64,000 bases of DNA from positions 8,370,001 to 8,434,000 of the forward strand of contig OZ059894.1 of the NCBI GenBank assembly GCA_964057225.1. Reading direction: 5' to 3'. The position numbers and the translations under genes are program-made. Positions 1-64,000 of the stretch are shown in pieces. Each line of letters opens with the position of its first letter. The stretch's first letter is position 1. The notes under the pieces were generated by a model. That model was not told the DNA's origin. It ran no database searches and was given only the letters and a program-made list of their open reading frames with translations. This stretch comes from Auanema rhodensis (taxonomy: Eukaryota; Animalia; Nematoda).

Positions 1-43
1 TTAATTTTGCTTAATTTGAAGCTTAATTGGAACTGTGGAAACC

Positions 44-48
44 AAAAA
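44..48 (-). terminator. Pol III oligo-T terminator (T4-T5, repeated in each unit)
   Basis: TTTTT lies 5 nt downstream of the discriminator base on the minus strand. Confidence 0.8.
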
Positions 49-53
49 TATTT

Positions 54-70
54 CGCTCCCGGGTGGGCTC

Positions 71-106
<36 letters not shown>

Positions 107-126
107 GCCTATTGCGCCACGGAAGC
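54..126 (-). tRNA. tRNA-Asn: tRNA-Asn(GTT), first copy, representative of the array
   Basis: Reverse complement is GCTTCCGTGGCGCAATAGGCAGCGCGTTCGGCTGTTAACCGAAAGGTTGGTGGTTCGAGCCCACCCGGGAGCG. It has a 7-bp acceptor stem, anticodon stem TTCGG/CCGAA, loop CT-GTT-AA, A box TGGCGCAATAGG and B box GGTTCGAGCC. Confidence 0.98.
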
Positions 127-329
127 ACATATACTCAATAATCTAGACTTGTGAAGTTTCTACTTCTGTTTTAAATCAGTCAATAATCCATATTTTCTGA
201 TGTTCTGGTATATCTTATCCAATCCTTCTAGAAAATTTATGAATGAGATCGTAAGTAGATGAATTAAAATTTTAATTTTGCTTAATTGGAACTGTGGAAA
301 CCAAAAATATTTCGCTCCCGGGTGGGCTC

Positions 330-365
<36 letters not shown>

Positions 366-600
366 GCCTATTGCGCCACGGAAGCACATATACTCAACAA
401 TCTAGACTTGTGAAGTTTCTACTTCTGTTTTAGATCAGTCAATGATCCATATTTTCTGATGTTCTGGTCTATCTTATCCAATCTTTCTAGAAAATTTATG
501 AATGAGATCGTAAGTAGATGAATTAAAATTTCAATTTTGCTCAATTTGAAGCTTAATTTGAACTGTGGAAATCAAAAATGTTTCGCTCCCGGGTGGGCTC

Positions 601-636
<36 letters not shown>

Positions 637-871
637 GCCTATTGCGCCACGGAAGCACATATACTCAACAATCTAGACTTGTGAAGTTCCTACTTCTGTT
701 TTAGATCAGTCGATGATCCATATTTTCTGATGTTCTGGTCTATTTTATCCAATCCTTCTAGAAAATTTATGAATGAGATCGTAAGTAGAGGAATTAAAAT
801 TTTAATTTTGCTCAATTTGAAGCTTAATTTGAACTGTGGAAATCAAAAATGTTTCGCTCCCGGGTGGGCTC

Positions 872-907
<36 letters not shown>

Positions 908-1130
908 GCCTATTGCGCCACGGAAGCACATATACTCAACAATCTAGACTTGTGAAGTTTCTACTTCTGTTTTAGATCAGTCAATGATCCATATTTTCTG
1001 ATGTTCTGGTCTATCTTATCCAATCCTTCTAGAAAATTTATGAATGAGATCGTAAGTAGATGAATTAAAATTTTAATTTTGCTTAATTGGAACTGTGGAA
1101 ACCAAAAATATTTCGCTCCCGCGTGGGCTC

Positions 1131-1166
<36 letters not shown>

Positions 1167-1401
1167 GCCTATTGCGCCACGGAAGCACATATACTCAACA
1201 ATCTAGACTTGTGAAGTTTCTACTTCTGTTTTAGATCAGTCAATGATCCATATTTTCTGATGTTCTGGTCTATCTTATCAAATCTTTCTAGAAAATTTAT
1301 GAATGAGATCGTAAGTAGATGAATTAAAATTTCAATTTTGCTCAATTTGAAGCTTAATTTGAACTGTGGAAATCAAAAATGTTTCGCTCCCGGGTGGGCT
1401 C

Positions 1402-1437
<36 letters not shown>

Positions 1438-1660
1438 GCCTATTGCGCCACGGAAGCACATATACTCAATAATCTAGACTTGTGAAGTTTCTACTTCTGT
1501 TTTAGATCAGTCAATGATCCATATTTTCTGATGTTCTGGTATATCTTATCCAATCCTTCTAGAAAATTTATGAATGAGATCGTAAGTAGATGAATTAAAA
1601 TTTTAATTTTGCTTAATTGGAACTGTGGAAACCAAAAATATTTCGCTCCCGGGTGGGGTC

Positions 1661-1696
<36 letters not shown>

Positions 1697-1931
1697 GCCT
1701 ATTGCGCCACGGAAGCACATATACTCAACAATCTAGACTTGTGAAGTTTCTACTTCTGTTTTAGATCAGTCAATGATCCATATTTTCTGATGTTCTGGTC
1801 TATCTTATCCAATCTTTCTAGAAAATTTATGAATGAGATCGTAAGTAGATGAATTAAAATTTCAATTTTGCTCAATTTGAAGCTTAATTTGAACTGTGGA
1901 AATCAAAAATGTTTCGCTCCCGGGTGGGCTC

Positions 1932-1967
<36 letters not shown>

Positions 1968-2202
1968 GCCTATTGCGCCACGGAAGCACATATACTCAAC
2001 AATCTAGACTTGTGAAGTTCCTACTTCTGTTTTAGATCAGTCGATGATCCATATTTTCTGATGTTCTGGTCTATTTTATCCAATCCTTCTAGAAAATTTA
2101 TGAATGAGATCGTAAGTAGAGGAATTAAAATTTTAATTTTGCTCAATTTGAAGCTTAATTTGAACTGTGGAAATCAAAAATGTTTCGCTCCCGGGTGGGC
2201 TC

Positions 2203-2238
<36 letters not shown>

Positions 2239-2461
2239 GCCTATTGCGCCACGGAAGCACATATACTCAACAATCTAGACTTGTGAAGTTTCTACTTCTG
2301 TTTTAGATCAGTCAATGATCCATATTTTCTGATGTTCTGGTCTATCTTATCCAATCCTTCTAGAAAATTTATGAATGAGATCGTAAGTAGATGAATTAAA
2401 ATTTTAATTTTGCTTAATTGGAACTGTGGAAACCAAAAATATTTCGCTCCCGCGTGGGCTC

Positions 2462-2497
<36 letters not shown>

Positions 2498-2732
2498 GCC
2501 TATTGCGCCACGGAAGCACATATACTCAACAATCTAGACTTGTGAAGTTTCTACTTCTGTTTTAGATCAGTCAATGATCCATATTTTCTGATGTTCTGGT
2601 CTATCTTATCAAATCTTTCTAGAAAATTTATGAATGAGATCGTAAGTAGATGAATTAAAATTTCAATTTTGCTCAATTTGAAGCTTAATTTGAACTGTGG
2701 AAATCAAAAATGTTTCGCTCCCGGGTGGGCTC

Positions 2733-2768
<36 letters not shown>

Positions 2769-2991
2769 GCCTATTGCGCCACGGAAGCACATATACTCAA
2801 CAATCTAGACTTGTGAAGTTTCTACTTCTGTTTTAGATCAGTCAATGATCCATATTTTCTGATGTTCTGGTCTATCTTATCCAATCCTTCTAGAAAATTT
2901 ATGAATGAGATCGTAAGTAGATGAATTAAAATTTTAATTTTGCTCAATTTGAACTGTGGAAACGAAAAATATTTCGCTCCCGGGTGGGCTC

Positions 2992-3027
<36 letters not shown>

Positions 3028-3262
3028 GCCTATTGCGCCACGGAAGCACATATACTCAATAATCTAGACTTGTGAAGTTTCTACTTCTGTTTTAAATTAG
3101 TCAATAATCCATATTTTCTGATGTTCTGGTCTATCTTATCCAATCCTTCTAGAGAATTTATGAATGAGATCGTAAGTAGATGAATCAAAATTTTAATTTT
3201 GCTTAATTTGAAGCTTAATTGGAACTGTGGAAACCAAAAATATTTCGCTCCCGGGTGGGCTC

Positions 3263-3298
<36 letters not shown>

Positions 3299-3521
3299 GC
3301 CTATTGCGCCACGGAAGCACATATACTCAATAATCTAGACTTGTGAAGTTTCTACTTCTGTTTTAAATCAGTCAATAATCCATATTTTCTGATGTTCTGG
3401 TATATCTTATCCAATCCTTCTAGAAAATTTATGAATGAGATCGTAAGTAGATGAATTAAAATTTTAATTTTGCTTAATTGGAACTGTGGAAACCAAAAAT
3501 ATTTCGCTCCCGGGTGGGCTC

Positions 3522-3557
<36 letters not shown>

Positions 3558-3792
3558 GCCTATTGCGCCACGGAAGCACATATACTCAACAATCTAGACT
3601 TGTGAAGTTTCTACTTCTGTTTTAGATCAGTCAATGATCCATATTTTCTGATGTTCTGGTCTATCTTATCCAATCTTTCTAGAAAATTTATGAATGAGAT
3701 CGTAAGTAGATGAATTAAAATTTCAATTTTGCTCAATTTGAAGCTTAATTTGAACTGTGGAAATCAAAAATGTTTCGCTCCCGGGTGGGCTC

Positions 3793-3828
<36 letters not shown>

Positions 3829-4063
3829 GCCTATTGCGCCACGGAAGCACATATACTCAACAATCTAGACTTGTGAAGTTCCTACTTCTGTTTTAGATCA
3901 GTCGATGATCCATATTTTCTGATGTTCTGGTCTATTTTATCCAATCCTTCTAGAAAATTTATGAATGAGATCGTAAGTAGAGGAATTAAAATTTTAATTT
4001 TGCTCAATTTGAAGCTTAATTTGAACTGTGGAAATCAAAAATGTTTCGCTCCCGGGTGGGCTC

Positions 4064-4099
<36 letters not shown>

Positions 4100-4322
4100 G
4101 CCTATTGCGCCACGGAAGCACATATACTCAACAATCTAGACTTGTGAAGTTTCTACTTCTGTTTTAGATCAGTCAATGATCCATATTTTCTGATGTTCTG
4201 GTCTATCTTATCCAATCCTTCTAGAAAATTTATGAATGAGATCGTAAGTAGATGAATTAAAATTTTAATTTTGCTTAATTGGAACTGTGGAAACCAAAAA
4301 TATTTCGCTCCCGCGTGGGCTC

Positions 4323-4358
<36 letters not shown>

Positions 4359-4593
4359 GCCTATTGCGCCACGGAAGCACATATACTCAACAATCTAGAC
4401 TTGTGAAGTTTCTACTTCTGTTTTAGATCAGTCAATGATCCATATTTTCTGATGTTCTGGTCTATCTTATCAAATCTTTCTAGAAAATTTATGAATGAGA
4501 TCGTAAGTAGATGAATTAAAATTTCAATTTTGCTCAATTTGAAGCTTAATTTGAACTGTGGAAATCAAAAATGTTTCGCTCCCGGGTGGGCTC

Positions 4594-4629
<36 letters not shown>

Positions 4630-4864
4630 GCCTATTGCGCCACGGAAGCACATATACTCAACAATCTAGACTTGTGAAGGTTCTACTTCTGTTTTAGATC
4701 AGTCAATGATCCATATTTTCTGATGTTCTGGTCTATCTTATCCAATCCTTCTAGAAAATTTATGAATGAGATCGTGAGTAGATGAATCAAAATTTTAATT
4801 TTGCTTGATTTGAAGCTTAATGGGAACTGTGGAAACCAAAAATATTTCGCTCCCGGGTGGGCTC

Positions 4865-4900
<36 letters not shown>

Positions 4901-5135
4901 GCCTATTGCGCCACGGAAGCACATATACTCAACAATCTAGACTTGTGAAGGTTCTACTTCTGTTTTAGATCAGTCAATGATCCATATTTTCTGATGTTCT
5001 GGTCTATCTTATCCAATCCTTCTAGAAAATTTATGAATGAGATCGTGAGTAGATAAATCAAAATTTTAATTTTGCTTGATTTGAAGCTTAATTGGAACTG
5101 TGGAAACCGAAAATATTTCGCTCCCGGGTGGGCTC

Positions 5136-5171
<36 letters not shown>

Positions 5172-5677
5172 GCCTATTGCGCCACGGAAGCACATATACT
5201 CAACAATCTAGACTTGTGAAGTTTCTACTTCTGTTTTAGATCAGTCAATGATCCATATTTTCTGATGTTCTGGTCTATCTTATCCAATCCTTCTAGAAAA
5301 TTTATGAATGAGATCGTAAGTAGAGGAATTAAAATTTTAATTTTGCTCAATTTGAAGCTTAATTTGAACTGTGGAAATCAAAAATGTTTCGCTCCCGGGT
5401 GGGCTCGAACCACGAACCTTTCGGTTAACAGCCGAACGCGCTGCCTATTGCGCCACGGAAGCACATATACTCAACAATCTAGACTTGTGAAGGTTCTACT
5501 TCTGTTTTAGATCAGTCAATGATCCATATTTTCTGATGTTCTGGTCTATCTTATCCAATCCTTCTAGAAAATTTATGAATGAGATCGTGAGTAGATGAAT
5601 CAAAATTTTAATTTTGCTTGATTTGAAGCTTAATGGGAACTGTGGAAACCAAAAATATTTCGCTCCCGGGTGGGCTC

Positions 5678-5713
<36 letters not shown>

Positions 5714-5948
5714 GCCTATTGCGCCACGGAAGCACATATACTCAACAATCTAGACTTGTGAAGGTTCTACTTCTGTTTTAGATCAGTCAATGATCCATAT
5801 TTTCTGATGTTCTGGTCTATCTTATCCAATCCTTCTAGAAAATTTATGAATGAGATCGTGAGTAGATAAATCAAAATTTTAATTTTGCTTGATTTGAAGC
5901 TTAATTGGAACTGTGGAAACCGAAAATATTTCGCTCCCGGGTGGGCTC

Positions 5949-5984
<36 letters not shown>

Positions 5985-6478
5985 GCCTATTGCGCCACGG
6001 AAGCACATATACTCAACAATCTAGACTTGTGAAGTTTCTACTTCTGTTTTAGATCAGTCAATGATCCATATTTTCTGATGTTCTGGTCTATCTTATCCAA
6101 TCCTTCTAGAAAATTTATGAATGAGATCGTAAGTAGAGGAATTAAAATTTTAATTTTGCTCAATTTGAAGCTTAATTTGAACTGTGGAAATCAAAAATGT
6201 TTCGCTCCCGGGTGGGCTCGAACCACGAACCTTTCGGTTAACAGCCGAACGCGCTGCCTATTGCGCCACGGAAGCACATATACTCAACAATCTAGACTTG
6301 TGAAGTTTCTACTTCTGTTTTAGATCAGTCAATGATCCATATTTTCTGATGTTCTGGTCTATCTTATCCAATCCTTCTAGAAAATTTATGAATGAGATCG
6401 TAAGTAGATGAATTAATATTTTAATTTTGCTTAATTGGAACTGTGGAAACCAAAAATACTTCGCTCCCGGGTGGGCTC

Positions 6479-6513
<35 letters not shown>

Positions 6514-7008
6514 AGCCTATTGCGCCACGGAAGCACATATACTCAACAATCTAGACTTGTGAAGTTTCTACTTCTGTTTTAGATCAGTCAATGATCCATA
6601 TTTTCTGATGTTCTGGTCTATCTTATCCAATCTTTCTAGAAAATTTATGAATGAGATCGTAAGTAGATGAATTAAAATTTCAATTTTGCTCAATTTGAAG
6701 CTTAATTTGAACTGTGGAAATCAAAAATGTTTCGCTCCCGGGTGGGCTCGAACCACGAACCTTTCGGTTAACAGCCGAACGCGCTGCCTATTGCGCCACG
6801 GAAGCACATATACTCAACAATCTAGACTTGTGAAGTTTCTACTTCTGTTTTAGATCAGTCGATGATCCATATTTTCTGATGTTCTGGTCTATCTTATCCA
6901 ATCCTTCTAGAAAATTTATGAATGAGATCGTAAGTAGATGAATTAATATTTTAATTTTGCTTAATTGGAACTGTGGAAACCAAAAATACTTCGCTCCCGG
7001 GTGGGCTC

Positions 7009-7043
<35 letters not shown>

Positions 7044-7279
7044 AGCCTATTGCGCCACGGAAGCACATATACTCAACAATCTAGACTTGTGAAGTTTCTA
7101 CTTCTGTTTTAGATCAGTCAATGATCCATATTTTCTGATGTTCTGGTCTATCTTATCCAATCTTTCTAGAAAATTTATGAATGAGATCGTAAGTAGATGA
7201 ATTAAAATTTCAATTTTGCTTAATTTGAAGCTTAATTTGAACTGTGGAAATCAAAAATGTTTCGCTCCCGGGTGGGCTC

Positions 7280-7315
<36 letters not shown>

Positions 7316-7538
7316 GCCTATTGCGCCACGGAAGCACATATACTCAACAATCTAGACTTGTGAAGTTTCTACTTCTGTTTTAGATCAGTCAATAATCCAT
7401 GTTTTCTGATGTTCTGGTCTATCTTATCCAATCCTTCTAGAAAATTTATGAATGAGATCGTAAGTAGATGAATTAAAATTTTAATTTGGCTTAATTTGAA
7501 CTGTGGAAACGAAAAATATTTCGCTCCCGGGTGGGCTC

Positions 7539-7574
<36 letters not shown>

Positions 7575-7809
7575 GCCTATTGCGCCACGGAAGCACATAT
7601 ACTCAACAATCTAGACTTGTGAAGGTTCTACTTCTGTTTTAGATCAGTCAATGATCCATATTTTCTGATGTTCTGGTCTTTCTTATCCAATCCTTCTAGA
7701 GAATTTATGAATGAGATCGTGAGTAGATGAATAAAAATTTTAATTTTGCTTGATTTGAAGCTTAATTTGAACTGTGGAAACCAAAAATATTTCGCTCCCG
7801 GGTGGGCTC

Positions 7810-7845
<36 letters not shown>

Positions 7846-8080
7846 GCCTATTGCGCCACGGAAGCACATATACTCAACAATCTAGACTTGTGAAGTTTCT
7901 ACTTCTGTTTTAGATCAGTCAATGATCCATATTTTCTGATGTTCTGGTCTATCTTATCCAATCCTTCTAGAGAATTTATGAATGAGATCGTAAGTAGATG
8001 AATTAAAATTTTAATTTTGCTCAATTTGAAGCTTAATTTGAACTGTGGAAACCAAAAATATTTCGCTCCCGGGTGGGCTC

Positions 8081-8116
<36 letters not shown>

Positions 8117-8610
8117 GCCTATTGCGCCACGGAAGCACATATACTCAACAATCTAGACTTGTGAAGTTTCTACTTCTGTTTTAGATCAGTCAATGATCCA
8201 TATTTTCTGATGTTCTGGTCTATCTTATCCAATCCTTCTAGAAAATTTATGAATGAGATCGTAAGTAGATGAATTAAAATTTTAATTTCGCTTAATTGGA
8301 ACTGTGGAAACCAAAAATATTTCGCTCCCGGGTGGGCTCGAACCGCCAACCTTTCGGTTAACAGCCGAACGCGCTGCCTATTGCGCCACGGAAGCACATA
8401 TACTCAACAATCTAGACTTGTGAAGTTTCTACTTCTGTTTTAGATCAGTCAATGATCCATATTTTCTGATGTTCTGGTCTATCTTATCCAATCCTTCTAG
8501 AAAATTTATGAATGAGATCGTAAGTAGATGAATTAAAATTTCAATTTTGCTCAATTTGAAGCTTAATTTGAACTGTGGAAATCAAAAATGTTTCGCTCCC
8601 GGGTGGGCTC

Positions 8611-8646
<36 letters not shown>

Positions 8647-8881
8647 GCCTATTGCGCCACGGAAGCACATATACTCAACAATCTAGACTTGTGAAGGTTC
8701 TACTTCTGTTTTAGATCAGTCAATGATCCATATTTTCTGATGTTCTGGTCTATCTTATCCAATCCTTCTAGAAAATTTATGAATGAGATCGTGAGTAGAT
8801 GAATCAAAATTTTAATTTTGCTTGATTTGAAGCTTAATTGGAACTGTGGAAACCAAAAATATTTCGCTCCCGGGTGGGCTC

Positions 8882-8917
<36 letters not shown>

Positions 8918-9152
8918 GCCTATTGCGCCACGGAAGCACATATACTCAACAATCTAGACTTGTGAAGTTTCTACTTCTGTTTTAGATCAGTCGATGATCC
9001 ATATTTTCTGATGTTCTGGTCTATTTTATCCAATCCTTCTAGAAAATTTATGAATGAGATCGTAAGTAGAGGAATTAAAATTTTAATTTTGCTCAATTTG
9101 AAGCTTAATTTGAACTGTGGAAATCAAAAATATTTCGCTCCCGGGTGGGCTC

Positions 9153-9188
<36 letters not shown>

Positions 9189-9423
9189 GCCTATTGCGCC
9201 ACGGAAGCACATATACTCAACAATCTAGACTTGTGAAGTTTCTACTTCTGTTTTAGATCAGTCAATGATCCATATTTTCTGATGTTCTGGTCTATCTTAT
9301 CCAATCCTTCTAGAGAATTTATGAATGAGATCGTAAGTAGATGAATTAAAATTTTAATTTTGCTCAATTTGAAGCTTAATTTGAACTGTGGAAACCAAAA
9401 ATATTTCGCTCCCGGGTGGGCTC

Positions 9424-9459
<36 letters not shown>

Positions 9460-9694
9460 GCCTATTGCGCCACGGAAGCACATATACTCAACAATCTAGA
9501 CTTGTGAAGTTTCTACTTCTGTTTTAGATCAGTCAATGATCCATATTTTCTGATGTTCTGGTCTTTCTTATCCAATCCTTCTAGAGAATTTATGAATGAG
9601 ATCGTAAGTAGATGAATTAAAATTTTAATTTTGCTCAATTTGAAGCTTAATTTGAACTGTGGAAACCAAAAATATTTCGCTCCCGGGTGGGCTC

Positions 9695-9730
<36 letters not shown>

Positions 9731-10224
9731 GCCTATTGCGCCACGGAAGCACATATACTCAACAATCTAGACTTGTGAAGTTTCTACTTCTGTTTTAGAT
9801 CAGTCAATGATCCATATTTTCTGATGTTCTGGTCTATCTTATCCAATCCTTCTAGAAAATTTATGAATGAGATCGTAAGTAGATGAATTAAAATTTTAAT
9901 TTCGCTTAATTGGAACTGTGGAAACCAAAAATATTTCGCTCCCGGGTGGGCTCGAACCGCCAACCTTTCGGTTAACAGCCGAACGCGCTGCCTATTGCGC
10001 CACGGAAGCACATATACTCAACAATCTAGACTTGTGAAGTTTCTACTTCTGTTTTAGATCAGTCAATGATCCATATTTTCTGATGTTCTGGTCTATCTTA
10101 TCCAATCCTTCTAGAAAATTTATGAATGAGATCGTAAGTAGATGAATTAAAATTTCAATTTTGCTCAATTTGAAGCTTAATTTGAACTGTGGAAATCAAA
10201 AATGTTTCGCTCCCGGGTGGGCTC

Positions 10225-10260
<36 letters not shown>

Positions 10261-10495
10261 GCCTATTGCGCCACGGAAGCACATATACTCAACAATCTAG
10301 ACTTGTGAAGGTTCTACTTCTGTTTTAGATCAGTCAATGATCCATATTTTCTGATGTTCTGGTCTATCTTATCCAATCCTTCTAGAAAATTTATGAATGA
10401 GATCGTGAGTAGATGAATCAAAATTTTAATTTTGCTTGATTTGAAGCTTAATTGGAACTGTGGAAACCAAAAATATTTCGCTCCCGGGTGGGCTC

Positions 10496-10531
<36 letters not shown>

Positions 10532-10766
10532 GCCTATTGCGCCACGGAAGCACATATACTCAACAATCTAGACTTGTGAAGTTTCTACTTCTGTTTTAGA
10601 TCAGTCGATGATCCATATTTTCTGATGTTCTGGTCTATTTTATCCAATCCTTCTAGAAAATTTATGAATGAGATCGTAAGTAGAGGAATTAAAATTTTAA
10701 TTTTGCTCAATTTGAAGCTTAATTTGAACTGTGGAAATCAAAAATATTTCGCTCCCGGGTGGGCTC

Positions 10767-10802
<36 letters not shown>

Positions 10803-11037
10803 GCCTATTGCGCCACGGAAGCACATATACTCAACAATCTAGACTTGTGAAGTTTCTACTTCTGTTTTAGATCAGTCAATGATCCATATTTTCTGATGTT
10901 CTGGTCTATCTTATCCAATCTTTCTAGAAAATTTATGAATGAGATCGTAAGTAGATGAATTAAAATTTCAATTTTGCTCAATTTGAAGCTTAATTTGAAC
11001 TGTGGAAATCAAAAATGTTTCGCTCCCGGGTGGGCTC

Positions 11038-11073
<36 letters not shown>

Positions 11074-11296
11074 GCCTATTGCGCCACGGAAGCACATATA
11101 CTCAACAATCTAGACTTGTGAAGTTTCTACTTCTGTTTTAGATCAGTCAATGATCCATGTTTTCTGATGTTCTGGTCTATCTTATCCAATCCTTCTAGAA
11201 AATTTATGAATGAGATCGTAAGTAGATGAATTAAAATTTTAATTTTGCTTAATTTGAACTGTGGAAACGAAAAATATTTCGCTCCCGGGTGGGCTC

Positions 11297-11332
<36 letters not shown>

Positions 11333-11567
11333 GCCTATTGCGCCACGGAAGCACATATACTCAACAATCTAGACTTGTGATGGTTCTACTTCTGTTTTAG
11401 ATCAGTCAATGATCCATATTTTCTGATGTTCTGGTCTATCTTATCCAATCCTTCTAGAAAATTTATGAATGAGATCGTGAGTAGATGAATAAAAATTTTA
11501 ATTTTGCTTGATTTGAAGCTTAATTTGAACTGTGGAAACCAAAAATATTTCGCTCCCGGGTGGGCTC

Positions 11568-11603
<36 letters not shown>

Positions 11604-11838
11604 GCCTATTGCGCCACGGAAGCACATATACTCAACAATCTAGACTTGTGAAGGTTCTACTTCTGTTTTAGATCAGTCAATGATCCATATTTTCTGATGT
11701 TCTGGTCTATCTTATCCAATCCTTCTAGAGAATTTATGAATGAGATCGTAAGTAGATGAAATAAAGTTTTAATTTTGCTCAATTTGAAGCTTAATTTGAA
11801 CTGTGGAAACCAAAAATGTTTCGCTCCCGGGTGGGCTC

Positions 11839-11874
<36 letters not shown>

Positions 11875-12109
11875 GCCTATTGCGCCACGGAAGCACATAT
11901 ACTCAATAATCTAGACTTGTGAAGTTTCTACTTCTGTTTTAGATCAGTCAATGATCCGTATTTTCCCATGTTCTGCTCTTTCTTATCCAATCCTTCTAGA
12001 GAATTTATGAATGAGATCGTAAGTAGATGAATCAAAATTTTAATTTTGCTTAATTTGAAGCTTAATTGGAACTGCGGAAACCAAAAATATTTCGCTCCCG
12101 GGTGTGCTC

Positions 12110-12145
<36 letters not shown>

Positions 12146-12651
12146 GCCTATTGCGCCACGGAAGCACATATACTGAACGATCTAGACTTGTGAAGTTTCT
12201 ACTTCTGTTTTAGATCAGTCAATGATCCATATTTTCTGATGTTCTGGTCTATCTTATCCAATCCTTCTAGAAAATTTATGAATGAGATCGTAAGTAGATG
12301 AATTAAAATTTTAATTTTGCTCAATTTGAAGCTTAATTTGAACTGTGGAAATCAAAAATGTTTCGCTCCCGGGTGGGCTCGAACCACCAACCTTTCGGTT
12401 AACAGCTGAACGCGCTGCCTATTGCGCCACGGAAGCACATATACTCAATAATCTAGACTTGTGAAGTTTCTACTTCTGTTTTAAATCAGTCAATAATCCA
12501 TATTTTCTGATGTTCTGGTCTATCTTATCCAATCCTTCTAGAGAATTTATGAATGAGATCGTAAGTAGATGAATCAAAATTTTAATTTTGCTTAATTTGA
12601 AGCTTAATTGGAACTGTGGAAACGAAAAATATTTCGCTCCCGGGTGGGCTC

Positions 12652-12687
<36 letters not shown>

Positions 12688-12922
12688 GCCTATTGCGCCA
12701 CGGAAGCACATATACTCAATAATCTAGACTTGTGAAGTTTCTACTTCTGTTTTAAATCAGTCAATAATCCATATTTTCTGATGTTCTGGTCTATCTTATC
12801 CAATCCTTCTAGAAAATTTATGAATGAGATCGTAAGTAGATGAATTAAAATTTTAATTTTGCTCAATTTGAAGCTTAATTTGAACTGTGGAAATCAAAAA
12901 TGTTTCGCTCCCGGGTGGGCTC

Positions 12923-12958
<36 letters not shown>

Positions 12959-13447
12959 GCCTATTGCGCCACGGAAGCACATATACTCAATAATCTAGAC
13001 TTGTGAAGTTTCTACTTCTGTTTTAAATCAGTCAATAATCCATATTTTCTGATGTTCTGGTCTATCTTATCCAATCCTTCTAGAGAATTTATGAATGAGA
13101 TCGTAAGTAGATGAATCAAAATTTTAATTTTGCTTAATTTGAAGCTTAATTGGAACTGTGGAAACCAAAAATATTTCGCTCCCGGGTGGCCTCGAACCAC
13201 CAACCTTTCGGATAACAGCCGAACGCGCTGCCTATTGCGCCACGGAAGCACATATACTCAACAATCTTGACTTGTGAAGTTTCTACTTCTGTTTTAGATC
13301 AGTCAATGATCCATATTTTCTGATGTTCTGGTCTATCTTATCCAATCCTTCTAGAAAATTTATGAATGAGATCGTAAGTAGATGAATTAAAATTTTAATT
13401 TTGCTCAATTTGAAGCTTAATTTGAACTGTGGAAATCAAAAATGTTT

Positions 13448-13520
13448 CGCTCACGGGTGGGCTCGAACCACCAACCTTTCGGATAACAGCCGAACGCGCT
13501 GCCTATTGCGCCACGGAAGC
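13448..13520 (-). tRNA. tRNA-Asn: tRNA-Asn(GTT) variant next to the provirus 3' LTR (G68T, A38T)
   Basis: Plus strand reads cgctcacggg and ggataacag instead of the consensus cgctcccggg and ggttaacag. Confidence 0.85.
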
Positions 13521-13578
13521 ACATATACTCAACAATCTTGACTTGTGAAGTTTCTACTTCTGTTTTAGATCAGTCAAT

Positions 13579-13923
13579 CGTTCCGTTATGCTCCTGCGTC
13601 GATAATATAAACCATTGTAGTTTATACTATGACGCGCATAGTATTCCTTGGTGTAGCGGTAAGGAATAAAGAGCATAAGGTCAATCATAAGATAAAAGAG
13701 AGAAGGATTTATTAGCATGAAACTACAACAATAATATACAAAGATAAAGATACAATACAATAAGATAAATATAAGTATAAAGACTAAACTACAAGCCGTC
13801 CATGAGCTTGCTAAGAGGCGAACTCCCGACCAAGGGAACGAGGGAAGGCGGAGCCATTCCTCGGTCCTCTGGTGGTCTGGCTCTAACCCTTCAGCTACAT
13901 ATATGGGGAGTCCGAATGGAACG
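13579..13923 (-). repeat. 3' LTR (345 bp)
   Basis: Direct repeat of 25309-25653 with no differences seen. Terminal inverted repeat CGTTCC...GGAACG. AATAAA on the minus strand at 13708-13713. Confidence 0.97.
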
Positions 13924-13925
13924 TG

Positions 13926-13934
13926 CCCTTTTTC
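13926..13934 (-). other. Polypurine tract GAAAAAGGG
   Basis: Purine run ending 2 nt (CA) before the 3' LTR on the sense strand. Confidence 0.7.
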
Positions 13935-14177
13935 AAAGATTTTTCGCGTCCGCGCGATATGAAGAGTTTTTAGTGTATATGTAGCTGAGTTTTAGAGTCT
14001 AGGAGTTTACAAATAAGTTTAAAAGTTTTAAAATCTACATGTAGAAAGATATATAAATAATTTTAATAGGTTTCTTTATGGTATTAAGATAGAATTTGAA
14101 TACAATAATAGGTTTTATGTTATTTTGTAACGGAGGATTAGAAAATAAATTTAGTCATTGTAGTACTGTAATAAAAA

Positions 14178-14209
<32 letters not shown>

Positions 14210-14635
14210 CATGAATGTGTGATTTATGTGAGATAATAAGGAATTATTAAACATTTCTGGTACATGGTTACTCGTATCCTAATGATGATGGGGATAATTT
14301 TATTTAATAATTTACTCGTCTCCATATGTCTCTCTGAATGAATCCTTGAGTACTAATGGAGGCTACCACTCAGATGGGGTGTGGCTTAGGCGCCTGCCAA
14401 TGTTCGTCTCTTCTTGGAGATACATATGGAGCTCAGTTTAGCGCAAAATTTTATCTCTATCGGTCGTATAGGATTACGGTAGCCATTTATTTCTATTATA
14501 TTTTTGCTTATTCCTTATTTTTGGTTGTTTACTCACTTAATCTCTCATCAAAAAGTTTTCTAATTCACCGTTACTTCCATTTTACAATTTACAGAAAAGA
14601 AAAGAATGTATATAAAGTTATTTCTTGTCGTCTTT

Positions 14636-17600
14636 TCATGCTTTCTCTTTTTGATTTTTCATCCGTGGTAACCATAATTCATCTCCATCTTCGTTCTCTG
14701 ATTCCGGTTCGCTATCGGTGTTATCTTGCTCGTTTCTTTTGATCACTCTTAGTATCTCTATATCGCTGTCCTCTTCTTCTTCTTGGTGATTGTTGCGTGT
14801 ATTAGAGCGGGTATTGTGAGTGATATTTTGAGTCGCGTTTGAGAAGAGTTTGAGATTATCCTTGTGGATATCTTGTATCTTTCCTGATGAATTCCTTATC
14901 TGCACCTTGGATCCTTGTACGTTAATAACTTCGTAAGGTCCGTCATAGCTTTTCCTCAGTTTCTGACCAATTTTATGTGACTTTATTGTTGTCATCACCA
15001 TGTCGCCGGGTTGAATGTTCCTTTCGTGCGTCCTTTGTGTTCTATCCTTCTTCTTTCTGGCGTTTTCTTGGTTTTGGGCGATACGTTCACGTATTATTTG
15101 GTCTATTTTCATCATTTGAGGTCTTCTCGTGAGTAATTCTTCCGAAATCTCTTTGATTTTTGTTATGGTTCCCGGTAATTCGGCATCAATTTTCATTCTG
15201 CATTCTTTTCCAAAAAGTGCTACGTAGGGGGCTATGCCTGTTGTAGCATGCTGAATGTTATTGATAGCGAATGTAATTTTCGGCAATACGCTATCCCAGT
15301 CGCTTAGATCTTCCTTCAAGTAGTGTGTTAATCCTTCCTCAAGAGTTCTGTGTAGTCTTTCGACTTGTCCGTTTGAGTTCTTTTGGTGAGGAAGGGTGGG
15401 TTCATGTTGAATTCCCAGTTTTGTACACATTTCTTCAAACTTTTGAGATACAAAATTAGATCCTCTATCGGTGATCAGTCGATGAGGCGGTCCGTATATG
15501 TATACAAAGTTGCGTAGAAATCTGTCAATTGTTATTTCTGTCGTAATTTGCGGTACTGCTATCGTTGTTGACCATTTAGTAAAAGCATCCTGGATGGTAA
15601 TAACGTAAGTACAATTCCTTTTTGACGGGGGAAAAGGTCCCATTACATCCATATGAACTCGTTCAAAAGGCTTGGTCGGTATTTCAAATTGACCTATTGG
15701 CTGTACTGTCATAGAATGTGGGTCCTTCTTCCTTTGTGCGCATTTAATGCAGTTTTTGATATATATCATGATATCATTTTGCATGTTGGTCCAATAAAAT
15801 CTCCGTAGGATAGCTTCTTTAGTTTTATTAATTCCTTGATGCGCTGCGATTGTAGGATCTTCGTGAAATAATTCTATTATCTCGTCCTTGATTGGATGAT
15901 CTTGTGGCACAACGATTGCAGGATGTGGTTTCTTGTCTGTTGGTTTTGTGTAGAGTAATCCATTTATAACGCAATATCTATCGTTAGAGACCATTTTCTT
16001 TTGCGTTCTATATTCGATGTCCGCGATTGTTTTCTTTATCCATAGAGTATTTTGTTGAATTTCTTTTATAGTAGGTGTATCAATAGTATTTATTCTGATC
16101 GATTCTGCGTTTTTCTTTTTCTTCTTTTCCGGCTTTGCATCATTTGCTTCATCGCCTATATAACGTGACAATGCATCACATACTTTATTGAGCTGGCCCT
16201 CTCTGTACCTTATCTCAATGTCGTATTCTTGTATTACTAACTGAAATTTAGCAAGACGACCAAATAGGTCTCTGCGAGTTAGTAAACTTGTGAGAGGGCG
16301 ATGGTCAGTGATACATATAGTATGCGTTCCCAGTATGTATGTGCGAAATTGATTCAGTGCGTATACTAACCCTAAGGCTTCAATTTCGATTGGTGCGTAA
16401 TTGCGTTCCGCTTTTACCAGTTTTCTGCTGGCAAATGCGATAGGATGAAGATGCTTCAATGGTTGCGTGGGATCTTCTGGTTGCAATAATACTGCGCCCA
16501 CTGCTATGTTGCTGCCGTCACTCTCGATAATGAATAATCGATCAGATTTTGGTGGACTTAATACGGGCGCTTGGGTGAGACTTCTTTTTAATCGATCTAC
16601 AGCTTCCTGATGTTGCTTTTCCCAAGCGAATTCGGTATCCGTCTTTGTCAAATCGTACAATGGGCTTGCGATACTTGCAAAATCTTTAATGAATTTGCGA
16701 AAAAATCCGACCATTCCTAAGAATGCGCGAACGCCTGTTGCGTTCTTTGGTGCCGGATATTCTTGTATCGCAGCCACTTTTTGAGGGTCCGGTTTTATTC
16801 CTTCTCTTCCAATTATTAATCCGAGAAATTTCACTTCTGGTTGAGCAAAAGCACATTTCTTTAACTTAATTTTCATTCCCAAACTTTCGACCGCATGTAA
16901 TAATTCGTCGATATCTTCAAGGTGTTGCTTTCTTGTATCAGAGATTATCAGCAGATCGTCCAAGTATACAAATAATTTGCAAGAGCATTTACTTTGCAAA
17001 TATCTTACTGCTGTTTGAAAAGTATGAGGGGCTCCACAGAGACCCATAGGCATTCTTTTATATTGATACGTGCCTGATGTTGTTGTAAATGCTGTTAAAG
17101 GACGATCAGATTTACGTAGTGATATTTGAAAAAATCCTGATACTAAATCAAAGTTTGAGAAGAATTGAGCTCCAGCTGCCATGTCAACTATATCCGATAT
17201 GCTTGGTATAACGTATGTTTGTTTACGCGTGACACTATTGAGGGCTCGAAAATCTGTCACGAACCTATATGTCTCATCCTTCTTCTTCACTAGCACAGCA
17301 GGGCTATTGAAGAGGGATGTAGAGGGTTCGATTATGCCTTGCTCTAGCATTTCTTTTACTTGCTTTTCCACTTCTTCCTGTTTACCAAGTGGAATCCTCG
17401 TTATTCTTGACCTTGGCATGTCCATATCCGATCTTAGTGGGATTGTATGCTCAATGGGTCCTTTAAATAGACCTATCTTCCTATCTTCATTAAGAAAGGC
17501 CTCACGATGGTTCTTAACTATGTTTGTGAGCTCGTGCTTGTCTTCATTATTCAAATCTGCTTTATCCAGATTAAGGTCATTCATAAAATTTCTTGGAAAG

Positions 17601-20600
17601 TGGGGTAATTTATTCTCCCAATCTGCTTCTGGTGGAATATATGGTTGCATAGGGTCTTCTTGTATTGTTTTCCAGCTTGGTACTTCTCCTATTGTTGCCT
17701 GCCCTATGACTGAATTAGCTTCCATAGCTAATGTTTTGTCCGTATTGTTACGGAAAACTACATATACTCCACTTGTCTCACGGAAAGCTGTTGGATAACT
17801 TGAAGCTAATGCATTTCCGTTGTCCCCTAAGATTACCACTTCGTTTGATTTGAGTGGTCTATCAGCTTTGATTGGAATAGTGGACTCTTCATCGGGTTGT
17901 ATGATTCTTTTCTTCAAATTGATGATATTTACTGTTATTGCCGTTTGTTTAATGGCGTCCTGTTCAATTAAAGGGAGTGCGTAATTTCCGATCTCTAGCA
18001 TCTTTTTTGATGGTTTTAAACTGACATCAATGTTTTCACTGTCGAGCGTGCTCATAAAGTCCATCCCAATAAGAGCAGGGGCTGGGCAATCACAGTCATT
18101 TGAGACCAAAAAGGTATGTTCTATCTCATAGCCAGCAATTTCGATGTTTAAATTTATTTTTCCGTATAATGTAAACGTTGTTTTGTTTGCTGCCATTGCC
18201 ACTAATCGTCGCTTTTTGACGTGTTGAGCCATGTTCAGGTATTTTAATGTCGATAGCCTGACATATGAGACTGACGAGCCTGAATCCCATAAAGCTAATA
18301 TCAGCTTATCTTCTACTGATATATAGATAAGTGGTAGCTTTGTTTCTTTTGATTTAATAGAAGCAATAAATGGTATTGCTAGTGGAATGAATGTTACGAG
18401 CGCCGGGTAATACTGCTTCATTATATTTTCTGGCATTGGTTGGTCTGGGCGGCTAACGAGTTCTAATGTTTCCTCGTAGCCTGGGGGCTCGTTGTCTGCT
18501 CTTTGAATATGCATGACTGGTAGTGGCATTGCTTTGAAAAAGTAAAATTTTCCGGCAAAGATGGTAATTATGATTGCTGCAATGATTAGAACAGTAGATC
18601 CTATTAATATTAAGGTTCTTTCAATTGTCCCCATTAAGAATTGTTTTATGCTATTCCAGGCTGTAGTTGTGAACTCAGTTGCTTTCGAAATATAATCGCT
18701 GCCCTTTTTCAAAAGAATAAAGGCTGACGTTATCTTTGGGTCGTTGTGAATCGTATTTAGTACGTGATTTTGTCGTATTGAAGCTAAACTAGCTCCATAC
18801 GCTATTGCGGTAGTCATTGAATAGACTCTTGATGAAAGATTAGTATAAAGATGAGCACCTGTAAATTTTAAAGGCGTAACTTTATGTTGGTGAGCTCCAT
18901 CAAAAAGTGTGATGGGATTGACTTCCGCAGACCCATTAATGTTCATCCATTCCCCGTTTTTCTCATAAATATCAGTTGGTACGTGTTCGCAGTCGATTTC
19001 TTTCCCGTACGAGAGTAAATCTCTTGATCCCGGTGCTGCGAAATATAATTTGTTGTCTTCGGTTGTTACTGGTGTCTCTAAGTAACATGTTTCATTGATT
19101 TTATGAGAGTGGTGAACGGTTTTAGGCTCTATTGGTAGGCATATATGAACATGAACTATTTCGCTGCCCACGAAACGCGCTGCTATGTCTTCTCTGCCAA
19201 GGATTGTTCTCATTGCTATGGTTGGCTCTATTTGGAGAATTGAACGCCACAATTCGAGATATCTATTTTGTATCTCGCATATGGATTCGTAAGATTCCAT
19301 AAAATGCTTTTGCAATTCTTCCTGTATAAGAGTGGTTGCATATTGTAGATGATCTTGCGCTATTCTCTGAGATATATTCTGTTTATATTGTATCTCGTTG
19401 TTTACTTTGGAGCCTATATAATGTGCTTGCGCTTGTACTGCTTTCGTTTCAATCTCCAAAGGTGGTGATGACGTTCTCTGCTTTCTTTGCGATCTTAAAG
19501 ACATATCTGTGACCGTTGCAAACGTAGTAATAGGCTGTTCTTTGTGAACACCATATATTAATGTAACCGTTGTTGGCGCGCGCGTGGATGTTATGGCTTG
19601 AGTTGTATCGATCTCTGGCGTTGTTTGAGGGTCCTGGATTAGCTTTGTTACTTCCGTTGTTGTCGTTATATATTCAGTTTTGTCTGTCAGGCGTCTGGTT
19701 GAGTAGGGAGGTGTTCTTTTATCCTCTAGTAGCGGTAGAAAGGTTTGAATGAGAAGATTTCGTGTATATTTGTTAGGACTTTTTGTTTGTTGATGGGGCC
19801 CAACAGGTATACCAAAATTATTCTCCATATCTCGATATAATTTCTCTATATCTGGCAGGATAATAGTTGGTACAGGCAGATGTCGAAATCTTTCATCGTC
19901 TGCTCTGGCCGCTGTTCGATTCGGTTTTATTGTACGTAGTTTGAGGACTTGGTGATATAGGTCAATTGTTTCTTTAATAATCAGTTGTTCCTTTTCGTTA
20001 TTAGTTGATAATACGGGCCTGATTGGCGGCATGTTCACAAATGCTTTCAAAACTTCTTGTTTTGATGGCACCGACATGTTATTTTGAGCGAAAATGGTCG
20101 GTGTAAATGCCAACTCGAGCGCTATACTTTCGGTTCGCTCTCGATAACTTCCTTCTTTTGTGAGTATTTTTTCGTCAAATTCTTCTGCTGTTAATCTGTC
20201 GCCTATCTGCTCTAAAAGTTGCAGGGAGGTGAGGTATTTAACGGCTCCTCTTGTGGTAGCTGCCAGTTCTTTTTGGGCGAAGAATTGAAGCATTGCTTCT
20301 TCCGGGTCGTAGAATTCATATATTTTTAAGAATCTTTCTATTGATCTATCCGAAGTAGTGCTTCGTAGGAAGAATTTGAACTGCTCGGGATGTGCTGAGA
20401 TCCACTTAACGATAGAATATGTTGGATCTATTGTCCGTCTGGCTCGAATTATAGGAATTATTTGTGATATCCCAGGGTTACTCATTACTGGACGTAAAAA
20501 TGGGTATGGGCATATGTTCAATGTTAAAGTTTCGTAGTCTTCTTGTTCTTTTATCCAGCTTTCGTCCAATTGCAATGCGCATTGCGCTATAGCCCTTTTT

Positions 20601-23380
20601 TGACGCTTAGCTGGCAACTTTTTATATTCTCTTTCAATTAAGTTGTGTATATTACTGTCATTTGGATATTTGGGAAAGAGTATATAATTGCCCGTGGTTG
20701 ATTGAAATATAGGTTGCGAAAAACATGATGTAATCTGTTTTGGAATTTGTTTATTGTCGATAACAAGGGCTGACTGCGTATTGGGAATCAGTATTATGCT
20801 GTCTCCAATGATGGCATCATATTCGCTCATGTCTATATAGTTGCATCTCTGTTCGTATGATTGGATTTCCCAGATAATCATTGAAGTATTGGATGCGCAT
20901 TGGCCATGATGTGCAAGACAGCCTTCCGTATTGAGTAATAGATTTGTCAATATGGTGTCGTCTGGCATCCTGGTCATAACGCCTCTTTCCAAAACCAGTC
21001 GTTCTTTTTCTTCGCATTGTTCGTAATTGAATGAGCGCGCTGGAGAGAATGTAGGTTCGGTTGTCGCGTATGTCAAGCTATCCAATTTAATCAGGTCTTC
21101 TGATTTCCATTTACGGTCGCGGACAGCCAGTCTACATTCGTTTTCTGTTGTTGGCTCAATTCGAACAATGGAGGAGTTATGATCTCTTAAAAATAGCAAA
21201 TCCCTGATGCATATTTTATGTATTTCTTTTGAACATCGCCATGAATCCCATTCGTGAGCCGTCTGGTTTCTTGTATACAGATGTATGTTTGTGCGGAGGA
21301 CATGTTTGGTAGGTGGTATTGTGCATTTCCTCAGGGGTGGGGGTATAAGGAGGGCTCCACCTGTAGCTTTAGTGCACATCTGATAAGCATCAGTTATAGT
21401 GATTAGTGATAAGATCACTGATAAAGCTACTGCTAGTGTTAAGGGGGATATCAAGGTCAAATTATTGACTCTTGAGCCTCTTCCTCTACCTCTATTATTG
21501 TTGTTTCCCCTGAAGGGATTATTGCCGCGTTGACGGTTATCACTCTCCTGATTACGTGATAAGTTGTTATTTCTTTGATACCAATTTGGATTTGAGAGAT
21601 TTCTACCGCGATTACCAAGATTGCGGTTTCTTGCGAAAGAATTTTGCAAATTTTGTGGTTTCTGATTATTTGATGAATTTTGATAACTTTGATAATTTTG
21701 ATAATTTTGATAGTTTCTATTGTTAAATGATTGATAGCCTCTACCGATTCCTCGCCTTCCGGTGTCGCGCCTGGGAGGGAATGTTCTATCGATTGCGTTA
21801 ACCAGTAGCGCCTGAGGGTCGGCTACTTGGTTGGCAATTGATTCCTCCCATCTGGCATTATCAATTGCCTCGGCAAACGTTTTTGGTTTAGCTCTGATTA
21901 CCCCCGGGCGTATTGTGTTTTTGAGACCGCGTAGAAAGGTGGATCTAAGAATGTGGTCCTTGTGTGGGTCTGTATGGGAGAAAGCGTTTAAGCTTAGGCT
22001 TCGTAAAGTTTGTGCGAATCCATCTACTGATAGCTCGCCTTGGGTGGAATTCTGTAGCGTTATCAGCGCCGGATCTTGATTATACTCTGGGCATAGCCTA
22101 GAGGTAAGTTCTTCGATGAGAGTATTCCACGAGCCAGATGTCTTGATAGTATCGCTAAGCTGTGTATAAGCTTCTTCAGCTCGTTCGTTTTTGAGAAGTA
22201 ATGGTAAGATTGTTAATCTTTCGGGCATAACTAAGCCTAAGGCGTTTGCAAAGGTGTTAAACTTGGCCACGAAGTCTCTAAAGTTGCGACTTCCGTCGTA
22301 TATAGGGCAATATGGGGAGCTTAATGCCTGAGCAATGGTAGATTTACCCGCTCCTGGAAGCCGTGATGTTTCGGTCATTTCGGATGAGATGCCCTCAGGG
22401 TATGTGATAGGTGATATTATCACTTCGCTCCTTGTTGGATCTTGATGAGTGTTTTCTATTGCCTTAGGGTTTCTGCTAGAGGAGCCTATTATAGGTGTAG
22501 TTGTTGCGAAACGGGCTCTTGGAACCTGGATGACTTTACCAGATGCCTGAGGCGATGTTCTATCAGTTGATCGTGAGCTAGGGATCGCACTATCTGATCT
22601 GTTAAGATTAGGATTATGTGAAGAAAACCGGGGTTTTGCTGTTCCGCCGGGTGTTGTTTTATCGCCTGGGGATAAGTTTAAAATCTTTATCAGTCGATTT
22701 GTTAAAGATCTTTTGTTTTTAAACTTATCAGTTGTTAATGATAAGGGTGAAGCTTCTTGTATGCCTTCGAGGCTGGCTTCTGCTGACGAAGTTTCTGTTG
22801 CGCGCTTACTGGGTGTTTTTGTCTTCCGCTTATTAGGGATATTCTTTTTGATCTTATCAGTGATTTTTGATAAGGTTGAAGGGTTGTCACTAGGTTGGGT
22901 GGGTTCTAAAGTTAGCGAATGTGGTTGATTAATAGGCGTGGAAGACGCTTGCGGGCTTTGTGTTAACCCGAGGGATGGGGAAGGTGCGTTATCAGTGATA
23001 ACTGATAAGTTCGACGCGTTTGGGTCTGAGGTTACCGGTGAGGCAGATGCGGTTGTCGGCTTTTTCTTTTGAATTTTTCGCAAATTTTTATTAGTATCAA
23101 CTGAGCGTACCTTGGGATTTGTAGTTGGGGTTTGAGTGCTGTCGTCGGCTATGATGAAGTCCGGGTCTTCGTCGGTGTCGTCAGAAGGTGAATATGTGCC
23201 TTCTCGGGGAGTATAGAACTTGTCGACTTGCGGCTTCGGCTTCTCGTCTGGTTGGTGCGGTTCTTCTATTTGAACACTGAGAAGTCGGGTGCGGCTTCGG
23301 GTACGACTTGCGACAGTAGCGTCACTGTTGATATCGGACGGGTAAAGGGCTGGGAAAGCCGATGAGAATCTTTTGGCCAC
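14636..23380 (-). CDS. Gag-Env-protease-RT-RNaseH-integrase polyprotein (true start uncertain; first in-frame ATG at 22378)
   Basis: Capsid-like region (CPIYDGSRNFRDF...QGELSVDGF...TFLRGL, ~21830-22310). Aspartic protease LWDSGS (18278-18286). RT RMPMGL and YLDD (16955-16966). RNase H IIESDGS...TDHRPL...DALSR. Integrase HHCC, HMDVMGP / TDRGSNF / NGQVER and a GPY motif. Confidence 0.95.
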   Translation of the reverse strand: MAKRFSSAFPALYPSDINSDATVASRTRSRTRLLSVQIEEPHQPDEKPKPQVDKFYTPREGTYSPSDDTDEDPDFIIADDSTQTPTTNPKVRSVDTNKNLRKIQKKKPTTASASPVTSDPNASNLSVITDNAPSPSLGLTQSPQASSTPINQPHSLTLEPTQPSDNPSTLSKITDKIKKNIPNKRKTKTPSKRATETSSAEASLEGIQEASPLSLTTDKFKNKRSLTNRLIKILNLSPGDKTTPGGTAKPRFSSHNPNLNRSDSAIPSSRSTDRTSPQASGKVIQVPRARFATTTPIIGSSSRNPKAIENTHQDPTRSEVIISPITYPEGISSEMTETSRLPGAGKSTIAQALSSPYCPIYDGSRNFRDFVAKFNTFANALGLVMPERLTILPLLLKNERAEEAYTQLSDTIKTSGSWNTLIEELTSRLCPEYNQDPALITLQNSTQGELSVDGFAQTLRSLSLNAFSHTDPHKDHILRSTFLRGLKNTIRPGVIRAKPKTFAEAIDNARWEESIANQVADPQALLVNAIDRTFPPRRDTGRRGIGRGYQSFNNRNYQNYQNYQSYQNSSNNQKPQNLQNSFARNRNLGNRGRNLSNPNWYQRNNNLSRNQESDNRQRGNNPFRGNNNNRGRGRGSRVNNLTLISPLTLAVALSVILSLITITDAYQMCTKATGGALLIPPPLRKCTIPPTKHVLRTNIHLYTRNQTAHEWDSWRCSKEIHKICIRDLLFLRDHNSSIVRIEPTTENECRLAVRDRKWKSEDLIKLDSLTYATTEPTFSPARSFNYEQCEEKERLVLERGVMTRMPDDTILTNLLLNTEGCLAHHGQCASNTSMIIWEIQSYEQRCNYIDMSEYDAIIGDSIILIPNTQSALVIDNKQIPKQITSCFSQPIFQSTTGNYILFPKYPNDSNIHNLIEREYKKLPAKRQKRAIAQCALQLDESWIKEQEDYETLTLNICPYPFLRPVMSNPGISQIIPIIRARRTIDPTYSIVKWISAHPEQFKFFLRSTTSDRSIERFLKIYEFYDPEEAMLQFFAQKELAATTRGAVKYLTSLQLLEQIGDRLTAEEFDEKILTKEGSYRERTESIALELAFTPTIFAQNNMSVPSKQEVLKAFVNMPPIRPVLSTNNEKEQLIIKETIDLYHQVLKLRTIKPNRTAARADDERFRHLPVPTIILPDIEKLYRDMENNFGIPVGPHQQTKSPNKYTRNLLIQTFLPLLEDKRTPPYSTRRLTDKTEYITTTTEVTKLIQDPQTTPEIDTTQAITSTRAPTTVTLIYGVHKEQPITTFATVTDMSLRSQRKQRTSSPPLEIETKAVQAQAHYIGSKVNNEIQYKQNISQRIAQDHLQYATTLIQEELQKHFMESYESICEIQNRYLELWRSILQIEPTIAMRTILGREDIAARFVGSEIVHVHICLPIEPKTVHHSHKINETCYLETPVTTEDNKLYFAAPGSRDLLSYGKEIDCEHVPTDIYEKNGEWMNINGSAEVNPITLFDGAHQHKVTPLKFTGAHLYTNLSSRVYSMTTAIAYGASLASIRQNHVLNTIHNDPKITSAFILLKKGSDYISKATEFTTTAWNSIKQFLMGTIERTLILIGSTVLIIAAIIITIFAGKFYFFKAMPLPVMHIQRADNEPPGYEETLELVSRPDQPMPENIMKQYYPALVTFIPLAIPFIASIKSKETKLPLIYISVEDKLILALWDSGSSVSYVRLSTLKYLNMAQHVKKRRLVAMAANKTTFTLYGKINLNIEIAGYEIEHTFLVSNDCDCPAPALIGMDFMSTLDSENIDVSLKPSKKMLEIGNYALPLIEQDAIKQTAITVNIINLKKRIIQPDEESTIPIKADRPLKSNEVVILGDNGNALASSYPTAFRETSGVYVVFRNNTDKTLAMEANSVIGQATIGEVPSWKTIQEDPMQPYIPPEADWENKLPHFPRNFMNDLNLDKADLNNEDKHELTNIVKNHREAFLNEDRKIGLFKGPIEHTIPLRSDMDMPRSRITRIPLGKQEEVEKQVKEMLEQGIIEPSTSLFNSPAVLVKKKDETYRFVTDFRALNSVTRKQTYVIPSISDIVDMAAGAQFFSNFDLVSGFFQISLRKSDRPLTAFTTTSGTYQYKRMPMGLCGAPHTFQTAVRYLQSKCSCKLFVYLDDLLIISDTRKQHLEDIDELLHAVESLGMKIKLKKCAFAQPEVKFLGLIIGREGIKPDPQKVAAIQEYPAPKNATGVRAFLGMVGFFRKFIKDFASIASPLYDLTKTDTEFAWEKQHQEAVDRLKRSLTQAPVLSPPKSDRLFIIESDGSNIAVGAVLLQPEDPTQPLKHLHPIAFASRKLVKAERNYAPIEIEALGLVYALNQFRTYILGTHTICITDHRPLTSLLTRRDLFGRLAKFQLVIQEYDIEIRYREGQLNKVCDALSRYIGDEANDAKPEKKKKKNAESIRINTIDTPTIKEIQQNTLWIKKTIADIEYRTQKKMVSNDRYCVINGLLYTKPTDKKPHPAIVVPQDHPIKDEIIELFHEDPTIAAHQGINKTKEAILRRFYWTNMQNDIMIYIKNCIKCAQRKKDPHSMTVQPIGQFEIPTKPFERVHMDVMGPFPPSKRNCTYVITIQDAFTKWSTTIAVPQITTEITIDRFLRNFVYIYGPPHRLITDRGSNFVSQKFEEMCTKLGIQHEPTLPHQKNSNGQVERLHRTLEEGLTHYLKEDLSDWDSVLPKITFAINNIQHATTGIAPYVALFGKECRMKIDAELPGTITKIKEISEELLTRRPQMMKIDQIIRERIAQNQENARKKKDRTQRTHERNIQPGDMVMTTIKSHKIGQKLRKSYDGPYEVINVQGSKVQIRNSSGKIQDIHKDNLKLFSNATQNITHNTRSNTRNNHQEEEEDSDIEILRVIKRNEQDNTDSEPESENEDGDELWLPRMKNQKEKA
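18550..21461 (-). other. env: Envelope glycoprotein region inside the polyprotein (class III, gB-like fusogen)
   Basis: Internal signal sequence LTLISPLTLAVALSVILSLITITDA/YQMC, Cys-rich ectodomain with several NxS/T sequons, furin sites RQKR and RARR, a gB-like block at 18989-19348, and TM anchor TLILIGSTVLIIAAIIITIFAG. Confidence 0.85.
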
Positions 23381-23777
23381 CTTTGTAGGACTTTTGGTTT
23401 GGAAAAACCGAGAATGGTGAGCTACGTGTGGGATGTTGATGTAAGGTGCGTAAGATTCTTTTAGATGTGTGTTGGGAGAGAGAGAGATTCGGGAGCAATA
23501 GGATAGTCGTGCTTCGCTGGGCGATGCGGAGGGTAAATGAGAGGGAGTTTTTCAAATCGTGGCCAACAATCTGACTCCGCCTATCTACCGTAAGCTTAAT
23601 ATAGTTAATGATGTTTATCTCTTCTCAAAAACTATTTTTATCCGCTGTTGTACTTTCCGCTTGTACTTGCTTTAATCTCTCTTTTTACGAGTAGCTTTCA
23701 ATCATGTTTTTATCCCCCTTTTCTCTCTTGTTTACCAAGCTATATTTTATTATTTTGAGAGCTAAGAATTTTTGAAA

Positions 23778-24320
23778 ATGAGCGTCCAGCCTACTGGAAT
23801 GACCTTTGTCATGCAAAAGCTGTATGACGTTATTGTCTTTTATGATGCTGAAGAGAGATTGGCTTATAGGCCCCATCCTGATCTAGTGTTAATGGTTGGT
23901 GCATTAGTCAATTTCAATTTTCAGTATTTTCTTTTGCTATTTTAGTTTATTGAGGATCTGCAAATGTTCTATTTGGGCAGGGGCCTCGTTAATTTTTCCG
24001 CTATGGCGGAAATTGAGCCCGAGATTGAGCTCGTAGGGCGTCTCTGCCTCTGTGACCTCTGCGCGCATTCTTATGCCGCTCTCCCGTGTGGACTTGTAGG
24101 AAGTCCCTGGAGATGGTATACCGAGAGGCAGCCTTTATTCTATGAATTATTATGTAAAATTTTGTTTAAAATTTATGTATGTTATGATAGCTCTTCGCTT
24201 GGATTGCAGCTGAGGGCCTCACTGGGGAGAGAGTATCCCGAATACCTCACCCCCAGTTACGAGCCTATCTCTCTTGCTGCAGAGTTTGAGAGACAGCTAG
24301 CTTTCAAGTGGGGTTTTTGA
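23778..24320 (+). CDS. Predicted spliced antisense accessory gene of the provirus, ~163 aa (exons 23778-23894 and 23946-24320)
   Basis: AAAATG start, 39-codon exon, 51-nt GTTGGT...TTTTAG intron in phase with the 118-aa ORF, CxCxxCxH motif, and AATAAA at 24324-24329 just after the stop. Confidence 0.6.
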
Positions 24321-25295
24321 CTGAATAAAGCTTGTACTCTGTGTTTTTATTTTTATGCGCTTTGCTCTGTTTTCGTCAAGAAAATGGACTTATGTTTTCA
24401 ATCTTTTCCTCATTCCTTTTCCCTTAAATAGCATGTTTTGCTCAAAATGTTTTCGACATTGTGCATGCTAATGAGGTTTGAGGAGAGTTATTGAAAAGGC
24501 TGTCCTTTTTCTTGATCAAAATAAGCAAAAGTGCGTTTTCCTAAGCAAATTTCATTTTGAAAATGAGAAAAATACGTCTATTTTTAAACATTTCCCATTT
24601 ACTTAGGATTACTGTAGGAGATAAGGGGTATCTTATGAGTTGAAACAACGAAATGATTTGAGGAAGGTGACATAATCTACGGGGATAAAATCCGTAGCAG
24701 TTATGCTTCCGCCAACTTGACCTGACTGTCAAATAAGAGCTGAGAAGTCTTATTGCAGATTTACCAGGCTTTTTCGGACTAGTGTGGTCTGTTTTTATAT
24801 TCAATTTATGTAACCGTTTTTGGTTTCCCGCAAAATAATATGTAAAATGATCTTTTACGTCTGAATATAATATTTTCAAAATTCTAGTCCTGACCACAAA
24901 ATATACAAACTATAATCGATTGCGCGCGTCTTATAAATTTTTGTTCCAATAATCGAACTTCTCTATGCCCAAAAAAAAAATGTGAACAATTATAATTTCT
25001 CGTTTGGCGAAATTGTCCTCTATTTCAATCCAAACGTCCTCAAAATGGCATGAGAAGCGGTACAAGATACGATAAAGAAAAGGGTGGACATTCAGACGGT
25101 TTTAAATTGAGGACGGCGGGCAAAAAATTTTATTGGTCCTATCTCGCATTTAAGCGAGATCCCTTGTATCTGTACCTTAAAACAAATTGGCGCCTTCATT
25201 TTGTTGTTTCAAGTGGAGGAATTTATAATTTAGAATGCAAAAATGGACTTTTACAATAAAAAGAAAATTTTTTTTTTTTCAAAAGATGAGTTCGA

Positions 25296-25308
25296 GGTGG
25301 AACCTCCA
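25296..25308 (-). promoter_or_regulatory. Primer-binding site complementary to the tRNA-Gln 3' end
   Basis: TGGAGGTTCCACC directly follows the 5' LTR. It is the complement of GGTGGAACCT-CCA, the 3' end of animal tRNA-Gln (from memory). Confidence 0.85.
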
Positions 25309-25653
25309 CGTTCCGTTATGCTCCTGCGTCGATAATATAAACCATTGTAGTTTATACTATGACGCGCATAGTATTCCTTGGTGTAGCGGTAAGGAATAAA
25401 GAGCATAAGGTCAATCATAAGATAAAAGAGAGAAGGATTTATTAGCATGAAACTACAACAATAATATACAAAGATAAAGATACAATACAATAAGATAAAT
25501 ATAAGTATAAAGACTAAACTACAAGCCGTCCATGAGCTTGCTAAGAGGCGAACTCCCGACCAAGGGAACGAGGGAAGGCGGAGCCATTCCTCGGTCCTCT
25601 GGTGGTCTGGCTCTAACCCTTCAGCTACATATATGGGGAGTCCGAATGGAACG
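25309..25653 (-). repeat. 5' LTR (345 bp)
   Basis: Identical to 13579-13923. Flanked by the PBS inside and the CAAT TSD outside. Confidence 0.97.
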
Positions 25654-25797
25654 CAATGATCCATATTTTCTGATGTTCTGGTCTATCTTATCCAATCCTT
25701 CTAGAGAATTTATGAATGAGATCGTAAGTAGATGAATTAAAATTTTAATTTTGCTCAATTTGAAGCTTAATTTGAACTGTGGAAATCAAAAATGTTT

Positions 25798-25815
25798 CGC
25801 TCACGGGTGGGCTCA

Positions 25816-25850
<35 letters not shown>

Positions 25851-25870
25851 GCCTATTGCGCCACGGAAGC
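25798..25870 (-). pseudogene. tRNA-Asn copy with B-box C56T and G68T, probably not transcribed
   Basis: Plus strand gctcaaacc reads GGTTTGAGC on the minus strand, losing the invariant C56 of the B box. Confidence 0.7.
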
Positions 25871-26073
25871 ACATATACTCAACAATCTAGACTTGTGAAG
25901 TTTCTACTTCTGTTTTAGATCAGTCAATGATCCATATTTTCTGATCTTCTGGTCTATCTTATCCAATCCTTCTAGAAAATTTATGAATGAGATCGTAAGT
26001 AGATGAATTAAAATTTTAATTTTGCTTAATTGGAACTGTGGAAACCAAAAATATTTCGCTCCCGGGTGGGCTC

Positions 26074-26109
<36 letters not shown>

Positions 26110-26344
26110 GCCTATTGCGCCACGGAAGCACATATACTCAACAATCTAGACTTGTGAAGTTTCTACTTCTGTTTTAGATCAGTCAATGATCCATATTTTC
26201 TGATGTTCTGGTCTATCTTATCCAATCCTTCTAGAAAATTTATGAATGAGATCGTAAGTAGATGAATCAAAATTTTAATTTTGCTTAATTTGAAGCTTAA
26301 TTGGAACTGTGGAAACCAAAAATATTTCGCTCCCGGGTGGGCTC

Positions 26345-26380
<36 letters not shown>

Positions 26381-26603
26381 GCCTATTGCGCCACGGAAGC
26401 ACATATACTCAACAATCTAGACTTGTGAAGTTTCTACTTCTGTTTTAGATCAGTCAATGATCCATATTTTCTGATCTTCTGGTCTATCTTATCCAATCCT
26501 TCTAGAAAATTTATGAATGAGATCGTAAGTAGATGAATTAAAATTTTAATTTTGCTTAATTGGAACTGTGGAAACCAAAAATATTTCGCTCCCGGGTGGG
26601 CTC

Positions 26604-26639
<36 letters not shown>

Positions 26640-26874
26640 GCCTATTGCGCCACGGAAGCACATATACTCAACAATCTAGACTTGTGAAGTTTCTACTTCT
26701 GTTTTAGATCAGTCAATGATCCATATTTTCTGATGTTCTGGTCTATCTTATCCAATCCTTCTAGAAAATTTATGAATGAGATCGTAAGTAGATGAATCAA
26801 AATTTTAATTTTGCTTAATTTGAAGCTTAATTGGAACTGTGGAAACCAAAAATATTTCGCTCCCGGGTGGGCTC

Positions 26875-26910
<36 letters not shown>

Positions 26911-27145
26911 GCCTATTGCGCCACGGAAGCACATATACTCAACAATCTAGACTTGTGAAGTTTCTACTTCTGTTTTAGATCAGTCAATGATCCATATTTT
27001 CTGATGTTCTGGTCTATCTTATCCAATCCTTCTAGAAAATTTATGAATGAGATCGTAAGTAGATGAATTAAAATTTTAATTTTGCTAAATTTGAAGCTTA
27101 ATTTGAACTGTGGAAATCAAAAATGTTTCGCTCCCGGGTGGGCTC

Positions 27146-27181
<36 letters not shown>

Positions 27182-27416
27182 GCCTATTGCGCCACGGAAG
27201 CACATATAGTCAACAATCTAGACTTGTGAAGTTTCTACTTCTGTTTTAGATCAGTCAATGATCCATATTTTCTGATGTTCTGGTCTATCTTATCCAATCC
27301 TTCTAGAAAATTTATGAATGAGATCGTAAGTAGATGAATTAAAATTTTAATTTTGCTCAATTTGAAGCTTAATTTGAACTGTGGAAATCAAAAATGTTTC
27401 GCTCCCGGGTGGGCTC

Positions 27417-27452
<36 letters not shown>

Positions 27453-27687
27453 GCCTATTGCGCCACGGAAGCACATATAGTCAACAATCTAGACTTGTGA
27501 AGTTTCTACTTCTGTTTTAGATCAGTCAATGATCCATATTTTCTGATGTTCTGGTCTATCTTATCCAATCCTTCTAGAAAATTTATGAATGAGATCGTAA
27601 GTAGATGAATTAAAATTTTAATTTTGCTCAATTTGAAGCTTAATTTGAACTGTGGAAATCAAAAATGTTTCGCTCCCGGGTGGGCTC

Positions 27688-27723
<36 letters not shown>

Positions 27724-27946
27724 GCCTATTGCGCCACGGAAGCACATATACTTAACAATCTAGACTTGTGAAGTTTCTACTTTTGTTATAGATCAGTCAA
27801 TGATCCATATTTTCTGATGTTCTGGTCTATCTTATCCAATCCTTCTAGAAAATTTATGAATGAGATCGTAAGTAGATGAATTAAAATTTTAATTTTGCTT
27901 AATTGGAACTGTGGAAACCAAAAATATTTCGCTCCCGGGTGGGCTC

Positions 27947-27982
<36 letters not shown>

Positions 27983-28217
27983 GCCTATTGCGCCACGGAA
28001 GCACATATACTCAACAATCTAGACTTGTGAAGTTTCTACTTCTGTTTTAGATCAGTCAATGATCCATATTTTCTGATGTTCTGGTCTATCTTATCCAATC
28101 CTTCTAGAAAATTTATGAATGAGATCGTAAGTAGATGAATTAAAATTTTAATTTTGCTCAATTTGAAGCTTAATTTGAACTGTGGAAATCAAAAATGTTT
28201 CGCTCCCGGGTGGGCTC

Positions 28218-28253
<36 letters not shown>

Positions 28254-28476
28254 GCCTATTGCGCCACGGAAGCACATATACTTAACAATCTAGACTTGTG
28301 AAGTTTCTACTTTTGTTATAGATCAGTCAATGATCCATATTTTCTGATGTTCTGGTCTATCTTATCCAATCCTTCTAGAAAATTTATGAATGAGATCGTA
28401 AGTAGATGAATTAAAATTTTAATTTTGCTTAATTGGAACTGTGGAAACCAAAAATATTTCGCTCCCGGGTGGGCTC

Positions 28477-28512
<36 letters not shown>

Positions 28513-28735
28513 GCCTATTGCGCCACGGAAGCACATATACTCAACAATCTAGACTTGTGAAGTTTCTACTTCTGTTTTAGATCAGTCAATGATCCGTATT
28601 TTCCCAAGTTCTGCTCTTTCTTATCCAATCCTTCTAGAAAATTTATGAATGAGATCGTAAGTAGATGAAATAAAATTTTAATTTTGCTTAATTGGAACTG
28701 TGGAAACCAAAAATATTTCGCTCCCGGGTGGGCTC

Positions 28736-28771
<36 letters not shown>

Positions 28772-28994
28772 GCCTATTGCGCCACGGAAGCACATATAGT
28801 CAACAATCTAGACTTGTGAAGTTTCTACTTCTGTTTTAGATCAGTCAATGATCCATATTTTCCGATGTTCTGGTCTATCTTATCCAATCCTTCTAGAAAA
28901 TTTATGAATGAGATCGTAAGTAGATGAAATAAAATTTTAATTTTGCTTAATTGGAACTGTGGAAACCAAAAATATTTCGCTCCCGGGTGGGCTC

Positions 28995-29030
<36 letters not shown>

Positions 29031-29253
29031 GCCTATTGCGCCACGGAAGCACATATATTCAACAATCTAGACTTGTGAAGTTTCTACTTTTGTTTTAGAT
29101 CAGTCAATGATCCATATTTTCTCATATTTTGCTCTATCTTATCCAATCCTTCTAGAAAATTTATGAATGAGATCGTAAGTAGATGAAATAAAATTTTAAT
29201 TTTGCTTAATTGGAACTGTGGAAATCAAAAATATTTCGCTCCCGGGTGGGCTC

Positions 29254-29289
<36 letters not shown>

Positions 29290-29524
29290 GCCTATTGCGC
29301 CACGGAAGCACATATAGTCAACAATCTAGACTTGTGAAGTTTCTACTTCTGTTTTAGATCAGTCAATGATCCATATTTTCTGATGTTCTGGTCTTTCTTA
29401 TCCAATCCTTCTAGAAAATTTATGAATGAGATCGTAAGTAGATGAATTAAAATTTTAATTTTGCTCAATTTGAAGCTTAATTTGAACTGTGGAAACCAAA
29501 AATATTTCGCTCCCGGGTGGGCTC

Positions 29525-29560
<36 letters not shown>

Positions 29561-29783
29561 GCCTATTGCGCCACGGAAGCACATATAGTCAACAATCTAG
29601 ACTTGTGAAGTTTCTACTTCTGTTTTAGATCAGTCAATGATCCATATTTTCCGATGTTCTGGTCTATCTTATCCAATCCTTCTAGAAAATTTATGAATGA
29701 GATCGTAAGTAGATGAAATAAAATTTTAATTTTGCTTAATTGGAACTGTGGAAACCAAAAATATTTCGCTCCCGGGTGGGCTC

Positions 29784-29819
<36 letters not shown>

Positions 29820-30042
29820 GCCTATTGCGCCACGGAAGCACATATATTCAACAATCTAGACTTGTGAAGTTTCTACTTTTGTTTTAGATCAGTCAATGAT
29901 CCATATTTTCTCATATTTTGCTCTATCTTATCCAATCCTTCTAGAAAATTTATGAATGAGATCGTAAGTAGATGAAATAAAATTTTAATTTTGCTTAATT
30001 GGAACTGTGGAAATCAAAAATATTTCGCTCCCGGGTGGGCTC

Positions 30043-30078
<36 letters not shown>

Positions 30079-30313
30079 GCCTATTGCGCCACGGAAGCAC
30101 ATATAGTCAACAATCTAGACTTGTGAAGTTTCTACTTCTGTTTTAGATCAGTCAATGATCCATATTTTCTGATGTTCTGGTCTTTCTTATCCAATCCTTC
30201 TAGAAAATTTATGAATGAGATCGTAAGTAGATGAATTAAAATTTTAATTTTGCTCAATTTGAAGCTTAATTTGAACTGTGGAAACCAAAAATATTTCGCT
30301 CCCGGGTGGGCTC

Positions 30314-30349
<36 letters not shown>

Positions 30350-30572
30350 GCCTATTGCGCCACGGAAGCACATATATTCAACAATCTAGACTTGTGAAGA
30401 TTCTACTTTTGTTTTAGATCAGTCAATGATCCATATTTTCTCATATTTTGCTCTATCTTATCCAATCCTTCTAGAAAATTTATGAATGAGATCGTAAGTA
30501 GATGAAATAAAATTTTAATTTTGCTTAATTGGAACTGTGGAAATCAAAAATATTTCGCTCCCGGGTGGGCTC

Positions 30573-30608
<36 letters not shown>

Positions 30609-30843
30609 GCCTATTGCGCCACGGAAGCACATATACTCAACAATCTGGACTTGTGAAGTTTCTACTTCTGTTTTAGATCAGTCAATGATCCATATTTTCT
30701 GATGTTCTGGTCTATCTTATCCAATCCTTCTAGAAAATTTATGAATGAGATCGTAAGTAGATGAATTAAAATTTTAATTTTGCTCAATTTGAAGCTTAAT
30801 TTGAACTGTGGAAATCAAAAATGTTTCGCTCCCGGGTGGGCTC

Positions 30844-30879
<36 letters not shown>

Positions 30880-31102
30880 GCCTATTGCGCCACGGAAGCA
30901 CATATAGTCAACAATCTAGACTTGTGAAGTTTCTACTTCTGTTTTAGATCAGTCAATGATCCGTATTTTCCCAAGTTCTGCTCTTTCTTATCCAATCCTT
31001 CTAGAAAATTTATGAATGAGATCGTAAGTAGATGAAATAAAATTTTAATTTTGCTTAATTGGAACTGTGGAAACCAAAAATATTTCGCTCCCGAGTGGGC
31101 TC

Positions 31103-31138
<36 letters not shown>

Positions 31139-31373
31139 GCCTATTGCGCCACGGAAGCACATATACTCAACAATCTAGACTTGTGAAGTTTCTACTTCTG
31201 TTTTAGATCAGTCAATGATCCATATTTTCTGATGTTCTGGTCTTTCTTATCCAATCCTTCTAGAAAATTTATGAATGAGATCGTAAGTAGATGAATTAAA
31301 ATTTTAATTTTGCTCATTTTGAAGCTTAATTTGAACTGTGGAAATCAAAAATGTTTCGCTCCCGGGTGGGCTC

Positions 31374-31409
<36 letters not shown>

Positions 31410-31644
31410 GCCTATTGCGCCACGGAAGCACATATAGTCAACAATCTAGACTTGTGAAGTTTCTACTTCTGTTTTAGATCAGTCAATGATCCATATTTTC
31501 TGATGTTCTGGTCTTTCTTATCCAATCCTTCTAGAAAATTTATGAATGAGATCGTAAGTAGATGAATTAAAATTTTAATTTTGCTCAATTTGAAGCTTAA
31601 TTTGAACTGTGGAAACCAAAAATATTTCGCTCCCGGGTGGGCTC

Positions 31645-31680
<36 letters not shown>

Positions 31681-31903
31681 GCCTATTGCGCCACGGAAGC
31701 ACATATATTCAACAATCTAGACTTGTGAAGATTCTACTTTTGTTTTAGATCAGTCAATGATCCATATTTTCTCATATTTTGCTCTATCTTATCCAATCCT
31801 TCTAGAAAATTTATGAATGAGATCGTAAGTAGATGAAATAAAATTTTAATTTTGCTTAATTGGAACTGTGGAAATCAAAAATATTTCGCTCCCGGGTGGG
31901 CTC

Positions 31904-31939
<36 letters not shown>

Positions 31940-32174
31940 GCCTATTGCGCCACGGAAGCACATATACTCAACAATCTGGACTTGTGAAGTTTCTACTTCT
32001 GTTTTAGATCAGTCAATGATCCATATTTTCTGATGTTCTGGTCTATCTTATCCAATCCTTCTAGAAAATTTATGAATGAGATCGTAAGTAGATGAATTAA
32101 AATTTTAATTTTGCTCAATTTGAAGCTTAATTTGAACTGTGGAAATCAAAAATGTTTCGCTCCCGGGTGGGCTC

Positions 32175-32210
<36 letters not shown>

Positions 32211-32433
32211 GCCTATTGCGCCACGGAAGCACATATAGTCAACAATCTAGACTTGTGAAGTTTCTACTTCTGTTTTAGATCAGTCAATGATCCGTATTTT
32301 CCCAAGTTCTGCTCTTTCTTATCCAATCCTTCTAGAAAATTTATGAATGAGATCGTAAGTAGATGAAATAAAATTTTAATTTTGCTTAATTGGAACTGTG
32401 GAAACCAAAAATATTTCGCTCCCGAGTGGGCTC

Positions 32434-32469
<36 letters not shown>

Positions 32470-32704
32470 GCCTATTGCGCCACGGAAGCACATATACTCA
32501 ACAATCTAGACTTGTGAAGTTTCTACTTCTGTTTTAGATCAGTCAATGATCCATATTTTCTGATGTTCTGGTCTTTCTTATCCAATCCTTCTAGAAAATT
32601 TATGAATGAGATCGTAAGTAGATGAATTAAAATTTTAATTTTGCTCATTTTGAAGCTTAATTTGAACTGTGGAAATCAAAAATGTTTCGCTCCCGGGTGG
32701 GCTC

Positions 32705-32740
<36 letters not shown>

Positions 32741-32975
32741 GCCTATTGCGCCACGGAAGCACATATAGTCAACAATCTAGACTTGTGAAGTTTCTACTTC
32801 TGTTTTAGATCAGTCAATGATCCGTATTTTCCCAAGTTCTGCTCTTTCTTATCCAATCCTTCTAGAAAATTTATGAATGAGATCGCAAGTAGATGAATTT
32901 AAACTTTATTTTTGCTCAATTTGAAGCTTAATTTGAACTGTGGAAACCAAAAATATTTCGCTCCTGGGTGGGCTC

Positions 32976-33011
<36 letters not shown>

Positions 33012-33246
33012 GCCTATTGCGCCACGGAAGCACATATGGTCAACAATCTAGACTTATGAAGTTTCTACTTCTGTTTTAAATTAGTCAATAATCCATATTT
33101 TCTGATGTTCTGGTCTATCTTATCCAATCCTTCTAGAGAATTTATGAATGAGATCGTAAGTAGATGAATCAAAATTTTAATTTTGCTTAATTTGAAGCTT
33201 AATTGGAACTGCGGAAACCAAAAATATTTCGCTCCCGGGTGGGCTC

Positions 33247-33282
<36 letters not shown>

Positions 33283-33505
33283 GCCTATTGCGCCACGGAA
33301 GCACATATACTCAACAATCTAGACTTGTGAAGTTTCTACTTCTGTTTTAGATCAGTCAATGATCCATATTTTCTGATGTTCTGGTCTATCTTATCCAATC
33401 CTTCTAGAAAATTTATGAATGAGATCGTAAGTAGATGAAATAAAATTTTAATTTTGCTTAATTGGAACTGTGGAAACCAAAAATATTTCTCTCCCGGGTG
33501 GGCTC

Positions 33506-33541
<36 letters not shown>

Positions 33542-33764
33542 GCCTATTGCGCCACGGAAGCACATATATTCAACAATCTAGACTTGTGAAGTTTCTACTT
33601 CTGTTTAAGATCAGTCAATGATCCGTATTTTCTGATGTTCTGGTCTTTCTTATCCAATCCTTCTAGAAAATTTATGAATGAGATCGTAAGTAGATGAATC
33701 AAAATTTTAATTTTGCTCAATTTGAACTGTGGAAACGAAAAATATTTCGCTCCCGGGTGGGCTC

Positions 33765-33800
<36 letters not shown>

Positions 33801-34035
33801 GCCTATTGCGCCACGGAAGCACATATACTCAATAATCTAGACTTGTGAAGTTTCTACTTCTGTTTTAAATTAGTCAATAATCCATATTTTCTGATGTTCT
33901 GGTCTATCTTATCCAATCCTTCTAGAGAATTTATGAATGAGATCGTAAGTAGATGAATCAAAATTTTAATTTTGCTTAATTTGAAGCTTAATTGGAACTG
34001 TGGAAACCAAAAATGTTTCGCTCCCGGGTGGGCTC

Positions 34036-34071
<36 letters not shown>

Positions 34072-34294
34072 GCCTATTGCGCCACGGAAGCACATATACT
34101 CCACAATCTAGACTTGTGAAGTTTCTACTTTTGTTTTAGATCAGTCAACGATCCATATTTTCTGATGTTCTGGTCTTTCTTATCCAATCCTTCTAGAAAA
34201 TTTATGAATGAGATCGTAAGTAGATGAAATAAAATTTTAATTTTGCTTAATTGGAACTGTGGAAACCAAAAATATTTCGCTCCCGGGTGGGCTC

Positions 34295-34330
<36 letters not shown>

Positions 34331-34565
34331 GCCTATTGCGCCACGGAAGCACATATATTCAACAATCTAGACTTGTGAAGTTTCTACTTCTGTTTAAGAT
34401 CAGTCAATGATCCGTATTTTCTGATGTTCTGGTCTTTCTTATCCAATCCTTCTAGAAAATTTATGAATGAGATCGTAAGTAGATGAATCAAAATTTTAAT
34501 TTTGCTTAATTTGAAGCTTAATTTGAACTGTGGAAATCAAAAATGTTTCGCTCCCGGGTGGGCTC

Positions 34566-34601
<36 letters not shown>

Positions 34602-34836
34602 GCCTATTGCGCCACGGAAGCACATATAGTCAACAATCTAGACTTGTGAAGTTTCTACTTCTTTTTTAGATCAGTCAATGATCCGTATTTTCCCATGTTC
34701 TGCTCTTTCTTATCCAATCCTTCTAGAGAATTTATGAATGAGATCGTAAGTAGATGAATCAAAATTTTAATTTTGCTTAATTTGAAGCTTAATTTGAACT
34801 GTGGAAATCAAAAATGTTTCGCTCCCGGGTGGGCTC

Positions 34837-34872
<36 letters not shown>

Positions 34873-35095
34873 GCCTATTGCGCCACGGAAGCACATATAG
34901 TCAACAATCTAGACTTGTGAAGTTTCTACTTCTGTTTTAGATCAGTCAATGATCCATATTTTCTGATGTTCTGCTCTTTCTTATCCAATCCTTCTAGAAA
35001 ATTTATGAATGAGATCGCAAGTAGATGAAATAAAATTTTAATTTTGCTTAATTGGAACTGTGGAAACCAAAAATATTTCGCTCCCGGGTGGGCTC

Positions 35096-35131
<36 letters not shown>

Positions 35132-35354
35132 GCCTATTGCGCCACGGAAGCACATATAGTCAACAATCTAGACTTGTGAAGTTTCTACTTCTGTTTTAGA
35201 TCAGTCAATGATCCATATTTTCTGATGTTCTGCTCTTTCTTATCCAATCCTTCTAGAAAATTTATGAATGAGATCGTAAGTAGATGAAATAAAATTTTAA
35301 TTTTGCTTAATTGGAACTGTGGAAACCAAAAATATTTCGCTCCCGGGTGGGCTC

Positions 35355-35390
<36 letters not shown>

Positions 35391-35613
35391 GCCTATTGCG
35401 CCACGGAAGCACATATAGTCAACAATCTAGACTTGTGAAGTTTCTACTTCTGTTTTAGATCAGTCAATGATCCATATTTTCTGATGTTCTGGTCTATCTT
35501 ATCCAATCCTTCTAGAAAATTTATGAATGAGATCGTAAGTAGATGAAATAAAATTTTAATTTTGCTTAATTGGAACTGTGGAAACCAAAAATATTTCGCT
35601 CCCGGGTGGGCTC

Positions 35614-35649
<36 letters not shown>

Positions 35650-35884
35650 GCCTATTGCGCCACGGAAGCACATATAGTCAACAATCTAGACTTGTGAAGT
35701 TTCTACTTCTGTTTTAGATCAGTCAATGATCCATATTTTCTGATGTTCTGGTCTTTCTTATCCAATCCTTCTAGAAAATTTATGAATGAGATCGTAAGTA
35801 GATGAATTAAAATTTTAATTTTGCTCAATTTGAAGCTTAATTTGAACTGTGGAAACCAAAAATATTTCGCTCCCGGGTGGGCTC

Positions 35885-35920
<36 letters not shown>

Positions 35921-36143
35921 GCCTATTGCGCCACGGAAGCACATATATACAACAATCTAGACTTGTGAAGTTTCTACTTTTGTTTTAGATCAGTCAATGA
36001 TCCATATTTTCTCATATTTTGCTCTATCTTATCCAATCCTTCTAGAAAATTTATGAATGAGATCGTAAGTAGATGAAATAAAATTTTAATTTTGCTTAAT
36101 TGGAACTGTGGAAATCAAAAATATTTCGCTCCCGGGTGGGCTC

Positions 36144-36179
<36 letters not shown>

Positions 36180-36414
36180 GCCTATTGCGCCACGGAAGCA
36201 CATATACTCAACAATCTGGACTTGTGAAGTTTCTACTTCTGTTTTAGATCAGTCAATGATCCATATTTTCTGATGTTCTGGTCTATCTTATCCAATCCTT
36301 CTAGAAAATTTATGAATGAGATCGTAAGTAGATGAATTAAAATTTTAATTTTGCTCAATTTGAAGCTTAATTTGAACTGTGGAAACCAAAAATATTTCGC
36401 TCCCGGGTGGGCTC

Positions 36415-36450
<36 letters not shown>

Positions 36451-36673
36451 GCCTATTGCGCCACGGAAGCACATATATTCAACAATCTAGACTTGTGAAG
36501 TTTCTACTTTTGTTTTAGATCAGTCAATGATCCATATTTTCTCATATTTTGCTCTATCTTATCCAATCCTTCTAGAAAATTTATGAATGAGATCGTAAGT
36601 AGATGAAATAAAATTTTAATTTTGCTTAATTGGAACTGTGGAAATCAAAAATATTTCGCTCCCGGGTGGGCTC

Positions 36674-36709
<36 letters not shown>

Positions 36710-36927
36710 GCCTATTGCGCCACGGAAGCACATATACTCAACAATCTGGACTTGTGAAGTTTCTACTTCTGTTTTAGATCAGTCAATGATCCATATTTTC
36801 TGATGTTCTGGTCTATCTTATCCAATCCTTCTAGAAAATTTATGAATGAGATCGTAAGTAGATGAATTAAAATTTTAATTTTGCTCAATTTGAAGCTTAA
36901 TTTGAACTGTGGAAATCAAAAATGTTT

Positions 36928-36944
36928 CGCTCCCGGGTGGGCTC

Positions 36945-36980
<36 letters not shown>

Positions 36981-37000
36981 GCCTATTGCGCCACGGAAGC
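36928..37000 (-). tRNA. tRNA-Asn: tRNA-Asn(GTT), last intact copy of the array
   Basis: Consensus 73-nt sequence. Confidence 0.97.
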
Positions 37001-37102
37001 ACATATACTCAACAATCTAGACTTGTGAAGTTTCTACTTCTGTTTTTGATAATCTGTATTTTCATATATTCTGCTCTATGTTATCGAATCCTTTTGTTAC
37101 CA

Positions 37103-37139
37103 TAACAGCCGTACGCGCTGTTTATCGCGCCACGGAAGC
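37103..37139 (-). pseudogene. Degenerate 5'-half tRNA-Asn at the array edge
   Basis: taacagccgtacgcgctgtttatcgcgccacggaagc matches tRNA nt 1-37 with about 4 substitutions; the 3' half is absent. Confidence 0.85.
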
Positions 37140-37344
37140 GTATTTTTCCAGTTTTTCATATTATTCTATATTTTTTTGCTATGCTTAAATATCTAATTGA
37201 TCTCGTATTTTCCGAAAAAAAAGGAACATCACATATAATTTTTATTGAATTTTCAAATTTTAGAATTGTATACATCTATGACCGAGAAGCGGTTGAAGGC
37301 CTCTTCAAGCGAAACTGTTATATACATTTCTTGATTTTTCTTGC

Positions 37345-38409
37345 TCAGAAGCTTGTTTCCCGGTAGGGTACACCTTCACTTGATGACTGCGTGTAGATGT
37401 CGTCCTCTGCTTGGCTTCCTCCTTCCTCTTCTTCTTCTTCTCTGTTATATTCTCCAGTCAAACGTTTTCTATAAGTCATATATTTTGTTCTACAATTAGT
37501 CGTATTTGCTTGTAACAAACATAGATCTTATTGTTTAGCATGCAAAAATAAATAAGTTATTTACAACTGTTGTATAAAAATATCCTTGTAATTATACTTT
37601 CTTCATTCTTTGGTACAAAAGTTAGACTGAAAAGATTATTGATGACGTGCTCCATACTAAGTGTAATGTTTGTAAATAACAAATTTTAAAGCGTCATGGT
37701 TAATGCACACAAGGACAAGTTAGCATGCTAAATTACAGAACACATACTGAGGCTCGTCGTACCACCAACTTTCGAATTGATCAATGAAATTGAGTATTTT
37801 TGACCTGTAATGATATAAGCATGCCATCAGTATTTATTATAAACATTTAATTTCATAAAATAGTATGGTTACTATAGATATAAGTTTGTTGTGAGGTGAG
37901 CTGAGAGGTTAAACAGTTAAATAAGTGTAATCCATATTGAGGTTAAATTAAAAATGAGTATATAAAACGTTTGTTACCTTAAATCTTCGTTATACATTGC
38001 CTGACTAAGTTCTCCACGAATTATGTGAGCTTCATCTCGCATTTTCTGCTTTTCTCGTTTTATATCAGCCAATAATGTTTGTATGAGCTCAATATTCTGT
38101 TCATCATTTTCCATTCGCATAATATCCTATAAAATACTTTTGAATTTTAATATGAAATAAGCTCTTATATTCACCTCCAGTTCATTGATTTTTTTCTTCA
38201 AGGTTTGAGTTAGTTTTCTCAAGTGATCATATCTTTTATCGATATATTGTAAGCGATCCTGGAACTGAAATACAAACACTTATTGAAGGTTTTTTTTCAC
38301 TTTCCATGTTTCTCTTATTCTCTACCTGAAGCGTATTATGGTACTTAACCACGGCTCTGCACAGCCGTGGTCTATCTTCTTCGTCGTACAAGACTTCTTC
38401 AACACTCAT
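37345..38409 (-). CDS. Multi-exon coiled-coil protein of unknown function, ~145 aa
   Basis: Phase-compatible GT-AG exons: MSVEEVLYDEEDRPRLCRAVVKYHNTLQ / DRLQYIDKRYDHLRKLTQTLKKKINELE / DIMRMENDEQNIELIQTLLADIKREKQKMRDEAHIIRGELSQAMYNEDLR / KRLTGEYNREEEEEGG...RETSF*. Confidence 0.75.
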
Positions 38410-41400
38410 ATATGTATTTATCTACATTTATTTCATTGATTAAATGAAAGAAAGGGCTTAACACATTTTTAAAATTGTGGAGAACTTTAGGCTTTGTAAT
38501 TACGAACTACATTGAACTATAAGGAATAACAACAAAAAATATATTATATATATATTTTTTTAGACTCTATCAAGAACAAACTTCCAAAACATTTTCAAAG
38601 TTCAAAAATGAAATTAAAAAACAACACAGATCAAAACGATAGAAATGTAGTTATATCAAATTAAAACAGATAAATAAAAAAGTTTATATTCAATGTTTTG
38701 ATAAAAGTAATGTGTGAGGATTGACCAGAAAAAAAAACATAGTTCTATCTATTAAATCTTAATTTCTTTATGAACATTGAAAAAAGTACAAATTGAGGAA
38801 TTGCATGATTGTTTCTACATACATGGAAGAAATAAGTTTCCTGATTCTTTTGCATTAATGTGTTTACAAAAAAATGAAAAATTCGGGCGAGTGACATTAA
38901 ACTCTTGTTTAAAATATAATTTTGGCACTGTCAGAAAAAATAAAACCATTCTACCTCATCTCAATCTATAGCAAATGAGAAACATGCAATCATGAACGCC
39001 TATTATTCTTCAAGAACAATTTCTTGAAGTTTATTTTGTTTAGAAGAATTTTCATCCTTATCAATGAAAACATAAGAAAAAACTTTATAATTCATTCTAT
39101 TGAGTATTAAAACCGTTTAATTATTATGAATCGGCTTTTTTTTTGGAAACACGAAAATCGATTTTATTAAATACGGCTGAAATAAAATGAAAAGGGGATC
39201 AAGTACTTAAAATAATTGTTCTGTAATATTGAAGCAGTATTTCTAAATTTTTTCACTAAAACAACTTTTTTCTTGAAATCCCAAAACCAACAGAGTTAGA
39301 TAGGCAAAAAAATGTTTACAATTTCGTTTGCTTCACTTAAACATTATGAATAAACTTTTTTTAAAACGATAAATAAATTTTACAAAAGACAATAGCAAAT
39401 TATATTAATTCGCAAAGAGACTGCTACATGGTGTAGCCGATATTGAGAAAGATGTATGTGAGAACTGAGAATCTGACGAACGATATAAATTAGCAAAGGA
39501 AGTTGTCACTGCGCCAGAATCAGAAAAACTGAAAGGATTTAACTCGGGAAGGGAAGGAAGATACCAGAATTCCGGCTAGAGAATCTCGAAGAGTAAACGA
39601 TGAGCTAGAACTTGTTGATATCTCTGTCCGCATCAATTTAAATTTTGGCTGTCGTCGTTTTCTAGTTGCTTGAAACGATGATGTCTTCATCATCATCGTT
39701 CTCAGCGTCGTTCTTGCTGTCGTTGTCGTCGTCAACACAACAAATCCGGAGAACGATGAAGAAAAAATGTGAAAAGATTGCAAAAACGAAAAGACAATCA
39801 CGAAATAGAAGCATAGAATAGTTAAAGAATCCGAAAAAGAATGTCATTCACTGTTTCATCCAAGCAAAAAAATATATCAGAAAAAAGATTGAAAAAAGTT
39901 AGTGATTAAACATTAAAATAGTTTACTGAAATTTTTCATTGTAATAAAATATTCGTTTCAAAAATTTCATTCAATTTCCTATTAAAATCATGTGAAGACT
40001 TATTAAATTTTCAGTAGACCGGATTTGGGAACTTTTACGCTTTGCCTTTTAGGTACTTTGCACCCATTCGAGCAAACACGACAAACCTCAGTTGAAATTT
40101 TACAACAAAAAAGTGAATTTCAATCATTATTTCTTGAAAAGCAAAATATGTAATTCGATTGTCACTGATTTAAAATAAAAAGATAAATAAATCGAATGAT
40201 AGCATCTCACGTGAATATTCATGTTTCTCAGTTTATGTCAACTTTCAACGACTACTAGTTGTTGTAATTATTATGGTTAAAAGCAATGTAAACTGAAGCA
40301 TTTTCTATTTTCTGGAGAAGTTTAACAAAAATATTTGCATTAAAAGATGAGTTGTATTGAATAGACAAAAAGCTATAACATTGTTTAATGTTAAGCCACA
40401 ATGCTTTTGGTTCATAAATTATTTATTTATATAATACTAGTACATTTCAGAAAATGGAAACATAATCTTAAACTAAAATCAGTATTATTATTATTTGATC
40501 ATGTGGAATATTTTTTTTTGAAATTCTTACTAGTAATTTTCAAATAATATGTAGATAATGTATTGACATATATCCTATCATATATAAATATATATAGTAT
40601 ATAGAAAAATATTTATAATAAACGATAAATGAGGATCGTTGAGTTTGGGAGGAGATTTCTTGAGTTATCTTACTTAGTTACATACCATGTTTGTCAAGAA
40701 TGATTTGGTTTTAAAGTTAACATCTATGATTCCCTCGAGAAGGAGACAAACTTTTGGACAATGTCATAACTAAACATAGCTAGGGCCACATATAAATGTC
40801 ATATATTAATAGTAAGTTCATTTTTTTTAAATCGGTACACCCTTTATAAAAATTTTACGATATTGAACATATTAAACAAATTTATATTATCATATCGTAT
40901 GTAAAGTTTTGTAACTAACCTCTGGCATTTGTATTGTTTGTTGACGAATAATTAAATTGAAGTTGTTGTTAATGACGATAAGCTGCAAAAAAATTAAAAA
41001 TTTGTTGTATCTTTTAAACAAACACAAAAAAAGACAATAAATGCATAAATAACATAAATAACATAAAATATAAGCAAAAATAAAACATTTTGATAACTTC
41101 AAACAACTACTTAGGCTCTTAATGAATGAATGTTGTCTATTTCCATACATGAATTATGTTTTTACTTTTATAAGTTGTAGTGATTTTGTAACAAATAACT
41201 AATTAGACTTTGAATGTTTATAATAAAAGAATATTTATCAATAATTCGATGAATAAAACTACTAGTTAGGTTACGAAAAAGATTTGAGCAGCGCTTTGTG
41301 TGAAATAATGAGGAATGCTGAGAGACATTTCACAGAACAGTGTACAGAATATTAAAATTTTGAAAGTTCTTATTTTAGAACAGATGGAACGTAAAACTAC

Positions 41401-43818
41401 ATGTACAATGAATGAAAAGACGGATTGCAGATAAAAGCGGAAAAGCTGTGGAGGGTTTGATGCTACGTAATTAGCCGGCCACAGCTTCTCCTTGGGTCCT
41501 TTCCCTTCATCTTTTCACTTTGAAAGATCTACTCTTCTATCTCTCGTATTTACATTATCTTTCGTTTTCTCTTTTCAACTGGACATTACACTTTGCTTTC
41601 TTCAAGCATCTTTAGAGCGAACTCACACATTGGAAAAGACGAAGAAAGATGAGAGAACCAAGCAAAGAAAAAATAAGAGTTATAGAAAGGGTGTAAGTCA
41701 AAGCAGAGATGATGATTACGAGATAAACAGCAAGAGAGAGGAAAAAGAGTTTAAGAGATAGAGATAATGAGGAATACATGAACTAGCCTAAAGCAAAATT
41801 AGATGGAGAAACAAATTCATAGCAATCCCTATATCCGATAGCCAACACATCAATCTCTGAACATATTTTTGCAGGTTGATGGGTTTCAAGACTTAGAACT
41901 CATGAGGTTAGCTGGTCAACCGCAAAGCTGGACTAACCGTTTTTGAGCTAACTTGAAATAAATTGAATTTTCTGCTTGAAATCATCGGTTTTCCAGAGAT
42001 ACTAAATATCTCCGGAAACAACAAAGAAATTTTATGTTAAAAGATATTTTTTGCACTTTCTTCTTTTTTCTTAAAAAATCATATGAGTAAAACAAAAAAA
42101 TGCACGCAAAAGCTGAAAATTTTTGCAGGTTCCAAACATTTTGAATGGATGTAACAGAAGAGTGCCCGAAAATAGTAGAATTCATTAGTATATTGATCCT
42201 GAGGTTCACAAAAAAATATGAAAAATTTAAAATCACAACAGCTAATGAATGAAGGAAGTGAAAATTGGTCTTTATTTCGTTTTTCTTTTATTTTTTTTTC
42301 AAATTTTTTCAACTTTGAAAAACTTCTAACTGAATATATATATCTATGAGTGTATGCGGAAAAGAAATGTAACATTTGAGAAATGAAGGTGGAAGATGAG
42401 ATGACGAAGACGAAAAAATCAGAGATCGTCTCAGCTTTCATGGTGCCACAGAAACAAAATAGAGCTTGAGGCTTTCCAAAGTCCTTCGGAAAAATTTGTC
42501 AAGGAAGATGCGGGACGTGAATTGAAAGATGTTGTAAAGACAAAAATTGCATTTCTATCGAAGGAATATCTGATCGATGTCAATGTTCTGCTTAAATGCA
42601 CAAATGGAAAATGGAACTACAAAAATAGTTTTCAGGAAAAACTAGTTACGCTTTGGAATAAAATAGTTCAACGTAGAGAAAAAACAATTGCCATTTTAGA
42701 AGGAAAAGAGTAAACTTCAAAAAGAGTTAGACAAGACTCTGGTTTGATTATGGAAAAATATGGAGATATGTTATGATATTTTTTAGTTTCTCAAAAAGTT
42801 CCGGATAAATGAATGTCTGAAACATTATTTGCATGTAAAAAATAAGTTGGAAAAACAGACAGATGACAAGCAAGGTCTGTTCTGGAAGAAGTGTTTGGAG
42901 ACTGCTGTAGAATGACGATAACAAACAAATCTTCAACATGTTAGGGTAATAAGATTTCACACATAGAGTGTCACAGCTTCGTCAGACCTAAATAGGACGT
43001 CAGAGTATGGGTCGTTTGAGGAAAACATAACTTTTGGCTGGAAGAAGTTTGTGTATTCATTACTCCAATCTGAATTGCCACAGAGCTTTCGGCTTGAAAA
43101 GCTCCCAAAGAGATGTTTTGGCAGCGAACGTTTTTCATGTTTCAACTCTATCTGTCATTGGATTTACATCGCAATCGCCAATACGCACTCGACAGGTTTA
43201 AGTTAAGTCGGTTACAACAACAACAAAATTTCAGATATTAACCAGAATGTTAAAGCTGTACTTATAAAATATAGTAGTTGATATGAATATCTTGAGATTA
43301 GAAAGAACACTGTCTGATAAGTTGAAAATAAAGAATGATACTTTATCAAGTTTATAATCTTAATATTTGTCTTAGAGAAGCTCCTAACTGATAAGAGTAT
43401 ATCGTTGAGTTGATGCACAGGTCAATTCTGATAACGCATATAGATTGTTTCATATTCCATATTTAACGTTTTTTAAGGATCTGGATAAATGGTTCGTTTT
43501 ACTTTATTTTCTATTTTTGTCTGATTTTTCACAAAAAATGAAAAGTTTTTTTTTTCACAAAAATTAGGACTCCTATTTCTTAATCGCGTGTCTATTTTTT
43601 TACTATTTTATTAGCAATATTGGTTTGTACTTCAATTATTTTGAATATACTAATGAATTCATAATAGTATACATACATACTTCTGTACATGAATTAAAAA
43701 AAAATATATATATAATTATAAAATATTAGTTTGAAGTGAATACTAGCTATAGTAGCAGTATTAGCAGTAAAGTAAGTAACAGCAGAAGCTGTAGCAGCCG
43801 CAGTAGTAGTAGTAATAA

Positions 43819-44037
43819 CTATGTAGTGCGAAATCTATTACTCATAGAAAACTTCTTCTGGCAGCCATAATAAGCCTTAGACTCAGTAATCATGTGATAG
43901 ATCTCTGATTCTGGACCATCACATTGCTGAAGTCCCATTGGGCTACCACAGCGAACTACAGCTTCAGCGTTTTGTGATTGCATCATTGCCAATCGAAAAA
44001 GCACTTTTTTTTCGTTCAGTGTGGCTAATTTAATCAT
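43819..44037 (-). CDS. Possible small single-exon protein or terminal exon (72 aa)
   Basis: ATG directly follows a TTCTTTAG acceptor-like site and the segment is less AT-rich than its flanks. No recognised domain. Confidence 0.3.
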   Translation of the reverse strand: MIKLATLNEKKVLFRLAMMQSQNAEAVVRCGSPMGLQQCDGPESEIYHMITESKAYYGCQKKFSMSNRFRTT

Positions 44038-44525
44038 CTAAAGAATTTATTGATGATTGAGTTTTTGGTGAGCTTGAGCTTACATTATTTGAAAAACAAT
44101 TAAAAATGAAATAAGTAACATGATTAGTAAAAAAAAGCATAATTCTAGAAATTAGTATAAAACAAAGATAGAGAAGTATGCTAAAAACCTCGAAGAAAAA
44201 ATAGCCAAGAACTTAAAAAGGGAAATAAAGAATCCAGCTGAGGTTCTCAGTTTATTTAGAGATAAATAGACGGAGAGAGAGAAAGAGCGAGGGAGGGGGA
44301 GATGGGATGAAAGAATAAGAGAGAAGAGAAACTGTGCCTATAATCGGGTTTTTGTGTACGAAAACCAAAAACATATCAAACATTTTGCTTTCTTTAGCAC
44401 ATTTTGAATGACAAATTTGATTAGTGGTTGTAGAATTGGACTATTTTCGTTAAAACTAAGAAGTCAAAGTATCAGATATGCCCCCCAAAGAATGTAACGA
44501 TATTTGTATGATATACTAATATATA

Positions 44526-44528
<3 letters not shown>

Positions 44529-44558
<30 letters not shown>
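44529..44558. repeat. (AT)15 microsatellite
   Basis: Direct read. Confidence 0.9.
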
Positions 44559-44562
<4 letters not shown>

Positions 44563-47500
44563 GAGAAAAGGAATATATGTATGTTAGAATGGATGTTTGA
44601 ATAAGTTCACAGAGCCGTATTAGAATTTTTGCGTCAATTTTTTTTTTGGAAAGATAAATTAGTAATGTGTCATTTTGGCACATGCACTTAGTGAGGAGCG
44701 GTTGTTTGATTGTTGAGAACTGTCCTATACGTTTTTCAATTTCAATTTCAATTTTCATTTAAACATTATCATTTTGTAAAAAAAGTTTTCATTTTAGGTC
44801 TGGCTTAAGCTAATCTTAATATTGGCACTTATTGAGTTTGTTTCTAGTGCAAATATATTATTCGCTAACACATGGCAATCCAAAAGTCATGCTCTAACTA
44901 TGCTACCTTTAGCTGAACGGTTCGTTTAACATTCACATATTGATATATTTGTTTTTTCAACGTTATTTGCATAACAATACAGAAAAAAAAACATTTTAAA
45001 ATTTATCTGGCAATCTGATGAATGATAGAGATTGGCTTGGATCAAGTCGGCATTTATTTTGTGTTTTGTTTGTAAGGGTGAATGGAAGAGTTGAAAAATT
45101 TGTTTTCCAGCCAAAAGCACTCTATTTTCTGCTTAGTATCTCTGCAATGAGCCTTGTTTTGGGAAATATTCATAAACATTTTGATCTTTAAAATGACAAA
45201 GCATTCATAATTCCATTCTTTGAGTTCAAAATGTGAACAAGAATAAGAAAATCTTAAAATATACTTATACTAGCAATAAGTCAGTGATAGTTTCTTTTGC
45301 TATGAAATAGAAATATAAGGCTTTGAAATCGTTAGAGTTATCCCTGGAGATGCTACTTGAAATATCATGTGCATACAGAGGAAAGTTAATTCAAACTAAA
45401 GACTGGAAAATGGGGAGTCAACCAGTCAAAACGAATAAGTGGAAAAAGTATGAGAGTGAAGAAATATCAAAGAATTAAGGAGATCTGAAAAAGCTCACAA
45501 CTGAAACGAGAGTGCACAGATTTATCAGTCAAAACGAGTATGTGTCGACCAGAAATGGACTTTGAAAACATTGTTCATTTTTTAGGATAGGATATGACAA
45601 CCATTGGCTTGTAAATGTTGAGAAAAAGCAAAGCAACAACAAAACAATTATGAAAAATTTGACTTTCGTCCTGAAAGTTCACATAAGCTTTGAGCGTTAT
45701 CAAGATAAACCTAAGCTTTGAAAGCCAAGTGTCTAGAGATTTCAAAGTCAGTGTTTTGTTCAGAGAAGACAGACAACGTGACATATGAATAATTATGCTT
45801 TAGTCTCTGTACTTGACTAGGAGAGAACAGAGATGAATTTAGAAAAACGAAGAGAAAAATAGATTTAAGCTTTAATTTCTAAATCTGGAATCTTCATAAA
45901 TGTATAAAATAATTCTAAAAGCTTAATGCACAGGAAGAATCGGTATTTCCGAGTGAAAAGCATTTTTTCTCTAGAATTGCCAAATATAGAAGTCTAATGT
46001 TTCTCATTAGTCTTTGAAGTGTCTGCAAAGAGGATCAAGGCCTTTTCACTGCCATATGATTTCTTCAACCTCTTGTTATCTCAGAAAGAAATTGCAGTAA
46101 AAAAAACCCTTTGCTACAGCAAAATAATAATTTTAAACAAAGGGAAAAGCTTAATAAAAAACAAAAATCATTGTGAATATAAATAAAATTTCATTATTCA
46201 ACATATCAAAACTATCTTCCAAATATGACTAAGATGAAAGATGGAATAGATTGTAGAAACGGAAGGAAATGTGATGCCAAGTGTGTTCTCCTTGCAGCCA
46301 AAATAGATGCTTTCCTTTCAAATGGAAATAGTGTGAAAGTCGCCGTCTCAAATAACCAGATCTCAAAATAGAAGTCCACAATATAAAAATAACAAAAAGT
46401 AATTTTTTTAAATATTTAAACTTCCACCCTGTAGTTACACGTAATTGTAATAGGCTGTAGCATAGAGTTATGGTTTGGAGTGAATGTTATAGCCTATACG
46501 TTAGATAACATAAGAAAATTATTTGAAGCTTATCTTATACGATAAGAAAGAAAGAGATTGACATGAATTTGTTTGATGTACACATGAAGTAAATGTGTAT
46601 TCACTTGTAGAGCAGATGAAAGTATATCACAAGAAGTTTTATATGATTCGGTTTTTCTAAAATGATCTTTCGACTTTTTAAAGACAAATAATACTTTAAG
46701 AAAAGATTTAGAAAAAACTCTTATATTCTTAATAATCTTATTACTGAAAACAAAACATCAATTCTAAGGATTAACCGTTAAAGAATATAAATTGAGGCTT
46801 AGTTACAGACGTATTCTAGGCCATTCATGCTTTTTGGAATTTGTTCAACTTATTTCCACAAAATATTGAGCCAAAAAGTACTTCAGACAGAGAAATTAGG
46901 AAGTAGGAAAGAAGAGGGAGAGTTTTACAAGTGTTAGTCTAGTCATGAGAGCCGGAAATTGAGATCTATCATGTTAGGCCAATCAGATAGAGAAGGAAAA
47001 GAAGAAGGACCTCCAAAGCTGGAAGAAACGAGGTTTTTCAAATAAAAATTATACAAGACGGAGAGTTAGAGCTTCAGAAATATTCAAAGCTTAATAGCGA
47101 AACAATGATTTGAGAAAACAATAAATCCGGCAATTTATTTTTTCAGTTTTATGTCAAAGAAAAAAAATCAGAACTAATATTGGGAAACATAATTTATAAT
47201 TTATCCTGTAACACGTTTGAAGATGAAGCTGGAACGTTTATGTTATTCGAGTTTAATTTGAAATGTTTTTGTATAATGCTGAGCCATGCGAGAAAAAAAG
47301 AAAAACTCAACGATAAGTGAACAGAATAATTTCTCATGTATACAAATAAATAGAAATGAAAGCCATCATGAGGCATTCAATAAGCCTTAAATTTGCCGTT
47401 CACTAAGATATATGGATATCGTTCTAAGATTCAAAAAGAGGAAATTATAGGGCTTTCACTGCCGTTAAACAGACAGATCAAGAGAAAAACGAGATGTCTC

Positions 47501-48104
47501 TCGGGGCTATTCAGATTTGGCAGGTACTCCTGGAAAGCTTTTCGTGATTTAAGAGTGATGTCCATCTTGTTAAAGTAGACAGATCAGATGTTGGCTTCAT
47601 AAAAATACGTACTGAAGTTGATTTCTAGTAGCATTGGAAGAGAGATGTAAAAAGAAAGTGAGATTATTTAATGCGCAGCCGGTCTTCTGATGACACAAAA
47701 TATTTGGGTTTCTACTGTTGATGCCACAATTCATATTGTCCTTAGAGAGTTTTGAGGCTTCCGATGACTGTGATGGACGACGACGTTGGCTTGAAACACT
47801 CGTCTGTCATAAAGCTTTGTCTTCGTCTTTGTTTCTCATCTATATCTATTCTCCTTTGGCTCATGCATCCGACTTCGTTCCAGCATGGAAACATGGAAGA
47901 GTAGCTCCAAATTTTTTCTTCTGTTTCTCTATCTCTCTCTCATTCCTTTTCATTTCTTCGCTTTGCTATTTATCTATGACGTTTGTCTTTTTCCCAGATG
48001 ACTTGGAGCTTGGATTTGAGGTCTTGTCTGCTTGCCTTTCTTCATCCTATAAATTCAGCTTCAGTTTCTTTAATAACTAAAAACAAATATTCATCTGAAG
48101 GAAA

Positions 48105-50817
48105 ATGAATGAAGCAAATAAACATGATCTTATTCACTTAGGGTATTCCTTCTTGCTTATGACAAAAAACAATCAAATGAAACAAATACAACATTTTTTT
48201 GTAAAATCCATTGGGAAAATGATAACCCAAACACAAAATGTTTCTTCTTAACATTTGAAACAAAAAAAATTATTTGCAGCTTACACGATCGGGGTCATAA
48301 TGTTTCAATGTACACCCAAGTAAGTTCACCTATAGGCAAATTGGGAGATAAGATTACTAATATTCAGAGTATTTTGCCAAGTAAAAACTGATCATGCTAT
48401 CTTGATTATGTAGCTTTTTTTCAGAACAATATCGAACAGATGATACAGCAATGATTGGAAAACTTTTCTGGTTTTATGAAATGGGTCCATATTTGCTTGA
48501 GAAGCCACATGAAATTGGATTTCAATATATGAATTATATGAATAACGATGGTTAATGATCAGATTTGTTCCTTCCCACAACGTTAATGTTTAAGAACAAT
48601 TTTTAAATGTCGTCAACACGTGCTATGATCTGGTTATTGTCGATGAGATGTTCTGCGTATCACAAGCAGCTATTGCTTTACATCTGAGGAAAAAATGTGG
48701 AACCAAAATTGCATTATTTTCTACAACTGGTTGGATCATTTTGAGTAAATTTGTTTATTAATATTAACTCAGATATATTCGCATTGTACTCCCAATATCG
48801 AGGTTTATCAAGAAATCCTGTAACATATCCCAAGTCGATTATCAATTTGTTTCCCGTAATAACATTTTCTTGTTTTTCAGTTATTACACGAAAGGATATA
48901 GTATGTTCGATTACGATCCAGCTAGCCTTGGACCAAGAATAGCTACCCTAATAGATGTACTTATCGAACCGGTAACATATTATATATTTTTCTTTTCACA
49001 ATGATATCTTACCTTGTTTTCCGATTTTCACAAGATGGCTGAACTCACGTTGGGTAACACGTGCAGGAAATTTGCTCCAGTTGGATGCTTCCCATGATAT
49101 GCTTTTCAAAGTATTTTGACATCAAGTGATAGTATTTCGGAATTTTTTTTATTTCAGGAAAATCTTATATCGTTCATAGATTATCCATCAACATATGGTA
49201 TCGCCACACCGAAATCAAATGAATTAATATATGTAGGAGAACATTGCAAAGGTATGCAATTGCAATCACAATACACAACATTCATTGTTTCTAGTTGCAA
49301 AGCCATTACCGAAATTGTTTTCGGACGTTCTTGAAGATAAGACATCAAAAGGCACTATCTATATAGCTTTCGGATCAATAGTAGACTGGTCTGTAGGTCC
49401 ACCTGAGGTAATTTACTTTAATATGATCAAATCCCAAAAAAAGATATTGCTTATGAGTCATGATGAGAAAGTGACTATTTCAGACAATCCAGACATTCAT
49501 AAATGTTCTGAACAAATACAAAGATTATAGAGTTATATGGAGTTATGCTGGAGCTGAGGTATATTATGATAGAAAATTTTGTTTTTATTTTGTGTTCTTC
49601 ATACTCTTCTATATTAGATTGAGAATGTCCCTTCACATATTCTTCTTACAAAATGGGCTCCTCAAAATGATATTCTATCTCATCCTAACACAGTTTTATT
49701 TTTCACACATGGTGGATTGAAGAGGCACACTAATAGTTAATTATAAAAAATTGTAACGTTATAATTGCAGTTTGAAAGAAGGTATATGTTCCAAAACTCC
49801 GATGCTTTTCCTTCCCTTCTTTGCGGATCAACCTAAAAATGCATTGTATGCAATATATATGGGAATAGCTGAAGCAATCTATAAAGGGGTAAACAAATAT
49901 TTTAGTTATTTGGTTCCAAATTCAAAAATACAAAAGTATTTTACTTTTTAACAGGATAAATGTTACAAATATAGTAATCTGCTTTATATCTTTCATATAT
50001 TTTTCTTCAGAATATTACTGAAGTTGAAATGGAGCGAAAAATTAACAAAGTATTGGAAAGCCCTACCATGAAACAAAATATTGATAAAGTAAGTTTTCTC
50101 TAACAAGATTGGAGAAATTTTATGTAAATACATAGATGAAAATGCATTATATACCAAAAATTTGATTTTCTTCGTTAATTTAGTCCAAAACTTTGAATAA
50201 ACTGAATACATTTTGCAACATTAAAACGGTTAATTGCATATTTACTTGAAGTAGTAACTTGAAAAAGTGTTAATGAATCCTTTGTTATCATCAAAGTTCT
50301 ATATTTTATTGTTTGCATATCTACAACAAGTATGAAAATGTTTTTATACAATTTCTCTCTTTGTTTCTTTTCCTCATTAATAGCTGTTAACAAAACTTTA
50401 ATGTTTCATATATGAAAAAAGTTTTAATAAGAACTAATGTTGTTGTTATTGTATTGTTCAATACGATACTTCACTCCCGAACAAAGCATCATTTTCTCAT
50501 ATTAGCTGTCAAAGAACATAATTTGTTTGCAAAAGATGCGTCTAGCAGATATATTCTCACGACTATCATTACTATATTGAACTATGATCATATTAAGTAT
50601 TTACTTATTTATTTATTTTCAGTATCACAATATATATCTTGATAATGTTATGGATTCACTTGATCTTGGAGCATATTGGACAGAAAAAGTTTTAAGTTTT
50701 AACAATTCATCTCGGAAATATCGTGATATTAGAGGCAAACAGATGTATTTGCTTGAATACTTATATATCGAAGCGTTTGTTGTATTTGGAATTATAATTT
50801 ACATTTTCAGCACTTAG
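48105..50817 (+). CDS. ugt: UDP-glucuronosyl/glycosyltransferase (nematode ugt family), many short introns, 5' end uncertain
   Basis: Spliced exons give DLVIVDEMF, IYVGEH, GTIYIAFGSIV, the UGT signature [29 protein letters not shown]...PMLFLPFFADQPKNA, and a C-terminal TM YLYIEAFVVFGIIIYIFST*. Confidence 0.9.
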
Positions 50818-51377
50818 ATTTTGCTGTGTTCTGATATTTGTTGTCATTTCTTTGCCATACAAACGGCACATAACAATGTTTTTGCTTTTTCATTATTTCT
50901 CTGAGAGACAGAGAGAGAAATAAAAAAAAATATATCTTGAGGACAAATGATTTCTTCGTTTTCTGCTATCTTTATTAAGCATAATAAAACATTTTTAACA
51001 GCAGACACTAAACTTATTGAGCTGTATTATATTTTTCATAATATACATATATATAATACAATACATACACATAATTTGTACTTGTGTACATGTACATAAT
51101 CATGAAATACGATGATATATCAACATCATAGCTAGGTACAATTAAGTAAATATGAAATGACCAAGTAATTAAGTTATATTGAAACAACAAAGCAACTCTA
51201 GATGTTCAAATTTGAAAACCTATGTTATGACCCGCTTGAAAATAAAATCCTAAAACAATTGCAGAAATGAAGCATATGTTATGACCATATATAGAAAATG
51301 ATAAAATGAAATTCTCCATAATACTCGATATACTGGGCTAACAAATTAATAATCCATATAGTTAATAGATGATATAA

Positions 51378-52971
51378 TTAACTTTTAGCAGGTCCTGGAT
51401 AATATGGAGGTGGTTCAAATGGTGAGAATATTGCTGGTCCAGAAGGATGACACATTTCATTATAAATATGGTATGGTATACTATTTGAAGGATTACCTAA
51501 AAATAATTGAATTATGCTTATATAACTATAAATAACTGAAAAAATAGGCTATAGCATCTGTCACTTCATCTGTGTTCTAGAATTAGTTTCCAAGAAAAAG
51601 GAACAAAAAATCAGGTGTCGCATTAAAAAGTTATCAAAAAGAAACATGGAAAACAATAATCGAAAGTGGCTGTCAACATTTTGGAGTAATATTTTAACTT
51701 CTCATTCGAAAATTGATTTGGAAATGAGGCAACTATTTTTTTATGATTTATATCATATGTTTAACTTTGAATATCTTAATAAAACAGATGAAAATGAAGC
51801 AAACTAAACTGTAATTGTAGATGATGCTACAAATATTGTGAGAGAAATAAAAACTAAAAGGAACAAGAGACATAAGAATCTCATGTCTTATATGAAATTT
51901 TAAGACAAATAACATGAAATACAAAATCTATATTATAAGTATGTATGGGTACGAAAAATAAAGTATAGTTGAATATAATTCCAACAAAAAATAAGATTAA
52001 ACAACGAAAAGTAATTGTTGGATTAAAGAAGGAAAGACAAAGTAATTATACGACAAGATTTTTGTTCTTTTCTGATCAAATGAATCAACGTCTATCTAGA
52101 ATACTATATTTTAAGAACCAGATGCTAATTGTGATATTGAGATTATAGACATCATAATGAGAAAAGCCACAACTGATTGTTCATTATTTGTGAATACGCT
52201 ACAGATATGCTTTTGCAATATAATGTTTTAACAAAAAAGCAAATCATGTAAAAGAGAATAATTGACCAACCTTCCAAAGATATTCTAGTTTCTCGTCTCA
52301 TTTGTAAAGCTAAATAGTAATCTGGTGCAACTGTAACTGGTGACGGATGAATTGGTAACGGACCTGAAAATCAAATAATTAAACCACAAAAATTCTTTTT
52401 GAAAATCGTTCAGTTCACCCATATGGTCTAAGAAAGTACAGGAAAATACGCACTACATTTGCAATTTTAGAAAAGGGCAACATGAGAGAGAAAAAGAGGA
52501 AAAGAGGGGGAAATTATATTTTTTAAAGATTCGTCCTCTTCAATTTATTACTTTTTTTGTTAAATTAAATTTATACTCACTTTCAAATGCAGGTGGATTT
52601 GGATAGCCTGAATTACGTAATCTCTCTTCGAGCTCTGTGGATTCTTTCCTGAAATTCAAAAAAGTACATTATAAGTTCTCCAATATGAACTCATCAAGCA
52701 GTTAGCTTAGAGCTGAGTTTGATCAGTGGTGAAAAGATTAATTTATGAGAGAATAGAATGAAACTCAAAGGTTGAAAGCTTTTTCGTAAAATGAATATTT
52801 TGTTCAGGAATCAGAATATTTTATGAGTTTAAAATTTAAGGATTTACAGAGTTATAGAAGAAATAAATAGTTGTTCAGTGTTGTAACTTACATTTTTTTG
52901 TATAAACACACTGCTGTCATAAATATAAATGCTGGCAATAATAGGAAGACTAAATAGGAAGTAACGTCCAT
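51378..52971 (-). CDS. Small single-pass membrane protein with Pro-rich PPxY tail, 4 exons, ~120 aa
   Basis: Phase-compatible exons: MDVTSYLVFLLLPAFIFMTAVCLYKKM / KESTELEERLRNSGYPNPPAFES / PLPIHPSPVTVAPDYYLALQMRRETRISLEG / NPSNS...FEPPPYYPGPAKS*. Upstream exons are possible. Confidence 0.7.
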
Positions 52972-53199
52972 CTAGAAAAAAAAATAATAATATTGAAATA
53001 TTAGAAAAAATATAAAATTATAAAAGTAATTAAAGCAATTTCAACGACAATCATAATGTATAAGTAAGCTGAACTTGAAAGAATAATAGAACAAGTGAAT
53101 AGAATAGTAGAATTATTGGTAGTAGAGCTATATCAGCATTTATGATATATGATTTTTGTATATAAATGAAAAAAAAATTAGATAAATATACATATACAT

Positions 53200-53201
<2 letters not shown>

Positions 53202-53237
<36 letters not shown>
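53202..53237. repeat. (AT)18 microsatellite
   Basis: Direct read. Confidence 0.9.
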
Positions 53238-53241
<4 letters not shown>

Positions 53242-56200
53242 ATATAATGTAGGTGTGGTGATATGAATAGAAATGGGTGGAGAAAACTGATTGTTTTTTC
53301 ATTTTCGATGGTAAGACAAAAGGAAAAATATAACTGAATATCAGTATGAGTGACTTTGCACGAGAAAGGACAAGATTGTTTTTTACTTTGATCGAGAACA
53401 GGGAAATGTTGTCTGAAAAGAACACTTAATATGTAAAGAATTAGTGAAACAATAAAAAATATTGAGCACAACGGTATTTGATTCAATATTTTGAATTCTC
53501 AATAAACAGTATGAATGAAAATGTTTTGTATTGAGCAGGTGGAAAGAATATCAAAAACTAAAAAGAAACAAGAGTGATGAAGAATGAAGAGATGATAGAT
53601 GAAGCTCTGAGAGCTCCTCCCTCTCTCGTTCTGTTCTTCTTCCCGTCTCTGCCCTTCTTCAGGCTTGACAGCATTTCTGATTTCCATACAAAGCTCGACG
53701 CTAAAATGAATTACGAAGATGGAACACATACACATACTTATTCACATACATACTCGTAGACACATATGTTCAAATGCTTAAATAAAAATAATTGAAGATA
53801 GTAACAGAGATCCTAGCCATATCGTAGCCATTTTGTAGTAGATAACAGAGAAAAATCAAATACTGTGAAATGTTATATTTGAGAAACATATATATATAAG
53901 TATATTCACATATGTCTGATATACAAAATTGCCCGAATTGGTCGAATAACAATATGCATATGTATGTAGAGCGACCGGCAGAATAGAATCGTAAGACGAA
54001 ACGGCAGTTCAAAGAAATCATTTATGAAAATAAGATGAAGACGATCAACTGGAGTAGATTTTTCGAAAATTGAGAATGAATTATAGAATAAAACCAAAGT
54101 TGGTGTGTAGTCTTCTACATTATATATCAAAGAAACACAAAAATTATATAATGGAGAGAGCGAAAAACAGAAAATACCGAGATCAACGATGAAGTAGCGC
54201 CAGAGAATCAGAGGAAGAACAGCTATTATAGAACGAGTTGCAGAAAGAGAAACAGAAAGAATCATGAGTAGGCTTGATGAAGCTAAGCATGGAATAATAA
54301 AAAATGTTTCAACAGTTAAAACAAAAAGAAAAAGAAATTTGTTTGTTGTAAATCACCTGAATGAAATAAACGTTTTTTTGTGGATAAAATCATTTATATA
54401 CCTACATATATGTATGCTTATTTCAAGAACATTTTAATCAACATTGCACTTGAGTTTTTAGTTCCCTTGATACTCAACAGTGAAGTGATTTACGTGCTCT
54501 AATAATCTGAATACGCTTGTTTCTGCCTAAAATGTTGTTCTTCTTATCAGCTAGAAGGAACTGCTTATTTGTGAAGAGCAAATATTATAATATATATTTG
54601 AAAAATAGTGCAAAGTTGAATTCAAATAAGGTGAAAATTTGCAAATGTAAGAATGCGAAGTTTTAAAAAAAACCTTAAATATTTGGTTTATATAGCCAGT
54701 AATAGAAATAAATTATAATAATTGGGGGTCCATTGCACAAACATAACAACAAAAAAACTGTCTGATCATGAGTTAGTGATGACAATACAAGGGTAATAGG
54801 ATTTATAAGTGTTATTTATTTGGACAACGAATTGAATAACATGACCTTGTTTCATATAAAACTAAGAAAGATTAAAAGTATAATAAAAATTAAAGGATAT
54901 TCAAAAAACTGTACTTATTCGTTGTTTTATTCGGCTTTGTTCCATTTAATTAGACTAGAGCTGATATGAGTTGAAACACAGCAGCTCCAGAGAATAACAT
55001 GTAAGCTATAAAGTGAGCACATATTGTAAAATTGTGGTCGAAACCGATCAAACCGGACAACAAACAGCATATATTTTGAAAATCAAATGATGAAGGTTTA
55101 GTTGGATTTAATTGAAGTCCGCTAATCATGCATGTAGACATACGTGGGCTAACACATTGAGCAAGTTATAATCGTTTTAAATGAAACTGGGTAGAAGAAC
55201 AATTGAGGAAAAACATTGCATTCAAAGTCCAGCCGTAAAAGCTTGTGAACTTTATTACAACTTATGTTTAAAAGACATCAGATTTAAAAAAAAAACAATG
55301 ATAAAAACATCTTCTGTGATTATGAGATGGGAAAATATCCAGAACTGAATTAAAGTTTTCACGCTCTGGAATGAGAATGAATGAATTCTATCTTTGATTC
55401 GCAGATCAAACCTATATATAAATTGGAATTCTTAAGAATGATGAGAAAACTAGCAAAAAAAGAAATGAGAGTTCGAAGTATTTTGGGATAATAATGACAT
55501 AGTGTGAAACTGATTGCTACTATGGAAAATGAGGAAATTAACACAGCAAGCTCTCCAGAGCGACCATACATGCCGAGCTTGCGAGCCTACTGGCTTCCTT
55601 GTTAATCCAACAAGGACCATAAATAGTCGTCCAAAGGACAGGCAAAGTCTAAAAATGGGAAAATTTCCAGTGACTTGTCGCATTTCCCAAAACAATTGAA
55701 AATGCATCCTTTTACATGGACGTATTTTCTCAAGTTTTAGCAGATGCAACAACAGATTGAGCAGAGATAAAAACAAAGTGTATGGAAAATAATGAGTGAA
55801 AAGAAAAGCCAAACATTGTCCTTGTTTTTTGATTTCATATCAATCCTTTGCTACTTAGGAGTACAAAACTCTGAGAACAGCGGACATCTGCAACCTTTTT
55901 TTGATGCCGTACAACATGATGTTGATTGTTGACAGATAGAAACTTCATCAAATTTAGCTAAATTAGATAGCTGTATATCTATATGAATGTCTAAGTATGA
56001 ATTCAAATATATAATATATATATTTATACATTTATATATCCATTTATGTGTATATATACATGTATATGGTGGAAGTAATGAGACAAATCTGTTTAGATAT
56101 CAACGATGTTTCAGACAATGATCTCTGCACATAGACAGAGATCAATGTGACTAGTAAACAAAAAAAAAAGAAACACTGTGTTTCTTGATTTTACAAGCAT

Positions 56201-59200
56201 TTTCTTTGATCAACTCTCGTTCATAATTCAGTTTCATTGACTGTTGCTTATTACCATCTTTGATTGTTGATATGTTTATGTGCATAATGAATGAAATAAC
56301 ATACAAAAATGAGTACAAGAAACAGAATGAGCATGTGTTTTTTGAATTTTCAGTTACTATTTATGAATAGTAAAAATAACTATTATTATTTCATGTTACT
56401 TTCTAATAATAGATCAAAATGAACTGAAAAGTTATAATTTTCTGTTTGTATTATTTACTGCGTTTTGAAACAAAAAGCGGATGAAACTTCAAAAGCAAAA
56501 TACATGTATATGCACACATGTGTGTGTTAAGTATGCATACATATGCATGTACGTATAAGTACAAGGATGAAGTTCTGAAGAACAACAGAGTAATTTATTG
56601 CTTTTTTTCTCTTTTTTTTGTGCTCTTTTGCTCTTTTTTTTTCTCAGAAAGATTACAGCTTCATTTGCTAAGAAAACATTACAAAGGTCTAAAAAACAAA
56701 GGAAAAGTATAATTTGTTATCTTTATAGTACACATCTATGCATCTTTAGAAACATTGAAAGATTAATGTTGTAAAAGAAATATTTTCAACATTCGGAATC
56801 AACGAATTAAAACTTGAAATTTTCCAAAGCAGAACCCGTTGAAGAACTGTAATGAAGTTCATCTACATGCATATGTATTTAACAAAATAAAGTATAAAGA
56901 TGTGAGTTGTGATGAGACTTCCGTTTACATTGTCCGGTTAATAATATTGTGTATTAGCTTATTTTAATGCGGAAAATAGAAAGTACGGATTGTACTCGAA
57001 AAAATAGTTCATTCATTTTCGGAAATTACAAAAGAACTTTAATCATATGAATATTTTTTCTTTCCTTCTTCCATACGAAACAACAAAAATGTCTTTTTAT
57101 GGAAAATTAATTAGAGTATACAAGAAGATTAAATATATTGTTAAGAATATGAATAGAAAAATAAATGATTGGCAATTGATTTTGTTAATAAAACTAAGTC
57201 AATAGTATAATACAATAGAAAGCTTAATAATAGAAACGATATTAATGTATTTCAATTCACATTAAGCATTTGATTGAAAACTTGAATTGAAATTTTATTT
57301 CGACTTCTCAGAAAAATGTGCCGTACAGGGAGAAAAATACTTTCAAATTACAATATTAATTAGAAAAATAACAAAGAATAACTATATGTATATAATTATA
57401 TAAACTCTGCTGTTATGCACAAATATAATGGATAGACAATTTCAAATCTTGAACTGTGTTTCTGGCCGCTGAACTTTGTTTTTTTTTTATCTTGCAATAT
57501 TTATACAGGTTATGGAACATCAATGCTATATATTGAAAATGATTATTTTATATTTTTTTTTTCGTTTCACACTAATGAATAACAGATGAAAAGGACAATA
57601 TTACACATGAGAATATTTATAATAAAGAACAGAAGAACTTTGATATCCCTTAATTGGTAATACATACATACATATACATGTATGTATTATACATATGATC
57701 AGACTCTTTTGAATTAATCTAAAAGCAAATTAAAATCAGATTTTGTGTTTAAAAAAATTACAAAAAACTTAAACTAAACTAGGTTTGTAATAAGATTTGA
57801 TGAACATACATATACATGTGTATGCTTGAGTTCAATTACTGAATAAAATATATCTTAGAAAAGTTAAATATGCATATATTACCTTCTATATGTATAGTTT
57901 ATTCACTAGTCAAACAAGAAAAAAAAGTAATAATTGAAATTAAACGTATCCATGTATTATTTAAATATTTGATGTAATACTTTAAATATTTGAATATCAT
58001 AAATTATGTTAGACATATGTATGTATATGTATGTACTTCACACTATTTATGCTTTTAGGTTTGCCATATATGTATATTACAATTATTATAATAATCATGA
58101 TTGAATCAGCAGACTCTTAAACGTGATCAAAGCAATATACAATAGAACTTTTGATTCTGTAATTTCCTTACTTCATTCAATAATAATATGAGAAAATGCG
58201 TCAGTCTCACAAAATTTGGAGACATTTTTGGTTTCTTCTACTTTGAATTAAATTAAAACACATGAATAACTATCAAAGTGAGTATTTAGAGTAAATCAAA
58301 ACTCAGATCATTTACATATCAGTTGATGTTTTTATAAAAAGCAGCATATCAAAGAATAAATATATATATTTAAATTTATATGTTAAATTGAAAAAGGGAA
58401 ACAAGTTCAGCTGGATAGCATGATTGTTCAAAGAAAAAATTAGAAGGTTCAGTATAAAAATAACTTTATTCTATATATTGCAGCGCTGAAATACTCACAA
58501 TTTGTACAATTTTGACTATTTTTCACAAAAAAATATCTAAATTTATGCCAAATTGTAGGAATTCTAATCACTACTCATACGTGAAAGAAATGTAAAAAAA
58601 AATTTATTTATCAAAAAACAATAGTAAAGCTACATATTAATAAGAAGAAGAAATAAAATAAATTCACTTGTTTTTTTAAATTTTTTGATTTTTTTTGTTT
58701 CTTTTTTTTTGAAATTAAATTTTCAGTTTAGTAAAATAGTCGTCATACAATTTCATATTAATCAAACGTGAGGTAATAATTTAATGAGCTTTATATTTTA
58801 TTCAGATTGATTTCCAGAGATTATAAGTTTGAAGTATGGTGCTCAGGTGGCGAATCATAAAATGAGCTTCCTCGAAATTCAATTCAAATAATAGATGAAG
58901 TCGCATAAACACTGAATTTTTGAGAGAGTAATGATTATTGTGGATAGCTTAAGTAAACAGTTTAAAAACTTATTTCCACTTTTCTCCTATATAATGATAG
59001 ATGCTCTTATTTAGAATGTTAGAAATCTAATGTATTGGAAAGAGAAAATGTGAAATAGAATTGAAATTTGGTTTCAATTAATCTTATCTATTGTTCCTTT
59101 TGTTGATATGAAACTTGGTTTTGAATATATATATGGGGTTGTGATTAAATAACAATTACTAAATAGTTCAACAATGTTCAATACGTATAAACTGATGTTT

Positions 59201-59556
59201 GAATGACACAATTTCCTTTAAATATATGGTATAATATATAATATTCTTTAAACATTCCACTAAAACAGATGATCACCTGATTAATATATAATAATTATCA
59301 AAAGTTATCAGTGAATTTTTATTTCCGTTTTATCTCCAATTTGGGGATACGTGTTCACGTCATTTTTCTTTTTTATTTATTTGTATATTTAGCACACTAT
59401 AGATATTTGGGCGGACAAACATCAAATCAATGAGTCATCGCTATTTCACATCGTTGTGCAATGTTCTGAAAGCGAAAGAACACCCACAGCAACTATTTTT
59501 CGCTGTGTATCTCCTCCTTAATAAGCACCGAATTTCTGTCTTCGATTATTCATTCA

Positions 59557-61683
59557 TTGGAATCACTGGTTGGATTCGTATTCATGCACAATTATACATT
59601 TTGTCAAAGCTATTACACTCAGAGCGTACAAGAAGGAAGAGTATGTTATTTTTATTGTTTTCTGATGTTTATTTCATTGTTTTCTATTTCAGCATGTCTA
59701 TTTATCCGCAGCTTGTCAATTCCCCTTTGTGGAATATGGGCTTGCAAGCAGTAACTCACAAAACTTCACGTTGAAGAGCTTAGATCGATGGAATCATTCA
59801 AAATATTCAAAAATCGTTCCTCATGTTTGGGGTACGTTTATCATATTATTCTTGAACCCTTATTAAATTAATTCTTTATTGATTTGGCAAGCCATATCTC
59901 TAAATACGCTGCAAAGTTTCAAAGCCTTAATTGTCAAAATATTATTAAAAACGTCAGTTATGAGCATATACATACATACGTTCGAGTGCGTGGTTTATGT
60001 TATTCATTTTTTCCAAAGAAAATTACTTTACATGACTATGTTTGTAACTATTTAATAATTACTTTATACTACGTATACGACATTAAAATTAATTATTATG
60101 CATTTTGTTTTAGAGACATGTGATATAGTATTTAAATTAATGAATTACAGATCAGGGAAAACCATATGTTGGCAATTATAAAACAGATGTTTTTCATGGT
60201 AGAGGAAATAGAACATTCTTCTTTTCTACTTACAAACAATCTTATGTGTACAGTATTTACACGTAAATCTTTATTTTGCTTACTTCAAATAACTTTTAAG
60301 TTTCAGACCTGTTTATAAACATCTTGTTAAATCCGAAAAGCCAGGAGAAACTAATTATATGGATTGTTTAATCATTCTTCTGAATAATCATAGTTTTGCT
60401 ATTGGACAAATGCTTAAGTATTTAATTATAAAATATATTAAAAATAATAATTTTTCATTTCAGAGGCAAAATGGTATATCACCATGTAATTGATCGCGCA
60501 GATACCCCTGGGACAAGGCGGTAAGACATCCTCCTCGCTATTGCTGAATTAGTGAATTTGTTTTTTTCAGCATAACGATGCCAGAATTTTGGGCCAGAAT
60601 TCATGAAGTTTTACAAGTTGTCAAGCAACATATTTTATATGAAGTGCCAGTTATATTTGCTTCATGCAGTATGACTGACTATATTAATATAATTCAAAAA
60701 GGATTATCAACAAAAAAAGTTGAAATCACATGCTGCGAAGTTGAGTACGTGTACAACTCAGATAGCGAATAGATAAATGATTTTTTCTTTTCAGACATAT
60801 TCCTTTTCGAATTATTGGTGGAAATCCTTCTTACGACATGCTTGGAATGACATATTATAAGTTGCTATGCTGTGAATGTCATGGAACTAAAGAACAATTC
60901 CGTGAATCTGTTGTTGGCAAAAATAAGTTGCATAATTCCGAATTCGAATGGATGGAAAAAAAAGAAGAAGCGGAAACAAGAGTTGAAGAATTTCATGAAA
61001 ATAAACAGGTACTCTTTCTTCACTAAGAGATAGAATATACGTTAATTTTTGTGTTTTAGAAGGATTACTCTTTCGTTTCAAACAACAGAAAAGACAGGAA
61101 GATTGAAAAATCTCTTCATCCTGGTTTATCGAAGGACTTGAAAAACAAAATTCATGATGCTATCAAAAACAACAACTATGAGCATATTATTAAAATTTAC
61201 GAAAGAAATGATCTTGATTCTGAAGTAAGCTTTATAAATCTTAAATTCATATTATTCACATATTTTTTTCAGATTTTCGACTATTTATCAAAAAAACATG
61301 ACAAATTAAACGGGCTCACATTTATGCATTATACTGTAATTGAGAACTTAGATGATTCTCTAGTTGCTTTATTAGAAATTGGCTGTGATCCAACAGTTAA
61401 AGATTCAGAGGGAAAAGTCCCATTTGAATATTGTACAGAAGAATTCATGAAAGAAATTTTCTATGAAAGCCGTAATGAAAACCCAGATGAGTTCGACTGG
61501 GAAAGGTAAACTACTCTACATATTCAAAAACTTTCCAATCTTCCAATTTTCAGCTTTATGAAAGTTCCTAGAAAAATCACTTGGCAAAAGAGAAGAAAGT
61601 CTTACGCAGATTATGGGTATCAAAGAAAACGTCTAAGATCTAAGAGACTTCAACAACGAAAAGTTTTTGTTGAAGACGTTTAG
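59557..61683 (+). CDS. Divergent Vms1/ANKZF1-like protein (degenerate VLRF1 domain plus ankyrin repeat), 5' end uncertain
   Basis: Spliced translation gives DCLIILLNNHSFAIGQMLKGKMVYH, IHEVLQVVKQHILYEVPVIFASCS, HIPFRIIGGNPSYD, the ankyrin GLTFMHYTVIENLDDSLVALLEIGCDPTVKDSEGKVPF, and IFYESRNENPDEFDW. These are collinear with Vms1-family blocks as I recall them. Confidence 0.7.
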
Positions 61684-61785
61684 ATTTAGTGTTATGTACT
61701 ATACATGTAAATAAAATAAATTTTTATTCGGACTTATTATTGTTTACGTTATTATTAGCGAATAATGCGATAAGATATTGCTGAA

Positions 61786-62546
61786 TTAGCAGAATCCACA
61801 ACTTTTAGGACATTGATCTTTCATGAGGCTCAGATAATTACTTTGATTACATAAATATGTTCTGGATGGACAGTCAGATGTACCAGTGTTTGGGTTAATT
61901 TTGTCTACGCAGGAAACAGATGGGGGGTCTGAAAGTTTGACGGTTATGAATAGATTCTTTTTATAATTTGCGTCACATACTTACTGGTCCATTTGCGTTT
62001 CCTTGACATCTATTGCAAGTTTTGGGGCATTGCTTTAAACATATAACTTCTTTTAGTATAAGAAAAAAAATTACCTGAGTCATTAAATCAAAGTACAAAG
62101 GGTTTTGGCACAGATAAGTTCTGTTTGGGCAATCTGAACGTCCAGTGGAAGGATTCAATAAATCAACACAGTTCGCTGGAGTTTTTCCACCGTTGTTGTT
62201 GTTGTTATTATTGTTATTGTTATTGTTGTTGTTGTTGTTGTTGTTGTTCTTGCAATCTAAATTTTTTCATCTATTGATATTATGGTGACGTTTCCTCTAA
62301 CCATCATCAACTAATTGATCTTGTGAACAGCAAATTCCATCAGGACTTCCGTCCTGTAAACAGAAACCTTCCTGACATACATGAATATTATTGGTTTTGT
62401 CGAAGCCACAAGCTGAAACATATTTTATCAAGTGTAAGATTGAGTTACTTTGACTTACGGAGTGGAGTAGGATTCGAGCATGACAGCTTAAGAGCTGAAA
62501 CAGACGCACAGAGAAGAGCTGCAGATAAGACAGTTTGGAAGAGCAT
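61786..62546 (-). CDS. Secreted protein with two ShKT domains and a poly-Asn linker, 5 exons
   Basis: Signal peptide MLFQTVLSAALLCASVSA. ShKT repeats CVDLLNPSTGRSDCPNRTYLCQNPLYFDLMTQQCPKTCNRC and CVDKINPNTGTSDCPSRTYLCNQSNYLSLMKDQCPKSCGFC*. Confidence 0.92.
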
Positions 62547-63073
62547 GATGTAAAACTTGCCAAAAAAGGTTTTGATTACCCTTTATATACATGAATGTAT
62601 TGGCATTTATCTACTTAACATACGTTATCCAGCAACTGTTCAAACATTTTAACCGAGAGAAATGGTTCAAACTTGAAAGGATTTTAAATATCTGCTGAAT
62701 CTGTTCTAAAATATGCAAGTTCAAACACAATGCACCTCTCGTACGGAAGGTTATGGAAATATATATTCATGTTTAAACATATTATTATAAATTCAAGAGA
62801 TGATTTTTGATTTTTTGATTAGTCTATCGGTAAATTCAACAGCTTTTCACACATCAATTAATGGAACACGCAGAAAATTTGTCTAGAAGAAAGTTTTTTA
62901 TAGAATATCATACGTAAGCAGGTAATCATTCTCAACTCTCTGCTTAAAGGGTAGCAAGAAGAAACAAAAAAGAGACAGAACGACGAATCACAATTCGACA
63001 CACAAAAACTCATTCAAGATATCTTCGACTAATATATATCTATCTAATGCATTATATTAAAAGAATTCCTTCG

Positions 63074-63611
63074 ATGACAACTAATCTTCGTTTATCCTTA
63101 TTCTTTTTACTGTTACCCGTATTTATACAAGGCAAAGGTTAGTAGTATTTGAATAGTTTGTAAGCTATCTTTTACTATTTCTCTTTATTTTATAGTTATT
63201 TCTTCCGTTGACCATTTTGTGGGAAAAACGAGCGTAGTTGAACCCGAATGGAAAAAAGTGAAAGCGATAGATGGACGATTTCTAACCGCAAGATTCATTC
63301 ATCAGAAGGATCAAGTCTTAGGTGATAGAGACTTTCCGGAACTAATAATTATATCCAGAACGAGGTCTAATCTCAATAAAATCTTTGTTAAAGTACTCTG
63401 TTATATTTTCTCTCGTCATAGCAATATTTAACTACAATTTCAGGCAAAGTCTTCCAAACATATTCTACAACGAAAAGAGCGTGACTCAAAGAATTTGAAA
63501 TCGGAGTCAGTTTTCAAGGAGATCTTACCTGGACATAGTAACAGTGGTTCCTTTTTGCGAACACGAGTCCTGCAGCACTGTCTTCCTAATAACTGTATTA
63601 AACAAATTTGA
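63074..63611 (+). CDS. Probable secreted protein of unknown function; 3' structure uncertain and may extend to the window end
   Basis: Signal-peptide exon MTTNLRLSLFFLLLPVFIQG splices in frame (GTTAGT...TTATAG) to the 63219-63431 ORF. Further TTTCAG acceptors at ~63443 and ~63928. Confidence 0.45.
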
Positions 63612-64000
63612 ATTCAATTCAATCCCCTTTAATTTAGTAAGACACTCTGTTGATGCAAGCCATTTACCTGATGCACTGCTGTTGTACCCCACACGGAAAT
63701 ACTCACAACGATCTAAAATAGGTGAAACTTGAATCTGAGCGTAGACATACAAAAAACAATTTCACTTTTCCTGTGAATGCGACCGGTCAGCATGTCAATT
63801 GAATCAGAAATAAAATACTAACGTTCTAGTTCACGTAGTAATGCGTCACCGTATTGGCATGATCAAAGCAACAAAACAATATAGAATTTTCCAAGATAAT
63901 ACTGTTTTTAAATTTATTTTGTTTTCAGCCTTTGATCCTGTCTTGCCGATTCTTCGAAGCTCAAGATCTTCTGTGTTACCGTTTGGGACAAGCAAAACTG

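What the first reader, a model, noticed from the sequence alone, without database searches (positions are those of the whole stretch)
14636..23380. Intact, recently inserted retrovirus-like element with a gB-like env fused between gag and protease in one ORF
Seen: one stop-free frame with capsid, internal signal peptide, ~950-aa Cys-rich glycoprotein, TM anchor, then PR-RT-RH-IN, with identical LTRs and a perfect TSD. Known: retroviruses and errantiviruses place env 3' of pol in a separate ORF; gag-env-pro-pol has, to my recollection, been reported for a nematode metavirus clade (NERV). The block LQYATTLIQEELQKHFMESYESICEIQNRYLELWRSILQIEPTIAMRTILGREDIAARFVGSEIVHVHICLPI...CYLETPV...EIDC parallels the herpesvirus gB central helix and crown (LQF.Y..IQ..VN......AWCE.QN....LW......NP.AI.....GR.VSAR.LGDV..V..C.PV...CY..P, from memory). 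Inference: a potentially infectious element. Its polyprotein would thread the ER membrane as alphavirus and flavivirus polyproteins do, with Gag cytosolic, Env lumenal, and Pol cytosolic on the Env tail at 1:1:1 stoichiometry unless regulated by splicing.
Basis: partly seen in the sequence, partly recalled or inferred. Interest (0 to 1): 0.92.

Follow-up and report, generated by a model that had tools for sequence, protein, structure and literature searches.

The report
Young nematode retrovirus-like element, gag-env-pol
This is an intact, very recently inserted copy of a known but unusual family of nematode retrovirus-like elements that encode capsid, a herpesvirus-gB-type membrane-fusion protein and the replication enzymes in one reading frame; the family has already been described.

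Summary
A 12,075-bp LTR element on the minus strand (window 13579-25653) has 345-bp LTRs that are 100% identical and a perfect 4-bp target-site duplication (CAAT). It sits inside a tandem array of tRNA-Asn genes.

One stop-free frame of 2,914 codons encodes, in order:
- a capsid-fold Gag;
- an internal signal-like segment;
- a class III (gB / Monjiviricetes-type) glycoprotein with a TM anchor;
- PR-RT-RH-IN of Ty3/gypsy type, with all catalytic motifs present.

The same uninterrupted arrangement occurs in Caenorhabditis auriculariae, C. nigoni, C. brenneri and Meloidogyne hapla, and in dozens of other predicted proteins. It is therefore a family trait, not an assembly chimera.

The GAG-ENV-POL order with gB-type Env in nematodes is already published (Sacco et al. 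2022; Chary & Hayashi 2026). I file this as a new member of a known kind.

Details added here:
- No ATG lies in the first 334 codons, nor in any frame for 1.3 kb.
- Late-domain-type motifs sit on the Env tail before PR, and are enriched across relatives.
- A furin-type site is common in relatives.
- The LTR ends are CG…CG.
- The primer-binding site (PBS) is conserved.

Infectivity and polyprotein topology remain inferences.

The parts
13579..25653 (-). Whole LTR element, 12,075 bp, no internal stop or frameshift in its long ORF
13575..13578 (.). Target-site duplication CAAT, left copy
   Evidence: the intact repeat unit reads ...GTCAATGATCC...; CAAT is present on both sides of the element
25654..25657 (.). 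Target-site duplication CAAT, right copy
25309..25653 (-). 5' LTR (345 bp), ends CG...CG with a 6-bp terminal inverted repeat
13579..13923 (-). 3' LTR, 100% identical to the 5' LTR
25290..25308 (-). Primer-binding site abutting the 5' LTR (sense TGGAGGTTCCAC...). The first 12 nt are shared with three Caenorhabditis relatives.
13924..13934 (-). Polypurine tract abutting the 3' LTR (sense GAAAAAGGGCA)
23552..25289 (-). Long leader (about 1.75 kb) with many ATGs and stops in all frames; no ORF conserved with relatives
14636..23380 (-). Long ORF, 2,914 codons plus stop (gag-env-PR-RT-RH-IN)
22379..23551 (-). In-frame, stop-free, ATG-free 391 codons upstream of the first ATG (S/T/P-rich, disordered-looking N-terminal extension)
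   Evidence: 0 stops in frame against 18 and 30 in the other frames; 0 ATG in any frame over 1,326 nt against 7.8 +/- 2.2 in dinucleotide shuffles
21776..22348 (-). Gag capsid (CA) two-lobed helical domain, aa about 345-535. Met335 aligns with the N-terminal Met of most relatives.
21470..21763 (-). Basic R/G/N/Q-rich tail of Gag (aa 540-637), no CCHC zinc knuckle
   Evidence: pLDDT below 50
21386..21469 (-). Internal signal-like hydrophobic segment, aa 638-665 (basic n-region, 22-residue h-region, small residues at -3/-1)
18629..21385 (-). Env ectodomain, aa 666-1584, class III fusogen fold. It has 10 N-glycosylation sequons, 16 Cys, RQKR at aa 926 at the start of a disordered loop, and a lineage-specific insertion of about 370 aa.
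18527..18628 (-). Env transmembrane anchor, aa 1585-1618
18320..18526 (-). Cytoplasmic tail / pre-protease spacer, aa 1619-1687, with PPGY and YPAL late-domain-type motifs
18050..18319 (-). Aspartic protease (DSG)
16811..17290 (-). Reverse transcriptase (YLDD)
16223..16624 (-). RNase H
15386..15895 (-). Integrase (HHCC zinc finger and D,D35E core)
53..13521 (-). Host tandem array of tRNA-Asn(GTT) genes, left of the insertion (period 271/259 bp)
25797..37001 (-). Same tRNA-Asn array, right of the insertion

Best explanation
This is a young, structurally complete copy of a nematode Ty3/gypsy-type endogenous retrovirus of the GAG-ENV-POL kind ('NERV'-type). It integrated into a tandem tRNA-Asn gene array.

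Shown:
- LTRs, TSD, PBS and PPT.
- One uninterrupted frame encoding capsid-fold Gag, a class III (gB / Monjiviricetes-type) glycoprotein between an internal hydrophobic signal-like segment and a TM anchor, then PR-RT-RH-IN with intact catalytic motifs.
- The same arrangement in relatives from several nematode genera.

Inferred mechanism:
- The frame is translated as one polyprotein, probably from Met335, and possibly also from a non-AUG codon upstream.
- Gag is made in the cytosol.
- The internal signal inserts the chain into the ER membrane, so the Env ectodomain is lumenal, glycosylated and probably cut at a furin-type site.
- The TM anchor returns the chain to the cytosol, where a short tail carrying late-domain-type motifs leads into PR-RT-RH-IN.
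- Signal peptidase and the element's protease would then separate the parts, leaving Gag, Env and Pol at one membrane for budding of enveloped particles.
For: Anatomy.

Capsid fold: all top 50 Foldseek PDB hits are retroelement or retroviral capsids (TM-score on the target (TMt): dArc2 0.62, Ty3 capsid 0.61).

Env fold:
- PDB top 50 hits are all herpes gB (E down to 5e-11, probability 1.0).
- BFVD hits are rhabdo-, chu- and nya-like glycoproteins and gB (E down to 3e-14).
- PF24664 scores 61 bits against a cut-off of 27.
- All 41 PDB sequence hits are gB.

Pol: the best PDB hits are Ty3 Gag-Pol 7q5b (E 4.7e-104) and Ty3 RT 4ol8.

Family:
- 304 Env homologues with E <= 1e-3.
- Dozens of predicted proteins with (gag)-env-PR-RT-RH-IN.
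- Uninterrupted ORFs at DNA level in C. auriculariae, C. nigoni, C. brenneri, M. hapla and a JGI contig.
- The nearest Pol relatives (45-47% identity) all carry the fusion-glycoprotein domain in the same protein.

Topology conserved: 34 of 36 fused relatives have a TM segment between Env and PR/RT, and 20 of 36 have a hydrophobic segment just before Env.

Motifs:
- Late-domain-type motifs occur in the TM-to-PR tail of 16 of 49 relatives, against 3% of background windows (p 1.3e-11).
- R-x-K/R-R follows the N-terminal Env domain in 22 of 41 relatives, against 8% of background windows.

Literature: GAG-ENV-POL with gB-type ENV in Nematoda (PMC13524379).
Against: - No expression, protein or particle data exist. 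Topology rests on hydropathy only; SignalP and DeepTMHMM were not available.
- Global TM-scores to gB are low (0.17-0.29). The monomer model has an insertion of about 370 aa and free domain orientations, so the match is at domain level.
- The herpes gB Pfam model is below its cut-off (36.6 against 43 bits).
- The open frame has no ATG for its first 334 codons, and the 1.75-kb leader upstream holds many ATGs. How ribosomes reach the start is unexplained.
- The LTR ends are CG...CG rather than the canonical TG...CA seen in relatives.
- The host species was not identified. 'Nematode' is inferred from the relatives.
Confidence: 0.82

Rival explanations
1. The fusion exists only in the genome. Env and Gag-Pol would be made from different spliced or subgenomic mRNAs, as in retroviruses and Drosophila errantiviruses, so no membrane-threading polyprotein is made.
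For: A distant relative keeps gag as a separate ORF upstream of a fused env-pol ORF (L005). Chary & Hayashi treat GAG, ENV and POL as separate units with gaps allowed. Long AUG-rich leaders in all four close elements suggest RNA processing of some kind.
Against: Both junctions (gag-env and env-PR) are kept in frame without stops in every DNA-checked close relative and in M. hapla. That would not need to be conserved if env were always spliced apart. The element has almost no nematode-consensus 3' splice sites: one TTTCAG in 12 kb, and none in the first 3.4 kb.
Confidence: 0.12
2. The copy is complete in appearance but not autonomous. The long N-terminal extension has no ATG, and the non-canonical CG...CG LTR ends would make it a dead-on-arrival or helper-dependent copy.
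For: There is no ATG in the first 334 codons. The LTR termini differ from the TG...CA/TA of three relatives. Only one copy, and no solo LTR, lies in the 64-kb window.
Against: Met335 aligns with the N-terminal Met of most relatives' Gag (>=90% of rows in A2), so a normal Gag start is present. Both LTR ends changed in a complementary way that keeps the inverted repeat, and this very copy integrated with a perfect 4-bp TSD. All catalytic motifs are present.
Confidence: 0.1
3. Assembly chimera or chance ORF.
For: The element lies in a highly repetitive tandem array, where assemblies often fail.
Against: The TSD is perfect, with phase continuity of the array across the insertion. The LTRs are identical. 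The same architecture is found in independent genomes. A 2,914-codon open frame in DNA of 36-44% G+C is far beyond chance.
Confidence: 0.01

Closest known systems
Nematode endogenous retroviruses with gag-env-pro-pol order (NERV; Sacco et al. 2022, J Gen Virol 103:1739, cited in PMC13524379; paper not held, details from memory)
   Same: Ty3/gypsy-type Pol. Class III glycoprotein of the Monjiviricetes/gB type placed between gag and protease. One continuous frame. Nematode hosts; the Meloidogyne relatives found here belong to the group that paper's title describes.
   Different: This copy belongs to a rhabditid sub-lineage. Its nearest relatives are in Auanema sp. JU1783 (48% in Env), Caenorhabditis spp. 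and Diploscapter pachys (45-47% in Pol), against only 33-35% Pol identity to the Meloidogyne elements. The PBS differs from that of the M. hapla element. It also has an ATG-less N-terminal extension, CG...CG LTR ends and an Env insertion of about 370 aa.
GAG-ENV-POL 'errantiviruses' with HSV/gB-type ENV in Nematoda, Bryozoa and Platyhelminthes (Chary & Hayashi, eLife 2026, PMC13524379)
   Same: Gene order, gB-type ENV with the ectodomain flanked by a signal or TM segment and a TM segment, furin site not always present, and multiple near-identical copies with LTRs.
   Different: The main text of that paper, searched by term, does not discuss a single fused ORF, the start-codon problem or late-domain motifs. 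Whether this host was in their set is unknown, because no supplements are held.
Drosophila errantiviruses (gypsy, ZAM)
   Same: Ty3/gypsy Pol, 4-bp TSD, an acquired viral fusogen, LTR-PBS-PPT anatomy.
   Different: There, env lies 3' of pol as a separate spliced ORF and is F-type (class I, baculovirus F-like). Here env lies between gag and PR, in frame, and is class III.
Cer1 of C. elegans (Ty3/gypsy, single gag-pol ORF; own knowledge, and PMC13524379 places Cer1 next to a gB-type element)
   Same: Nematode Ty3/gypsy element with gag and pol in one frame, so a 1:1 Gag:Pol translation ratio has precedent.
   Different: Cer1 has no env.
Atlas virus of Ancylostoma ceylanicum (bioRxiv 10.1101/2021.11.23.469668) and Tas of Ascaris (Malik et al. 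2000, cited in PMC13524379)
   Same: Nematode LTR elements that captured a viral fusion glycoprotein.
   Different: Atlas has a phlebovirus Gn-Gc-like Env (class II is from memory); the BEL/Pao backbone of both, and env 3' of pol, are from memory.
Flavivirus-type membrane-threading polyproteins (analogy only; own knowledge)
   Same: A cytosolic capsid is followed by an internal signal sequence, lumenal glycoprotein(s), TM anchors and cytosolic enzymes, with processing shared between signal peptidase and the viral protease.
   Different: No homology. These are RNA viruses with a different fusogen class.

Membership tests
Ty3/gypsy (Metaviridae) LTR retroelement | Direct LTRs flanked by a short target-site duplication | tested here: met
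   345-bp LTRs 100% identical. 4-bp TSD CAAT. 4-bp TSDs also in three relatives.
Ty3/gypsy (Metaviridae) LTR retroelement | pol domain order PR-RT-RH-IN, with RT and IN closest to Ty3 | tested here: met
   Pfam order. Best PDB hits are Ty3 Gag-Pol 7q5b (E 4.7e-104) and Ty3 RT 4ol8 (E 1e-78).
Ty3/gypsy (Metaviridae) LTR retroelement | PBS (TGG...) next to the 5' LTR and a polypurine tract next to the 3' LTR | tested here: met
   The primer tRNA was not identified. The PBS does not match the flanking tRNA-Asn.
Ty3/gypsy (Metaviridae) LTR retroelement | Canonical LTR termini TG...CA | tested here: not met
   The termini are CG...CG (CGTTCC...GGAACG). Relatives have TGT...ACA or TGT...ATA. This is a usual feature of the family, not a strict definition.
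Nematode GAG-ENV-POL / NERV clade | env located between gag and protease-pol | tested here: met
   (domain order). Definition taken from PMC13524379.
Nematode GAG-ENV-POL / NERV clade | gag, env, pro and pol in one continuous frame (as I recall the Sacco et al. abstract) | tested here: met
   2,914 codons without a stop. The same holds in L001, L003, L004 and L006.
Nematode GAG-ENV-POL / NERV clade | Pol groups with other env-bearing nematode elements | tested here: met
   By similarity ranking only. The best Pol hits (45-47% identity) are C. auriculariae, C. remanei, C. nigoni, D. pachys and C. brenneri proteins, all carrying PF24664. Meloidogyne hits are at 33-35%. No formal tree was built.
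Nematode GAG-ENV-POL / NERV clade | Nematode host | tested here: inconclusive
   The host of the window is not identified. All named close relatives are nematodes.
Class III viral fusion glycoproteins (herpes gB, rhabdovirus G, Monjiviricetes_fusion) | Sequence membership in a curated family model | tested here: met
   PF24664 Monjiviricetes_fusion scores 61 bits against a cut-off of 27. PF00606 herpes Glycoprotein_B scores 36.6 against 43, which is not met.
Class III viral fusion glycoproteins (herpes gB, rhabdovirus G, Monjiviricetes_fusion) | Fold: beta-rich fusion/PH-like domains, long central helix, crown domain | tested here: met
   AF2 model with pLDDT 73; N-terminal beta domain and helix-plus-crown region at 85-97. 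Foldseek PDB top 50 hits are all gB, probability 1.0. BFVD class III glycoproteins. Global TM-scores are low (0.17-0.29), so the match is at domain level.
Class III viral fusion glycoproteins (herpes gB, rhabdovirus G, Monjiviricetes_fusion) | Type I membrane topology: signal peptide, ectodomain, C-terminal TM anchor | tested here: met
   Hydropathy only: segments 638-667 and 1585-1618, conserved in relatives.
Class III viral fusion glycoproteins (herpes gB, rhabdovirus G, Monjiviricetes_fusion) | Trimeric assembly, bipartite fusion loops, membrane-fusion activity | not tested
   No trimer model was made and the fusion loops were not examined. Fusion activity cannot be tested with these tools.
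Errantivirus sensu stricto (Drosophila gypsy type) | env 3' of pol as a separate ORF, F-type fusogen | tested here: not met
   env is 5' of PR and in frame. The fold is class III, not F-type.

The most novel reading that the evidence does not exclude
The element may integrate two functions that retroviruses normally place in Gag.

(a) A budding late domain (PPxY plus YPxL) sits on the Env cytoplasmic tail just before the protease. The motif type swaps between lineages (P(T/S)AP in the Meloidogyne relatives and in several unnamed Env homologues).

(b) Gag would be made in two forms. One is a long form started at a non-AUG codon, giving a disordered extension of at least 334 residues. The other is the canonical form from Met335, reached by leaky scanning across a 1.3-kb stretch kept free of AUG in all frames. 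This is a dual-initiation layout like that known for some gammaretroviral Gag proteins.
Probability: 0.25. Interest if true: 0.55.

Novelty: new member of a known kind. Interest (0 to 1): 0.35.

Why it matters
It is a clean reference example of the nematode gag-env-pol elements, and a good substrate for descriptive study:
- It has zero LTR divergence, no stop or frameshift, and all catalytic motifs.
- It has an unambiguous insertion site.
- It has a well-modelled class III fusogen.

These elements bear on how retrotransposons become enveloped viruses by capturing fusogens from RNA or DNA viruses. They also bear on how a single frame can deliver cytosolic, lumenal and again cytosolic products.

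The family-wide enrichment of late-domain-type motifs on the Env tail is a new lead, as is the AUG-free in-frame extension in this copy. Either would say something about assembly and translation control in these elements. Both are open to checking with transcript and peptide data alone.

Tried and rejected
- **tRNA-targeted integration (as in Ty3).** The insertion lies 58 bp upstream of a tRNA-Asn gene, but any site in this array is within about 200 bp of one. Three relatives have no tRNA within 2-6 kb of the element on either side. Not supported.
- **PBS complementary to the flanking tRNA-Asn.** No match beyond TGG.
- **A conserved extra ORF in the long leader.** No protein or nucleotide similarity among the four leaders.
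- **A nematode-consensus 3' splice acceptor near the ORF start.** There is no TTTCAG in the first 3.4 kb of the element, so cis- or trans-splicing there is unsupported, though not excluded.
- **ATG-free zone as a family trait.** The C. auriculariae copy starts its extension with ATG and has out-of-frame ATGs after it. The trait is specific to this element.
- **Host identification by exact look-up of the ORF product.** Not on record, either from the first start or from Met335. Pfam on the ORFs of window 37-64 kb gave nothing useful.
- **Other copies or solo LTRs in the window.** None.
- **Gag against PDB by sequence.** No hit. This was resolved by the fold search.
- **Word-indexed protein search with Env.** Only two hits. 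The full HMMER search was needed.
- **Sacco et al. 2022.** Could not be read, so what I say of it beyond its title is from memory.
- **The third weak hydrophobic stretch (aa 1657-1675).** I reject it as a TM segment because it holds three prolines and overlaps the protease N-terminal region. This judgement was not tested.
Full report
**1. Observation**

The reported frame is real but lies on the minus strand.
- Window 14636..23380 is one ORF of 2,914 codons from the first possible start. The frame is open stop-to-stop from 23551.
- A BLAST of the flanks finds two 345-bp direct repeats, 13579-13923 and 25309-25653, at 100% identity.
- Outside them, the tetranucleotide CAAT is duplicated. The surrounding 271-bp repeat continues in phase across the insertion: the intact unit reads ...GTCAATGATCC....
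- The element therefore spans 13579-25653 (12,075 bp).
- In sense orientation, the 5' LTR is followed at once by a TGG-initiated primer-binding site, and the 3' LTR is preceded by a purine run.
- No other copy or solo LTR lies in the window.

**2. What the frame encodes**

Pfam on the whole product gives the following:

| Family | Residues | Note |
|---|---|---|
| Retrotrans_gag | 400-487 | weak, 20 bits |
| Monjiviricetes_fusion PF24664 | 1294-1485 | 61 bits, cut-off 27 |
| Herpesvirus Glycoprotein_B PF00606 | 1342-1434 | 36.6 bits, below the cut-off of 43 |
| Aspartic protease | 1688-1775 | |
| RVT_1 | 2031-2190 | |
| RNase H | 2253-2386 | |
| Integrase zinc finger and core | 2496-2665 | |

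- The catalytic motifs are all present: PR DSG, RT YLDD, IN HHCC and D,D35E.
- Against solved structures, the Pol part is closest to the Ty3 Gag-Pol polyprotein (7q5b, E 4.7e-104, one stretch across RT-RH-IN) and to Ty3 RT (4ol8). The backbone is therefore Ty3/gypsy.
- Hydropathy finds a strong segment at 638-667, preceded by an RG-rich basic stretch and followed by small residues at -3/-1. A stronger one lies at 1585-1618, and a weak proline-containing one at 1657-1675.
- The ectodomain between them has 10 N-glycosylation sequons and 16 Cys. It is glycoprotein-like but not Cys-rich.

**3. Capsid**

- Sequence search of the Gag part against the PDB finds nothing.
- An AlphaFold2 model of residues 335-637, built on an alignment with 18 relatives (A2), has an ordered helical core at pLDDT above 90 (residues about 345-535 of the ORF) and a disordered basic tail.
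- All top 50 Foldseek PDB matches are retroelement or retroviral capsids. By TM-score on the target (TMt): dArc2 capsid 0.62, Ty3 capsid 0.61, PEG10 C-lobe 0.78, MLV and HIV CA. E-values are modest, 3e-3 and weaker.
- There is no CCHC knuckle. The R/G/N/Q-rich tail is the only candidate nucleic-acid-binding part; this is inference.

**4. Env**

- A full HMMER search of the 959-residue Env piece against 1.84 billion representatives gives 304 hits at E <= 1e-3 and 166 at E <= 1e-10.
- There are two conserved blocks, an N-terminal beta-rich part and a C-terminal part, around a variable middle.
- The AlphaFold2 model (A1, 53 sequences) has mean pLDDT 73. The N-terminal beta domain scores 85-98. 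A 76-residue central helix and the following beta domain score 85-97. A helical insertion scores about 80, and a mucin-like stretch is disordered.
- Foldseek against the PDB returns only herpesvirus gB in the top 50 (E 4.9e-11 to 4e-8, probability 1.0). Global TM-scores are low (0.17-0.29), as expected for a monomer model with a large insertion and free domain orientation.
- Against BFVD, the best matches are glycoproteins of rhabdo-like, chu-like and nyaviruses together with gB (E from 3.3e-14).
- By sequence, all 41 weak PDB hits are gB, aligned over the central helix and the next domain.
- The Env is thus a class III fusogen homologue. Its nearest curated sequence family is the Monjiviricetes glycoprotein rather than herpes gB proper.
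- RQKR at residue 926 sits at the start of a low-confidence loop after the N-terminal domains. An R-x-K/R-R motif occurs at that place in 22 of 41 relatives, against 8% of background windows.
- From general knowledge, several herpesvirus gB proteins are furin-cleaved in the loop at the equivalent place.

**5. Relatives and whether the fusion is real**

- The word-indexed search finds a 1,666-aa protein of Auanema sp. JU1783 (48% identity in Env) and a 2,536-aa protein of Caenorhabditis auriculariae.
- I mapped the window's own domains onto the hits. Dozens of predicted proteins carry (gag)-env-PR-RT-RH-IN in this order. Named ones come from C. remanei, C. nigoni, C. brenneri and Acrobeloides nanus.
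- At DNA level the gene is a single uninterrupted ORF (length = 3 x residues + 3) in each of these:
  - C. auriculariae (L001)
  - C. nigoni (L003)
  - C. brenneri (L004)
  - Meloidogyne hapla (L006)
  - a JGI metagenome contig
- One more distant metagenome relative (L005) has a separate gag ORF with a CCHC knuckle, followed by a fused env-pol ORF.
- Ranking by Pol, the closest proteins (45-47% identity) all carry the fusion-glycoprotein domain in the same protein: C. auriculariae, C. remanei, C. nigoni, Diploscapter pachys and C. brenneri. Meloidogyne enterolobii and M. hapla follow at 33-35%.
- Of 36 fused relatives, 34 have a strong hydrophobic segment between Env and PR/RT. Twenty have one just before Env, although hundreds of residues precede it.
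- The architecture is therefore a conserved family trait, not a chimera.

**6. Family traits of the close (rhabditid) group**

- The window element and the three Caenorhabditis elements share a 4-bp TSD and a PBS beginning TGGAGGTNCCAC directly after the LTR.
- They also share leaders of 1.8-2.9 kb between the LTR and the ORF.
- The leaders are AUG-rich and show no similarity to one another.
- The M. hapla element has a different PBS.
- The window's LTRs end CG...CG (CGTTCC...GGAACG), where the relatives have TGT...ACA or TGT...ATA. Both ends changed so that the inverted repeat is kept, and this copy integrated with a perfect TSD.

**7. The start of the frame (unexplained)**

- The first in-frame ATG is codon 335.
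- The 391 codons before it, back to the preceding stop, contain no stop in frame. The other two frames have 18 and 30 stops. About 18.6 in-frame stops would be expected from base composition (my own calculation), so the stretch is, or very recently was, coding.
- The same 1,326 nt hold no ATG in any frame. Mononucleotide composition predicts 15, and dinucleotide-preserving shuffles give 7.8 +/- 2.2; 0 of 2,000 shuffles reach zero.
- Met335 aligns with the N-terminal Met of most relatives' Gag (conserved in >=90% of rows of A2). It is probably the canonical start.
- The C. auriculariae element has a 141-residue extension before the equivalent Met, but starts it with ATG and has out-of-frame ATGs after it. 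The ATG-free layout is not a family trait.
- The reading that fits both facts is initiation at a non-AUG codon for a long form, with leaky scanning to Met335 for the canonical form. This is inference from one copy and a post hoc statistic.
- There is no nematode-consensus splice acceptor in the first 3.4 kb. Splicing-in of an upstream ATG exon is therefore unsupported but not excluded.
- How ribosomes pass the AUG-rich leader upstream is unknown for the whole group.

**8. Late-domain-type motifs**

- The 69 residues between the TM anchor and the protease carry PPGY (1632) and YPAL (1658).
- In 49 relatives with a TM-to-PR tail of at most 150 residues, 16 carry PPxY, YPxnL or P(T/S)AP in that tail. 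Only 30 of 1,005 equal-length windows elsewhere in the same proteins do (odds ratio 15.8, p 1.3e-11).
- The nearest relative (Auanema) has PPSY and YPTML at similar positions. The Meloidogyne relatives have PSAP or PTAP.
- The sequences are not phylogenetically independent, so the p-value overstates the case. Motif swapping between lineages is what retroviral late domains do.
- I infer that the Env tail, or pre-protease spacer, recruits the ESCRT budding machinery.

**9. Mechanism**

Shown: the anatomy, the folds and their conservation.

Inferred:
- Translation of one polyprotein.
- Cytosolic Gag.
- Co-translational membrane insertion by the internal signal.
- A lumenal, glycosylated, probably furin-cut Env ectodomain.
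- Return to the cytosol through the TM anchor.
- A cytosolic tail with late-domain motifs, followed by PR-RT-RH-IN.
- Separation by signal peptidase on the lumenal side and by the element's protease on the cytosolic side.

After the signal-peptidase cut, Gag would keep the hydrophobic segment at its C-terminus, and Pol would hang on the Env tail. All three products would then be held at one membrane. A 1:1 translation ratio of Gag to Pol has precedent in single-ORF Ty3/gypsy elements such as Cer1 (own knowledge). The main rival is expression of env and gag-pol from separate processed RNAs. Conservation of both in-frame junctions argues against it.

**10. Age**

There are no differences in 345 bp between the LTRs. 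Assuming a nematode-like mutation rate of about 2-3e-9 per site per generation (own knowledge), the 95% upper bound is of the order of 1-2 million generations. This is a rough inference that ignores gene conversion.

**11. Comparison with what is known**

- Chary & Hayashi (eLife 2026, PMC13524379) state that elements in Nematoda, Bryozoa and Platyhelminthes carry only HSV/gB-type ENV, arranged GAG-ENV-POL. They cite Sacco et al. [quoted passage not shown]
- They also note ectodomains flanked by a signal peptide or TM segment and a TM segment, and a furin site that is not always conserved.
- As I recall it, the Sacco abstract describes a continuous gag-env-pro-pol ORF. I could not read the paper.
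- The finding is thus a new member of a known kind.
- The host was not identified. All named close relatives are rhabditid nematodes.

**12. Declaration of a slip**

- a nematode spliced-leader sequence;
- a guessed tRNA fragment;
- a four-letter furin motif of a herpesvirus gB.

Consensus lines printed by the alignment tool were not used. Only its list of nearly invariant columns was.

Noticed in passing
window 53-13521 and 25797-37001 (minus strand): The '271-bp satellite' around the element is a tandem array of at least 94 tRNA-Asn(GTT) genes with a period of 271 or 259 bp. Of these, 74 are identical, and Rfam scores them at 66.6 bits against a cut-off of 29. The array runs off the left end of the window. 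The element sits 58 bp upstream of one copy.
   Followed up: partly
window 22379-23704 (element coordinates 1950-3275): There is no ATG in any frame for 1,326 nt (0 observed, 7.8 +/- 2.2 in dinucleotide shuffles). This stretch overlaps 391 in-frame stop-free codons before the first ATG (codon 335). Non-AUG initiation with leaky scanning is possible. The C. auriculariae relative does not share the feature.
   Followed up: partly
window 18320-18526 (aa 1619-1687): PPGY and YPAL lie on the Env cytoplasmic tail before the protease. Late-domain-type motifs (PPxY, YPxnL, P(T/S)AP) occur in this tail in 16 of 49 relatives, against 3% of background windows.
   Followed up: yes
window 13579-13584, 13918-13923, 25309-25314, 25648-25653: The LTR termini are CG...CG (CGTTCC...GGAACG) instead of TG...CA. 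Three Caenorhabditis relatives have TGT...ACA or TGT...ATA. The inverted repeat is kept.
   Followed up: partly
window 25297-25308; L001 4149-4160; L003 2776-2787; L004 2069-2080: The PBS TGGAGGTNCCAC abuts the 5' LTR in all four rhabditid elements. It differs in the M. hapla element (L006). The primer tRNA is not identified.
   Followed up: partly
window 23552-25308; L001 4149-6000; L003 2776-5000; L004 2069-5000: All four elements have leaders of 1.8-2.9 kb between the 5' LTR and the long ORF. The window and L001 leaders are rich in ATGs. There is no shared sequence or ORF, and there are tandem repeats in L003 and L004. How translation reaches the ORF is unknown.
   Followed up: partly
window 19510-20620 (aa about 921-1290): A lineage-specific insertion of about 370 residues lies in the Env ectodomain, after the furin-type site. 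It consists of a helical bundle (pLDDT about 80) and a T/P-rich disordered stretch. It is shared only with the Auanema relative and a few fragments.
   Followed up: partly
L005 3510-14948: A distant metagenome relative keeps gag (with a CCHC knuckle) as a separate ORF, followed by a fused env-PR-RT-RH-IN ORF of 3,036 aa. Its contig also carries bacterial-looking genes (Bac_luciferase, NAD_binding), so its origin is unclear.
   Followed up: no
window 37001-64000: Past the array, G+C drops from about 38% to 25-34%. There are no ORFs over 124 aa, no Pfam hit of note, no RNA family and no tandem array. It looks like intron-rich or non-coding host DNA, and gave no clue to the host.
   Followed up: partly
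window 13177-13520 and 25798-25870: The tRNA-Asn copies next to the insertion carry changes: two have one in the anticodon loop. They score lower than the bulk of the array (58.5-61.2 against 66.6 bits).
   Followed up: no
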